In this document: positions 1 through 42,746 of the stretch, piece by piece
Numbering within the stretch: position 1 is the first letter of the stretch
Layout of the letters: each line of letters opens with the position of its first letter
Origin: an uncultured Gemmatimonadota bacterium
GTDB taxonomy: Bacteria > GCA-2686955
Reading direction: 5' to 3'
Assembly: GCA_964490075.1 (NCBI GenBank)
Contig: CAZBBK010000048.1
Coordinates: 1 to 42,746 of the forward strand
DNA: 42,746 bases
Translations under genes and position numbers: made by a program
Notes under the pieces: generated by a model
Told to the model about the DNA's origin: nothing
Databases searched by the model: none
Seen by the model: only the letters and a program-made list of their open reading frames with translations

Positions 1-699
1 GTCGGGGTTGGGGTTGGAGTCGGGCGCGGGGTCGGGGTTGGGCGGGTCGATGCCGTGGGGGAGCAGCTCGAGGAGGGGCCGGGGAACGCCGAGATCGGCC
101 CACAGCTCGACCACCCGCGGCGCCGGCGCGATCACTCGGGCGAGGGAGCGCAGCGCCCGGGCGCGCACCCGCCACAGCAGCGCGATGTCGCGGCGGGGGG
201 CGCGGCGGCGCCAGGGGGCCCAGCGCATCCGGGCGTGCCGCGGAACGCCGAGGCAGGCGGCGCACTGCGTCGGATCGGGGGCGGCGCAGCGGCGGCCGTC
301 GGGGCGCACCATCTGGCCGCGCGGGCAGAAGGTCCACAGGTCGTGGGCGGTGAGGATGCAGGGGATGCCGGCCTGCCGCAGGGCGCTCGGCGCCGAGGCC
401 GAGAGGTTCATGAGGTGGTGGACGTGGACCAGGTCGGCGCGCCATTCGCGGGCCAGGGCGACGATCGCCCGGTCGACCGATGGGTCACCCCAGGGGGCGT
501 GGTCGGAGGCCGGCAAAGAGTGCTCCGGAAGGGCGTCGAGGCGGGGGCCGGGCGGCGCTTCGGTGGGGTGGCGGCCGTAGGCCAGAAGGGTGTCGTGTCC
601 CAGGTCCCGCTCGGCCCGCGCCAGGCGCTCGGCGTGCAGCTCGGTGCCCCCGGGAGCGCGCCGGTCGACCGGCCGGTGGACCAGGTGCAGGATTCTCAC
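1..699 (-). CDS. Glycosyltransferase family 4 (GT-B), N-terminal part; runs off the window edge
   Basis: Not in the ORF track. Manual translation from GTG at 699: MRILHLVH...PGGTELHAERLA...DLVHVHHLMNLS...ILTAHDLWTFCPRGQM. Start overlaps the TGA of the upstream gene (GTGA). Confidence 0.85.
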   Translation of the reverse strand, partial: MRILHLVHRPVDRRAPGGTELHAERLARAERDLGHDTLLAYGRHPTEAPPGPRLDALPEHSLPASDHAPWGDPSVDRAIVALAREWRADLVHVHHLMNLSASAPSALRQAGIPCILTAHDLWTFCPRGQMVRPDGRRCAAPDPTQCAACLGVPRHARMRWAPWRRRAPRRDIALLWRVRARALRSLARVIAPAPRVVELWADLGVPRPLLELLPHGIDPPNPDPAPDSNPNPD

Positions 700-998
700 G
701 ATCGGGTCCGGCGGCGCAGCCCTTGCAGCAGGCGTCTCCAGGGGCCGGGCGTGGGGGCGGCGTCCACGACCGATTCGGGCTCGGGGGCGAGCTCGGCCAT
801 CTGCAGCGCCACCAGGTGCCGGGCGCGTGTCTCGTGCCGCTCCTCGACCCACAGCGAGCCGGGGGTCGGGCCGCCGCCGCAGGAGAAGCCGGTGCCCGCG
901 GGGGCACCGCGCAGCTCGACCGGAATCCCCTCGTCCTCCAGGTGCTGGACCAGGTAGGAGAGCAGGATCGGATCGCTGCTTTCGAGAATCGAGGGCAC
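696..998 (-). CDS. Small DUF2007-like (putative signal-transducing) protein
   Basis: Pattern D-P-I-LL-x-Y-L-VQHLEDEGIPVEL...LWVEERHETRARHLV resembles DUF2007; translationally coupled to the GT4 gene. Confidence 0.65.
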   Translation of the reverse strand: MPSILESSDPILLSYLVQHLEDEGIPVELRGAPAGTGFSCGGGPTPGSLWVEERHETRARHLVALQMAELAPEPESVVDAAPTPGPWRRLLQGLRRRTRS

Positions 999-1139
999 CG
1001 CGGTGTCTTCTGGGTGGGTCCAATGCTCTCCTGGACATTAGCGGCTCCTGGGCGACGAGGGCTCAATTCGTGGCCACGCCGCGAGCCGTCGTCGATCAGC
1101 GGCCGCAACCTCTATCTCCGCCGCCGGAGTCGCGAGTTA

Positions 1140-1320
1140 CCCCTTCCCACCATCCTCGCCCCCGCCTTCCCCAACCCCTGCAACCCCCGCACCACTCTCC
1201 CCTTCCACCTCGCCGAGCCCACCAATCTGAGGCTGCAGATCCACGATCTGCGCGGCGCCCTCGTCCGCACCCTCGTGCACGGCCCACGTCCGGCCGGCGC
1301 CCACCAACCCCGCCTGAGCA
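1140..1320 (+). pseudogene. Orphan fragment of a FlgD-Ig / T9SS-like C-terminal sorting domain
   Basis: AFPNPCNPRTTLPFHLAEPTNLRLQIHDLRGALVRTLVHGPRPAGAH matches the PNPFNP...IYDLxGRLVRTLV...AGxH pattern; it has no upstream body and lacks the WDG end. Boundaries approximate. Confidence 0.65.
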
Positions 1321-1553
1321 ATCTCAGGCGCCGGGCGCGACCGCGCACAGACTCACACCCCTTCCTGAGGCGGGTCAGGTGCGCGGAACGGCCGCCTTGC
1401 TCTCGGCTCGTTCGCCCGCCACCCACGCGGTCCGCCCTGGATGTCCGGTGTCCGCGGGCCCCCGCCCCGGTCCGGCGTCGTGGCCCAGGGCCGGAATCCG
1501 GTCGCGACACGCGACTCCGCTCGAGAAGCTGAAGGTTGCGGCCAGATTCTGGT

Positions 1554-1693
1554 CACAACTCACCACTCTCGATCGAGAGTCGCGAGGTACGACGCGAATA
1601 CGGTCGTGGCTCCGGGTTCATCGCGATGAACGGCGGGTCATGACCGATATGCGGTCGTAGCTCCGCACTCTCGATCGAGAGGGGTGAGTTGTG
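1554..1693. repeat. 140-bp imperfect palindrome (70-bp arms, no loop)
   Basis: Arms align without gaps: 53/70 Watson-Crick pairs plus 3 G-U pairs on the + strand. Centre GTTCATCGCGATGAAC (1616-1631). Each arm carries its own palindrome CTCTCGATCGAGAG. Confidence 0.9.
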
Positions 1694-1839
1694 TCGCGGA
1701 ACGGCGTCATGACTCGCGGTTCCGGGCGCGGAGCAGGGCTTTGTGTCGGGGCCGGTGGGGTTCCCTCGGCCTCCGGGGATCCATCCGCGGTCGGGGGAGC
1801 GTTCTCGACCGCACTTCTTCGCGTGCCCCCGCCCCTGCC

Positions 1840-2010
1840 CTTGCCCGACTCCGTCAACGTTCCGGAGGACCATCTTCGCATCCTGGGCGCCTCATGGTTG
1901 GCGGCCGCGGAATCTCGTTCCAGACCGGAGAGAGCTCTGCGCCGGTTCTCGACGGTTTCGAGATCCGCGATGGAGGAGGGGGAATCGTCTGTTCTTCCGC
2001 GAGTCCCCAA
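1840..2010 (+). pseudogene. Remnant of a right-handed beta-helix (pectin-lyase-like) secreted protein
   Basis: DSVNVPEDH in one frame, then GRGISFQTGESSAPVLDGFEIRDGGGGIVCSSASP in another frame. Boundaries approximate. Confidence 0.5.
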
Positions 2011-2068
2011 CGAGGGCGAAGCCGCGCTTCTCGGGTGCATTCCCTGGGCCTTTCGGTACCATCCAGGA

Positions 2069-2440
2069 ATGGCTGGACCAACGCTGGTCACTGGCGGCAC
2101 TGGGTTCTTGGGGCGACACTTGGCCAAGCGCTTGCTCCTCGCGGGAGAGGACGTGCGGGACGCCGCCGCCGCCACCGCAGCGGCGATGGAACGTGGGCGG
2201 GTGGGTGAGCGCTATCTCCTGGGTGCGGCGAATTGGTCCATGCGAACGTTCATCGAACGGATCGGCGCAATCGCGGGGGTGTCGGTCCCCCGCTGGCCCA
2301 TCCCGGATCGCCCCACGCGGTGGGCCGCGCGCCGCCTGCATCCGGTGCTCGAAGCCCTCGGCCTGGGCGATGACTTGAACCCCGAGGACAACCAGCTCTC
2401 CCAGTGTTTCTTCTACTTTCGCAGCGACAAGGCGCGGGAA
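2069..2440 (+). pseudogene. Internally deleted NAD-dependent epimerase/dehydratase (HpnA/dihydroflavonol-reductase-like)
   Basis: LVTGGTGFLGRHL...GEDVR is joined directly to the late segment DAAAA...ERGRVGERYLLG...FRSDKAREE; the catalytic core including YxxxK is missing. Confidence 0.7.
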
Positions 2441-2449
2441 GAGCACTTG

Positions 2450-3363
2450 AACGTACTCGAGTGGGACGGTCCCGTTCTGGTCACCGGCGCGGGAGGGTTC
2501 ATCGGCCGACGGGTCGTTGCCCGACTGCTCCAGGAGGATGTCGAGGTGCGCGCCCTGTTGCTGAATGAGGAGCCGGCGCCCGGAGACTGAGCCGGGAAAG
2601 GCGAGCACCTGGCAGTGATCCGTGGGGATATCTGTGACAGCGATTCCGTTCTGGCGACAATCGAAGGTGTCGCTCGCGTGATCCACCTGGCGGCCCTGGT
2701 CGGCGACTGGGGTACCGAGGAGGCGTTTCGGCGCGTGACCGTCGGCGGCACGGAGAATGTCCTCGGAGCCGCGGCGGCGGCGGGCGTGCGCGCGGCCCCT
2801 ACGGCCGCTCCAAGCAAGCACAGGAGACGATTGCGCGGAGACTGGAGCGTGACGAGGGTCTGCGAATGAGCATCGTCCGGCCGGTAAACGTCTTCGGACC
2901 GGGCAGCGGGCCTTGGGTACGCGACGTCGCCGACCAGCTACGTTCCGGTCTTCCCACCTTGATCGCTGGCGGCGACCAGGATGCCGGTTTGACCTATGTC
3001 GACAACGTCGCGGAGGTGCTGGTGCGCGCGGCCGGTCATCCAGCCGCCGTCGGCCGCGTGTACAACGCGAACGACGCGCACGGCGTCACCTGGCGGCGAT
3101 ACTTCAGCGATCTGGCGGAGCTCATCGGCGCGCCGGATCCGCGCTCGCTCCCCCGATGGACGGCCGACGCCATGGCCACCGTCTGCGAGGCCATTTGGAG
3201 GGCATCCCGCCGCAAGGGCCGTCCTCCCATCACCCATGAGGCGTTGAACCTCGTCGGCTCGCACCACCGCGTGCCGATCGGCCGCGCCCGACGCGAGCTC
3301 GGTTATGAGCCGGGTGTCGCTTATGCGGAGGGCCTGGCCGCCGTCGCGGCCTCCCTGCGCTGA
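2450..3363 (+). pseudogene. Disrupted NAD-dependent epimerase/dehydratase (3-beta-HSD-like extended SDR)
   Basis: VLVTGAGGFIG, in-frame TGA at 2588-2590, VIHLAALVG, then a deletion/frameshift near 2790. PYGRSKQAQE (YxxxK) lies in the frame of ORF 2866-3363 (IVRPVNVFGPG, TYVDNVA, ARRELGYEP). Confidence 0.8.
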
Positions 3364-3840
3364 CTCGAATTCAGCGGCAAGGCGATCACGGTGAGCGGCA
3401 GCGCGTCGGGGGACTCGGTCATCGTGCGCGGCACGGTGGTCGACGCTGATGGCGCCGGCGCCGTCGTTGTCTTCTCCTCGGGCTAGGACTCCTCCTCGGT
3501 GCTCGCCGGCCTCACGCTGCCCAATGGAATCGGCGAGTATTGGAACGGAGATGGCGAGCGCGGTGGCGGCGGGATCCTCGTATCATCCTCTACGCTTCAG
3601 ATCGATGCTTCGGCGATTCGCGACAACCTCGCACGCAGGTTTGGCCAGGGAGGCGGCATCTACGGTGTGGACGCGGCCATCATCGAGCTTTCCGATGTTC
3701 AAGTCACCGGCAACGAGGCATACAACGGCGGTGGGATCGGTCTTTACGGATTCACGGGCATTTGCGATGTGCGGAATTCCACAGTCAACGACAATGAGGC
3801 GACCGGCGAAGGAGGAGGCATCTACCTCCACACACAGTCT
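3364..3840 (+). pseudogene. Fragment of a right-handed beta-helix repeat protein (GGGI repeats)
   Basis: LEFSGKAITVSG...VVDADGAGAVVVFSSG*DSSSVLAGLTL (TAG at 3484-3486 where Glu is expected), then repeated NxA...GGGIY units. Lacks both a start and a natural end. Confidence 0.7.
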
Positions 3841-4035
3841 CTTCGCCAAGGAGGGGTGCACGACGATCCGAGGCCGGGCGATCCTCGAGGCGGTACAGGA
3901 CCTGCTCTTTGCGGTGCGAAGAGCGCGGCCGAGCGCATCGGTCGTCTGGCGGTTTGCGTTTCGCCCTGGCGCACGAGGAATGACCCACGGCGCTTATGAT
4001 GGGCGTTGTGGCGTTGGGCCGAAAGGAACCACGAG

Positions 4036-7000
4036 ATGAACGAGCGCCGAATCGTGATCCTCCTGCTGGCGGCGCTGTCGATGGCGGTGCCGGCCGGTGC
4101 GGCCTATCGGCAGGGTTTCAATTGTGGTGACAATCGGAGTCGAACGACCGGGGATGGAGCCGTCTACGATGCCGATCGGCTCTACACGTCGGAGAACGGC
4201 GCGGGCCGCATCGGTGGCACCCCCCACCGTCCGGGCTTGCTCTCCGACGACTCCGACATCGGTGGGCTGGTCCCCGATGTGCAAGTGAATCGCCTGCTGG
4301 CTTCCCGCGTGGAGAGCTGGGACGAGTACCGCTTCGATGCTCCGCGCGGGCGCTACCTGGTTTCCCTGCACCTCCTTGAAACGGTTCATCACTGGCGCGG
4401 CCTGCGGCGTTTCTCGGTGGTCGCGGAGGGAACGACCCTCATCGACAGCCTGGACCTGTTCGACCGGGTCGATCGCCGCTATGCCCTGAACCTCCGGCGG
4501 GTCGTCGACCTCGTCGACGGACAGCTGAATCTGCACTGCTACGCCGACCTCGACCAGGGCGTGCTGCAGGGCGTGCACGTTGAGCGGCTGATGCCCGACG
4601 CCACGGCTCCGCCGATTCCGACCGAGCTGCGCACCATTGCGAGCTACGGCGAGATCGTGCTGCTCTGGGACGCGGTCTATGCGCGCGACCAGCTCGGGGT
4701 GCGCGTTTCTCGAAGCGATCTGACCGGCGGTGGTCCGGAGATCGAGCTGAGCCCCGAGCCGATGGTCGCGATTCGCTACCGAGATCGCGCGGTCGTGGCG
4801 GGGCACGAGTATCGCTATCGACTGACATCGGTGGATGCCTGGGGCAACGAAAGTGAATTCTCCGCGGCGGTCGTCGAGGTGCCGCTGCGCTCATCGGATT
4901 CGCCTCTGCGCGTCCACGAGTTCGAGATGGCGGAGGCCGACCTGGTCGACATGTACACCTACCGCCACCAGGATCATCTGCGACCCGCCCTGTACCAGAT
5001 CGAGGAGAGGCTCTGGCCCGACGCCGGCATGCGGCTCAGGGGAAACGACACTCGCAGCCTCAACAAGAAGAACTACAAGGTACGCGCGCCGAACGACGAT
5101 CCCTTCCCCCCTAATAGAACCAAGTTGAACCTGCAAGGCGAGTGGCGGATCCCCAGCCCGCTGCGACAGACAATTGGCTACAGGGTCTTCGAATGGGCGG
5201 GGGCGATGGCATCTCGAGCCGACTATCTGCACCTGGAGCGGAGTGGAGAGTTCATCGGTGTGTACGTCGATATCGAGCAAGTGGACGAGCACTTCCTCGA
5301 CAGCCGCGGCCTCTCGGGCACCATCTGGCGCGGAACCACCGAGCGTGAGGAAGCGATCTGCGTGCCCCTTCCGAGACTCGAAGACTACTTCCCGGTCTAC
5401 AGTCTCGAGGTCGGCGAATACGGCGACTACATATACTTGGATCGGTTGTTCCGGGTGGTGACCGAAACCGACGACGAGACTTTTCGCACCGAGATTCAGC
5501 AGCACCTCGACGTGGAGGGATTTCTGCGTTGGTACGCAGCGCATGCCCTGATTTCGAACTGGGACCATGTCATTCACAACTACTTCCTGTTCCGCAGCGA
5601 CACGACGGGTCTGATCACCTTTATTCCGTGGGATCTCGACCTGGCGTGGGAGCGTGTCAGACAGGCGATCGACTTTGGCACTCGGGACCACAAGTGGCTC
5701 TTCGTCGGCTGGAACCGGCTCTTCGACCGATTGATGCATCATCCACAGTACAAGCGGATCTACGCCACGACCCTGAACAAGCTCATGGCGGGACCGGTTC
5801 GGGAAGATTCACTCATAACCACGATCCTCGATGACCACGTTTTCCTGCGCTCCGAGGTCGAACGAGATCTATACAAGGCGGCCTGGGAGAGCATGGACGC
5901 GTACGATTCCGATTCCGACCGGCTGACCGAGTTCGTCGTCGAGCGATTCGAGAACATCAGGGAACAGCTGGTGGACTTTGCTCCCGACCCAAGCGTCAAT
6001 CTTTTTCTGAACGAGGCGCTGCGCTGGAATACGCGCGGCATCCGCGACGAAGCAGGTGAGACCGAGGCCTGGATCGAAATCCACAACTTCGGCATCGAGA
6101 CGCTCGATCTGAGTGGATTCGGCATCTCCGACGATCCACGGTCGCCTCTGTTGTGGTCGTTGCCCGCGGGATCGACCGTCGATGCGGGCGGCCACCTGCT
6201 CGTGTGGCTCGACGGCGAGCCCGGGGAGGGACCCATGCACGCCGATTTCCGCGCGGGTCGCGACACACGCGTGCTGCTGATCTCCAGGCCGGATGGAGCG
6301 CCGATCGACCACCTCTTGCTCCCCGAAGTGGCGCTTCCCGATATTGCCAACGCCCGTACGCCGGATGGTGGAGGATCGCTCCGTCCCGTCGCCCGGGCGA
6401 CACCCGGGGAACCGAACGACACAGCGCTCTGGCTCGATCTCGAGCTCGAGATCGCCACCGAGCTCATGGCGGGCGACACGGTCGCCGTGGAGGCGCGGGT
6501 GGAGAACAAGGGGCATCTCCCGGCGCGCGCGGAGCTGGAGATTTCGGTTGCTCTCGATCGACGCGAGGTGCCCCTTGCGCGACTTCCCCTCTCCGTGGGC
6601 GCCGGGCGAACATGGCGCGACACGCTGGGGGCGGCGCTTCCGCCCGGGCTGCCGGTGGTGCGACCGGAGCTGCGGGGGCGGTTGACCCTCGCCACCGGCC
6701 CGACCGCCGATCTGGAGCAAGTCGAGCTCCAGGTAAGAGATCCGCGGCCCATCGTGCTGGTGATCAACGAGCTCATGGCCGCGAACGACACCACCGTGGT
6801 CGACGAAGCGGACCAGTTCGACGACTGGTTCGAGATCTTCAATCCGGGACCCAGGAGTGTCGCGCTCGAGGGCCTCTATCTGTCGGACGATGCGGCGCTC
6901 CCCACCAAATGGCGCTTCGCATCTGGTCGGATCGGGCCGGGAGAGTACCTCGTCGTGTGGTGCGACGACGATACCGAGCAAGGTCCCGCCCACACCAGCT

Positions 7001-7182
7001 TCAAGCTCGATGCCGACGGCGAAGAGATCGGGCTCTACGACTACGACGCTCGCGCCAATGCCCCCATCGATCGCATCGTCTTCGGGAGCTTGCCGGCCGA
7101 CGCGTCGTTCGGCCGCTCACCCGACGGCAGCCCGAACCTGGTCGTTCTGCCGTGGGCAACGCCGGGCGCCCCGAATCCTTGA
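4036..7182 (+). CDS. Secreted CotH-family kinase with malectin, FN3-like, Ig-like and two lamin-tail domains
   Basis: AAAGGA RBS before ATG 4036; signal peptide MNERRIVILLLAALSMAVPAGA; malectin-like GRYLVSLHLLE...RRFSVVAEG; CotH motifs RLRGN, KKNYKV, NWDHVIHNYFL, PWDLDLAW; lamin-tail motifs LFLNE...WIEIHN and VINELMA...DWFEIFN...TPGAPN. Confidence 0.85.
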   Translation: MNERRIVILLLAALSMAVPAGAAYRQGFNCGDNRSRTTGDGAVYDADRLYTSENGAGRIGGTPHRPGLLSDDSDIGGLVPDVQVNRLLASRVESWDEYRFDAPRGRYLVSLHLLETVHHWRGLRRFSVVAEGTTLIDSLDLFDRVDRRYALNLRRVVDLVDGQLNLHCYADLDQGVLQGVHVERLMPDATAPPIPTELRTIASYGEIVLLWDAVYARDQLGVRVSRSDLTGGGPEIELSPEPMVAIRYRDRAVVAGHEYRYRLTSVDAWGNESEFSAAVVEVPLRSSDSPLRVHEFEMAEADLVDMYTYRHQDHLRPALYQIEERLWPDAGMRLRGNDTRSLNKKNYKVRAPNDDPFPPNRTKLNLQGEWRIPSPLRQTIGYRVFEWAGAMASRADYLHLERSGEFIGVYVDIEQVDEHFLDSRGLSGTIWRGTTEREEAICVPLPRLEDYFPVYSLEVGEYGDYIYLDRLFRVVTETDDETFRTEIQQHLDVEGFLRWYAAHALISNWDHVIHNYFLFRSDTTGLITFIPWDLDLAWERVRQAIDFGTRDHKWLFVGWNRLFDRLMHHPQYKRIYATTLNKLMAGPVREDSLITTILDDHVFLRSEVERDLYKAAWESMDAYDSDSDRLTEFVVERFENIREQLVDFAPDPSVNLFLNEALRWNTRGIRDEAGETEAWIEIHNFGIETLDLSGFGISDDPRSPLLWSLPAGSTVDAGGHLLVWLDGEPGEGPMHADFRAGRDTRVLLISRPDGAPIDHLLLPEVALPDIANARTPDGGGSLRPVARATPGEPNDTALWLDLELEIATELMAGDTVAVEARVENKGHLPARAELEISVALDRREVPLARLPLSVGAGRTWRDTLGAALPPGLPVVRPELRGRLTLATGPTADLEQVELQVRDPRPIVLVINELMAANDTTVVDEADQFDDWFEIFNPGPRSVALEGLYLSDDAALPTKWRFASGRIGPGEYLVVWCDDDTEQGPAHTSFKLDADGEEIGLYDYDARANAPIDRIVFGSLPADASFGRSPDGSPNLVVLPWATPGAPNP

Positions 7183-7192
7183 GCTCTCAGAG

Positions 7193-8140
7193 CTACCCCG
7201 GGCCGGTCGCCGCGTCCAACCCCTCGACCCGCGCCGCCGCCCACTGCGCCACCGAGAGCGCGGCGGCGTAGGGCGCGGCGCGCAGCAGCGCCGTGCCGCG
7301 CCGGGCCGGCGCGGTGGTGCGCCAGACGTAGCGCGCCATGTCGAGCCAGCCGCCGGCGGCGGCTCGGGGCAGGGCGGCGAGTGAAGGGACGGTACGCCAG
7401 CCGGTGAGTCGGATGATGTTGCGGTGGTCGGCATAGACGCGGCTCGAGTCGCGCAGCAGGCGGGCGGGATGGCTGTGGACGACCCGCGACTCGGGCACGA
7501 AGAGCAGCCGGCGGCCGGCGGCGATCACCCGCGCGCCGCGGTCCAGGTCCTCGCCGAAGTCGACGCGGCGCAGCGGGAAGCGCAGCCAGTCGGTGCGCCG
7601 GGCGCAGGAGCTCACGTCGTCGAAGAGCGCGATGGAATAGCGCTGATCCGGGCTGAGGTCGTTCCAGGCGCGACCGGGCGGCAGCTCTGCGCGGCGGCGC
7701 TCGGTGGCGCCGCCCAGCCAGTGGTGCATCTTCCAGCGCTCCAGGGGATCGGCGGCGGGGCGCACCAGCTGGCGGCTCCAGGCTCCCGCGGCGCGGGGGT
7801 CGGCGCTCAGCGCGTCGATCAGGGCCGCCAGCCAATGCCGGTCGGCCGGCAGCGCGTCCTGAGTCAGCAGCGCGACGAAGGGGGCGCGGGTGGCGCGGAT
7901 GCCGAGTGCGCGCGTCGCCCCATGGTTGAACGAGCCCGGCGGTAGGTCGATGACGCGCACGCCAGGGCGATCGAGGCGGCGGCGTTCGCGAGGGCGCGAG
8001 CCGCTGTCGACGCAGACCACCTCGGGCGGCGCGCATTCGTCGATTTGCTGGGCCAGCACCGCGTCCAGCACCGCGTCGAGGCGCTCGCCGCCGTTGAGGG
8101 TCGGGATCACGATCGCGGCGGCGCGGTCGCGATCCGTCAT
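7193..8140 (-). CDS. Glycosyltransferase family 2, rhamnosyltransferase-like
   Basis: IVIPTLNG, VDSGS, FNHGATR, LTQDALP, FGEDL, VVHSH motifs. Confidence 0.88.
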   Translation of the reverse strand: MTDRDRAAAIVIPTLNGGERLDAVLDAVLAQQIDECAPPEVVCVDSGSRPRERRRLDRPGVRVIDLPPGSFNHGATRALGIRATRAPFVALLTQDALPADRHWLAALIDALSADPRAAGAWSRQLVRPAADPLERWKMHHWLGGATERRRAELPPGRAWNDLSPDQRYSIALFDDVSSCARRTDWLRFPLRRVDFGEDLDRGARVIAAGRRLLFVPESRVVHSHPARLLRDSSRVYADHRNIIRLTGWRTVPSLAALPRAAAGGWLDMARYVWRTTAPARRGTALLRAAPYAAALSVAQWAAARVEGLDAATGPG

Positions 8141-9240
8141 CAGCGAACCTCGCGGGGAAGCTCGCCCGGCGCGATTCCCACCATCGGACCGTCGATCGCC
8201 AGCACTTTGCGATAGCGCTGGTTCTTGTAGCAGCTCTGGCAGCCGGCCGGCACCGCGGCGTTTCCGAAGTCGCGCCGATAGCGGCGGAACCCGTTGTCGT
8301 TCCAGCCGCCGGAGCGTCCGGCCAGACGCCCCAGGTCCTCCACGGCGTTGCAGCAGGCGCGCAGCGCGCCCTCCCTGGTGACGTAGAGGGTGGTCCAGGG
8401 CTCGGTGCAGATCGGGCCCGTGTCCGAGTCCCCTCGGGCGACGAAGACAGGATCGATCAAGGGCGACTCCAGGCCGATTCCGTGGCGCTCGGCGACGCCT
8501 CGCAGCGCCGCGACTCGCTCCGCGGCTTCGTCACGCTCCACCTGGTGGGCCTCGTAGAAGCGGATGTAGTCGGGATCGTCCTGCCACAGCAGCGGCTCCA
8601 GGTGCAGGAAGCGGGCTCCGAGATGGGCGCTCAGCTCGACCAGTTCCTCGAGCTCGTCGAGGTTCTTGCGCATCAGCACCGCGGCCACGACCAGCTCCGG
8701 CGCGCCCGCCTCGCTCATCAGCTCCTTCACGTTGTCGAGCACCATCGGCAGCGACGCGCCGCGGCGGATCGCCGCGAAGGTCTCCGGCCGTGCGGCGTCC
8801 AGCGAGACCACGATCTGGCTCAGCTCGGCCGCACGCAACCGCTGCGCCAGGGGCGGCGTCAGCAGCGTGCCGTTGGTGTTGAAGGTGACCCACGCTCCGC
8901 GCCGCCGCAGCTGCTCGACCATGCGCGGCAGGTCGGGGTGCAGGAGCGGCTCGCCGGTCCCCATCAGGTGGACCTTGACCGCCCGGCGCAGCAGCCCTTG
9001 GGCGCGCTCGAACACCGCCCAGGGCATCTGGCCGCGCTCGTCGAGCGGACCGCGGGCATAGTGGGCGTCGAAGGAGATGGCGCACATCGTGCAGCGGATG
9101 TTGCAGTCGCGCACCACTTCGAGGAAGGCCTCGACCGGGCGGTGGGCCACGCGCCGCCGTCCGGAGGCCGCCGCACGCGCCGCGACGCGCAGATTGGCGC
9201 GGCGTGCCGCGTTCGGGCCGGGCAGTCGGAGTCGGATCAT
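8140..9240 (-). CDS. Radical SAM protein with SPASM/twitch C-terminus
   Basis: Real start MIRLRLP at 9240 (ATGA overlap). CNIRCTMC, GTGEPLL, NTNGTLL, VSLDAA, C-terminal CTEPW...CC...CQSC. Confidence 0.88.
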   Translation of the reverse strand: MIRLRLPGPNAARRANLRVAARAAASGRRRVAHRPVEAFLEVVRDCNIRCTMCAISFDAHYARGPLDERGQMPWAVFERAQGLLRRAVKVHLMGTGEPLLHPDLPRMVEQLRRRGAWVTFNTNGTLLTPPLAQRLRAAELSQIVVSLDAARPETFAAIRRGASLPMVLDNVKELMSEAGAPELVVAAVLMRKNLDELEELVELSAHLGARFLHLEPLLWQDDPDYIRFYEAHQVERDEAAERVAALRGVAERHGIGLESPLIDPVFVARGDSDTGPICTEPWTTLYVTREGALRACCNAVEDLGRLAGRSGGWNDNGFRRYRRDFGNAAVPAGCQSCYKNQRYRKVLAIDGPMVGIAPGELPREVR

Positions 9241-10319
9241 TGCTCCCCCCTCAGAACCTCGTAACGAGCGCTGGTCGCGGGTCGCGCCAGGTGGCAGCGC
9301 CGGCACGGCTCGGGCTCGTCGGTGCCGAGCATCGCGCGGCGCCAGGCGCGGTAGCCGGGTCCGTTCCAGACCGCCGCGAAACCCGAGTCCGCCGCGTTGC
9401 CCAGGCTCGGAACGCGGTCCGGGAAGCAGCAAGGGTAGACCCTGCCCGAGGCGTCGATCCAGGTCTCGGTCCAGGGCAGCCGGCAGCGCACGGGGCCGGG
9501 ATCGGCGGGCTCGGAGACCCATTCGGCCGCCGCGCCGAAGGGGAGCGGGAAGCTGGCCTCGAGGCCGATCTCGGCGGCCCGCAGGCGCGCCCGCTCGATC
9601 CAGGCATCGCTCGCGGCGCGCGAGCTCTCCGACCAGGCCAGGCTCTGGTCGCGCATCGCCTCGGTGTGGACCACCAGGTGCGAGGTCGCCGCCGAATCGG
9701 CGCCCAGCTCCCGCGCCAGATCGATCCAGTCGACCAGCTCGTGGAGGTTGGCGCGTTGCAAGACCAAAACCAGCTCCAGCCCGGGGCGTTCGGGGCGCGT
9801 CCGCCGCCAGCGCTCGTAGCCGCGAATGCCGGCGATCACCTCCGACCAGCGCGCTGGCGGGCGCAGGATCTCGAAGAGCGGCTCCGACGCGGCGTCGAGC
9901 GAGACCGACAGGTGCCCGACCGCGGCGCGGAACGAGTCCGAGCGCAGTGCCGCGGCCAGCCGGGTGCCGTTGGTGTAGGTGACCAGGCGGGCGCCGGAGC
10001 GGGCGATGGCGGCGCACTCGGTATCGAAGCGCGGCGACAGAAAGGGCTCGCCGGTGACCGAGAGCGCGACCTCGCGCCCCGCGCCGAAGGTCTCCGCCGC
10101 CAGGGCGTCGAAGAGGGCGCCCTCCATCGACGCCGAGGGCCCCTGGTGCAGGGTGTGCAGACAGAAGGGGCAGCGCAGGTTGCAGCGGTGGGTCGTCTCC
10201 AGGGTCAGGCGCCGCGGCAGCTCCACGGCGAGCTCGGCCGCCGGAGCCTCGCGGGGCGGAGCTCGGCGCCCGCGACGGCGCATGCGCCGCAAGGCCGCCA
10301 GGGCCCCGCCGCCCCTCAT
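9237..10319 (-). CDS. Radical SAM protein with SPASM/twitch C-terminus
   Basis: CNLRCPFC, TGEPFL, TNGT, VSLDAA, CRLPW...YPCC...CRRC. Confidence 0.88.
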   Translation of the reverse strand: MRGGGALAALRRMRRRGRRAPPREAPAAELAVELPRRLTLETTHRCNLRCPFCLHTLHQGPSASMEGALFDALAAETFGAGREVALSVTGEPFLSPRFDTECAAIARSGARLVTYTNGTRLAAALRSDSFRAAVGHLSVSLDAASEPLFEILRPPARWSEVIAGIRGYERWRRTRPERPGLELVLVLQRANLHELVDWIDLARELGADSAATSHLVVHTEAMRDQSLAWSESSRAASDAWIERARLRAAEIGLEASFPLPFGAAAEWVSEPADPGPVRCRLPWTETWIDASGRVYPCCFPDRVPSLGNAADSGFAAVWNGPGYRAWRRAMLGTDEPEPCRRCHLARPATSARYEVLRGEQ

Positions 10320-11719
10320 CGACGGTCCACCGACTGCGACGACCGGTGCAGAGGACCCAGCACCCGCTCGGTGCCAATCGACCAGTCGGCCCAGCGCTCG
10401 CGCGGACGTTCTTCACGCAGCAGCGACAGGTAGCGCGACTCCATCTCCTCGCCGAGGTACATCAGGTCCTTCAAGGGCGGGATGCGCTGGGCCGCCTGCC
10501 GGCGGCGCTCGGGGTCGTCGATGACCTGCTTCAGCACCGCGGCGAGATCCTGCGGGCTTTCCGGGGCAAAGGTCCATCCTCCCCAGTTGGGGCGGATCAT
10601 CTCGGCCAGCCCGCCGAGGCGGGCCGCCACCACCGGCACACCGGCGGCGAAGGCCTCGAGCACGGTCAGGGGGCGGTTCTCCCACCAGCGGCTCGGCACC
10701 ACCACCAGGTCGGCACCGGCCAGCACGCGACCGGCCTCGCCCGGCTGGTAGGGACCGGCCATCTCCACCCCGAGCGCGTGGGCCTGCGCGGCGACCGCGC
10801 GGCCGTACTCGGGTGCGACCTCGGGGTCGCCGTGGATGCGCGCCCGCCAGCGTTCGCGCCCCAGCAGCGCCAGGGCATCGAGCAGCAGGTCGGGGCCCTT
10901 CTCGGGGATGATCGCTCCCATGTAGACGATTTCGACCTTCTCGCCCTCTTCTGAAGCACCGGCCTTGGCCTGGCGGCGGATCGAATCGACGTCCAGCCCG
11001 TAGTCGCTCACCTCGATCTCGGGGCTCATCTCTCCCCAGGCGCGCTGGTAGAGCTGCATGAGATGCTCCGAGGGGGCGTGGACCCAGTGGCAGGAGCGGG
11101 CGGCGTCCAGGAAGCGCCGGTAGCGGTGGCGGTGATAGGCGGAAAGCGCCAGGCGCGACCACACGCCGCTGCTCTTGGAGCAAGGATTGCAGGCGCGGCC
11201 GCCATAGGGGCCGTCGCAGCGCAGGCCGGTCCACTCGTCCTTGCGCGGCGGACGCATCAGCTTGATGCGCGGGCAGATGAACCAGTAGTCGTTGAGCGTC
11301 AGCGCGCAGCGCGCGCCGGCCGCGCGAGCGTCGCCGATCAGCTCCAACGAGAGGCCGATCAGGTGCTGGAAGTGGACGACGTGGGGGCGGAAGTCGCGCA
11401 GCACCCGGCGAAACGCGACGCGCGGCGGACCGCCTCGAAGATCCTGCAGCCAATTCCTCACCCGCCCGCCGCGCGCCCGCCAGTAGAGGCGATGCACGTG
11501 CAGCTCGTCGACGCGCTCCGAGATCAGCCGGGGAGGGGTCCGTGGAGGTGCATCCTCGCGCGCGAAGATCAGCACGCGGTGACCGCGCTCCTCCAGCGCG
11601 CGGGCCAGGTAGGCGGTGTACTGCTCCGTGCCGCCGACGTGATCCGGGAAGAACTCGTGAACCACCAGGCAGATGCGCAGCATCGGGGGACCGGTAGTCG
11701 GGGGGGGAATGTCGATCAT
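10316..11719 (-). CDS. Glycosyltransferase family 4
   Basis: GGTEQY, VVHFQHL, LTLNDYWFICP, PEKG, VVPSRWWENRPLTVLEAFAAGVPVV. The start could alternatively be at MLRICL. Confidence 0.9.
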   Translation of the reverse strand: MIDIPPPTTGPPMLRICLVVHEFFPDHVGGTEQYTAYLARALEERGHRVLIFAREDAPPRTPPRLISERVDELHVHRLYWRARGGRVRNWLQDLRGGPPRVAFRRVLRDFRPHVVHFQHLIGLSLELIGDARAAGARCALTLNDYWFICPRIKLMRPPRKDEWTGLRCDGPYGGRACNPCSKSSGVWSRLALSAYHRHRYRRFLDAARSCHWVHAPSEHLMQLYQRAWGEMSPEIEVSDYGLDVDSIRRQAKAGASEEGEKVEIVYMGAIIPEKGPDLLLDALALLGRERWRARIHGDPEVAPEYGRAVAAQAHALGVEMAGPYQPGEAGRVLAGADLVVVPSRWWENRPLTVLEAFAAGVPVVAARLGGLAEMIRPNWGGWTFAPESPQDLAAVLKQVIDDPERRRQAAQRIPPLKDLMYLGEEMESRYLSLLREERPRERWADWSIGTERVLGPLHRSSQSVDRR

Positions 11720-12741
11720 GGTGCGTGCTCCCGGAGCATTCGCCAGGCCCGGCCGGCGACCGAGTGGGTGAAACGCCTGCGGAAAGCCCGCAGGCGCTCC
11801 AGCTCTTCGGCGTGGTGTCGAAGCGATCGATCCAGGTCGGCGATGTGCGACTCCCTGTGATCCAGAGCATCCCTCAGGTCGGCCAGCTCGCGCTCGAGCT
11901 GTGCGCTGTGCCGCTCGGCCCGGGCGCGGGCGTCGTCCGCCGCGCGAACTTCATCGCAGCGAAAGAGCTCGCAGAGGGCCCGCAGGCCGTCCCAGTCGAT
12001 CTCTTGCTCGGCGCCGCCCGCCTCGCCCGAGCCCGCGGGGGACCCGGGCGCGCTCGTTGCGGCGGGGACCGAGGTCAAGATGTGGCGGTAGGCCGGCTCC
12101 GAGGGGTCGTCCTCGACCAGGGTCTCGCCGTAGTAGCCGGCCAGCTGCTCCCGCAGCGGCGCCAGCGCGGCGTGGTCGGCGAGGTACCAGTCGGCCAGCA
12201 TGAAGGGCAGCCAGGTCCGCAGCGCGCCGTTCGGGGCCACGCTCACCGAGCGCGACCCGGCTTCCAGCACCGCCACCGCCGCGCGCAGATCGGGCAACCC
12301 GTGGGCGCGGTGCTCCTGGAGGGCCGGATGGGATCGTCCGAGGCGCTCCCGAACCAGTGCGTCGAGGGCCCGCTCGGCGGCCGCCACGCGCTGGTCGGCG
12401 AAGGGAGCGGCCACCACCACCGGCCCGCGGGCGACCCGGAGCATCTCTCGGAGCACCGTTTCCCTGCCCTGCTCGGGAATATGCTCCAAGAGGTCGGCCG
12501 AGATCACGGCGTCGAAGCTCGCGGCCGGGTGCGGGAGCCGCGCGGCGTCGGCACGCAGGCCCGGAGCATCGACCGCGGCCCGGTCGGCCACCACCACCCG
12601 TTGCCCGTTGTCTGCCAGGGTCGCGGCGGCGCCCCCCCCCCCGCCGACGTCGAGCACCCAGCCGCGCACGCGATGGGTCGCCAGAGACGCGAAGATGCCG
12701 CGGTAGCGCTGCAGGATGTCGAATGGGATCGGAGGAGGCAT
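11716..12741 (-). CDS. Class I SAM methyltransferase with C-terminal coiled coil (WbdD-like architecture)
   Basis: Start MPPPIPFD at 12741 (TGATG overlap). VLDVGGGGG, SFDAVISADLLEHIP, EMLRVAR; heptad-rich tail ending SVAGRAWRML. Confidence 0.82.
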   Translation of the reverse strand: MPPPIPFDILQRYRGIFASLATHRVRGWVLDVGGGGGAAATLADNGQRVVVADRAAVDAPGLRADAARLPHPAASFDAVISADLLEHIPEQGRETVLREMLRVARGPVVVAAPFADQRVAAAERALDALVRERLGRSHPALQEHRAHGLPDLRAAVAVLEAGSRSVSVAPNGALRTWLPFMLADWYLADHAALAPLREQLAGYYGETLVEDDPSEPAYRHILTSVPAATSAPGSPAGSGEAGGAEQEIDWDGLRALCELFRCDEVRAADDARARAERHSAQLERELADLRDALDHRESHIADLDRSLRHHAEELERLRAFRRRFTHSVAGRAWRMLREHAP

Positions 12742-15311
12742 CACTCTGCCACCGAGGAATGGGCGATCGCGCTCAGGCGCCTGACTCGGGCCCGAGAGCG
12801 CGCTGAGAGATCGGTCGTCTCGCCGGGATCGACGCTCAGATCGAGCAGCAGCCGTTCTCCGCCGGGTCCCAGCAAGAGCTTCCAGGCGCGACCCCGCACG
12901 CCCCACCAACGTGGGTCGTCGCGCGGCGTCGAGCCACCCTCCACGTAATGGTACCGCGGAAACGCCCTCATGCCCCGCATCAGTGGCAGCAGGGAGATCC
13001 CGTCGACCCGCTCCCGGGTCTCCAGGGCCAGCAGGTCGAGCAGCGTGGGAACGACGTCGACCAGCGACACCGGTGCGGCACAGCTCGCCACGCCTCCGCG
13101 CGGACCGGCGACCCACAAGGGTACGCGGATCGCGGAGTCGAGCGGCGCGCGGGTCAGATCGGAGCGCAGCACCGAGCCCGAAGGGCGCGCCCCCGGGACC
13201 AGGCCGCGCACCCGGGTCGCCGCGAGCTCGTAGCCCGCCGACGAGGCTGAGCGCGCCCCCAGGCCGGCGATGATGATGAAGGGATCGCCGGCGCGTTCGC
13301 CCAGCGCGGATTCGAGAAGCTCGAGGGCGGTCTCCGCTCCCCCGTCGCCGATCCGGTCGATCACCGCCATCCGCTCCTCGTGGTGACGCAGGTCGACCGC
13401 CTCGTCCCAGCTGCGCACCCGGTAGCCGGCCTCTGCGAGCAGGAAGCGCAGGTTGACCTCCCCTTCGATCCTTCCCCGCCGCCGTCCGGGCAGCACGCCC
13501 GAGCTGAGCGCCAGCCAGGCGGCCTCGGCGTCCATCGAGGGCGACACGGCCAGCTCGAAATAGGTGCTGCGCTGGAGAATGGTGGGCGGCAGCGCGCCGT
13601 TTCTGGCGTGCGTCCAACCCTCGATGCCCAGCACCACGATCTCCGGTCGCGGCGCCGGTTTCTGCTCGCGGCGCCGAAACACTCGATAGGGCCCGAACTC
13701 CTCTGCGGCCTCGTAACGCGCCATCAGGTGTCCCCAGACGACCGGAGCATGGGCCTGCAAGCGGCGGCCCGGCAGCTCGCTGTCGACCGCAGTGGTGTTC
13801 CAGACCAGCCAGCGGCTTCGCGCCCGGTCGATGCTCCGGATCAGCGCCTCCTGGTCGCCGGCGTCGCGCAGCCGCCCGGCGCGCAGCAGGTCGTAGCGCA
13901 GGGGATTGGGCCGGTCGGCGAGGAAGTGGATCAAGGGCAGGTCGGGCAGTGCCAGCACCGGCTCGCCGGGCTCGGTGGCGGCCTGCAGATGTCTCACTGC
14001 TCCCGCCAGCGCCGCCGCGCGATTCGGCTCGCACACCAGATCGGCACGCTCCAGCCCGAGCGGAGCGTCCATGCCGGCGCGCACCCAGACGCTGCTCGGG
14101 TAGTGGCCGTGACCGACCTTGCTGAGCACTCCGAGCGCCACCAGCGCCGCCAGGCCGGCGGTCGCCGGATGGGCCCGCCACCAGCGATCGAGGGCCGCGC
14201 TGAGCAGCACCCAGGGGATCGGGAGCACCTGGAGCAGGTGCATCGCATGGGATCGATCGAGATCGAGGCGGAAGAGCAGCAGCCCGAGGGTCGCCAGACC
14301 CAGCAGGGCCGCCGACCGGGAGACCGAGCGGGCTCCCAGGGCGAGCAGGGCCGCGACCAGGAGCACGACCGGTGGCAGGTAGTGCAGGAGCCGCGAGGGC
14401 ACCTCGATCAGGTCGCCCAGGGAGCGCGGGAAGAGGGGCATGAGATCGGGAAAGGGAAGCGCGTTGGCACGCACACCCTCGAGTCCCGCGAAGAGGATGC
14501 TCCGAACTGCCTGGTTCAGTGCTCCGGCCCAGTAGAAAGCGAGTCCGGGGAGAATCAGCACCAGCGTGAAAGCCAGAGCGCAGAGGCCGACCCAGGCGGC
14601 CGGCGGGAGCCAGGACACTTCTCCCAACCACTTCCGTCCCCGTCCTTCGGTGCTCGCGAGCGCCGCGGGCCAGCCCGTGAAGGCCATGCGCAGCGCCGCC
14701 ACCGCGAAGGCGAGCAGGGCGTAGAGCGCGACGTCCTGGCGGAAGAGCAGCACCAACCCGGCGAGCCCGCCGACCACCAGCGCCCGCGGTGCTCCGGGGC
14801 GCTCGCAGAAGCGCACGATCGCGAGCGCCAGCAGCACGCTGCCGAGCACCAGCGGGGTCTTCTGCCACGGGCCCTGGGCGGCGGCCAGGGCGAGCGCCGG
14901 CCAGAGCGCCGCGACCGGCCCGGCGAAGCGGCGAGCCAGGAGGAAGAGCAGGGCGCCGGTGGCCGCCAGCAGCAGCGCCCAGACCGTGCGCACGAGCTGC
15001 ACCGAGGGGGCGGCGAGGTCGAAGAGCCAGGAGAAGAGGTAGAAGCGGCCGGGGGCGTACTGGTGGGCGAAGTCGCGATAGGGCACCTCGCCCAGCGAGA
15101 CCCGCTGCACCGCGCCCAGGAGATAGCCCTCGTCGAGGATGTTGATCCCGTAGCGGGCGTAGGAGAGGAAGAAGGCGGCGAGCACGACGAAGAGGACGCA
15201 GGCTACGCCCAGATCGGTGCGCGGCGAGCGCTTCGGGCGCTCGGAGGGGTCGACCCGGCGGACGCCGGAGGCCCGCAGGTTGAGCTTGCGCCGCCGGGGC
15301 ATCGTCGCCAT
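12741..15311 (-). CDS. GT-C (ArnT/PMT-like) membrane glycosyltransferase fused to a degenerate sulfatase-like domain
   Basis: DEGY after TM1, GEVPYRDF..Y.PG, about 11 hydrophobic segments, FRQD; C-terminal SLVDVVPTLLDLL, DGISLLP, WKL, DLSVDPGETTDL. Confidence 0.75.
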   Translation of the reverse strand: MATMPRRRKLNLRASGVRRVDPSERPKRSPRTDLGVACVLFVVLAAFFLSYARYGINILDEGYLLGAVQRVSLGEVPYRDFAHQYAPGRFYLFSWLFDLAAPSVQLVRTVWALLLAATGALLFLLARRFAGPVAALWPALALAAAQGPWQKTPLVLGSVLLALAIVRFCERPGAPRALVVGGLAGLVLLFRQDVALYALLAFAVAALRMAFTGWPAALASTEGRGRKWLGEVSWLPPAAWVGLCALAFTLVLILPGLAFYWAGALNQAVRSILFAGLEGVRANALPFPDLMPLFPRSLGDLIEVPSRLLHYLPPVVLLVAALLALGARSVSRSAALLGLATLGLLLFRLDLDRSHAMHLLQVLPIPWVLLSAALDRWWRAHPATAGLAALVALGVLSKVGHGHYPSSVWVRAGMDAPLGLERADLVCEPNRAAALAGAVRHLQAATEPGEPVLALPDLPLIHFLADRPNPLRYDLLRAGRLRDAGDQEALIRSIDRARSRWLVWNTTAVDSELPGRRLQAHAPVVWGHLMARYEAAEEFGPYRVFRRREQKPAPRPEIVVLGIEGWTHARNGALPPTILQRSTYFELAVSPSMDAEAAWLALSSGVLPGRRRGRIEGEVNLRFLLAEAGYRVRSWDEAVDLRHHEERMAVIDRIGDGGAETALELLESALGERAGDPFIIIAGLGARSASSAGYELAATRVRGLVPGARPSGSVLRSDLTRAPLDSAIRVPLWVAGPRGGVASCAAPVSLVDVVPTLLDLLALETRERVDGISLLPLMRGMRAFPRYHYVEGGSTPRDDPRWWGVRGRAWKLLLGPGGERLLLDLSVDPGETTDLSARSRARVRRLSAIAHSSVAE

Positions 15312-15314
15312 CGC

Positions 15315-17006
15315 TCAGGCCCAGTAGCCGACACCGCGCAGGGTGTCGCGAATCGCCTGGGCCTCGTCCGGGAGCAGAGACTTCCGGCGCCTTTGCGCGG
15401 GTCGCATGCTGCGCTGGCCCGGGTGCCCCGGCGGTCTCGATGCGGGGCGTCTCTCCGCGCTGGTCTCGGGGATCAGAGAGGCCCCGTCGAGCTCCGGGCG
15501 CGGCGCGATCCCGAGCATCCGGAGCACGGTCGGGAAGATGTCGGTTACGTGTGCTCCGGTCACCGATCCCGGTGCCACCCGGTCGCCGACCATCAGCAGC
15601 AGGCCGTCGAGGCGATGGTCCCCCGAGTTGCCGGTCGCCCGCTCGAAGCGTCGTCGGGTCGAGAAGTCGAAGGCGCCGAGCGCCTTGTGACGCATGTCGG
15701 AGGGCAGTGCGATCAGATCGGGGGCGAAGGGCACGAAGGGCCCGCGATAGAGCTCGGAGCCGCGCCAGATCGGGTCGAAAAGCGGCCGCCCGTCGGGTGC
15801 GCTGACGCCGCGCAGCGCGTCGCTCAGCGCGGCCAGCAGGTCGTCGGCGGGGGTACCCGGCTCCACGCAGCCCCGCGGCTCGCGGCCCTTCAGGTTCAGG
15901 AAGATCTGGCCGTAGTTGCCGCGCGAATAGGCCCGGGTGCGCTCCCAGTCGACGTCACGCAGGCTCAGGAAGAGGCGCGAGAGGGGACCGACCAGAGCCT
16001 GGCGCTGCCCGAAGCCGCGCGAGAGTCTCAGCCTTCCGAGCCCGAGCGCGGCCGCCCAGCGGTAGACCTTCAGCGGCGAGAGCCCGAGCCACAGCACGGT
16101 CCCGCGAATGCGCGCCGGGGCATCGCGGCGCAGCACCAGGAAGCCGAGCTCGAGCAGAATCTGGTTCATGCCGTAGTAGTGCTCGATCGGTCCGAAGCCG
16201 TGGTCGGAGACGATCACGCCGTGGTCGCCAGGGGCCAGCATCTCGAAGAGCTCGCCGAGCATTCCGTCGAGCTCGGCGAAGTACTCTCGAACCCGCGGCA
16301 GGTGGCGCCGCGCCTCCTCGGGGTCGTGACGCGGATGGGTGGTGTCGAGCAGATGCCAGAGCTCGTGCTGCAAGCGGTCGGTTCCCCAGATGTGGACGCA
16401 GAAGAGGTTCCAGGAGCGGCTCTCGCTCAGGTGGCGGCAGACCTGGCGGCGGTGGCGCAGCTCGCGAAAGAGCTGATCGAGGATGGAACCGACTCGTCCC
16501 CGGGCATAGACCTCGGTGATGTGCAGGGGATAGGGACCGAAGAGCGCTTCGAGCTCGTCGCGCAGCTCGGGCGGCGACGAGATGCCCCGCGCTCCGGGGG
16601 GCGCCAGGAATCCGGAGATCAGCTCGCCCTCGATCTCCGGCGGCGGATAGGTCACCGGCATGTTCAGCACGATCGAGCGACCGCCGGCGGCGCCCACCTC
16701 GTCCCACAAGGTGGCACCGCGGCGCAGGTCGTTGCTGACCGGCACCTCGTTCTCCCAGCCCCCCTCCTTCACCAGGAACTCGAAGATCCCGTGGCGCCCC
16801 GGGTTCAGTCCGGTGACGATCGACGACCAGGCGGCGGCGGTCACCGGCGGCACTACGGTGTGCAGGGGCCCCCGCGCACCGCTCCGCGCCAGCCCCGCCA
16901 GCCGGGGCATCGCCCCGTCGTCGATCCAGCGCTGGAGGAGCGGCCACGACGCGCCGTCGAGCCCGATCAGGACCACCCGGCGCTGCTCTTTGTCGATGGC
17001 GCCCAT
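15315..17006 (-). CDS. Alkaline phosphatase superfamily protein (type I phosphodiesterase / nucleotide pyrophosphatase)
   Basis: IGLDGA, PPVTAAAWSSIVTGLNPGRHGIFEF, TDRLQH, VSDHGF, SGDHR, DIFPTVL, C-terminal LRGVGY. Confidence 0.9.
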   Translation of the reverse strand: MGAIDKEQRRVVLIGLDGASWPLLQRWIDDGAMPRLAGLARSGARGPLHTVVPPVTAAAWSSIVTGLNPGRHGIFEFLVKEGGWENEVPVSNDLRRGATLWDEVGAAGGRSIVLNMPVTYPPPEIEGELISGFLAPPGARGISSPPELRDELEALFGPYPLHITEVYARGRVGSILDQLFRELRHRRQVCRHLSESRSWNLFCVHIWGTDRLQHELWHLLDTTHPRHDPEEARRHLPRVREYFAELDGMLGELFEMLAPGDHGVIVSDHGFGPIEHYYGMNQILLELGFLVLRRDAPARIRGTVLWLGLSPLKVYRWAAALGLGRLRLSRGFGQRQALVGPLSRLFLSLRDVDWERTRAYSRGNYGQIFLNLKGREPRGCVEPGTPADDLLAALSDALRGVSAPDGRPLFDPIWRGSELYRGPFVPFAPDLIALPSDMRHKALGAFDFSTRRRFERATGNSGDHRLDGLLLMVGDRVAPGSVTGAHVTDIFPTVLRMLGIAPRPELDGASLIPETSAERRPASRPPGHPGQRSMRPAQRRRKSLLPDEAQAIRDTLRGVGYWA

Positions 17007-17066
17007 GCCTCTAGCGTATCATCGTCTTGCCTCGAGGCCCGCGCCGCGCGAGAGGATCCGGAGCCG

Positions 17067-17303
17067 ATGCTCGTTCTGACCCGAAAACTCGACCAGACGA
17101 TCCGAATCGGGGATTCGATCTCGGTGACCGTGCTGGCGGTCGATCGCGACCAAGTGCGGATCGGCATCTCGGCGCCGCGTGCGGTTCCGATCCACCGCCA
17201 GGAGGTGTTCGAGGAGATCCAGGCGGCGAATCGCGCCGCCGCGGTGAGCGAGCGCCCCGATCTGCGCTCGCTGCAGGCAGATCTGGAGCGGCCGGGGGAG
17301 TAG
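17067..17303 (+). CDS. csrA: Carbon storage regulator (translational repressor)
   Basis: MLVLTRKLDQTIRIGDSISVTVLAVDRDQVRIGISAPRAVPIHRQEVFEEIQAAN; hidden at the end of spurious ORF 13380-17303; GGAG RBS. Confidence 0.95.
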   Translation: MLVLTRKLDQTIRIGDSISVTVLAVDRDQVRIGISAPRAVPIHRQEVFEEIQAANRAAAVSERPDLRSLQADLERPGE

Positions 17304-17392
17304 GGAAGGCCGGGGGCGCCGCGGCCGGCCCCGCCGCAGTTTTCGGCATCGCAAAGAGGTGGAGGCCGCGGCGTGCCATTATCCTTCAGCCC

Positions 17393-19909
17393 ATGAGGCA
17401 ACGCGTCCCGACCCCCAACGAATCCGCCAGACCGGGACCCAGATCTCGGGTGCGGAAGGACCTCCGTCGCGCGCTGCGTCGCGCCCCCTCGATTCTGTCG
17501 GCGATCTTCCTCGTGGGGTTCGCCCAGGTTGCGGATGGCGAGGTTCTGGAATACCTCGGTCGCTACGACTGTCAAGATGGCCCCGACCACCTGATGGATG
17601 TGCTCGCGCTCGAGGATGATCGCGCCATCGTCGCGAGCAACCAGGCTCTGGCCCTGGTCGACCTGGCGGCGTTGCCGCCGCAGGGGACCCAGACCTACTT
17701 GTCGAGGCTGCAGGGGCTCAACGCCCGTGACGTGGTCGGCAGGGACGAGCGCTGGTTCTACGCCAACCTCAACCGCACGGGCAACGGCGGCAGTGCCGGC
17801 GTGGCCGTGGTCGAGCGGCTGGACGACGAGCTGGTGCTGCGGACGACGCTCGAAGAGACCGATGTGCTCTACGAGAAGCCCTTCGTCACCGCTTCCCACC
17901 TCTACGTGCCCGCGCATGGCGGCGGCCTGCGCGTGTTCGAGCTGACCGACCCGGCCATGCCCACGCTGGTAGGCAGCTTGACCCAGGGGCTCGACGACGC
18001 CTGGGCCGTGGCCGTGGCTGGAGCACGCGCCTATGTGGCCGATGGCGCGGGTGGTCTCAAGGTCGTCGACGTGACGGATCCAACACGGCCGGTGCTGATC
18101 GGTGGCGAGAGCATGGCGCAGGCCCTGGGAACCGCCGAGGCCGTAACGGTTCACCAGGGCAACGTCTATGTGGCCGCTGGGAGCGCGGGCGTAGCGTTCT
18201 ATCGCGGGGGAGATCCCGCGGCTCGCGCCAACTTCCCGGTCGCCGGTTCGGCGGAGGATCTGGACGTCACCGGCAACAGGCTCGTGGTCTCGGACTTCGC
18301 GGGTCTCGCCGTCTTCGACATCGCTCCCGACGGCTCGCTGCTGCGCCTCTGTGGAGAGACGGCCCACCGGCGCTTGGCGGGTTCGCGTGTGAGGCTGCGA
18401 TTGTGTGAGGGGGTGGATGCGACCAACGACGGACGCGTTCTTTGCGGCAACTGGAACTACATGGATGTCTACCGGCTGCGGGCCGCCGGTGCCGCCGAGC
18501 AGCCCGATATCGATGCTTCGACCCAGCGGCTGAGATTCGCGGCCGGCGGCGGAACCGCCGAGGTGCAGGTCTCCAACGACGGAGACGCCAGCCTCAGCAT
18601 CACCGGCATCTCCTGTGGCTCGCCCGCGTTCTCCTTCGACCCCGCGGGAAGTGTGCTCGAACCGGGTGAGAGTATGACTCTGGATCTCGCCTATACGCCG
18701 AGTGGCGTGAGAGACGAGGGCATCCTCGAGATCGCCAGCAACGATCCCGACGAGGCGATTCTGCCGATCCAGCTCTTCGGTCGCACTCAGTATCTGGATC
18801 CCGGCGAGACCGCGACGCCATTTGCGCTCCCGCTGTGGCGCAAGGACCAGGGCGGGACCTGGCTGGAATCCGATTTCGAGCTCGCGGCGCACGCAGGGAA
18901 GATCGTGTGGTTCCAGGTCTACGGACTCTGGTGACCGGCCTGCGCGCCCGCGGTCGCGGACATGCAGAATTCGATCGTTCGAGAGTTCGAGAATCACCCC
19001 AAGGTCGAGGTCGCGGTCTTCGACGAGGGCGGCGATCACGGCGAGACCCTGGACTGGGTTCAGTTCTGGTGGGAGCGCGTCGCCCTGCGGGGCGGCATCA
19101 TCTGGGACGAAGACGGCTCGGTCGGAGGGAACCTCTACGGGCAGCCTTCCACGGGCCTTCCTTTCGGCCGTGGGTTCATCATCGATCCCGACGGCATCGT
19201 CGATACACCCTACTTCGGTCATCGGCCGAAGGCCGCGATCGATCGGATCTACGAGCTGCTGGCCGCCGCTCCCTGCGAGGCGCTCGAGGTGACCGATTCG
19301 GTCTCCCCGTCATCCCTGTTCGTCGGAGACGTCGACTCGGGATCCGTCTCGCTGAGGAACTGCTCGAGCGACCCGATCGCCGCTCGGCTCGATTGGGATT
19401 GTGAGTGGTTGGAGCTGGCGCCGGATCAGCTCGTCATCCCCGCGCAGACCACCGTCGATCTGGCGCTGGATCTGAATGCGAGGAATCTGATCCCCGGCGG
19501 CTACACCTGCCCGATCACCGTGTCGTTCCACGACACCAGCACGGTCCGTGTCTCGATCGACCTGGAAGTGGAATCGCCGCTCGCCATCGAGGTGGTCGAG
19601 GATCCGACCAGCGCGCGCCGCGGCGAGGTGCTGCGCTGGCGGCTCGCGGTGCACAATCGCAGCGACACATCCAGGGCCGCGGATGCCTGGTTCGACGCCT
19701 ATCTTCTGAATGGCAGTCCTCATCCCCTCAACCCGATCATCGGCCCCCTCGCCGGCACGATTCCGCCGGGAGCGACCGAAACCTACTGGTTGGCGGTGGC
19801 CATCCCGGCCGGAGCACCGATCGGGGGGCCGTACCGAATCTGCAACCAGCTCGGAAGTCACCCGGCCTTGTGGGACTCGGACTGCTTCGAGTTGGAGATT
19901 CGGCCTTGA
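17393..19909 (+). CDS. Putative exported selenoprotein: LVIVD repeats + ASH/Ig-like domain + TlpA/AhpC-TSA redoxin (UxxC) + two Ig-like domains; UGA at 18932-18934 read as Sec
   Basis: ORFs 17027-18934 and 18962-19909 are in frame and joined by TGG TGA CCG GCC TGC (W-U-P-A-C) within a thioredoxin fold (GKIVWFQVYGLW-U-PAC...LPFGRGFIIDPDGIV). LVIVD-type repeat AYVADGAGGLKVVDVTDP. N-terminal signal-like segment. Start could be GTG 17450. Confidence 0.82.
18935..18967 (+). promoter_or_regulatory. Candidate bacterial SECIS element
   Basis: Stem CUGCG (18940-44) / UGCAG (18963-67), upper stem CCGC/GCGG, apical loop GGUC (18952-18955) starting 18 nt after the UGA; the same loop and similar spacing as the E. 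coli fdhF SECIS. Confidence 0.7.
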
Positions 19910-19936
19910 TCGGCGGGGGCGGCGGGGGCGGCTTCT

Positions 19937-20749
19937 CTACCGAGACCAGCGCCGCCGATCGAACACCAGCGTGAGCCCCCAGCTCTCCCGGCGCAGGAGG
20001 GGGATGCGGGCGATGACCTCGTCGATGGCGATCAGGGCCCGGGCCCAGCGCTCGCCGCGGCCGACGTGGGCCAGGAGGGGCAGCAGGTCGAGCATGCCGC
20101 ACAAGGGGAAGGCGAGGTAGCCGAAGCGCTCCCTGGCGACCAGGTCGAAGCCGGCGGCGGCGCAGCGCTCGACCAGCCAGCGCGAGGGCAGTGCGTGGTG
20201 ATGCTCGCCGAAGCGGGCCGACCAACGGCGCCAGGCCCAGCGCGGCAGGCGCAGGTGGAGTGCGTCGTGCGAGGGCTCGGAGACCACCAGCCGCCCGCCG
20301 GGGCGCACCACCCGTCCCAGCTCGGCGATGCCCTGCTCCACGGCCGGCAGATGATGCAGTGCCCCGCGGCACACCGCTGCGTCGAAGGTGGCGTCGCCGA
20401 AGGGGAGCCGCGCTCCGTCGCCGCGCACCACCCGCGGCGACCTGCCGCTGGCGGCCAGCATGTCGGGTGACAGGTCGATTCCCACGGCATTCGGGTAGCG
20501 GCGGGCGAGCGCGTCGAGCAGCACGCCGGTGCCGCAGCAGAGATCGAGCACCCCGGCCGGGGCCGAGTCGGGCAGCCGGCGCAGCAGCCGGCCATTCCAC
20601 CAGTCGTGATAGACCCGCCCCGCCGCGGGGCGGTGGCGCTTCTCATACTCCGCCGCCAGCCGGGCGTGCAGCTCGATCTCCGCGGCGCGAGTGGCCTTCG
20701 CCGGTGGGGCGTGGCGGGTGTCCGGGTCGGTTTCGATGCCGATCATCAC
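19937..20749 (-). CDS. Class I SAM-dependent methyltransferase (type 11)
   Basis: VLDLCCGTG, GIDLSPDML, GDGARLPFGDATFD, ALHHL, RVVRPGG. Confidence 0.88.
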   Translation of the reverse strand: MMIGIETDPDTRHAPPAKATRAAEIELHARLAAEYEKRHRPAAGRVYHDWWNGRLLRRLPDSAPAGVLDLCCGTGVLLDALARRYPNAVGIDLSPDMLAASGRSPRVVRGDGARLPFGDATFDAAVCRGALHHLPAVEQGIAELGRVVRPGGRLVVSEPSHDALHLRLPRWAWRRWSARFGEHHHALPSRWLVERCAAAGFDLVARERFGYLAFPLCGMLDLLPLLAHVGRGERWARALIAIDEVIARIPLLRRESWGLTLVFDRRRWSR

Positions 20750-20825
20750 AGTGGCATGATCGTCCCGAAGGTGCCGCCCTTCACTGCAATCTCAGGGTCC
20801 GCGTCACAGCGCCGATCTTTCCTCC

Positions 20826-21740
20826 ATGCAACCTGCCCTCCTCGCCGCACACGCCGGGCCCGCTTCAGGGGACCGGCACGGCTGCCGCCTCTGCGGCGCT
20901 TTCGAGACCGAGCCGCGCTGGTCCGTCGACGGCTATTCCATCGATCGCTGTGCCGCCTGCGGCGTGCTCTTCGTGGTCGACGTGCCCGACTCCGATACCC
21001 TGTCGGCCCACTACGGCGACATCTACCGCGCCCGCTCCGAGCCCTACGGCGGCGGAGATCCCCGCGACTCGGCGGGGCGGCGCAACGCCCGCGGGCGGGT
21101 GCGGATGATCCGCGCCGCCGCCGGCCGCGGCAGCCTGCTCGACGTCGGCTGTGGTGGCGGGGACTTCCTGATCGAGGCCCGGGAATCGTTCGACGTGCAC
21201 GGCGTCGAGGTCAACGAGCAGGCGGCCGCCCATGCGCGCTCGCTCGGCCTGCCGGTCAGCGTGGCGGCCGACCTGGGCGACCTGGTGGCGGCGGGGCGGC
21301 GCTACGACGTCGTGACTCTCTGGGACGTGATCGAGCATCTGGCCGATCCCGTCGGCGCCCTGTGCCAGGTGCGGGCTCTGCTCGCGCCCGACGGGCTGCT
21401 CTTCATGACCACCGGAGACGCCGGCAGCCTGGCGGCGCGCGCCAGCGGCCGCCGCTGGCACCTGCTGACCCCGCCGCTCCACCTCTTCTTCTTCACGCGC
21501 ACCTCGATGGCCTGGATGCTCGACCGGGCCGGCTTCGCGCCGCCCGCGATCCGCTACCCGGCGCAGAAGGTAGCGCTCGGCTTCGCCGCCTTCAAGCTGG
21601 CGGACCGCGCGCCCTCGCCCTTCACCCGCACGGCGCAGCGCCTGATCGACCGCCTGCCGCTGCGCCGCTGGGCGCTGGGCGTCAATCTGTGGGACGTGAT
21701 GCTGGTCGCCAGCCGCGTTTCCGGCTCAATCGAGGCGTAG
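20826..21740 (+). CDS. Class I SAM-dependent methyltransferase with N-terminal zinc ribbon
   Basis: CRLCG...CAACG, LLDVGCGGGDFL, YDVVTLWDVIEHLADP, HLFFFT. Confidence 0.88.
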   Translation: MQPALLAAHAGPASGDRHGCRLCGAFETEPRWSVDGYSIDRCAACGVLFVVDVPDSDTLSAHYGDIYRARSEPYGGGDPRDSAGRRNARGRVRMIRAAAGRGSLLDVGCGGGDFLIEARESFDVHGVEVNEQAAAHARSLGLPVSVAADLGDLVAAGRRYDVVTLWDVIEHLADPVGALCQVRALLAPDGLLFMTTGDAGSLAARASGRRWHLLTPPLHLFFFTRTSMAWMLDRAGFAPPAIRYPAQKVALGFAAFKLADRAPSPFTRTAQRLIDRLPLRRWALGVNLWDVMLVASRVSGSIEA

Positions 21741-22706
21741 CGCGAGGTAGCGGATCGTTCCCACGTCGTAGAAGCCCAGGCGGCGGTAGAGCCAGCGAGC
21801 GGCGCGGTTCTCCCGGTCGACGTCGAGGCGCACCGTCTCCGCTCCTTCGGCGGCCATCGCCGAGAGCCCGGCCTTCATCAGCCGCCGGCCCCATCCGCGA
21901 CCGCGCACTCGCGCGCGCACTCCGATGTCGTCCAGAAAGGCCTCCCGCTCGGAGCGGCGGCTCCATTCGAAGAAGCCTTCCGCCTCTCCCGAGTCGGCCC
22001 CCACGCCGATCAGCACCCGCTCGGCGCCGGCCCCTTCGCGCGCCAGGCGCTCCGCTCCACCGCGCTCGCCGTGCGGGTGGTACATCCAGGTGTCGCCCAG
22101 CACTTCGTCGAGCAGCTCGCCCAGGATCGCGGCTGGGTCCCGCCCGGTGCGCTGGGCGTGGTCGCCCAGGGGCTCGATGAAGGACTCCCCCAGGGTCGCG
22201 CCGCGCACCAGGTCGGCGTCGCTCAGCGCGTCCCAGCTGCCGGAGAGCGCACGCTCCATCTGGGAGTAGATCCGCTGCTCGCGATAGCCGCGGTTGTGCA
22301 GCACGATGCGCCGCTCGTGATCGGCCCCCTCGACCTCGAAGCGCAGGCAGCGCCAGCCGCGCGCGGCGGCCGCGTGCTCGGCCGCGTTGAGCAGGGCGTG
22401 GGCGCAGGGGCGGTGGCGCACCGAGAGGTCGGGCGCCAGGAAGGGGCCGAGCGCGGTGAAAAACTCGTCCTCGCGGTAGAGCGCGATGAAGCCGTCGATG
22501 CCGCTGCCCGGGTGCGGCTTCACGAACAGGTCCCTGCGCGGATCGCGGCCTTCCTCGGGAGCGGCGAAGGCTTCGCGAAAAGCCTGCTCGCCCGGCGCCC
22601 TGCCGTCGGGGGCGATGCGTCCCATCAACGTCAGCAAGGCGGGAAGATCGGATTCGGAGAAGGGGCGCACGGAGGGAGCCGGGCGGGAAAGGGCCAGAGC
22701 GCTCAT
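21726..22706 (-). CDS. Tandem GNAT acetyltransferase
   Basis: C-terminal IGVRARVRGRGWGRRLM and LDVDRENRAARWLYRRLGF; degenerate N-terminal GNAT half. Overlaps the convergent gene by 15 bp. Confidence 0.82.
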   Translation of the reverse strand: MSALALSRPAPSVRPFSESDLPALLTLMGRIAPDGRAPGEQAFREAFAAPEEGRDPRRDLFVKPHPGSGIDGFIALYREDEFFTALGPFLAPDLSVRHRPCAHALLNAAEHAAAARGWRCLRFEVEGADHERRIVLHNRGYREQRIYSQMERALSGSWDALSDADLVRGATLGESFIEPLGDHAQRTGRDPAAILGELLDEVLGDTWMYHPHGERGGAERLAREGAGAERVLIGVGADSGEAEGFFEWSRRSEREAFLDDIGVRARVRGRGWGRRLMKAGLSAMAAEGAETVRLDVDRENRAARWLYRRLGFYDVGTIRYLALRLD

Positions 22707-22881
22707 CTTGAGACCTCTTTCTCTTCTGGTCCGTCAGCGTGCGGCGGCGGCCGCCATGGAGCCCTGCTACCGGTAACTCTGGTCTTGGCGGCGGGCGCTG
22801 ACAAGGGCCGATCATCAAGCGGCGGCGATTCCGGGCGATTCATCAGGAGAGCTCGTCCATCCACGCCAGCCCAGGGGTCCC

Positions 22882-25800
22882 ATGTCCAGGAAGAAGAACC
22901 GGAAACGCTCCAAGGCCGGGGCGCGATCCCGATCCGGCGCCGCCAAACCGCCGCGAGCCAGCACTGGCCTCCCGGCCCGCGCCGACGGCACCCCGACGCT
23001 CACGGTTTCCATGATCGCGCGCGATGAGGCGGAGCTCCTACCGGCCTGCCTGGCCAGCATCGCGGATCTCGCCGACGAGATCGTGCTGGTCGATACCGGC
23101 TCGGCCGACGCCACCATCGAGATCGCCCGCCGCCACGGCGCCCGCATCGGCCACTTCGAATGGGTCGACGACTTCGCCGCGGCGCGCAACGCATCGTCGG
23201 CCATGGCACGCGGCGACTGGGTGCTGAGCCTCGATGCCGACGAGGAGATCGACGCGGCCGACCACGCGCGAATCCGCAGGCTGATCGCCGCCGACCGCGC
23301 CGATGCCTTCCAGATGACCACCCGCAACTACTGTCAGCGGGTCACCGCGCCGAACTTCCGGCCCGACGACGGCTCCTACCCGGGGCGCTGCCTCAGCGAG
23401 CCAGGCTGGGTTCCGTCCATCAAGATCCGGCTCTGGAGGAACCACCTCGGCCTGGAGTGGCGGCGACCGGTCCACGAGCTGATCGAAGGCAGCGCCCAGG
23501 AGCTCGGCGCGCGCATGCTCTCCACCGCCGTGCCGATCCATCACTACGGCCTGACCCAGCGCAGCGCAGCCAAGCAGGAGCACTACTTCCAGCTGGGATT
23601 GCGGGCCATCGAGGAGAACCCGCTCGATTCCGGCGCCCACCTCGAGGTGGGGTTGCTCTCGGTCCATCGCGGCGAGATCGAGAAGGCGCTTGAGCACCTC
23701 GCCCGCGCCGCCGAGCTCTCGCCGCGTCCGGCCAATCCGCTGGTGCAGATGGCGGGAGTGCTGCTGACCGAGATGCGCTTCGACGAGGCCCGGGAGCGCC
23801 TGGAGACCGCGCTCGAGCTCGAGCCGGACAACGGCGAGGTGCTGCACGCCTTTGGCGTGCTCGAGCATTTCGGCGCGGGCGACAGCACCAAGGCGATCTC
23901 CTACCTGCGCCGATCGCTCGAGGTCAATCCGGACTACGCCCTCGCCCACTTCAATCTGGCTCGTTGCCGGCGCGCTCTCGGGCAGTCGGACGAGGCGCTG
24001 ATCGAGATCCGCCGCGCGACGGAGCTGGCGCCGCGTCATCTTCCGGTGCTGGAGATGCACGCCGGAATCGCCCTGGAGCTGGGCCGGCCCGAAGACGCGC
24101 TCTCGGTGCTCGACCGATCTCTCGAGGTTGATCCGGAGCACTGGAAGACGCACAACAACCGTGGCATCGCCCTGTTTCGTCTCGGTTCCTTCACCGAGGC
24201 CGAAGCGGCTCTCGACCGTGCAGAAGAGCTGCAGCCCGATTCCCCGGAGGTGCGCCGCAATCTGGCCGAGCTGGCGCGCCTGCGCGACGGTGGGGCGGCA
24301 TTCGAAGGCTGTCCGGGGGCACGCCGCCCCGGCATCTCGCTCTGCATGATCGTCAAGAACGAGGAGGACAACCTGGGACGCTGCCTCGAGAGCGCCGCGC
24401 CGGCCTTCGACCAGATCGTGGTGGTCGACACCGGCTCCAGCGATTCCACCCGCGAGATCGCCGCGGCGCACGGCGCCGAGATCCATCACTTCGAGTGGTG
24501 CGACGACTTCGCGGCGGCGCGCAACCGGTCGCTCTCCTTCGCCGAGTGCGAATGGGTCATGTGGCTCGACGCCGACGACGCCTTTCCCGCCGAGTCGGTG
24601 GCGCGGCTGCGCGAGCTGGTGGACTCCGGGCGCGCGCCGGCGGGGCTCCAGATCACTCTGCTCATGGCGCAGTCCGGGGCCTTCCGTCAGCGGGTCCGGC
24701 AGCTCAGGATCTTCCCCAACCGCCCGGGCATTCACTTCGAGGGGGTGATCCACGAGCAGGTGGTGCGCAGCCTCGAGGCGGCGGCGATCGGTGTCGAGCA
24801 GGCGGCGGCGATCGTGGTCGAGCACCTGGGCTACTCCGATGCGGGCGAGGTGCGCCGCAAGTCGGAGCGCAACCTGGCCCTGCTGCGGACCGCGGCGGAG
24901 GGCCTCGGCGCCACCTACGTCGATCGCTACAACCTGGTGCAGGGCTGTTTCGGCGCCGGGCGTGCGAGCGAGGCCGAAGCGTCTCTGGGCGCCCTGCTCG
25001 ACGACCGCCGCTGCCGCGCGGAGCGGCTCGATATCTGGTCCCATGCTTCGGTGCTGCGGGGACGGCTGCGCCAGGGACGCGGGGAGCACATGGAAGCGCT
25101 GGCCGACTTCGACCGAGCGGCCGAGGCCGATCCCCAGAGCGTCCTGGCCGCCTACTTCCAGGCGACCGCCCACAAGGCCCTGGGCGACTCGCGAGCGGCG
25201 CGGGCCGCGCTCTTGCGCGCCACCGTCGAGCCCGGCGCCGCTCCCGCGATCGCCACAGCGGCCGAACGGGTGCGTTACCAGGCCCTGATGGAGCTGGCGG
25301 GGATACACGTCGCCGAGGTCGATCTCGGCCAGGCGCGCGAGTTGCTGCAGCGCGCCATCGCGCTCGCCCCGGCCCACCCCGAGGCACCGATCCTGCTGGC
25401 CCGCGTCGATGCCCGCGCCGGTCTGACCGAGCAGGCGGCGCGGCTCCTCGAGAGCACGCTGGAGCTTGCGGGGCCGCTCCCGGAGCTGCTGCTGCCCCTC
25501 GGCAACCTCTACTTCGAGCGCCGCGATCTAAGGCGCGCCGAGTCGATCTACGCCCGTGCCGCGCCGCCGACCCCGAGAATCTCGGCCAACCTGGGCAAGG
25601 TGCTGGTGCTCCAGGGCCGCGACGACGAGGCGATCCCTCACCTGGAGGAGGCGCTGGAGGGCGCCCCCGAGCTCGGCGACCTGCATGGCGTTCTGGGCGA
25701 TGCCTATCTGCGCCGCGACAGACCCGGCGAGGCGCTCGAGCACTACGAGACCGCGTTGCGCTCCGGCCAGCCCAGAAGCGCCACCACGCTGGCCAAGATC

Positions 25801-25932
25801 AGCCAGGCCTACGCCCGGCTCGGTCACGACGAGTCAGCGCGTCTGGCCCACTCAGCGGCGCTGAGGTTGCGCGAGGGCGGCGCCCCGGCCGGTTCCGCGC
25901 CGGTGGATCCGTCCCCGGCCCGCCTCCCGTGA
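22882..25932 (+). CDS. GT2-TPR-GT2-TPR glycosyltransferase, probable flagellin glycosyltransferase
   Basis: Two modules of the type S(L/V)xMI(A/V)(R/K)(D/N)E...VDTGS...FEWxDDFAAARN...LDAD...HE...HxG, each followed by TPR repeats; directly upstream of flagellin. Confidence 0.9.
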   Translation: MSRKKNRKRSKAGARSRSGAAKPPRASTGLPARADGTPTLTVSMIARDEAELLPACLASIADLADEIVLVDTGSADATIEIARRHGARIGHFEWVDDFAAARNASSAMARGDWVLSLDADEEIDAADHARIRRLIAADRADAFQMTTRNYCQRVTAPNFRPDDGSYPGRCLSEPGWVPSIKIRLWRNHLGLEWRRPVHELIEGSAQELGARMLSTAVPIHHYGLTQRSAAKQEHYFQLGLRAIEENPLDSGAHLEVGLLSVHRGEIEKALEHLARAAELSPRPANPLVQMAGVLLTEMRFDEARERLETALELEPDNGEVLHAFGVLEHFGAGDSTKAISYLRRSLEVNPDYALAHFNLARCRRALGQSDEALIEIRRATELAPRHLPVLEMHAGIALELGRPEDALSVLDRSLEVDPEHWKTHNNRGIALFRLGSFTEAEAALDRAEELQPDSPEVRRNLAELARLRDGGAAFEGCPGARRPGISLCMIVKNEEDNLGRCLESAAPAFDQIVVVDTGSSDSTREIAAAHGAEIHHFEWCDDFAAARNRSLSFAECEWVMWLDADDAFPAESVARLRELVDSGRAPAGLQITLLMAQSGAFRQRVRQLRIFPNRPGIHFEGVIHEQVVRSLEAAAIGVEQAAAIVVEHLGYSDAGEVRRKSERNLALLRTAAEGLGATYVDRYNLVQGCFGAGRASEAEASLGALLDDRRCRAERLDIWSHASVLRGRLRQGRGEHMEALADFDRAAEADPQSVLAAYFQATAHKALGDSRAARAALLRATVEPGAAPAIATAAERVRYQALMELAGIHVAEVDLGQARELLQRAIALAPAHPEAPILLARVDARAGLTEQAARLLESTLELAGPLPELLLPLGNLYFERRDLRRAESIYARAAPPTPRISANLGKVLVLQGRDDEAIPHLEEALEGAPELGDLHGVLGDAYLRRDRPGEALEHYETALRSGQPRSATTLAKISQAYARLGHDESARLAHSAALRLREGGAPAGSAPVDPSPARLP

Positions 25933-25976
25933 ACGAGAAATCGCCGAGGCCCTCGCCAGCAAGGGCGTTTGGACCC

Positions 25977-26004
25977 TAAAGCCAACCGGCCCTTCGCCCG
26001 ATGG
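25977..26004 (+). promoter_or_regulatory. Sigma-28 (FliA/SigD)-like promoter of flagellin
   Basis: TAAA (25977-80) - 16 nt - CCCGATGG (25997-26004) versus consensus TAAA-N15/16-GCCGATAA; flgM is in the locus. Confidence 0.7.
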
Positions 26005-26110
26005 TATGCGTGAGCGCCATAGAAGCCGGACTCCCCTCCGCTTTCATGGACTCACGCCGAAACGAGGGCGTCGAGCCGCCAGGCGCGACGCTCTCAACCA
26101 CCAAGAGCAG

Positions 26111-26234
26111 CGAGGCAAGGACGCCTCGTCGGCCCGCCCGGCCTCGGCATTCACGAAAGCCGCGAACCGGGGACGGAGTCGGGATCGCGCCGCCGCTCAG
26201 GAGGAAGGCGGGGGCGGCACCCATCACGGAGGAT
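26111..26234 (+). promoter_or_regulatory. CsrA-binding sites in the flagellin 5' UTR
   Basis: Hairpin CGAGGC-AAGGAC-GCCTCG (26111-26128) and ATC-ACGGAG-GAT (26223-26234) overlapping the GGAGG Shine-Dalgarno; further GGA motifs at 26046, 26173 and 26198. Confidence 0.7.
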
Positions 26235-26239
26235 CGAAG

Positions 26240-27961
26240 ATGTCTTTGCGCATCAATCACAACATCGCGTCCATGAACGCCTTCCGAAACTTGACGAAGG
26301 TCGAAGGTGGGCTGAACAAGAACCTGGAGCGGCTGTCGAGCGGTCTGAGGATCAACTCGGCGGCCGACGACCCGGCGGGTCTCTCCATCTCCCAGCAGTT
26401 CCGCGCTCAGATCGCCGGGCTGGGGCAGGCGATCGAGAACGCCGAAATGTCGATCAACATGCTGCAGACCGCGGAAGGCGCCCTGGCCGAGGTCCACAAC
26501 CTGCTCACCAACATGCGTGAGCTGGCGGTGCACGCCTCCAACGCGGGCGTCAACGACGCCTCGATGCTGGCGGCGGACCAGGATCAGCTCGAGTCGGCGC
26601 TCGGCACGATCAACCGCATCGCGCAGGAGACGCAGTTCGGCAGCCAGTACCTGCTGGACGGGTCGGCCGACAACTCGATCGGGATCTCGACCAACGCCTC
26701 GGACATCGAGGTGGCGCAGAACTCCACCCTCTCGGAAGGTTTCCACACCATCACCGTGAGCTCGGTAGTGGACGAGAGCCAGTTCATCGACAACGAGTCG
26801 TTGGGGCTCTCCGATCCCGCCAGTGTCGACGGGTTGGCCTCGGGCGACCACCAGGTCGTGGTCACCCAGGAGTCGGTCGGCGCCACGATCGCGGGCGACG
26901 ACATCGACTTCACCAACCCCTTGACGATCGCGGCTGGCACCAACGACCAGTTCGTGCTTTCGCTGGACGGTGGAGCCGACATGACGGTCACGATCGCCGC
27001 GGCCGCCTATGCCGACGCCGATACGCTCGCCACGGCGATCTCGACCGCCGTCAATACGGCGTTGTCGAACGCCTCGCTGTCGACCGCCGAGATCACCGTC
27101 GACGACTCGAGCGACCACCTGGAGTTCGTCACCGGCGACGAGGGCTCGGCTTCCTCGATCAGCATCCACGACACCGGTCTGACCAACTCCGCGCTGGCCG
27201 ATATCAACGTGACCCAGCAGGTGACGGTCGGCACCGATGCGATCGTGACCCTCGACAACCAGGTCAACTACATCTACGACATCGACCACATGAACACCGG
27301 CACGGCCACCTTGCAGGACAAGGATGGCAACACCGTCGACTTCACGGTCGGTATCGCGGGTGATGGCTTGACCCTTGGCTCCACCACCCTCACCTTCAAC
27401 GCCAAGAGCTTCCTGGTCGATCTCGACGGAGAGGTGCAGGGGCGTTTCGAGGTAGGCAAGACCGACACCATCACCAACGGTCGGGAGTCGATCGACATCC
27501 GCTTCGGCAGCGACGTCACCGCGGGGATCAACAAGATCCGCGCCGAGGACAACTCGCTGCGCTTCCAGATCGGAGGCAACGAGGGTCAGTACAAGGCGAT
27601 CTCCATCGCCTCGATGTCGGCCACGCAGCTCGGCCTGACCGACAAGAAGCTGACCGCGGTCGATGTGACCAACTTCGATGGAGCGCAGGAGGCGATCGAG
27701 ATCATCGACGCGGCCATCGAGGCGGTGTCGTCCGAGCGCGCCGAGCTGGGTGCCTTCCAGACCGATGTGCTGGAGTCGACTTTGTCGAACTTGAGGATCT
27801 CTCACGAGAACCTCTCGGCGGCCGAGTCGTCCCTGCGCGACACCGACATGGCGGCGGAGATGGCGAGCTTCACCAAGCACCAGATCCTGCAGTCCGCCTC
27901 GATCTCGATGCTGGCGCAGGCCAACCAGCAGCCGCAGGCGATCCTGTCGCTGCTCGGCTAG
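26240..27961 (+). CDS. fliC: Flagellin (573 aa)
   Basis: MSLRINHNIASMNAFRNL...LERLSSGLRINSAADDPAGL...QTAEGAL; C-terminal RAELGAFQ...AAESSLRDTDMAAEM...MLAQANQQPQAILSLLG; GGAGG RBS. Confidence 0.97.
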   Translation: MSLRINHNIASMNAFRNLTKVEGGLNKNLERLSSGLRINSAADDPAGLSISQQFRAQIAGLGQAIENAEMSINMLQTAEGALAEVHNLLTNMRELAVHASNAGVNDASMLAADQDQLESALGTINRIAQETQFGSQYLLDGSADNSIGISTNASDIEVAQNSTLSEGFHTITVSSVVDESQFIDNESLGLSDPASVDGLASGDHQVVVTQESVGATIAGDDIDFTNPLTIAAGTNDQFVLSLDGGADMTVTIAAAAYADADTLATAISTAVNTALSNASLSTAEITVDDSSDHLEFVTGDEGSASSISIHDTGLTNSALADINVTQQVTVGTDAIVTLDNQVNYIYDIDHMNTGTATLQDKDGNTVDFTVGIAGDGLTLGSTTLTFNAKSFLVDLDGEVQGRFEVGKTDTITNGRESIDIRFGSDVTAGINKIRAEDNSLRFQIGGNEGQYKAISIASMSATQLGLTDKKLTAVDVTNFDGAQEAIEIIDAAIEAVSSERAELGAFQTDVLESTLSNLRISHENLSAAESSLRDTDMAAEMASFTKHQILQSASISMLAQANQQPQAILSLLG

Positions 27962-27976
27962 TCCGCGCTTCGAACC

Positions 27977-28011
27977 GGCGCACCGCGGGGCGTAAGAGCC
28001 CCGCGGGCGCC
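27977..28011 (+). terminator. Strong GC hairpin after flagellin (terminator or mRNA-stabilising stem)
   Basis: GGCGC-a-CCGCGGGGC gtaaga GCCCCGCGG-GCGCC, 14 bp; no U-tract. Confidence 0.5.
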
Positions 28012-28104
28012 ACCCGACCATCGCCCCGGCGGATGAGAGGCCCGCGATGAAGCGGCCACTCATCTTCCGGGGCTCCCCCGAATCGACCGAGGAACCCGAA
28101 TCCC

Positions 28105-28512
28105 ATGGCAGCTCCAGCGGCGTACAAGAGCTATCAGCAGACCCGGATCATGACCGCCAGCCAGCGGGAGCTGATTCTGATGCTCTACTCCGGGTCGATC
28201 CGATTCCTGCGCCAGGGGCTGAAGGCTCTGGAATCCGACGACCGCGAGGGAGCGCACAAGGCGATCATTCGCGGTCGCCGAATCGTTGCCGAGCTGATGT
28301 CGTCGCTCAACCACCAGGCCGGCGAGATCGCCGCCAACCTCTTCGAGCTCTACGGCTACGTCTTCCGTCTCTTGATCGACGCCAACGCGCGGCAATCGGT
28401 CGAGCCGCTGCGCGAAGCCGTCGAGATCCTGAGCACGCTCAAAGAGGGATGGGAGGGAATTCCGGTGGACCTAGAGCTCAAGGAAGGGGCCACCGAGCCG
28501 ACCGGTACTTGA
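28105..28512 (+). CDS. fliS: Flagellin export chaperone FliS
   Basis: YQQTRIMTASQRELILMLYSG...ELMSSLN...GEIAANLFELYGY...LKEGW. Confidence 0.95.
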   Translation: MAAPAAYKSYQQTRIMTASQRELILMLYSGSIRFLRQGLKALESDDREGAHKAIIRGRRIVAELMSSLNHQAGEIAANLFELYGYVFRLLIDANARQSVEPLREAVEILSTLKEGWEGIPVDLELKEGATEPTGT

Positions 28513-28564
28513 GAGGCACTCCGCGCGGCGCGGAGCCCGTCCCGTTCGGCATAGGAGATCGGCC

Positions 28565-28879
28565 ATGAGAATCGGCCAAGGAAACGCAGCACACCCGGCC
28601 TACCTGGCGGCCCTCAAGGGGGCCGAGGAGGAGCGCAAGGGCCGGATGCGCGCAGATGCCGAGCCCGGCGACACGACGGTCAAGATCTCGCCCGAGGCGC
28701 GCGCCAAGCTCGCCGCCCTGGAGAGCGCCCGCGTGCACCAGGCCCAGATGCCCGACCTGTCCCAGGTCAGAGAGCAGAAGATCCGCGAGATCGAAGAGCG
28801 GATCGAGTCGGGCCACTACGATTCACCCGCGGTCAGTCGCGAGATCTCAGAGCTCTTGCTCTCGATCTACGGCGCCTAG
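28565..28879 (+). CDS. flgM: Anti-sigma-28 factor FlgM
   Basis: DTTVKISPEAR...VREQKIREIEERIESGHYDSPAVSREI; AGGAG RBS. Confidence 0.85.
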   Translation: MRIGQGNAAHPAYLAALKGAEEERKGRMRADAEPGDTTVKISPEARAKLAALESARVHQAQMPDLSQVREQKIREIEERIESGHYDSPAVSREISELLLSIYGA

Positions 28880-28900
28880 CCCCAGAGCCGAGGCAGCACC

Positions 28901-31543
28901 ATGATCCCGGCCACCAGCGTCTCCGGCCTCGTGTCGGGCCTCGATACCACGGCCATCATCAACGCCATCATGGCGGTCGAGCGGCGGCCGGTCGCGGTCC
29001 TGCAGAGCCGCCAGATCACCAAGACCGATCAGCTCACGACCTGGAAGGGGATCGAGGCGATGCTGCTGGGTGTGCAGACCCAGGCCGCCAGCATCATGCA
29101 GTCCTCGACCTTCCGGGCGGCCATCTCGGCCACCTCCTCCGACGAGGAGATCCTGACCGCGACGACCGAGAGCAACGCCGCCTTCGGCACCTACAATCTC
29201 ACCGTCAGCCAGCTGGCGCAGAATCACCAGATCGCGTCGATCGGCTACGACGATTCCGATACCACCTCGCTCGGCGACGGCACGCTGCAGATCAGCGTCG
29301 GCGACTCGACCAAGACCGTCACCATCGAGTCGGGCAGCGACACCCTCGAGGGAATCCGCGACGCCATCAACGAAGCAGGTGCAGGTGTCAGCGCCTCGAT
29401 CGTCGACACCGGCGCCGACTCCTACGGCAAGCAGCTCATCTTGACGGCGGAGGAGACCGGTGCCGACAACACCATCTCGGTGGTGTCAAACCTCTCCGGC
29501 GGGCAGCAGGCGCTCAGCTTCGCCGCTCCGGGCAGCGCGGCGGTGTCGGCCTGGTCGGGCAACTCGACCGCGGCCATCAGCACGCCGGGGGCCTACCAGG
29601 GAACGAGCGCCAATACCTACACTTTCACGGTCGGCACGCTCGACGACGCGGTGATCGACAGCCCCGATCTGGACGACTGGACCGGCGTCACACCGACCGT
29701 GGGCGGCAGCTACACCGGCTCCGAAGACAAGACCTTCGACTTCTACGTGGCGAGCGGTGGCACGCTTGGCACCGATACCATAGAGCTCACCGTCAGCGAC
29801 GGCCAGAACGTCGAGACGATCACCGTCGATCCCGGCTACGACGGCAGCCCGATCTCGGTCGGCAGCGAAGGTCTCACGCTCACTCTGCCCACGACCGGAT
29901 CGATGGTGGAGGGGGAGTCGTTCACCGTCGATGTCGAGACCGGTCACGGATTGGTCGGAGCCGACTCGCAGAGCGTGCTGGTCGATTGGAGCGACCTCTA
30001 CGGCAACAGCGGGCAGTTCAATCTCGATGCGAGCTACAGCGCCGGCGATGCGATCGACCTGGGAGACGGTCTCTCGGTCGCCTTCGACGCCGCATCGGTG
30101 GAGGAAGGCGATCAGTTCACGATCGACGTGACGCCGGGGTCCGGTGTCAACACCATTCAGGACGCCCAGGACTCCATCGTGCAGCTCGGCACCGGCGCCA
30201 ATCCGATCGAGGTGCACTCGGCCACCAACCAGGTCACGACGCTGATCGAGGGAGTGACGATCGACCTGCAGTCGGCCGATGTCGACACCACGGTCTCGCT
30301 CGCCATCGATCGCGACGATTCGGGAATCACCTCCGAGGTGCAGGGCTTCATCGATCGCTACAACGATCTGGTCCAGATGATCAACGATCAGTTCAAGTAC
30401 GACCAGGAGCTGGACCAGGCCGGAGTGCTCTTGGGCGACACCACTCTGATCGCCCTGCAGAGCCAGGTACGATCGTTGGTCACCGGAGTGCAGAACGAGA
30501 TCTCGGGCGACCTGCGCACGCTTGCCGAAGTTGGAATCCGCTCCGATACGGAAGGGAAGCTCTCGCTCAACAGCGCGATATTTCGTGCCGAGCTCGAAGA
30601 GGACTTCGAGTCGGTCGTGGCGCTCTTCGCGGAACTGGGCGATTCCACCGACGATGACGTCCTGTTCGTTGGATCGACGGACGACACCATCACCGAGGCG
30701 ACCGGATATCGGATCGAGGTCACCCAGGCGGCGACGCACGGGGAGCAGGCGGGAGAGCAGATCGAGGTCTCGGCCTCTCAGCAGGTGACGATCGACGCCG
30801 CCCACAAGAAGCTGCGCTTCACCATCAATGGCAAGGACACCGGCATCTTCAACCTCGAAGAGGGGACCTACGCGAGCGGCACCGAGCTCGCCGAGATGAT
30901 CGAGCGCTCGCTCTACGACGGTACCAGCATGGGCGCCGACGACGTCGAGGTGATCTGGGAAGAGGACTCTCTGAATCCCGACGAAGGCCGCCTGGTGATT
31001 CGTTCCTTGTCCTGGGGGTCCGACTCGACCGTGCAGCTCGAGGCCCCGCCTTCCAGCGCCAACGATCGGCTGGGATTGGGCTCCACCGGTGTCTCCTCGG
31101 GCGCCGACGTGCAGGGTCGTATCAACGGCCAGATGGCCACCGGCAGCGGTCGGGTCCTGACCTCGGCCGCCGGAGCCTCCGAAGGTCTCTCCGTCGAAGT
31201 GTTGCTGACCGCCGACGAGCTGGCGTCGCAGGGCGTCGACCAGGGCCATGTGTCGTTCACGCGCGGCATGGGCTTTCAGCTCAACGAACTGATCAACGAC
31301 TACACATCCGAGAGCGGCCTGGTCGGAGGACGGATCGGCTCGTTGCAGTCCCAGATCGACGTGCTCGCTGACGAGGTCGAGTCGATGGAAGAACGTCTCG
31401 TCAAGCGCGAGCAATCGTTGGTCCAGCAGTTCGTCGCCATGGAGGTGGCCATGAGCACCTTCCAGACCCAGAGCAGCTTCCTGACCGCCCAGCTCGCCGG
31501 TCTGCAGAATTTGAACCAGGCCATCGCCAACAAGGGCAAGTGA
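28901..31543 (+). CDS. fliD: Flagellar filament cap protein FliD, unusually long (880 aa)
   Basis: SGLVSGLDTTAIINAIMAVE, VSQLAQNHQIAS, IRDAIN..AGVSASIV, AQDS, NQVTTLIEGVTIDL, FIDRYN, GVLLGD, QQFVAME. Confidence 0.95.
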   Translation: MIPATSVSGLVSGLDTTAIINAIMAVERRPVAVLQSRQITKTDQLTTWKGIEAMLLGVQTQAASIMQSSTFRAAISATSSDEEILTATTESNAAFGTYNLTVSQLAQNHQIASIGYDDSDTTSLGDGTLQISVGDSTKTVTIESGSDTLEGIRDAINEAGAGVSASIVDTGADSYGKQLILTAEETGADNTISVVSNLSGGQQALSFAAPGSAAVSAWSGNSTAAISTPGAYQGTSANTYTFTVGTLDDAVIDSPDLDDWTGVTPTVGGSYTGSEDKTFDFYVASGGTLGTDTIELTVSDGQNVETITVDPGYDGSPISVGSEGLTLTLPTTGSMVEGESFTVDVETGHGLVGADSQSVLVDWSDLYGNSGQFNLDASYSAGDAIDLGDGLSVAFDAASVEEGDQFTIDVTPGSGVNTIQDAQDSIVQLGTGANPIEVHSATNQVTTLIEGVTIDLQSADVDTTVSLAIDRDDSGITSEVQGFIDRYNDLVQMINDQFKYDQELDQAGVLLGDTTLIALQSQVRSLVTGVQNEISGDLRTLAEVGIRSDTEGKLSLNSAIFRAELEEDFESVVALFAELGDSTDDDVLFVGSTDDTITEATGYRIEVTQAATHGEQAGEQIEVSASQQVTIDAAHKKLRFTINGKDTGIFNLEEGTYASGTELAEMIERSLYDGTSMGADDVEVIWEEDSLNPDEGRLVIRSLSWGSDSTVQLEAPPSSANDRLGLGSTGVSSGADVQGRINGQMATGSGRVLTSAAGASEGLSVEVLLTADELASQGVDQGHVSFTRGMGFQLNELINDYTSESGLVGGRIGSLQSQIDVLADEVESMEERLVKREQSLVQQFVAMEVAMSTFQTQSSFLTAQLAGLQNLNQAIANKGK

Positions 31544-31956
31544 CGATGCAATCCCCCTTCGGCCGGTTGAGAGAAGGCTACGACGAGCTTCGCGGCTTGA
31601 CGGTCGAGCTCGACCGCGCCGTCGGCGATGGATCGGATGCCCGAGAAGTGCAATCCTTGGTTGACGACCGGGGGCGCCTGATCGGAACGCTCGAGGATCT
31701 CCTCTCGGAGGCCACTCGGTGGGCGGCGCACGCCTCGCCGCAGGAGTTGACACGGGCGAGCACCGCGATCGCCGAGAGCATCGTGTTGGTGCGGGCGATT
31801 CAGGAGCGCGATTGCGCCCTTCTGAGCAGCTTCGAGAGCGTTCAGGCGCGGCTCAAGAGCGAGGGAGCGAAGCTGCAGCAGGGTCGTCGGACCCTGCACC
31901 ACTACCGCCCCGGCCGCACCAGCGACGGTCACGCCATGATCGACCGCAGGGGTTGA
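31540..31956 (+). CDS. FliT/FlgN-like flagellar chaperone
   Basis: Helical 138-aa protein coupled to fliD (GTGA overlap); LVDDRGRLI and C-terminal Y...MIDRRG pattern. Confidence 0.6.
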   Translation: MTMQSPFGRLREGYDELRGLTVELDRAVGDGSDAREVQSLVDDRGRLIGTLEDLLSEATRWAAHASPQELTRASTAIAESIVLVRAIQERDCALLSSFESVQARLKSEGAKLQQGRRTLHHYRPGRTSDGHAMIDRRG

Positions 31957-31978
31957 TCGCCGGTCCCGCCGCGGTCGC

Positions 31979-32005
31979 TCAAGTCCCTCGGCTTCGATCC
32001 GATCT
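31979..32005 (+). promoter_or_regulatory. Possible sigma-28-like promoter upstream of the AlkP-like/sulfotransferase pair
   Basis: TCAA(G) 31979-83, 15-nt spacer, TCCGATCT 31998-32005, in the intergenic gap. Confidence 0.4.
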
Positions 32006-32045
32006 CCGCTAACAGGTGCATCTCGATCGATCCAGGAGTGATCCC

Positions 32046-32675
32046 ATGTCGGCTTCTCTCGTGCTGGTCCTGATCCCGGGGCTGATCCCGCGGCAATGCG
32101 CGGCCCTGATCGACGCTGGCGGCAGAGCCCACGGCGTGATCGCCGGCGAGCCTTTGCTGTCACAGGCGGCGGCTCGGGCGGTTCTGCTCAAGGGGGTGGT
32201 CCGCGAAGGGGAGCGGGCGTTGGCCCCCGATCTGATCGCCATCGTGCGCGACACGGGGGGCACGGCGGCGACATTGCACGCCGATTCGGGTGCCGATGTC
32301 GCCGCGCGGGCGGCGACGCTGATCGAGGAGGGCGCGGCGCTGCTGGTGATCGACTGGGCCGACGCCGGGGACTGCTCCTGGGTGCGGCTCTTCGATGCGC
32401 TGGGGGAGATCAACCTGCTGGTGGTCGGCTACGGCACCGGGGCGGAGTGCTCGGCCTTCATCGCTGGCGGCCCCGACATCGTTCCCGGCGCCCGTATCGA
32501 CGCCACGCTGGTCGACCTGCACCCCAGCGCGCTATCGCTGCTGCAGATCGTGCCGCCTCCCGGCCCGATCAGCGAAGGACGAGCCTTGCACGAGCTGCTG
32601 CGCAGCGCCCAGCTCAGCGACCAGGAGCACCAAGAGGTCCTGGAACATCTGCGCGCGGTCGGCTATCTCGAGTAG
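32046..32675 (+). CDS. Small degenerate alkaline-phosphatase-fold protein
   Basis: AGGAG RBS before ATG 32046; C-terminal FIAGGPDI...LVDLHPSALSLL...EGRALHE...VLEHLRAVGYLE resembles NPP/sulfatase tails; metal ligands replaced (LIPGL for LDG, VGYG for SDHG). Confidence 0.65.
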   Translation: MSASLVLVLIPGLIPRQCAALIDAGGRAHGVIAGEPLLSQAAARAVLLKGVVREGERALAPDLIAIVRDTGGTAATLHADSGADVAARAATLIEEGAALLVIDWADAGDCSWVRLFDALGEINLLVVGYGTGAECSAFIAGGPDIVPGARIDATLVDLHPSALSLLQIVPPPGPISEGRALHELLRSAQLSDQEHQEVLEHLRAVGYLE

Positions 32676-32699
32676 CCGTCCCGAGGAAGCCCCATCGAA

Positions 32700-34805
32700 A
32701 TGAGCTGCTCTCCCGACTCCCCCTTGATCATGCTGGGCTGCCAGCGCTCTGGTACCACCTTGACGGCGCGGATTCTCGCCGCCCATCCTCAGGCGGCGTT
32801 CGGCTCGGAGCTGGGCGTGATCCGCTTCGCGATGATCTGGTTCCGCTCTCAGTGTCAGTCGCGGGCGGCTTTCCGCAACCTGCGCATGGTGGAGTTCCTG
32901 CACGCCTTTCAACGCGTCGGCGGACCTCAAGGACCGGCGCCGCAGCAACGGATCTACCGGGCCGTGGAACAGGTGCTGCTGCGCTACCTTCGCGACGGTC
33001 GCCTGGAGCGCTGGGCCGATGCCTGCGATGTCGACACATTCGTCCGCAATCTGTGCTTCGATGCCCACGCTGTGGGCGTCCGCGCGGCCGTGTGCTGGGG
33101 CGACAAGTACCCAGAGCACCTGTTCCTGATCGACGAGATCGAAGCGGTGTTTCCCGCGTCACGCTACATCTTCGTGCACCGCCATCCGCACGATGTGATG
33201 GAGTCGCTGTTCCGGCATCGCAACACGCGGCGCGCTTTCACCGGGGGGCTGCGTTTCACCATGGCCGATTGCCGGGACCAGTGGGTGGAGTGGAACTCGA
33301 TCTGGCTCGAGACGCGCGAGCGGATCGATGCAGGGCGGCGCTTCGAGCTGCGCTTCGAGGACCTGGCACGCGACGCCGACGCCGCGCTCTCCAAACTGAG
33401 CGACTTCGCCGGCTGCGCGCTGCTCGACAGCCCGCAGGTGCGCGAGCTGGCGGCGCGGATCGATCCGGCGCAGGTGGGCAAGTGGCGCAGCATGACCGAC
33501 GCCCACCTGGTGGAGAGCTGCGAGACATCGCCCGGCTTCGAGCAAGTTCGCGCCGCGCTGGGCTACGATCCGGCGATCGGCGCACCGGTCGCCCGCGCCG
33601 CCGCGCCTCTGCCCGCGGTGCAGCGAGAAGTGTCGCGGCCCGCCGAGACCCAGCCTTCCCGGGCAGAAGCGTCCGCGGCACCCGCCGACGATCCGCCCCT
33701 GCCGCCTCCGCCGGCCGCGCTCTGCGCGTCGCCCCCGACTGCCGACGCGGCCGACGAGCCCTTGCCACCGCCGCCACCGGCGCTCTTCGAGTCGACGGCG
33801 CCCGGCGCCGGAAGCGGCAACCGGAGTCATCCGCGGGTCAAACTGCTGGTGATCGGCCTCGACGGCATGACCCCCAATCTGCTCTTCGAGGAGCTCGCTC
33901 GCCTCGGCAACTTCAAGACCCTGATCGAGGGCGGGGTGCACGGCGAGCTGGCCAGTGTGTCGCCACCGATGAGCGGCTGTGCCTGGCCCTCTTTCTTCAC
34001 GGGACTGGAGCCTCGAGGGCACGGTTTCGACGAGAACCAGCGACGCTTCGAAGACATGAGCTACGCCGACGTCCGCGTGCCCAAGCTCTGGGATTTCCTC
34101 AACCGGTCCGGGATCTCGACGGGGTTCCTCAATATGCCCCTGGCCTACCCGATGGGGCCGATGCGAGGCTACATCGTTCCCGGCCGCTTCGCGCCTCTGA
34201 AGCGCATGAGCCCGCAAGTGCGCGACACACTTCAGGGCTATCGGGCACACCCGCGAATCGCCCCTCAGACGACGCCCGAGTTCTTGCGCGAGCAGTGGGA
34301 AACCGATCGCCAGTGCGTTCACTACTGGGAGAAGCTGATTCGCGCCCATCCCACCGACCTGGCGACGATCGTCCTCTACACGCCCGACAATGTCGGTCAC
34401 TGGTTCTGGGACGACCCGGCGGCGCTGCACGATTCCTACGGGCTGCTGGATCGCCTGGTCGGCCAGATCTTGAACTCGGTCGAAGCGGATCACGTGCTGA
34501 TCATGAGCGACCACGGAATGTGCGGCAAGGAGGAGCCGGGCACCGAGGAATTCTGCAAGGTGCTTTCCGACAAGGGCGAGAAGGTACACTTCGCGATGCA
34601 GGGCTGGCATCAGAAGGACGGCATCTACATCGCGTCGGGCGCGGGCTTCCAGCCCCACTCCGAGCGCCGGCCGCTCGGCATCATCGATCTGACGCCGATC
34701 ATGCTGCGCCTGTTCGGCGTCGAGCTGCCGGAGACGACGCGTTTCGACGGCGCGGCGCCCGACTGGCTCTTCTCAGACGCGCCGGTCGGGGCGTTCAGCG
34801 AGTAA
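32700..34805 (+). CDS. Sulfotransferase fused to an AlkP-family phosphodiesterase
   Basis: GCQRSGTTL (5'-PSB loop), WGDKYP, HRHPHDVMES (3'-PB), RFEDL; Pro-rich linker; IGLDGM, PPMSGCAWPSFFTG, DNVGH, SDHG, GWH, DLTP. Confidence 0.88.
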   Translation: MSCSPDSPLIMLGCQRSGTTLTARILAAHPQAAFGSELGVIRFAMIWFRSQCQSRAAFRNLRMVEFLHAFQRVGGPQGPAPQQRIYRAVEQVLLRYLRDGRLERWADACDVDTFVRNLCFDAHAVGVRAAVCWGDKYPEHLFLIDEIEAVFPASRYIFVHRHPHDVMESLFRHRNTRRAFTGGLRFTMADCRDQWVEWNSIWLETRERIDAGRRFELRFEDLARDADAALSKLSDFAGCALLDSPQVRELAARIDPAQVGKWRSMTDAHLVESCETSPGFEQVRAALGYDPAIGAPVARAAAPLPAVQREVSRPAETQPSRAEASAAPADDPPLPPPPAALCASPPTADAADEPLPPPPPALFESTAPGAGSGNRSHPRVKLLVIGLDGMTPNLLFEELARLGNFKTLIEGGVHGELASVSPPMSGCAWPSFFTGLEPRGHGFDENQRRFEDMSYADVRVPKLWDFLNRSGISTGFLNMPLAYPMGPMRGYIVPGRFAPLKRMSPQVRDTLQGYRAHPRIAPQTTPEFLREQWETDRQCVHYWEKLIRAHPTDLATIVLYTPDNVGHWFWDDPAALHDSYGLLDRLVGQILNSVEADHVLIMSDHGMCGKEEPGTEEFCKVLSDKGEKVHFAMQGWHQKDGIYIASGAGFQPHSERRPLGIIDLTPIMLRLFGVELPETTRFDGAAPDWLFSDAPVGAFSE

Positions 34806-34809
34806 CGAA

Positions 34810-35286
34810 TCAATCCAGGACGATTCCCGGAAGCTGTCGCTGCACGACTGCCTTCCAGCTCTTCCGTTCGCTGCCGGGGGCGAGTGTATCGAGGCCCTGC
34901 TGCAGCACCTCCCGCGCCCCCTCCAGGTCGCCCGTGTGGTAGCGCGCGACCCCCAGACCGAGCATCGACTCGTCGCTGGTGGGATCGAGGCGCAGCGCCT
35001 CTTCGAAGCACACACGCGCCTCGCGCCACCGCGCCAGGCGGCTGAGCGCGTAGCCGAGCGCCTGCCGGTGCGCCGGATCGTTCGGCTGGCGCTCGATCAG
35101 GGCTGCGTAGAGCTCGGCCGCGTGCCGGTGCCGCCCGGCGGCCAGCGACCGGGTCGCGTCGAGGCTCAGCTCTTGCGTCGATCGGTCGAGGAAGCGGTCC
35201 TCGGCGGAGGCCGGCGCGCCTTCGTCCAGACCGGCCGACGCACAGCCGGCCAGCAGCGCCGAAGCGATCACGATCGATCGCCTCAC
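34810..35286 (-). CDS. TPR-repeat lipoprotein
   Basis: GTG at 35286 overlaps the rimO stop; MRRSIVIASALLAGC lipobox; TPR units ALGYALSRLARWREARVCFEEALRLDP. Confidence 0.8.
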   Translation of the reverse strand: MRRSIVIASALLAGCASAGLDEGAPASAEDRFLDRSTQELSLDATRSLAAGRHRHAAELYAALIERQPNDPAHRQALGYALSRLARWREARVCFEEALRLDPTSDESMLGLGVARYHTGDLEGAREVLQQGLDTLAPGSERKSWKAVVQRQLPGIVLD

Positions 35287-36626
35287 TCCAGGGCGATCGC
35301 GTCGAGATCGTAGATATCGGAGTCGACGATCTCCACCGAGACCATTTCGCCGGCCTCGGGCAGCGCGCCGGCGTCGGTCGGCAGCAGGCGCACGTGGCCG
35401 TCGACCTCGGGAGCGTGGATCGGCGCGCGGGCGATTGCCACCCCCTCTTGCACGCCGTCGACCAGGACCTCCATCCTGCTCCCGACCCGCGCCGCGTTGA
35501 GCTCGGCGGAGATCCGCTCCTGGCGGGCCATGATCCGGTCCATGCGCTCCTGCTTCAGCGCCTCGGGAAGGGGGTCGCCGAGTGGATAGGCCGGGGTGCC
35601 CTCCTCGCGCGAGTAGGTGAAGACACCCAGGTGATCGAAGCGCGTCGTGTCCACGAAATCCTCCAGGCGCCGGAGCTCCTCCTCGCCCTCGCCGGGGAAG
35701 CCGACGATCAGCGTGGTTCGTAGCGCCACTCCCGGGATCGTCGCGCGGATCCGCCGCAAGAGCTCGCCGAGTCGCGCCGCGTCCTGCCCGCGGCCCATCG
35801 CCCGCAGGATGCCCGGGTCGGCGTGCTGCAGCGGAATGTCGGCGTAGGGCACCACGCGCGGATTGCGCGCCATCTCCTCTATCAGCGCGTCGTCCACCTC
35901 GGTCGGATAGAGATAGAGCAGGCGGATCCAGTAGTCGCCCTCGACTTCGCTCTCCAGCGCTCGCAGCAGCTCCGGCAGCATCCTCCCGCCGTCGCGATCG
36001 ACTCCGTAGAACGACGTGTCCTGGCTGATGATGTTGAGCTCGCGCACTCTCTGCCCCACCAGCATCCGCGCCTCGGAAACGACGTCGCTCACGGACCGAC
36101 TGCGGTAGCGGCCCTTGAAACTGGGAATCGCGCAGAAGGCGCAAACGTGGTTGCAACCCTCGGCGATCTTCACGTAGGTGGTATGAGGCAAAGTCAACCG
36201 GTTGCCGTGCTCACTGCCCTGGTAGAGATAGACCTCGCCGCCCTGGTGGCGCCGCCGCACGCCCGCGTCGAGCGCATCGTCGAGCAGTCGATCGATGCGC
36301 CCGAATGACGCCAGGTCGACCAAGAGGTCGATCTCGGGGATCTCGGTCCACAGCTCCTCCGCGTAGCGCGTGACCATGCAGCCGGTCACCACCAGCTTCT
36401 TCTCGGGGTTCCCCTGCTGGGCCCGCGCCACCTCCAGAATGGTGTCGATCGATTCCTCGCGAGCCGGCCCGATGAAGCCGCAGGTGTTGACCAACGTGAC
36501 ATCGGCCTGCGCCGGATCGTCGGCCAGGGTCCATCCAGCGCCCATCAAGCGGGCGTGCATCACCTCGGTGTCGACCGTGTTCTTGGCGCATCCGAGAGTA
36601 ATCAGCGCCACGCTGCCTTTGCTCAT
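35283..36626 (-). CDS. rimO: Ribosomal protein S12 methylthiotransferase
   Basis: LGCAKNTVD, VNTCGFIGPAREESIDTI, KIAEGCNHVCAFCAIP, APEVDG TRAM domain. Confidence 0.95.
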   Translation of the reverse strand: MSKGSVALITLGCAKNTVDTEVMHARLMGAGWTLADDPAQADVTLVNTCGFIGPAREESIDTILEVARAQQGNPEKKLVVTGCMVTRYAEELWTEIPEIDLLVDLASFGRIDRLLDDALDAGVRRRHQGGEVYLYQGSEHGNRLTLPHTTYVKIAEGCNHVCAFCAIPSFKGRYRSRSVSDVVSEARMLVGQRVRELNIISQDTSFYGVDRDGGRMLPELLRALESEVEGDYWIRLLYLYPTEVDDALIEEMARNPRVVPYADIPLQHADPGILRAMGRGQDAARLGELLRRIRATIPGVALRTTLIVGFPGEGEEELRRLEDFVDTTRFDHLGVFTYSREEGTPAYPLGDPLPEALKQERMDRIMARQERISAELNAARVGSRMEVLVDGVQEGVAIARAPIHAPEVDGHVRLLPTDAGALPEAGEMVSVEIVDSDIYDLDAIALE

Positions 36627-37333
36627 TGGCGGATGATCTCGACGTCGGCCGGGAGCGGGGGACTGAAGAGATCGTCCGAGATCGGGTCGTCGACGCGCGG
36701 CGCTCGCAACAGATAGGTCGAAACATTGTCGTTGTCGTCGACGATATCGATCCGCCGGGGCAGCAGCTCGCTTGCGTCGAGATCGAGTCGCAGCTCCTTG
36801 ACGGTGGCTCCGTCACGGGGGCGAAGCACCACTCTGCGGCCCTCGGGATCGCGCTCCGAGGGCGAAACCTCCGCGTCGGACTTGCCGAGGTAGCTGCGCA
36901 GCAGCTTGAAGAAGTTCATCTCGTCCGATTCGCGATAGATCGCCCCTTGCACCAGTTGGCCGTTCTCGGGGATGTACATCGACAGCGAGGTGCCGTCGGA
37001 GCGTATGAACTGGCCCGGTGGATCGGAGTAGCTCAAGATGAAGTCGTCGGGCATACGCGCATAGACCCGCCCGGAAAAAGTGTCGGCGAGGGCGGCGGCG
37101 GCGTAGCGATTCACCTGGGTGAAGTCGGCCGCGTAGGTCGCGAGCCGTTCGAGGCGCGAGTCGAGGCGCTCCAGCAACCCCTCGGGATCCACGACTCGCC
37201 GCGGCTGGGGCCGGGAGAGCTCGGCGACCGGGCGCAGCGCGCGGATCTCGAGCTGCTCGGTGCCGTCGGCCAAGGCGAACGCAGCGGGGATGCCGAGCAG
37301 AACGAGCGCCGCGCGAAGATCGGGAATCACCAT
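36623..37333 (-). CDS. lolA: Outer-membrane lipoprotein carrier LolA-family protein
   Basis: ADFTQ...FSGRVY..MPDDF...SDGTSLSMY...DDLFSPPLPADVEII; canonical position after ftsK. Confidence 0.8.
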   Translation of the reverse strand: MVIPDLRAALVLLGIPAAFALADGTEQLEIRALRPVAELSRPQPRRVVDPEGLLERLDSRLERLATYAADFTQVNRYAAAALADTFSGRVYARMPDDFILSYSDPPGQFIRSDGTSLSMYIPENGQLVQGAIYRESDEMNFFKLLRSYLGKSDAEVSPSERDPEGRRVVLRPRDGATVKELRLDLDASELLPRRIDIVDDNDNVSTYLLRAPRVDDPISDDLFSPPLPADVEIIRQ

Positions 37334-37341
37334 GCCCTCCG

Positions 37342-39828
37342 CTACGCGCCCGCTTCGCCGGGCTGGGTCAGACCGAGCTGCTCCAGGTAGTCGACGCCGA
37401 CCAGCACCTCGCGCGATTTCGATCCTTCGAAGGGGCCGACGATCCCTCCCGCTTCGAGCTCGTCGATCAGCCGCGAGGCACGGGCGTAGCCGACTTTCAG
37501 GCGGCGTTGGAGCAACGAGGCCGAGCCCTGGTTGTGGATCACCACCAGCTTGAGCGCCTCGTCATAGAGCTCGTCGCGATCGAAGTCGAGCACGCATGGA
37601 TCGTCGCTCGACTCCCGGAAGTCGATCCGGTCGGCCTGGATTCCCTGGGCGGCGATGTAATCGACCAGGCGTTTCACCTCGCCGTCGGAGACCAACGCCC
37701 CGTGGACCCGCTCCAGGGTGGCCGAGCCGGCCATGATGAAGAGCATGTCGCCCCGGCCGAGCAGCTTCTCGGCGCCGTTCTGGTCCAGGATGGTCCGGCT
37801 GTCGGTCTTGGACGCCACCTGGAAGGCGATGCGGGATGGGAAGTTGGCCTTGATGACCCCGGTGATCACGTTGACCGAGGGACGCTGGGTGGCCAGGATC
37901 AGGTGCAGGCCGACCGCGCGCGCCTTCTGAGCCAGGCGGGCGATCGGCTCTTCGATCTCGCTGGCGACGGTGAGCATCAGATCGGCCAGCTCGTCGACGA
38001 TGAGCACCAGGTAGGGCAGCGGCTCGAGACCCGGCTCGTCGCCCTCGGCGCTCTCGTAGAGCGCTTCCTCCTCGGGCAGAAGACCGGCGTCGGCCTGCTC
38101 GCGCTCCTGGTCCAGCTCGCCCACGCGGCGGTTGTAGGCCGCGATCGAGCGCACGCCGAGCTTGGCCAGCTTGCGGTAACGCTGCTCCATCTCGCTCACC
38201 GCCCAGTGCAGGGCGCGGGCGACATCCTTCGGATCGGTGATCACCGGCGTGATCAGGTGCGGGATGCCGTTGTAGACGCTGAGCTCGAGCATCTTCGGAT
38301 CGATCATCAGCAGGCGCAGGTCGCGCGGCGATGCCTGGTACAAGAGGCTGGCGACGATCGCGTTGATGCAGACCGACTTGCCGGCTCCGGTGGCGCCCGC
38401 GATCAGGAGGTGCGGGGTGCGCGCCAGGTCCATCGTGAAGGGCTCGCCGTCGATCCTCTTGCCGAGCGCCACCGGCAGCGAGTGCGATCGGGCGGCGAAC
38501 GACTCCGAGGCCAGGATCTCGCGCAAGCGCACCAGCGAGGTCTTGAGGTTGGGCACCTCCACGCCGACCGCATCCTTGCCCGGAATCGGCGCCAGGATGC
38601 GCACCCGGTGGGCCTTGAGGGACATCGCCAGATCGTCGGCCAAGTTGGCGATCTTGTTGATCTTCACGCCCGGTGCCGGCACCACCTCGTAACGGGTGAT
38701 CACCGGCCCCGGCGAGACCTCGCGCACCGACCCTTCGATGCCGAAGTCGGCCAGTTTCTTTTCCAGGGCATCGGCCTGCGAGATCAGCTCGTCGCGAGAG
38801 GGGCGGTAGATCTCGTCTTCGGTCGCCTCTTCGAGAATCGACAGCGGCGGCAGTCGGTAGTCGGCCACGTCGGCTCCGCCGGTCTGCGTGCGGCGGCCGG
38901 GCGGCGCGGCCAGCGGCACGTCCTCGACCATCTCGGCGATGGTGAGCTGACGCGGCGTCGAGGGGGCCGGTGTGACCTCGACCGGAGGAATCCCGGGCAG
39001 GTCGCGCTCGGCGACCGGCGGGCTCGGCTCCGGGTCCGCGTTGGGCTGGAGCCGGGGCTCGTCGCCGGGCTTGCGCTCTCTCGCGCCTCCCGCCCGCTCC
39101 GCCTCGGCCCGCTCGGCCCGCGCGCGCGCCCGCTCCCGCTCCCAGGTCGCGCGCCACTGCGCGACGCGCCCCGAAAGAGCCTGAGCCGCCGCTTCGATCG
39201 ACGCCCACAGCGCTCCGAGCAGGCCGCCGAGTCCGCGACCCGCTCCGGCCGCCGTCTCGAGACTTCGGGCGCCCGCCTGCCTCGCTCCCGCCCCGGCGTC
39301 GAAGGGGAAAGCGAGCAGCAGATTCACCGCGATCCAGACCCCCACCACGAGGTAGGCGCCGGCGACCCCCAGCGCCGAGAGCGTCGCGCCGGCGACCAGG
39401 GCGCCCCAGGCTCCGTAGAGCACCTCCCAGCGGCCCCCGGTGGCGATCGCCAGACCCAGCTCCACACCGAACAGCGCCAGCACCGCGAAGAGCAGCACCG
39501 GCATCCGTGGCCGCAGCCGCACGCCCAGGAAATGGGCCACCCCGCCGCCCAGGAGCGCCAGCGGGACCAGGGCACTCAGCAGCCCGCCCCTGGTCGCCAG
39601 AGGGCGACCGATCTGCCCCCCGATCCCGGCGACCCGACCGCTCTCGCCCGGCAGCGACGCCAGCACGGCGATCACCCCGTAGATCCCGAAGGCGACCAGC
39701 AGCAATCCGGTGATGGTACGCACCGCGCCCGCGCTGAGGCGATGGCGCGAGAACCAGATCGCCCCCGCCATCGCCGCCGCCAGGGCGACGAATATCAGGC
39801 GCAGCACGAAGAGCGGAGAATCCTGCAT
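37342..39828 (-). CDS. ftsK: DNA translocase FtsK
   Basis: N-terminal TM segments, PHLLIAGATGAGKS, IDPKMLEL, IVDELADLM, ATQRPSV, GAEKLLGRGDML, gamma domain LQRRLKVGYARA. Confidence 0.97.
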   Translation of the reverse strand: MQDSPLFVLRLIFVALAAAMAGAIWFSRHRLSAGAVRTITGLLLVAFGIYGVIAVLASLPGESGRVAGIGGQIGRPLATRGGLLSALVPLALLGGGVAHFLGVRLRPRMPVLLFAVLALFGVELGLAIATGGRWEVLYGAWGALVAGATLSALGVAGAYLVVGVWIAVNLLLAFPFDAGAGARQAGARSLETAAGAGRGLGGLLGALWASIEAAAQALSGRVAQWRATWERERARARAERAEAERAGGARERKPGDEPRLQPNADPEPSPPVAERDLPGIPPVEVTPAPSTPRQLTIAEMVEDVPLAAPPGRRTQTGGADVADYRLPPLSILEEATEDEIYRPSRDELISQADALEKKLADFGIEGSVREVSPGPVITRYEVVPAPGVKINKIANLADDLAMSLKAHRVRILAPIPGKDAVGVEVPNLKTSLVRLREILASESFAARSHSLPVALGKRIDGEPFTMDLARTPHLLIAGATGAGKSVCINAIVASLLYQASPRDLRLLMIDPKMLELSVYNGIPHLITPVITDPKDVARALHWAVSEMEQRYRKLAKLGVRSIAAYNRRVGELDQEREQADAGLLPEEEALYESAEGDEPGLEPLPYLVLIVDELADLMLTVASEIEEPIARLAQKARAVGLHLILATQRPSVNVITGVIKANFPSRIAFQVASKTDSRTILDQNGAEKLLGRGDMLFIMAGSATLERVHGALVSDGEVKRLVDYIAAQGIQADRIDFRESSDDPCVLDFDRDELYDEALKLVVIHNQGSASLLQRRLKVGYARASRLIDELEAGGIVGPFEGSKSREVLVGVDYLEQLGLTQPGEAGA

Positions 39829-39840
39829 GATGCCCGAACC

Positions 39841-40491
39841 CTAGCCCGCGCCGAGCTCCCGCCGCAACGCCCGCGCCGCCTGCTCCGCGCCTGCTTCGCT
39901 GCCCGCGTCCAGCGCCTCGACCAGCGCCACGCCGGCCGCCCCCGCCGCCACCACCGCCGCGCAGCGACCCGAGCCGATGCCGCCGATCCCGACCACCGGC
40001 AGCGGGGCAGCCGCCGCCACCACCGCGCGCAGCCCCTCGATCCCGCCGAGCGGCGAGTCGGCCTTGGTGCGGCTCCGGTAGACCGCCCCGAATCCCAGAT
40101 ACGAGGCCCCCGCGGCGAGCGCGGCGCGCGCCTCGCCCCCATCGCGAACCGTCGCACCGACGATCATCCGTGGGGCCAGCCGCCGCGCCTCCTCCACCGG
40201 CAGATCCTCCGCCCCCAGGTGGACTCCGTCGGCGTGCAGCGCCAGCGCCACGTCGAGCCGATCGTTGACCACGAAGAGCGCCCCCGCGGCGCGGGTCGAC
40301 GCCCGGAGCTCCGCCCCGAGCTCGAGCTGGTCGGCCACCGGCGCGTCCTTCGCCCGCAGCTGCACCGCGCTCACACCGCCGCGCAGCGCCCCCCGCACCA
40401 CCTCCGCATAGCTCCTCCGGCCGACGGCCTCCTGCGGGGTCACCAGGTAGAGACGCAGCGCCGCCGCCAGCGGAGCCAGCTCAGTCCTCAT
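39841..40491 (-). CDS. thiE: Thiamine-phosphate synthase
   Basis: [19 protein letters not shown]...[21 protein letters not shown]. Confidence 0.9.
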
Positions 40492-41107
40492 CGCCCGAAC
40501 CGATCACCAGGTCGATCCAGTTCAGCCCCGCTCCGACCCGCACCCCGGTGTCGGCACCGCGCAGAATGCGCGCCGCATGCCAGCCGTACTGCACGAACGA
40601 CGCCAGAGTCACCGTCGCCGCGATCATCGCCGCGGTGCCGGCCGCCCCCTGCCAGCGCGCCGCGAAGACGAAGGCGACCAGCGCCAGCACCGTCACCGTC
40701 ACCTGGCCGAGGTGGGTGGACGAAGGGACCGCCCGGCGCCGCCGGTAGACATACCCGGCCACCAACACGATCGCGGCGTCGCGGGCCAGCACCAGCACCG
40801 TCAACCACCAGGGCAGCGCGCGCCACACCGAGAGGGCGATGTAGGCGGTGCCCAGGGCGATCTTGTCCGCCACCGGGTCGACGATGCGCCCGGTCGCCGA
40901 GGTGGCGCCCATGCGCCGGGCGACCGTCCCATCGACGGCATCGGAGAGGAAGGCCACCAGGCAGGCGCCAAAGACCCAGCCGTCCAGGTCCCGCGCCAGT
41001 CCCCAGATCAAGAAGGGCATCGCCGCCACCCGCAACATCGAGATGGCGTTGGGCAGGGTCGCGAAGTCCCGCCAGGCCAGCCGCCGCGCGGGCGGGTCCT
41101 CTACCAC
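40481..41107 (-). CDS. CDP-alcohol phosphatidyltransferase (PgsA-like)
   Basis: [37 protein letters not shown] signature; probable GTG start at 41107 overlapping the accC stop. Confidence 0.88.
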
Positions 41108-42441
41108 TCGAAGCCCTCGACGAAACCGGTGTGGAACTCGCCGCAGGCGAAGGCGTCGCTGGCCAGCACCGCCTGGTGGAAGGGGGCGGTGGTCGGAACC
41201 CCTTCGACGATCAGCTCCTCGAGGGCGCGGCGCATGCGCGCGATCGCCTCGTCGCGATCGGCTCCGTGGGCCACCAGCTTGGCGATCATCGAATCGTAGT
41301 GAGGGCTCACCTCGCAGCCGGGATAGATATGGGAGTCGACGCGGATGCCGGGTCCGCCGGGGAAGTAGACCAGCTCGACGCGGCCCGGCGAGGGCCGGAA
41401 GTTGTGGCGCGGCGACTCGGCGTTGATGCGGCACTCGATGGCGTGTCCGACGACCCGCACGGATGCCTGGTCAAAGGAGATCGGAGCGCCCGCGGCCACC
41501 TTGATCTGCTCCTTGACCAGGTCGATCCCGGTCACGCATTCGGTCACCGGATGCTCCACCTGGATGCGGGTGTTCATCTCCATGAAATAGAACTCGCCGT
41601 CGGCGGCCAGCAGGAACTCCACGGTTCCGGCGGAGTCGTAGCCGATCGCCCGCGCGCCGCGCACCGCCGCACCGCCCATGCGGGCGCGCAGATCGTCGTC
41701 GACCGCCGGCGAAGGCGCCTCCTCCAGCAGCTTTTGATGGCGCCGCTGGATCGAGCAGTCCCGCTCCCCCAGGTGCAACACGTTGCCGTGCTGATCACCC
41801 AGGATCTGCAGCTCCACGTGGCGTGGCCGCTGCACGAAGCGCTCGATATAGACCACGTCGGAACCGAAGGCGTTGGCCGCCTCGGCGCGGGCCATCGCGA
41901 AACCCCGCCGCAGCTCCCCTTCGGTGCGGGCGACCCGCATCCCCCGTCCTCCGCCACCGGCCGAGGCCTTGACGATCACCGGGTAGCCGATCTGCTTCGC
42001 CACTTCGAGCGCGGACGCCTCGTCGGGGACCGGCCCGTCGCTACCGGGCACCACCGGCACTCCCGCCTCGATCATCCGCTCCCGCGCCTTCACCTTGTCC
42101 CCCATGCCCTCGATGATCTCCGGCTGGGGTCCGATGAAGACCAGATTCGACTCGCGGCAGGCCTCGGCGAAGGCGGCGTTTTCGGCCATGAAGCCGTAGC
42201 CGGGATGGATCGCCGCGGCGTCGGTGATCTCGGCGGCGGCGATGATCTGCTCTTTGCTCAGGTAGCTCATGGACGACCGCGAGGGGCCGATGCAGACGTG
42301 CTCGTCGGCCATGCGCACGTGCAGCGATTCGCGGTCGGCCTCGGAGTGGACCGCCACCGTGCGGACTCCGAGCTCTTTGCAGGCACGAATCACTCGCAGC
42401 GCGATCTCGCCGCGGTTCGCGATCAGAATCTTGTCGAACAT
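41101..42441 (-). CDS. accC: Acetyl-CoA carboxylase biotin carboxylase subunit
   Basis: [60 protein letters not shown]. Confidence 0.97.
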
Positions 42442-42448
42442 CGCCGGG

Positions 42449-42746
42449 TCACGCGGGCTTGATCTTGAAGAGCGGCTGTCCGTACTCGACCGGCTCGCCG
42501 TTCTCGGCCAGGCTCTGCGCGATCGTGCCGTTCTGCTCGGCCTCGATCTCGTTCATGATCTTCATCGCCTCGACGATGCAGACCACGGTGCTCGGCGTGA
42601 CTCGGTCCCCTTCCTGCACGAAGGGCTCGGCGCCGGGCGAGGGGGCGATGTAGAAGGTGCCGACGATCGGCGAGGTGATGGTGTGCAGCCCGTCGTCGAC
42701 CGGCTCCGGTTCCGGCTCTGGGGCGGGCGCGGGCGCGGGCGCGGGC
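42449..42746 (-). CDS. accB: Biotin carboxyl carrier protein, C-terminal part (5' end outside the window)
   Basis: Not in the ORF track. Manual translation: PAPAP linker, [15 protein letters not shown]...[16 protein letters not shown]...[18 protein letters not shown]. Confidence 0.95.

What the first reader, a model, noticed from the sequence alone, without database searches (positions are those of the whole stretch)
17393..19909. Hidden exported multidomain selenoprotein (LVIVD repeats + UxxC redoxin) with an fdhF-like SECIS
Seen: two ORFs are one reading frame interrupted by TGA exactly at the first Cys position of a thioredoxin WCxxC motif (W-U-P-A-C), and a hairpin with a GGUC loop starts 18 nt downstream. 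Known: bacterial Sec insertion uses a SECIS immediately 3' of the UGA, and UxxC TlpA/Prx-like selenoproteins exist. Inference: an ~838-aa protein with signal peptide, LVIVD beta-propeller, ASH/Ig-like domain, Sec-redoxin and two more Ig-like domains. An extracytoplasmic selenium redox enzyme on an adhesin-like scaffold is unusual and would be split by standard annotation. No selA/selB/selC/selD lies in this window.
Basis: partly seen in the sequence, partly recalled or inferred. Interest (0 to 1): 0.85.

Follow-up and report, generated by a model that had tools for sequence, protein, structure and literature searches.

The report
Exported multidomain selenoprotein, split by annotation
One gene for a large exported protein carries a selenocysteine codon (TGA) in the active site of a thioredoxin-like domain, so gene callers cut it in two; it belongs to a family found in many bacterial phyla that had not been noticed as a unit.

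Summary
Window 17393-19909 (+) is one reading frame with a single in-frame TGA (18932-18934) at the first position of W-U-P-A-C. The genome has tRNA-Sec, selA, selB and a Sec-containing selD.

- **Homologues:** 7 of 7 hits spanning the site in 61 searched genomes keep the TGA. Of 28 orthologous loci from at least 8 phyla, 21 have TGA and 7 have TGT/TGC.
- **SECIS:** all 22 Sec forms keep a hairpin with a GGUC (or AGUU) loop, down to synonymous codon positions. The Cys forms do not. The loop sits within 1 nt of its position in E. coli fdhF.
- **Anatomy (Pfam, AlphaFold2):** signal peptide, LVIVD beta-propeller, Ig-like domain, TlpA/ResA-like redoxin, Ig-like domain, and a roughly 110-aa C-terminal domain that ends at least 8 other proteins of this genome. 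Most orthologues carry a type IX secretion (T9SS) sorting domain there instead.

It is most likely an extracytoplasmic selenol/thiol oxidoreductase. UxxC redoxin selenoproteins are known, but this architecture was in none of the papers searched. I call it a new variant of a known kind. Substrate and final location are inferred.

The parts
17393..19909 (+). Whole selenoprotein gene: 838 codons plus a TGA stop. The start is ATG 17393 or GTG 17450 (the gene caller's choice); no clear Shine-Dalgarno sequence precedes either.
17393..17533 (+). N-terminal signal-peptide-like region: Arg-rich n-region, hydrophobic SILSAIFLVGFA, then AQVA/DGE. The mature start VLEYLGRYD is conserved.
   Evidence: Inferred from the sequence; no signal-peptide predictor was available. 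AF2 models a low-confidence helix at residues 20-45. The 27 orthologues for which a start could be chosen show a hydrophobic leader before the conserved motif.
17540..18487 (+). LVIVD-repeat beta-propeller (about aa 50-365)
   Evidence: Pfam LVIVD 48.6 bits against a cut-off of 20.2. AF2 pLDDT is mostly above 90. Foldseek top hits are WD40-like propellers, with target-normalised TM-scores mostly 0.6-0.7.
18509..18781 (+). Ig-like domain (about aa 373-463), HYDIN/VesB/ASH or choice-of-anchor-D type
   Evidence: Pfam PF22544 29.8 bits against 25.5. NCBIfam choice_anch_D 28.6 bits, below its cut-off of 45. All-beta in AF2.
18800..19267 (+). Thioredoxin-fold redoxin domain (about aa 470-625), TlpA/ResA/'Prx-like' type, active site W513-U514-P515-A516-C517. 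P590 is invariant; I read it as the cis-proline of the fold, which is an inference.
   Evidence: Window protein: AhpC-TSA 19 bits, below the cut-off of 26. Homologues: 31.7-80.7 bits. AF2 shows alternating strands and helices with pLDDT around 90. PDB sequence matches are weak but consistently TlpA/DsbE/ResA, and U514 aligns with the first Cys of WCPPC. Invariant columns.
18932..18934 (+). Sec codon TGA (U514)
   Evidence: TGA in 7 of 7 spanning hits, in 21 of 28 orthologous loci with Cys in the other 7, and in 22 of 22 metagenome contigs found with a pattern that contains TGA.
18940..18967 (+). SECIS hairpin. Lower stem CUGCG with UGCAG, upper stem CCGC with GCGG, GGUC loop at 18952-18955. 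The conserved nucleotide core is 18928-18978.
   Evidence: Contigs of other organisms match only 18928-18978.
19283..19573 (+). Second Ig-like beta-sandwich (about aa 631-727)
   Evidence: AF2 with alignment A6, pLDDT 95.5. Foldseek matches tandem Ig/FnIII-like arrays. Cep192_D6 and HYDIN Ig hits occur in family members, with E down to about 1e-7.
19580..19906 (+). C-terminal roughly 110-aa beta-sandwich domain ending ...DCFELEIRP. It matches no Pfam family and recurs at the extreme C-terminus of other proteins.
   Evidence: tblastn hits in 8 other ORFs of the genome end 0-23 aa before the stop. 21-row alignment A6 with relatives from G002-G004. No Pfam family for this part.

Best explanation
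Window 17393-19909 encodes one exported protein of about 838 aa. UGA 514 is decoded as selenocysteine by SelB and tRNA-Sec, guided by a SECIS hairpin that lies inside the coding sequence just downstream.

Sec514 and Cys517 form the U-x-x-C redox centre of a TlpA/ResA-like thioredoxin-fold domain. That domain is held between an N-terminal LVIVD beta-propeller plus Ig-like domain and C-terminal beta-sandwich domains.

Likely mechanism (inferred). The exposed selenolate of Sec514 attacks an oxidised substrate, such as a disulfide, sulfenate, polysulfide or peroxide. Cys517 resolves the adduct into an intramolecular Se-S bond. The bond is then re-reduced, either through a DsbD/CcdA-type membrane relay in the periplasm or by ambient thiols or sulfide at the cell surface. 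The propeller and Ig-like domains probably present the substrate or anchor the enzyme.

The sorting domain lies downstream of the UGA. Only chains that received Sec would therefore carry it; this consequence is also inferred.

My odds:
- genuine Sec-decoding single gene: about 0.93
- exported: about 0.85
- thiol/selenol-disulfide oxidoreductase chemistry rather than another use of Sec: about 0.55
For: Shown:
- **Frame and motif:** one frame, one internal TGA, in W-U-P-A-C.
- **Sec machinery:** tRNA-Sec 75.2 bits, and ARAGORN calls SeC with anticodon TCA. selB 345.6 bits, selA 505.9 bits, selD 317.9 bits with its own in-frame TGA.
- **No genome-wide recoding:** selA, selB and 11 of 17 AhpC-TSA matches have no internal stop.
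- **Homologues in 61 genomes:** 7 of 7 non-self hits that span residue 514 carry exactly one TGA. All 11 such sites in the fetched loci read W-U-P-x-C. W513, U514, P515, C517, D523 and P590 are invariant in the 8- and 33-row alignments.
- **Orthologous loci:** of 28, 19 read W-U-P-x-C, 2 read W-U-P-Y-T and 7 read W-C-P-A-C. One of the 28 repeats L022.
- **Public protein set:** of 17 family representatives examined, 13 end exactly at the W before the site, 2 have Cys and 1 has Ser.
- **SECIS at nucleotide level:** all 22 Sec forms keep CCCGCGGTCGCGGA(C/T)ATGCAG or a compensated variant, in loci whose GC content runs from 0.39 to 0.70.
- **Synonymous sites:** third-position entropy at the four 4-fold codons under the upper stem is 0.27-0.44 bits. 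Other nearby 4-fold codons give 0.99-1.64 bits, and the Cys forms give 1.84-1.95 bits at three of the same codons.
- **Pairing:** 91.4% of cells pair, against 14.5-44.5% when partners are slid. Three pairs show compensatory changes; 3 of 500 shuffles reach that.
- **fdhF comparison:** the GGUC loop is at nt 21-24 from the U of UGA, against nt 22-25 in E. coli fdhF.
- **selB correlation:** selB passes its cut-off in 5 of 5 tested genomes with the Sec form and in 1 of 5 with the Cys form.
- **Fold:** residues 50-629 are modelled at pLDDT mostly above 90, and residues 625-838 at 95.5.
- **Export context:** T9SS sorting domains end the own-genome paralogue and an orthologue's paralogue (25.4 and 30.7 bits against a cut-off of 23). 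The orthologue L022 has a weak 18.3-bit match. PorU and 37 ORFs with a T9SS tail over the cut-off are in this genome, as are three DsbD_TM proteins.
Against: - No experimental evidence of selenium incorporation or of expression was available.
- The hairpin in the window alone is not more stable than chance, and no Rfam family matches it.
- The window protein's own AhpC-TSA score is below Pfam's cut-off, and its PDB sequence matches are weak (best E = 0.0045).
- The window protein lacks a recognisable T9SS sorting domain, so its final location is open.
- No conserved gene neighbourhood points to a partner or substrate in the 29 loci compared. The window neighbours are csrA, methyltransferases, a glycosyltransferase and flagellin.
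- The structure counted was derived from the window sequence, which favours it over the slid controls. The upper stem hardly varies, so covariation rests on few sequences (L059, L056, L072).
- The orthologues are related sequences and are not independent observations.
Confidence: 0.88

Rival explanations
1. The protein is a real exported selenoprotein, but Sec acts as a peroxidatic residue (a Prx/GPx-like selenoperoxidase that detoxifies peroxides outside the cytoplasm) and not as the nucleophile of a disulfide reductase.
For: The domain scores with AhpC/TSA (peroxiredoxin-superfamily) models in homologues, up to 80.7 bits. Two Phycisphaerales orthologues have U-P-Y-T, with no resolving Cys, so the second Cys is dispensable in some members. 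The review's table lists a U-x-x-T motif for the GPX-like selenoprotein family (passages).
Against: The motif is W-C/U-P-x-C at the start of helix 1, as in TlpA, ResA, CcmG and tryparedoxin. It is not the peroxiredoxin T-x-x-C arrangement (the review's table gives TxxU for Prx). The best NCBIfam and PDB matches are ResA, DsbE and TlpA. C517 is invariant in both protein alignments, and 46 of the 48 Sec or Cys orthologue sites examined keep it.
Confidence: 0.25
2. The protein is a real exported selenoprotein, but the U-x-x-C site binds or transforms a metal or metalloid (Hg, Cu, As, Se species) and does not act on thiols.
For: Selenolate-thiolate pairs bind soft metals (general chemistry, recalled). 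The review's table lists metal-binding selenoproteins with UxxU or CU motifs (passages). The holders found are marine metagenome runs.
Against: No metal-handling genes lie beside the gene in any of the 29 loci compared. The fold and motif are those of thiol-disulfide oxidoreductases.
Confidence: 0.08
3. TGA 18932 is an ordinary stop. There are two separate products: an LVIVD-Ig protein ending at W513, and a redoxin fragment starting at M524 without its nucleophile.
For: Gene callers predict exactly this. Some termination at UGA is expected when selenium is scarce (recalled).
Against: The frame stays open and conserved across the TGA in every homologue. Seven orthologues read Cys there in one uninterrupted gene. 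A fragment from M524 would lack both the active-site residue and any signal peptide. The synonymous-site constraint downstream is seen only in TGA forms.
Confidence: 0.03
4. The TGA is a pseudogene mutation, an assembly error, or the sign of a genome-wide reassignment of TGA (for example code 4 or 25).
For: None beyond the presence of an internal stop.
Against: Contigs of two other samples show the same TGA. 21 of 28 orthologous loci and 22 metagenome contigs carry TGA at the same codon. selA, selB and most other genes examined have no internal TGA. TGA also serves as the stop of this gene and of others.
Confidence: 0.01

Closest known systems
'Prx-like thiol:disulfide oxidoreductase' / 'Prx-like 1' and 'Redoxin family' selenoproteins (PF00578 or PF08534, UxxC), predicted families listed in the 2026 review PMC13188914 and in the GOS study PMC2398784 (passages read)
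   Same: Thioredoxin-fold redoxin domain with Sec at the first position of U-x-x-C, Cys homologues, and a SECIS just downstream of the UGA.
   Different: Those families are catalogued by domain (a Pfam or CDD accession and a motif). Here the domain sits at residues 470-625 of an 838-aa exported protein with a propeller, Ig-like domains and a C-terminal sorting-type domain. [quoted passage not shown]
TlpA / ResA / CcmG (DsbE) extracytoplasmic thioredoxin-like reductases
   Same: W-C-x-x-C motif position, fold and extracytoplasmic location. They are the best NCBIfam and PDB matches. DsbD/CcdA-type electron donors are present in the genome.
   Different: Those proteins use Cys, are about 150-200 aa, are membrane-anchored, and serve cytochrome c or copper-centre maturation (recalled). 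Scores here are far below their curated cut-offs (for example ResA 15.9 bits against 170). No cytochrome-maturation genes lie nearby.
E. coli fdhF SECIS
   Same: A hairpin inside the coding sequence with a GGUC apical loop. The loop is at nt 22-25 from the U of UGA in fdhF and at nt 21-24 here.
   Different: The stem sequences differ. The bulged U of fdhF (recalled) has no clear counterpart. Binding by SelB was not tested.
T9SS type A cargo proteins and LVIVD / choice-of-anchor cell-surface proteins
   Same: Signal peptide, LVIVD propeller and Ig-like domains. Many orthologues, and the own-genome paralogue, end in a Por_Secre_tail / FlgD_ig domain. LVIVD repeats were defined in cell-surface proteins (abstract of PMC2447325).
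   Different: The window protein itself has no T9SS tail. It ends in another recurrent C-terminal domain. No paper in the library searched holds both 'LVIVD' and 'selenocysteine'.
NCBIfam NF041054, ResA-like WAxxUGC motif selenoprotein
   Same: A ResA-like redoxin selenoprotein. Homologues give weak hits, up to 32.5 bits.
   Different: That family's motif is different (U-G-C). Scores are far below its cut-off of 300 bits, and the window protein does not hit it at all at E <= 0.01.

Membership tests
Bacterial selenoprotein gene (UGA decoded as Sec) | In-frame UGA with the reading frame conserved on both sides | tested here: met
Bacterial selenoprotein gene (UGA decoded as Sec) | Homologues carry Cys or UGA at the same column | tested here: met
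   21 TGA and 7 TGT/TGC among 28 loci; 7 of 7 spanning hits with TGA
Bacterial selenoprotein gene (UGA decoded as Sec) | SECIS stem-loop shortly downstream of the UGA, with G/U in the apical loop | tested here: met
   No Rfam model matched, and bSECISearch was not available.
Bacterial selenoprotein gene (UGA decoded as Sec) | tRNA-Sec, SelA, SelB and SelD in the genome | tested here: met
   all over the curated cut-offs
Bacterial selenoprotein gene (UGA decoded as Sec) | Selenium found in the protein | not testable with these tools
   Needs 75Se labelling or mass spectrometry.
Thioredoxin-fold redoxin (Pfam AhpC-TSA PF00578 / Redoxin PF08534; TlpA/ResA-like) | Score over the curated family cut-off | tested here: inconclusive
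   Window protein: 19 bits against 26. Orthologue L022: 31.7 bits. Paralogues: 73.0 and 80.7 bits. L045: 31.7 bits.
Thioredoxin-fold redoxin (Pfam AhpC-TSA PF00578 / Redoxin PF08534; TlpA/ResA-like) | C-x-x-C type motif at the start of helix 1, and a conserved proline in the later loop | tested here: met
   W-U-P-A-C comes just before helix 517-532 in the AF2 model. P590 is invariant. U514 aligns with the first Cys of WCPPC in 3or5_A and 3kcm_A. That P590 is a cis-proline is inferred.
LVIVD repeat beta-propeller (PF08309) | Score over the cut-off, and a propeller fold | tested here: met
   48.6 bits against 20.2; AF2 and Foldseek
T9SS type A cargo (TIGR04183 / PF18962 C-terminal sorting domain) | Sorting domain at the C-terminus | tested here: not met
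   The window protein has no hit and is not among the 37 ORFs over the cut-off. The feature is met in paralogue C77 (25.4 bits) and in L041 (30.7 bits). L022 is weak at 18.3 bits.
fdhF-type SECIS | GGUC apical loop at the fdhF distance from the UGA | tested here: met
fdhF-type SECIS | Binding by SelB, and dependence on the loop G and U | not testable with these tools
   Needs a reporter or binding assay.

The most novel reading that the evidence does not exclude
This is a horizontally mobile family of surface-displayed selenoenzymes.

- The gene carries its own near-universal SECIS, identical to the nucleotide in the Sec-form loci of at least 7 named phyla and sharing the fdhF GGUC loop. That would let it work in any recipient that has SelB.
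- The sorting domain (a T9SS tail, an IPTL-CTERM-like anchor, or the new ...CFEF.V.P domain) lies downstream of the UGA. Only chains that received Sec would therefore be sorted.
- Together with at least five other signal-peptide-bearing Sec-redoxins in this genome, it would form an extracytoplasmic selenium-based redox layer acting on external disulfides, polysulfides or peroxides.
Probability: 0.3. Interest if true: 0.72.

Novelty: new variant of a known kind. Interest (0 to 1): 0.55.

Why it matters
- **Annotation.** In the public protein set, 13 of the 17 family representatives I examined stop at the tryptophan before Sec. Their redox domain and their sorting signal are therefore both missing from annotation.
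- **Location.** Most catalogued bacterial selenoproteins are small redox proteins or respiratory enzymes. A Sec-redoxin fused to a cell-surface-type propeller and to secretion tags would place selenium chemistry outside the cytoplasm, possibly outside the cell.
- **SECIS portability.** The element is conserved to the nucleotide across distant phyla. This gives a natural test of how portable a bacterial SECIS is, and the E. coli-like loop makes that directly testable with a reporter.
- **This genome.** It carries at least seven Sec-redoxin genes, so it may be a useful model for an extracytoplasmic selenoproteome.

Tried and rejected
- **Rfam.** A search of 18850-19100 at E <= 10 gave no match.
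- **Whole-stretch fold.** The 75-nt z-score does not beat shuffles.
- **Conserved neighbours.** Among the 29 loci compared, none was found beyond the gene itself; four Bacteroidales loci share one flanking ORF.
- **The search for related loci with the 8-row alignment A1.** No stretch was conserved enough, so I used the 3-row alignment A3.
- **Foldseek on the full-length model.** It returned only generic WD40-like propellers.
- **PDB sequence search with the redoxin domain.** Matches were weak (best E = 0.0045).
- **Profile search of 1.84 billion representatives.** It gave 373,053 hits at E <= 0.001. The list of 150 is dominated by giant LVIVD/Ig repeat proteins, so no family size can be read from it.
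- **Sequencing runs.** No RNA holder is listed. The four DNA holders come from one study, and one of them may be the source of the window's DNA.
- **Read laying.** All runs were contigs, so depth and expression cannot be read from them.
- **The search of earlier findings.** It was closed.
- **Literature (search listings only).**
  - 'LVIVD' with 'selenocysteine': 0 papers.
  - 'selenoprotein' with 'type IX secretion': 1 paper, unrelated by its title and abstract.
  - 'selenocysteine' with 'TlpA': 6 papers, none describing this architecture by title and abstract; I read passages of the review only.
  - 'selenoprotein', 'beta-propeller', 'SECIS' and 'bacterial': 4 papers, all on eukaryotes by title and abstract.
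- **Supplements were closed.** Figure S1 of PMC2398784 may show related fusions.
- **Start codon.** No convincing Shine-Dalgarno sequence precedes ATG 17393 or GTG 17450.
- **Tree.** Only the quick tree finished.
Full report
**1. The observation**

Under table 11 the stretch holds two ORFs in one frame, 17027..18934 and 18962..19909. Read with TGA=U from ATG 17393, the frame gives 838 residues with one internal TGA, codon 514 at 18932-18934, in the context G-L-W-U-P-A-C-A-P-A-V-A-D-M-Q. The gene also ends in a TGA, at 19907-19909.

A hairpin follows the internal TGA. Its lower stem is 18940-18944 with 18963-18967, its upper stem is CCGC (18948-18951) with GCGG (18956-18959), and its loop is GGUC at 18952-18955.

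Taken alone, the hairpin is not remarkable in this GC-rich DNA:
- The 75-nt fold has z = +0.49 against shuffles.
- The 32-nt energy ranks 57th of 943 in-frame positions of the same gene.
- The exact pattern TGA-N13-CCGCGGTCGCGG occurs once in the window, against 0.08 expected.

Contigs from two further samples of the same study cover the codon without any difference.

**2. Sec machinery**

The genome is 5.70 Mb in 136 contigs and 95% complete; the window is contig C48. It holds:
- tRNA-Sec at 75.2 bits against a gathering score of 47; ARAGORN calls SeC with anticodon TCA
- selB at 345.6 bits
- selA at 505.9 bits
- selD at 317.9 bits, itself with one in-frame TGA

selA, selB and 11 of the 17 AhpC-TSA matches in the genome have no internal stop. 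TGA is therefore not reassigned genome-wide.

**3. Homologues**

*Relatives searched with the read-through protein.* I searched 61 genomes. Every non-self hit that spans residue 514 carries exactly one TGA, 7 of 7. In the fetched loci all 11 such sites read W-U-P-x-C. One of them is a paralogue in the window's own genome (C77). Five lie within 7.3 kb of genome G039: two long genes and three small redoxins.

*Orthologous loci.* A scan of species-representative genomes with patterns lying downstream of the Sec site returned 28 loci at 35-52% identity. Their record titles name Fibrobacteraceae, Thermoanaerobaculia, Thermodesulfobacteriota, Bacteroidia, Planctomycetaceae, Phycisphaerales, Eisenbacteria, Cloacimonadota, Spirochaetaceae and Kapabacteria. 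One locus, L046, repeats L022. At the site:
- 19 read W-U-P-x-C
- 2 read W-U-P-Y-T (both Phycisphaerales)
- 7 read W-C-P-A-C with TGT or TGC (Bacteroidales, Paludibacter, Kapabacteria, Spirochaetaceae)

*Metagenomes.* The 38-nt element, searched as a pattern that contains the TGA, occurs in 22 metagenome contigs. All 22 are in frame in the same protein context.

*Public protein collections.*
- The window's product exists only as a 494-aa fragment ending ...VYGLW. An 80%-identical relative is cut at the same place.
- Of the 17 family representatives I examined, 13 end exactly at that W, 2 have Cys, 1 has W-S-P-G-A and 1 is partial.

**4. The SECIS**

*Nucleotide conservation.* All 22 Sec-form orthologues keep CCCGCGGTCGCGGA(C/T)ATGCAG or a compensated form. 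L059 has CCTGCAGTTGCAG and L073 has CCGCAGTTGCGG. This holds although the GC content of the loci runs from 0.39 to 0.70.

*Synonymous sites.*

| Codons compared | Third-position entropy (bits) |
|---|---|
| Four 4-fold codons under the upper stem (P-A-V-A), Sec forms | 0.27-0.44 |
| Other 4-fold codons nearby, Sec forms | 0.99-1.64 |
| Three of the same codons, the 7 Cys forms | 1.84-1.95 |

*Hairpin energies.* Six of the 7 Cys forms fold weakly over this stretch (-3.1 to -6.7 kcal/mol) and one reaches -14.8. Twenty of the 22 Sec forms give -11.3 to -16.7. The two U-P-Y-T forms, which lack the lower stem, give -6.5 and -7.5.

*Pair counts on the 22-row alignment.* 91.4% of cells pair, against 14.5-44.5% when partners are slid. 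Three pairs change on both sides, which 3 of 500 shuffles reach. There are two caveats. The structure was derived from the window sequence, and the rows are related.

*Paralogue groups.* They carry different hairpins at nearly the same place, with loops AGUUG, AGUUC, GGU and GUC.

*Comparison with E. coli fdhF.* There the UGA is codon 140 and the GGUC loop is at nt 22-25 from the U. Here the GGUC loop is at nt 21-24.

*Other organisms in the same samples.* Long contigs of other organisms match the window only over 18928-18978, with 4 differences, and this produces a depth spike. Their flanks encode the orthologous peptides. No Rfam family matched.

**5. Anatomy**

| Part | Residues (approx.) | Evidence |
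|---|---|---|
| Signal-peptide-like leader | 1-47 | Arg-rich stretch, then a hydrophobic stretch. The 27 orthologues for which a start could be chosen show the same before a conserved mature start. No predictor was available, so this is inferred. |
| LVIVD beta-propeller | 50-365 | Pfam LVIVD 48.6 bits against a cut-off of 20.2. Foldseek top hits are WD40-like propellers. |
| Ig-like domain | 373-463 | HYDIN/VesB type, 29.8 bits against 25.5. |
| Thioredoxin-fold redoxin | 470-625 | See below. |
| Second Ig-like beta-sandwich | 631-727 | AF2 and Foldseek. |
| C-terminal domain | 730-837 | See below. |

AlphaFold2 with a 33-row alignment models residues 50-629 with pLDDT mostly above 90.

*The redoxin domain.* The window protein's own AhpC-TSA score is 19 bits, below the cut-off of 26. 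Homologues score 31.7-80.7 bits. The nearest NCBIfam and PDB matches are ResA, DsbE and TlpA, and U514 aligns with the first Cys of WCPPC.

*The C-terminal 214 residues.* With a separate 21-row alignment they fold at pLDDT 95.5 into two beta-sandwiches. These resemble tandem Ig/FnIII-like arrays.

*The last ~110 residues.* They match no Pfam family. They recur at the extreme C-terminus of 8 other ORFs of this genome, where the hit ends 0-23 aa before the stop. They also recur in proteins of genomes G002-G004. The shared motif ends ...EDCFEF.V.P.

*C-termini of homologues.*
- The own-genome paralogue and a G039 paralogue end in a T9SS type A / FlgD-Ig sorting domain that passes its cut-off. The orthologue L022 has a weak match.
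- Many other orthologues end in a PNPFNP...LVLLR-type tail that looks the same to the eye.
- L050 ends in IPTLSEWG, a hydrophobic stretch and then RRR. I recall this as IPTL-CTERM-like and did not test it.
- Others end in further domains.

**6. Context**

*Neighbours.*

| Window coordinates | Strand | Gene |
|---|---|---|
| 15315-17006 | - | type I phosphodiesterase |
| 17070-17303 | + | csrA |
| 19937-20749 | - | methyltransferase |
| 20826-21740 | + | methyltransferase |
| 21726-22706 | - | GNAT acetyltransferase |
| 22882-25932 | + | TPR-glycosyltransferase |
| 26006-27961 | + | flagellin |

None of these points to a redox partner. No neighbour is conserved among the 29 loci compared.

*Elsewhere in the genome.*
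- Six further AhpC-TSA matches carry an in-frame TGA. Their motifs are C77 W-U-P-V-C, C38 W-U-S-S-C, C1 W-U-G-S-C, C68 T-U-G-G-C, C1 W-U-P-I-C and C52 G-U-V-V-C.
- Three of them (C38, C1 at 43334, C68) are a leader, a redoxin and the same C-terminal domain as the window protein.
- The genome has PorU (519 bits summed over the frame) and 37 ORFs with a T9SS tail over the cut-off.
- It has three DsbD_TM proteins.

**7. Evolution**

A quick maximum-likelihood tree (SH-aLRT support only, midpoint root) puts the 7 Cys forms in one clade with support 100. That clade is nested among Sec forms, and the paralogue outgroups are all Sec. One change of state suffices. Phyla are interleaved in the tree.

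selB passes its cut-off in 5 of 5 tested genomes that hold the Sec form, and in 1 of 5 that hold the Cys form. Two of the four Cys-form genomes without it are complete chromosomes.

My reading, which is inferred, has three parts:
- Sec is ancestral in this family.
- The gene has moved between phyla.
- Sec was replaced by Cys once, in a lineage where most hosts lack the Sec trait.

**8. Mechanism**

Shown:
- There is one gene with a conserved Sec codon.
- The RNA element downstream is under constraint.
- The Sec machinery is present.
- The thioredoxin-like fold has U-x-x-C where TlpA-like enzymes have C-x-x-C.
- The protein has export-type architecture.

Inferred: Sec514 is the attacking nucleophile and Cys517 the resolving residue. 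The enzyme is recycled by a DsbD-type relay or by ambient reductants, and the propeller and Ig-like domains bind the substrate or anchor the enzyme. Because the sorting domain lies downstream of the UGA, prematurely terminated chains would not be sorted.

The natural U-P-Y-T forms keep a peroxidase-type or single-selenol mechanism open.

**9. Comparison and novelty**

UxxC redoxin selenoproteins are a known predicted kind. The 2026 review's table lists 'Prx-like thiol:disulfide oxidoreductase' (PF00578), 'Redoxin family protein' (PF08534) and 'UGC-containing TlpA family' (passages). The GOS study lists 'Prx-like 1' and 'Prx-like 3', and mentions fusions with unknown domains in a supplementary figure that I could not read (passages).

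I found no paper in the held library that joins LVIVD, beta-propeller or type IX secretion with a bacterial selenoprotein (listings only). No NCBIfam model covers the family.

I therefore rate it a new variant of a known kind. The chemistry is familiar. What looks new is the architecture, the sorting context and the cross-phylum nucleotide conservation of the SECIS.

**10. Limits**

- No expression or selenium data exist.
- The orthologues are related sequences, so the counts are not independent trials.
- Most of the genomes are metagenome-assembled, so a missing selB is weak evidence except in the two complete chromosomes.
- The tree is the quick version.

Noticed in passing
window 19580-19906; own-genome contigs C89, C20, C51, C1, C19, C72, C68, C13, C38; loci L075-L094: A beta-sandwich domain of about 110 aa, with the motif ..NP..GP...PG....IP..APLGGPY...G..P..W.EDCFEF.V.P, sits at the extreme C-terminus of many otherwise different proteins in this genome and in relatives G002-G004. 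It matches no Pfam family. It looks like a lineage-specific sorting or anchoring domain.
   Followed up: partly
own genome: C77:19006, C38:37416, C1:43334, C68:13644, C1:204714 (all + strand); C52, within 28734-29027 (- strand): Six further redoxin-domain genes have an in-frame TGA at the U-x-x-C position, and selD has one too. Three of them combine a leader, a Sec-redoxin and the same C-terminal domain as the window protein. The genome seems rich in exported Sec-redoxins.
   Followed up: partly
L041 (G039:C1:106500-113800): Five TGA sites lie within 7.3 kb: two tandem LVIVD-Ig-redoxin-Ig-T9SS genes of about 770 aa, each followed by a small Sec-redoxin gene (about 180-200 aa, motif W-U-P-S/T-C), and a third small one that runs off the fetched stretch.
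   Followed up: partly
L070 (site at 5464) and L073 (site at 512): Two Phycisphaerales orthologues read W-U-P-Y-T, so the resolving Cys is replaced by Thr. They also lack the lower SECIS stem. In L070 another in-frame stop lies 252 codons upstream of the Sec site.
   Followed up: no
P0028 (1271 aa): A full-length relative reads W-S-P-G-A at the site, with neither Sec nor Cys. It may be a redox-dead member.
   Followed up: no
L050 (C-terminus of the orthologue): This orthologue ends in IPTLSEWG, then a hydrophobic stretch, then RRR. I recall this as an IPTL-CTERM-type sorting signal. Other orthologues end in FN3-like or Cys/Asp-rich modules, so the C-terminal module is swapped between lineages.
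   Followed up: no
window 17070-17303 and 19937-27961: csrA lies directly upstream. Downstream are two SAM methyltransferases, a GNAT acetyltransferase, a TPR-glycosyltransferase (GT2) and a flagellin gene. This looks like a flagellin modification region around the selenoprotein gene.
   Followed up: partly
window 18915-18996, in runs X1-X4: Depth rises about tenfold over roughly 50-80 nt. Long contigs of other, more abundant organisms match only the SECIS core, with 4 differences. Several organisms in the same samples therefore carry orthologues.
   Followed up: partly
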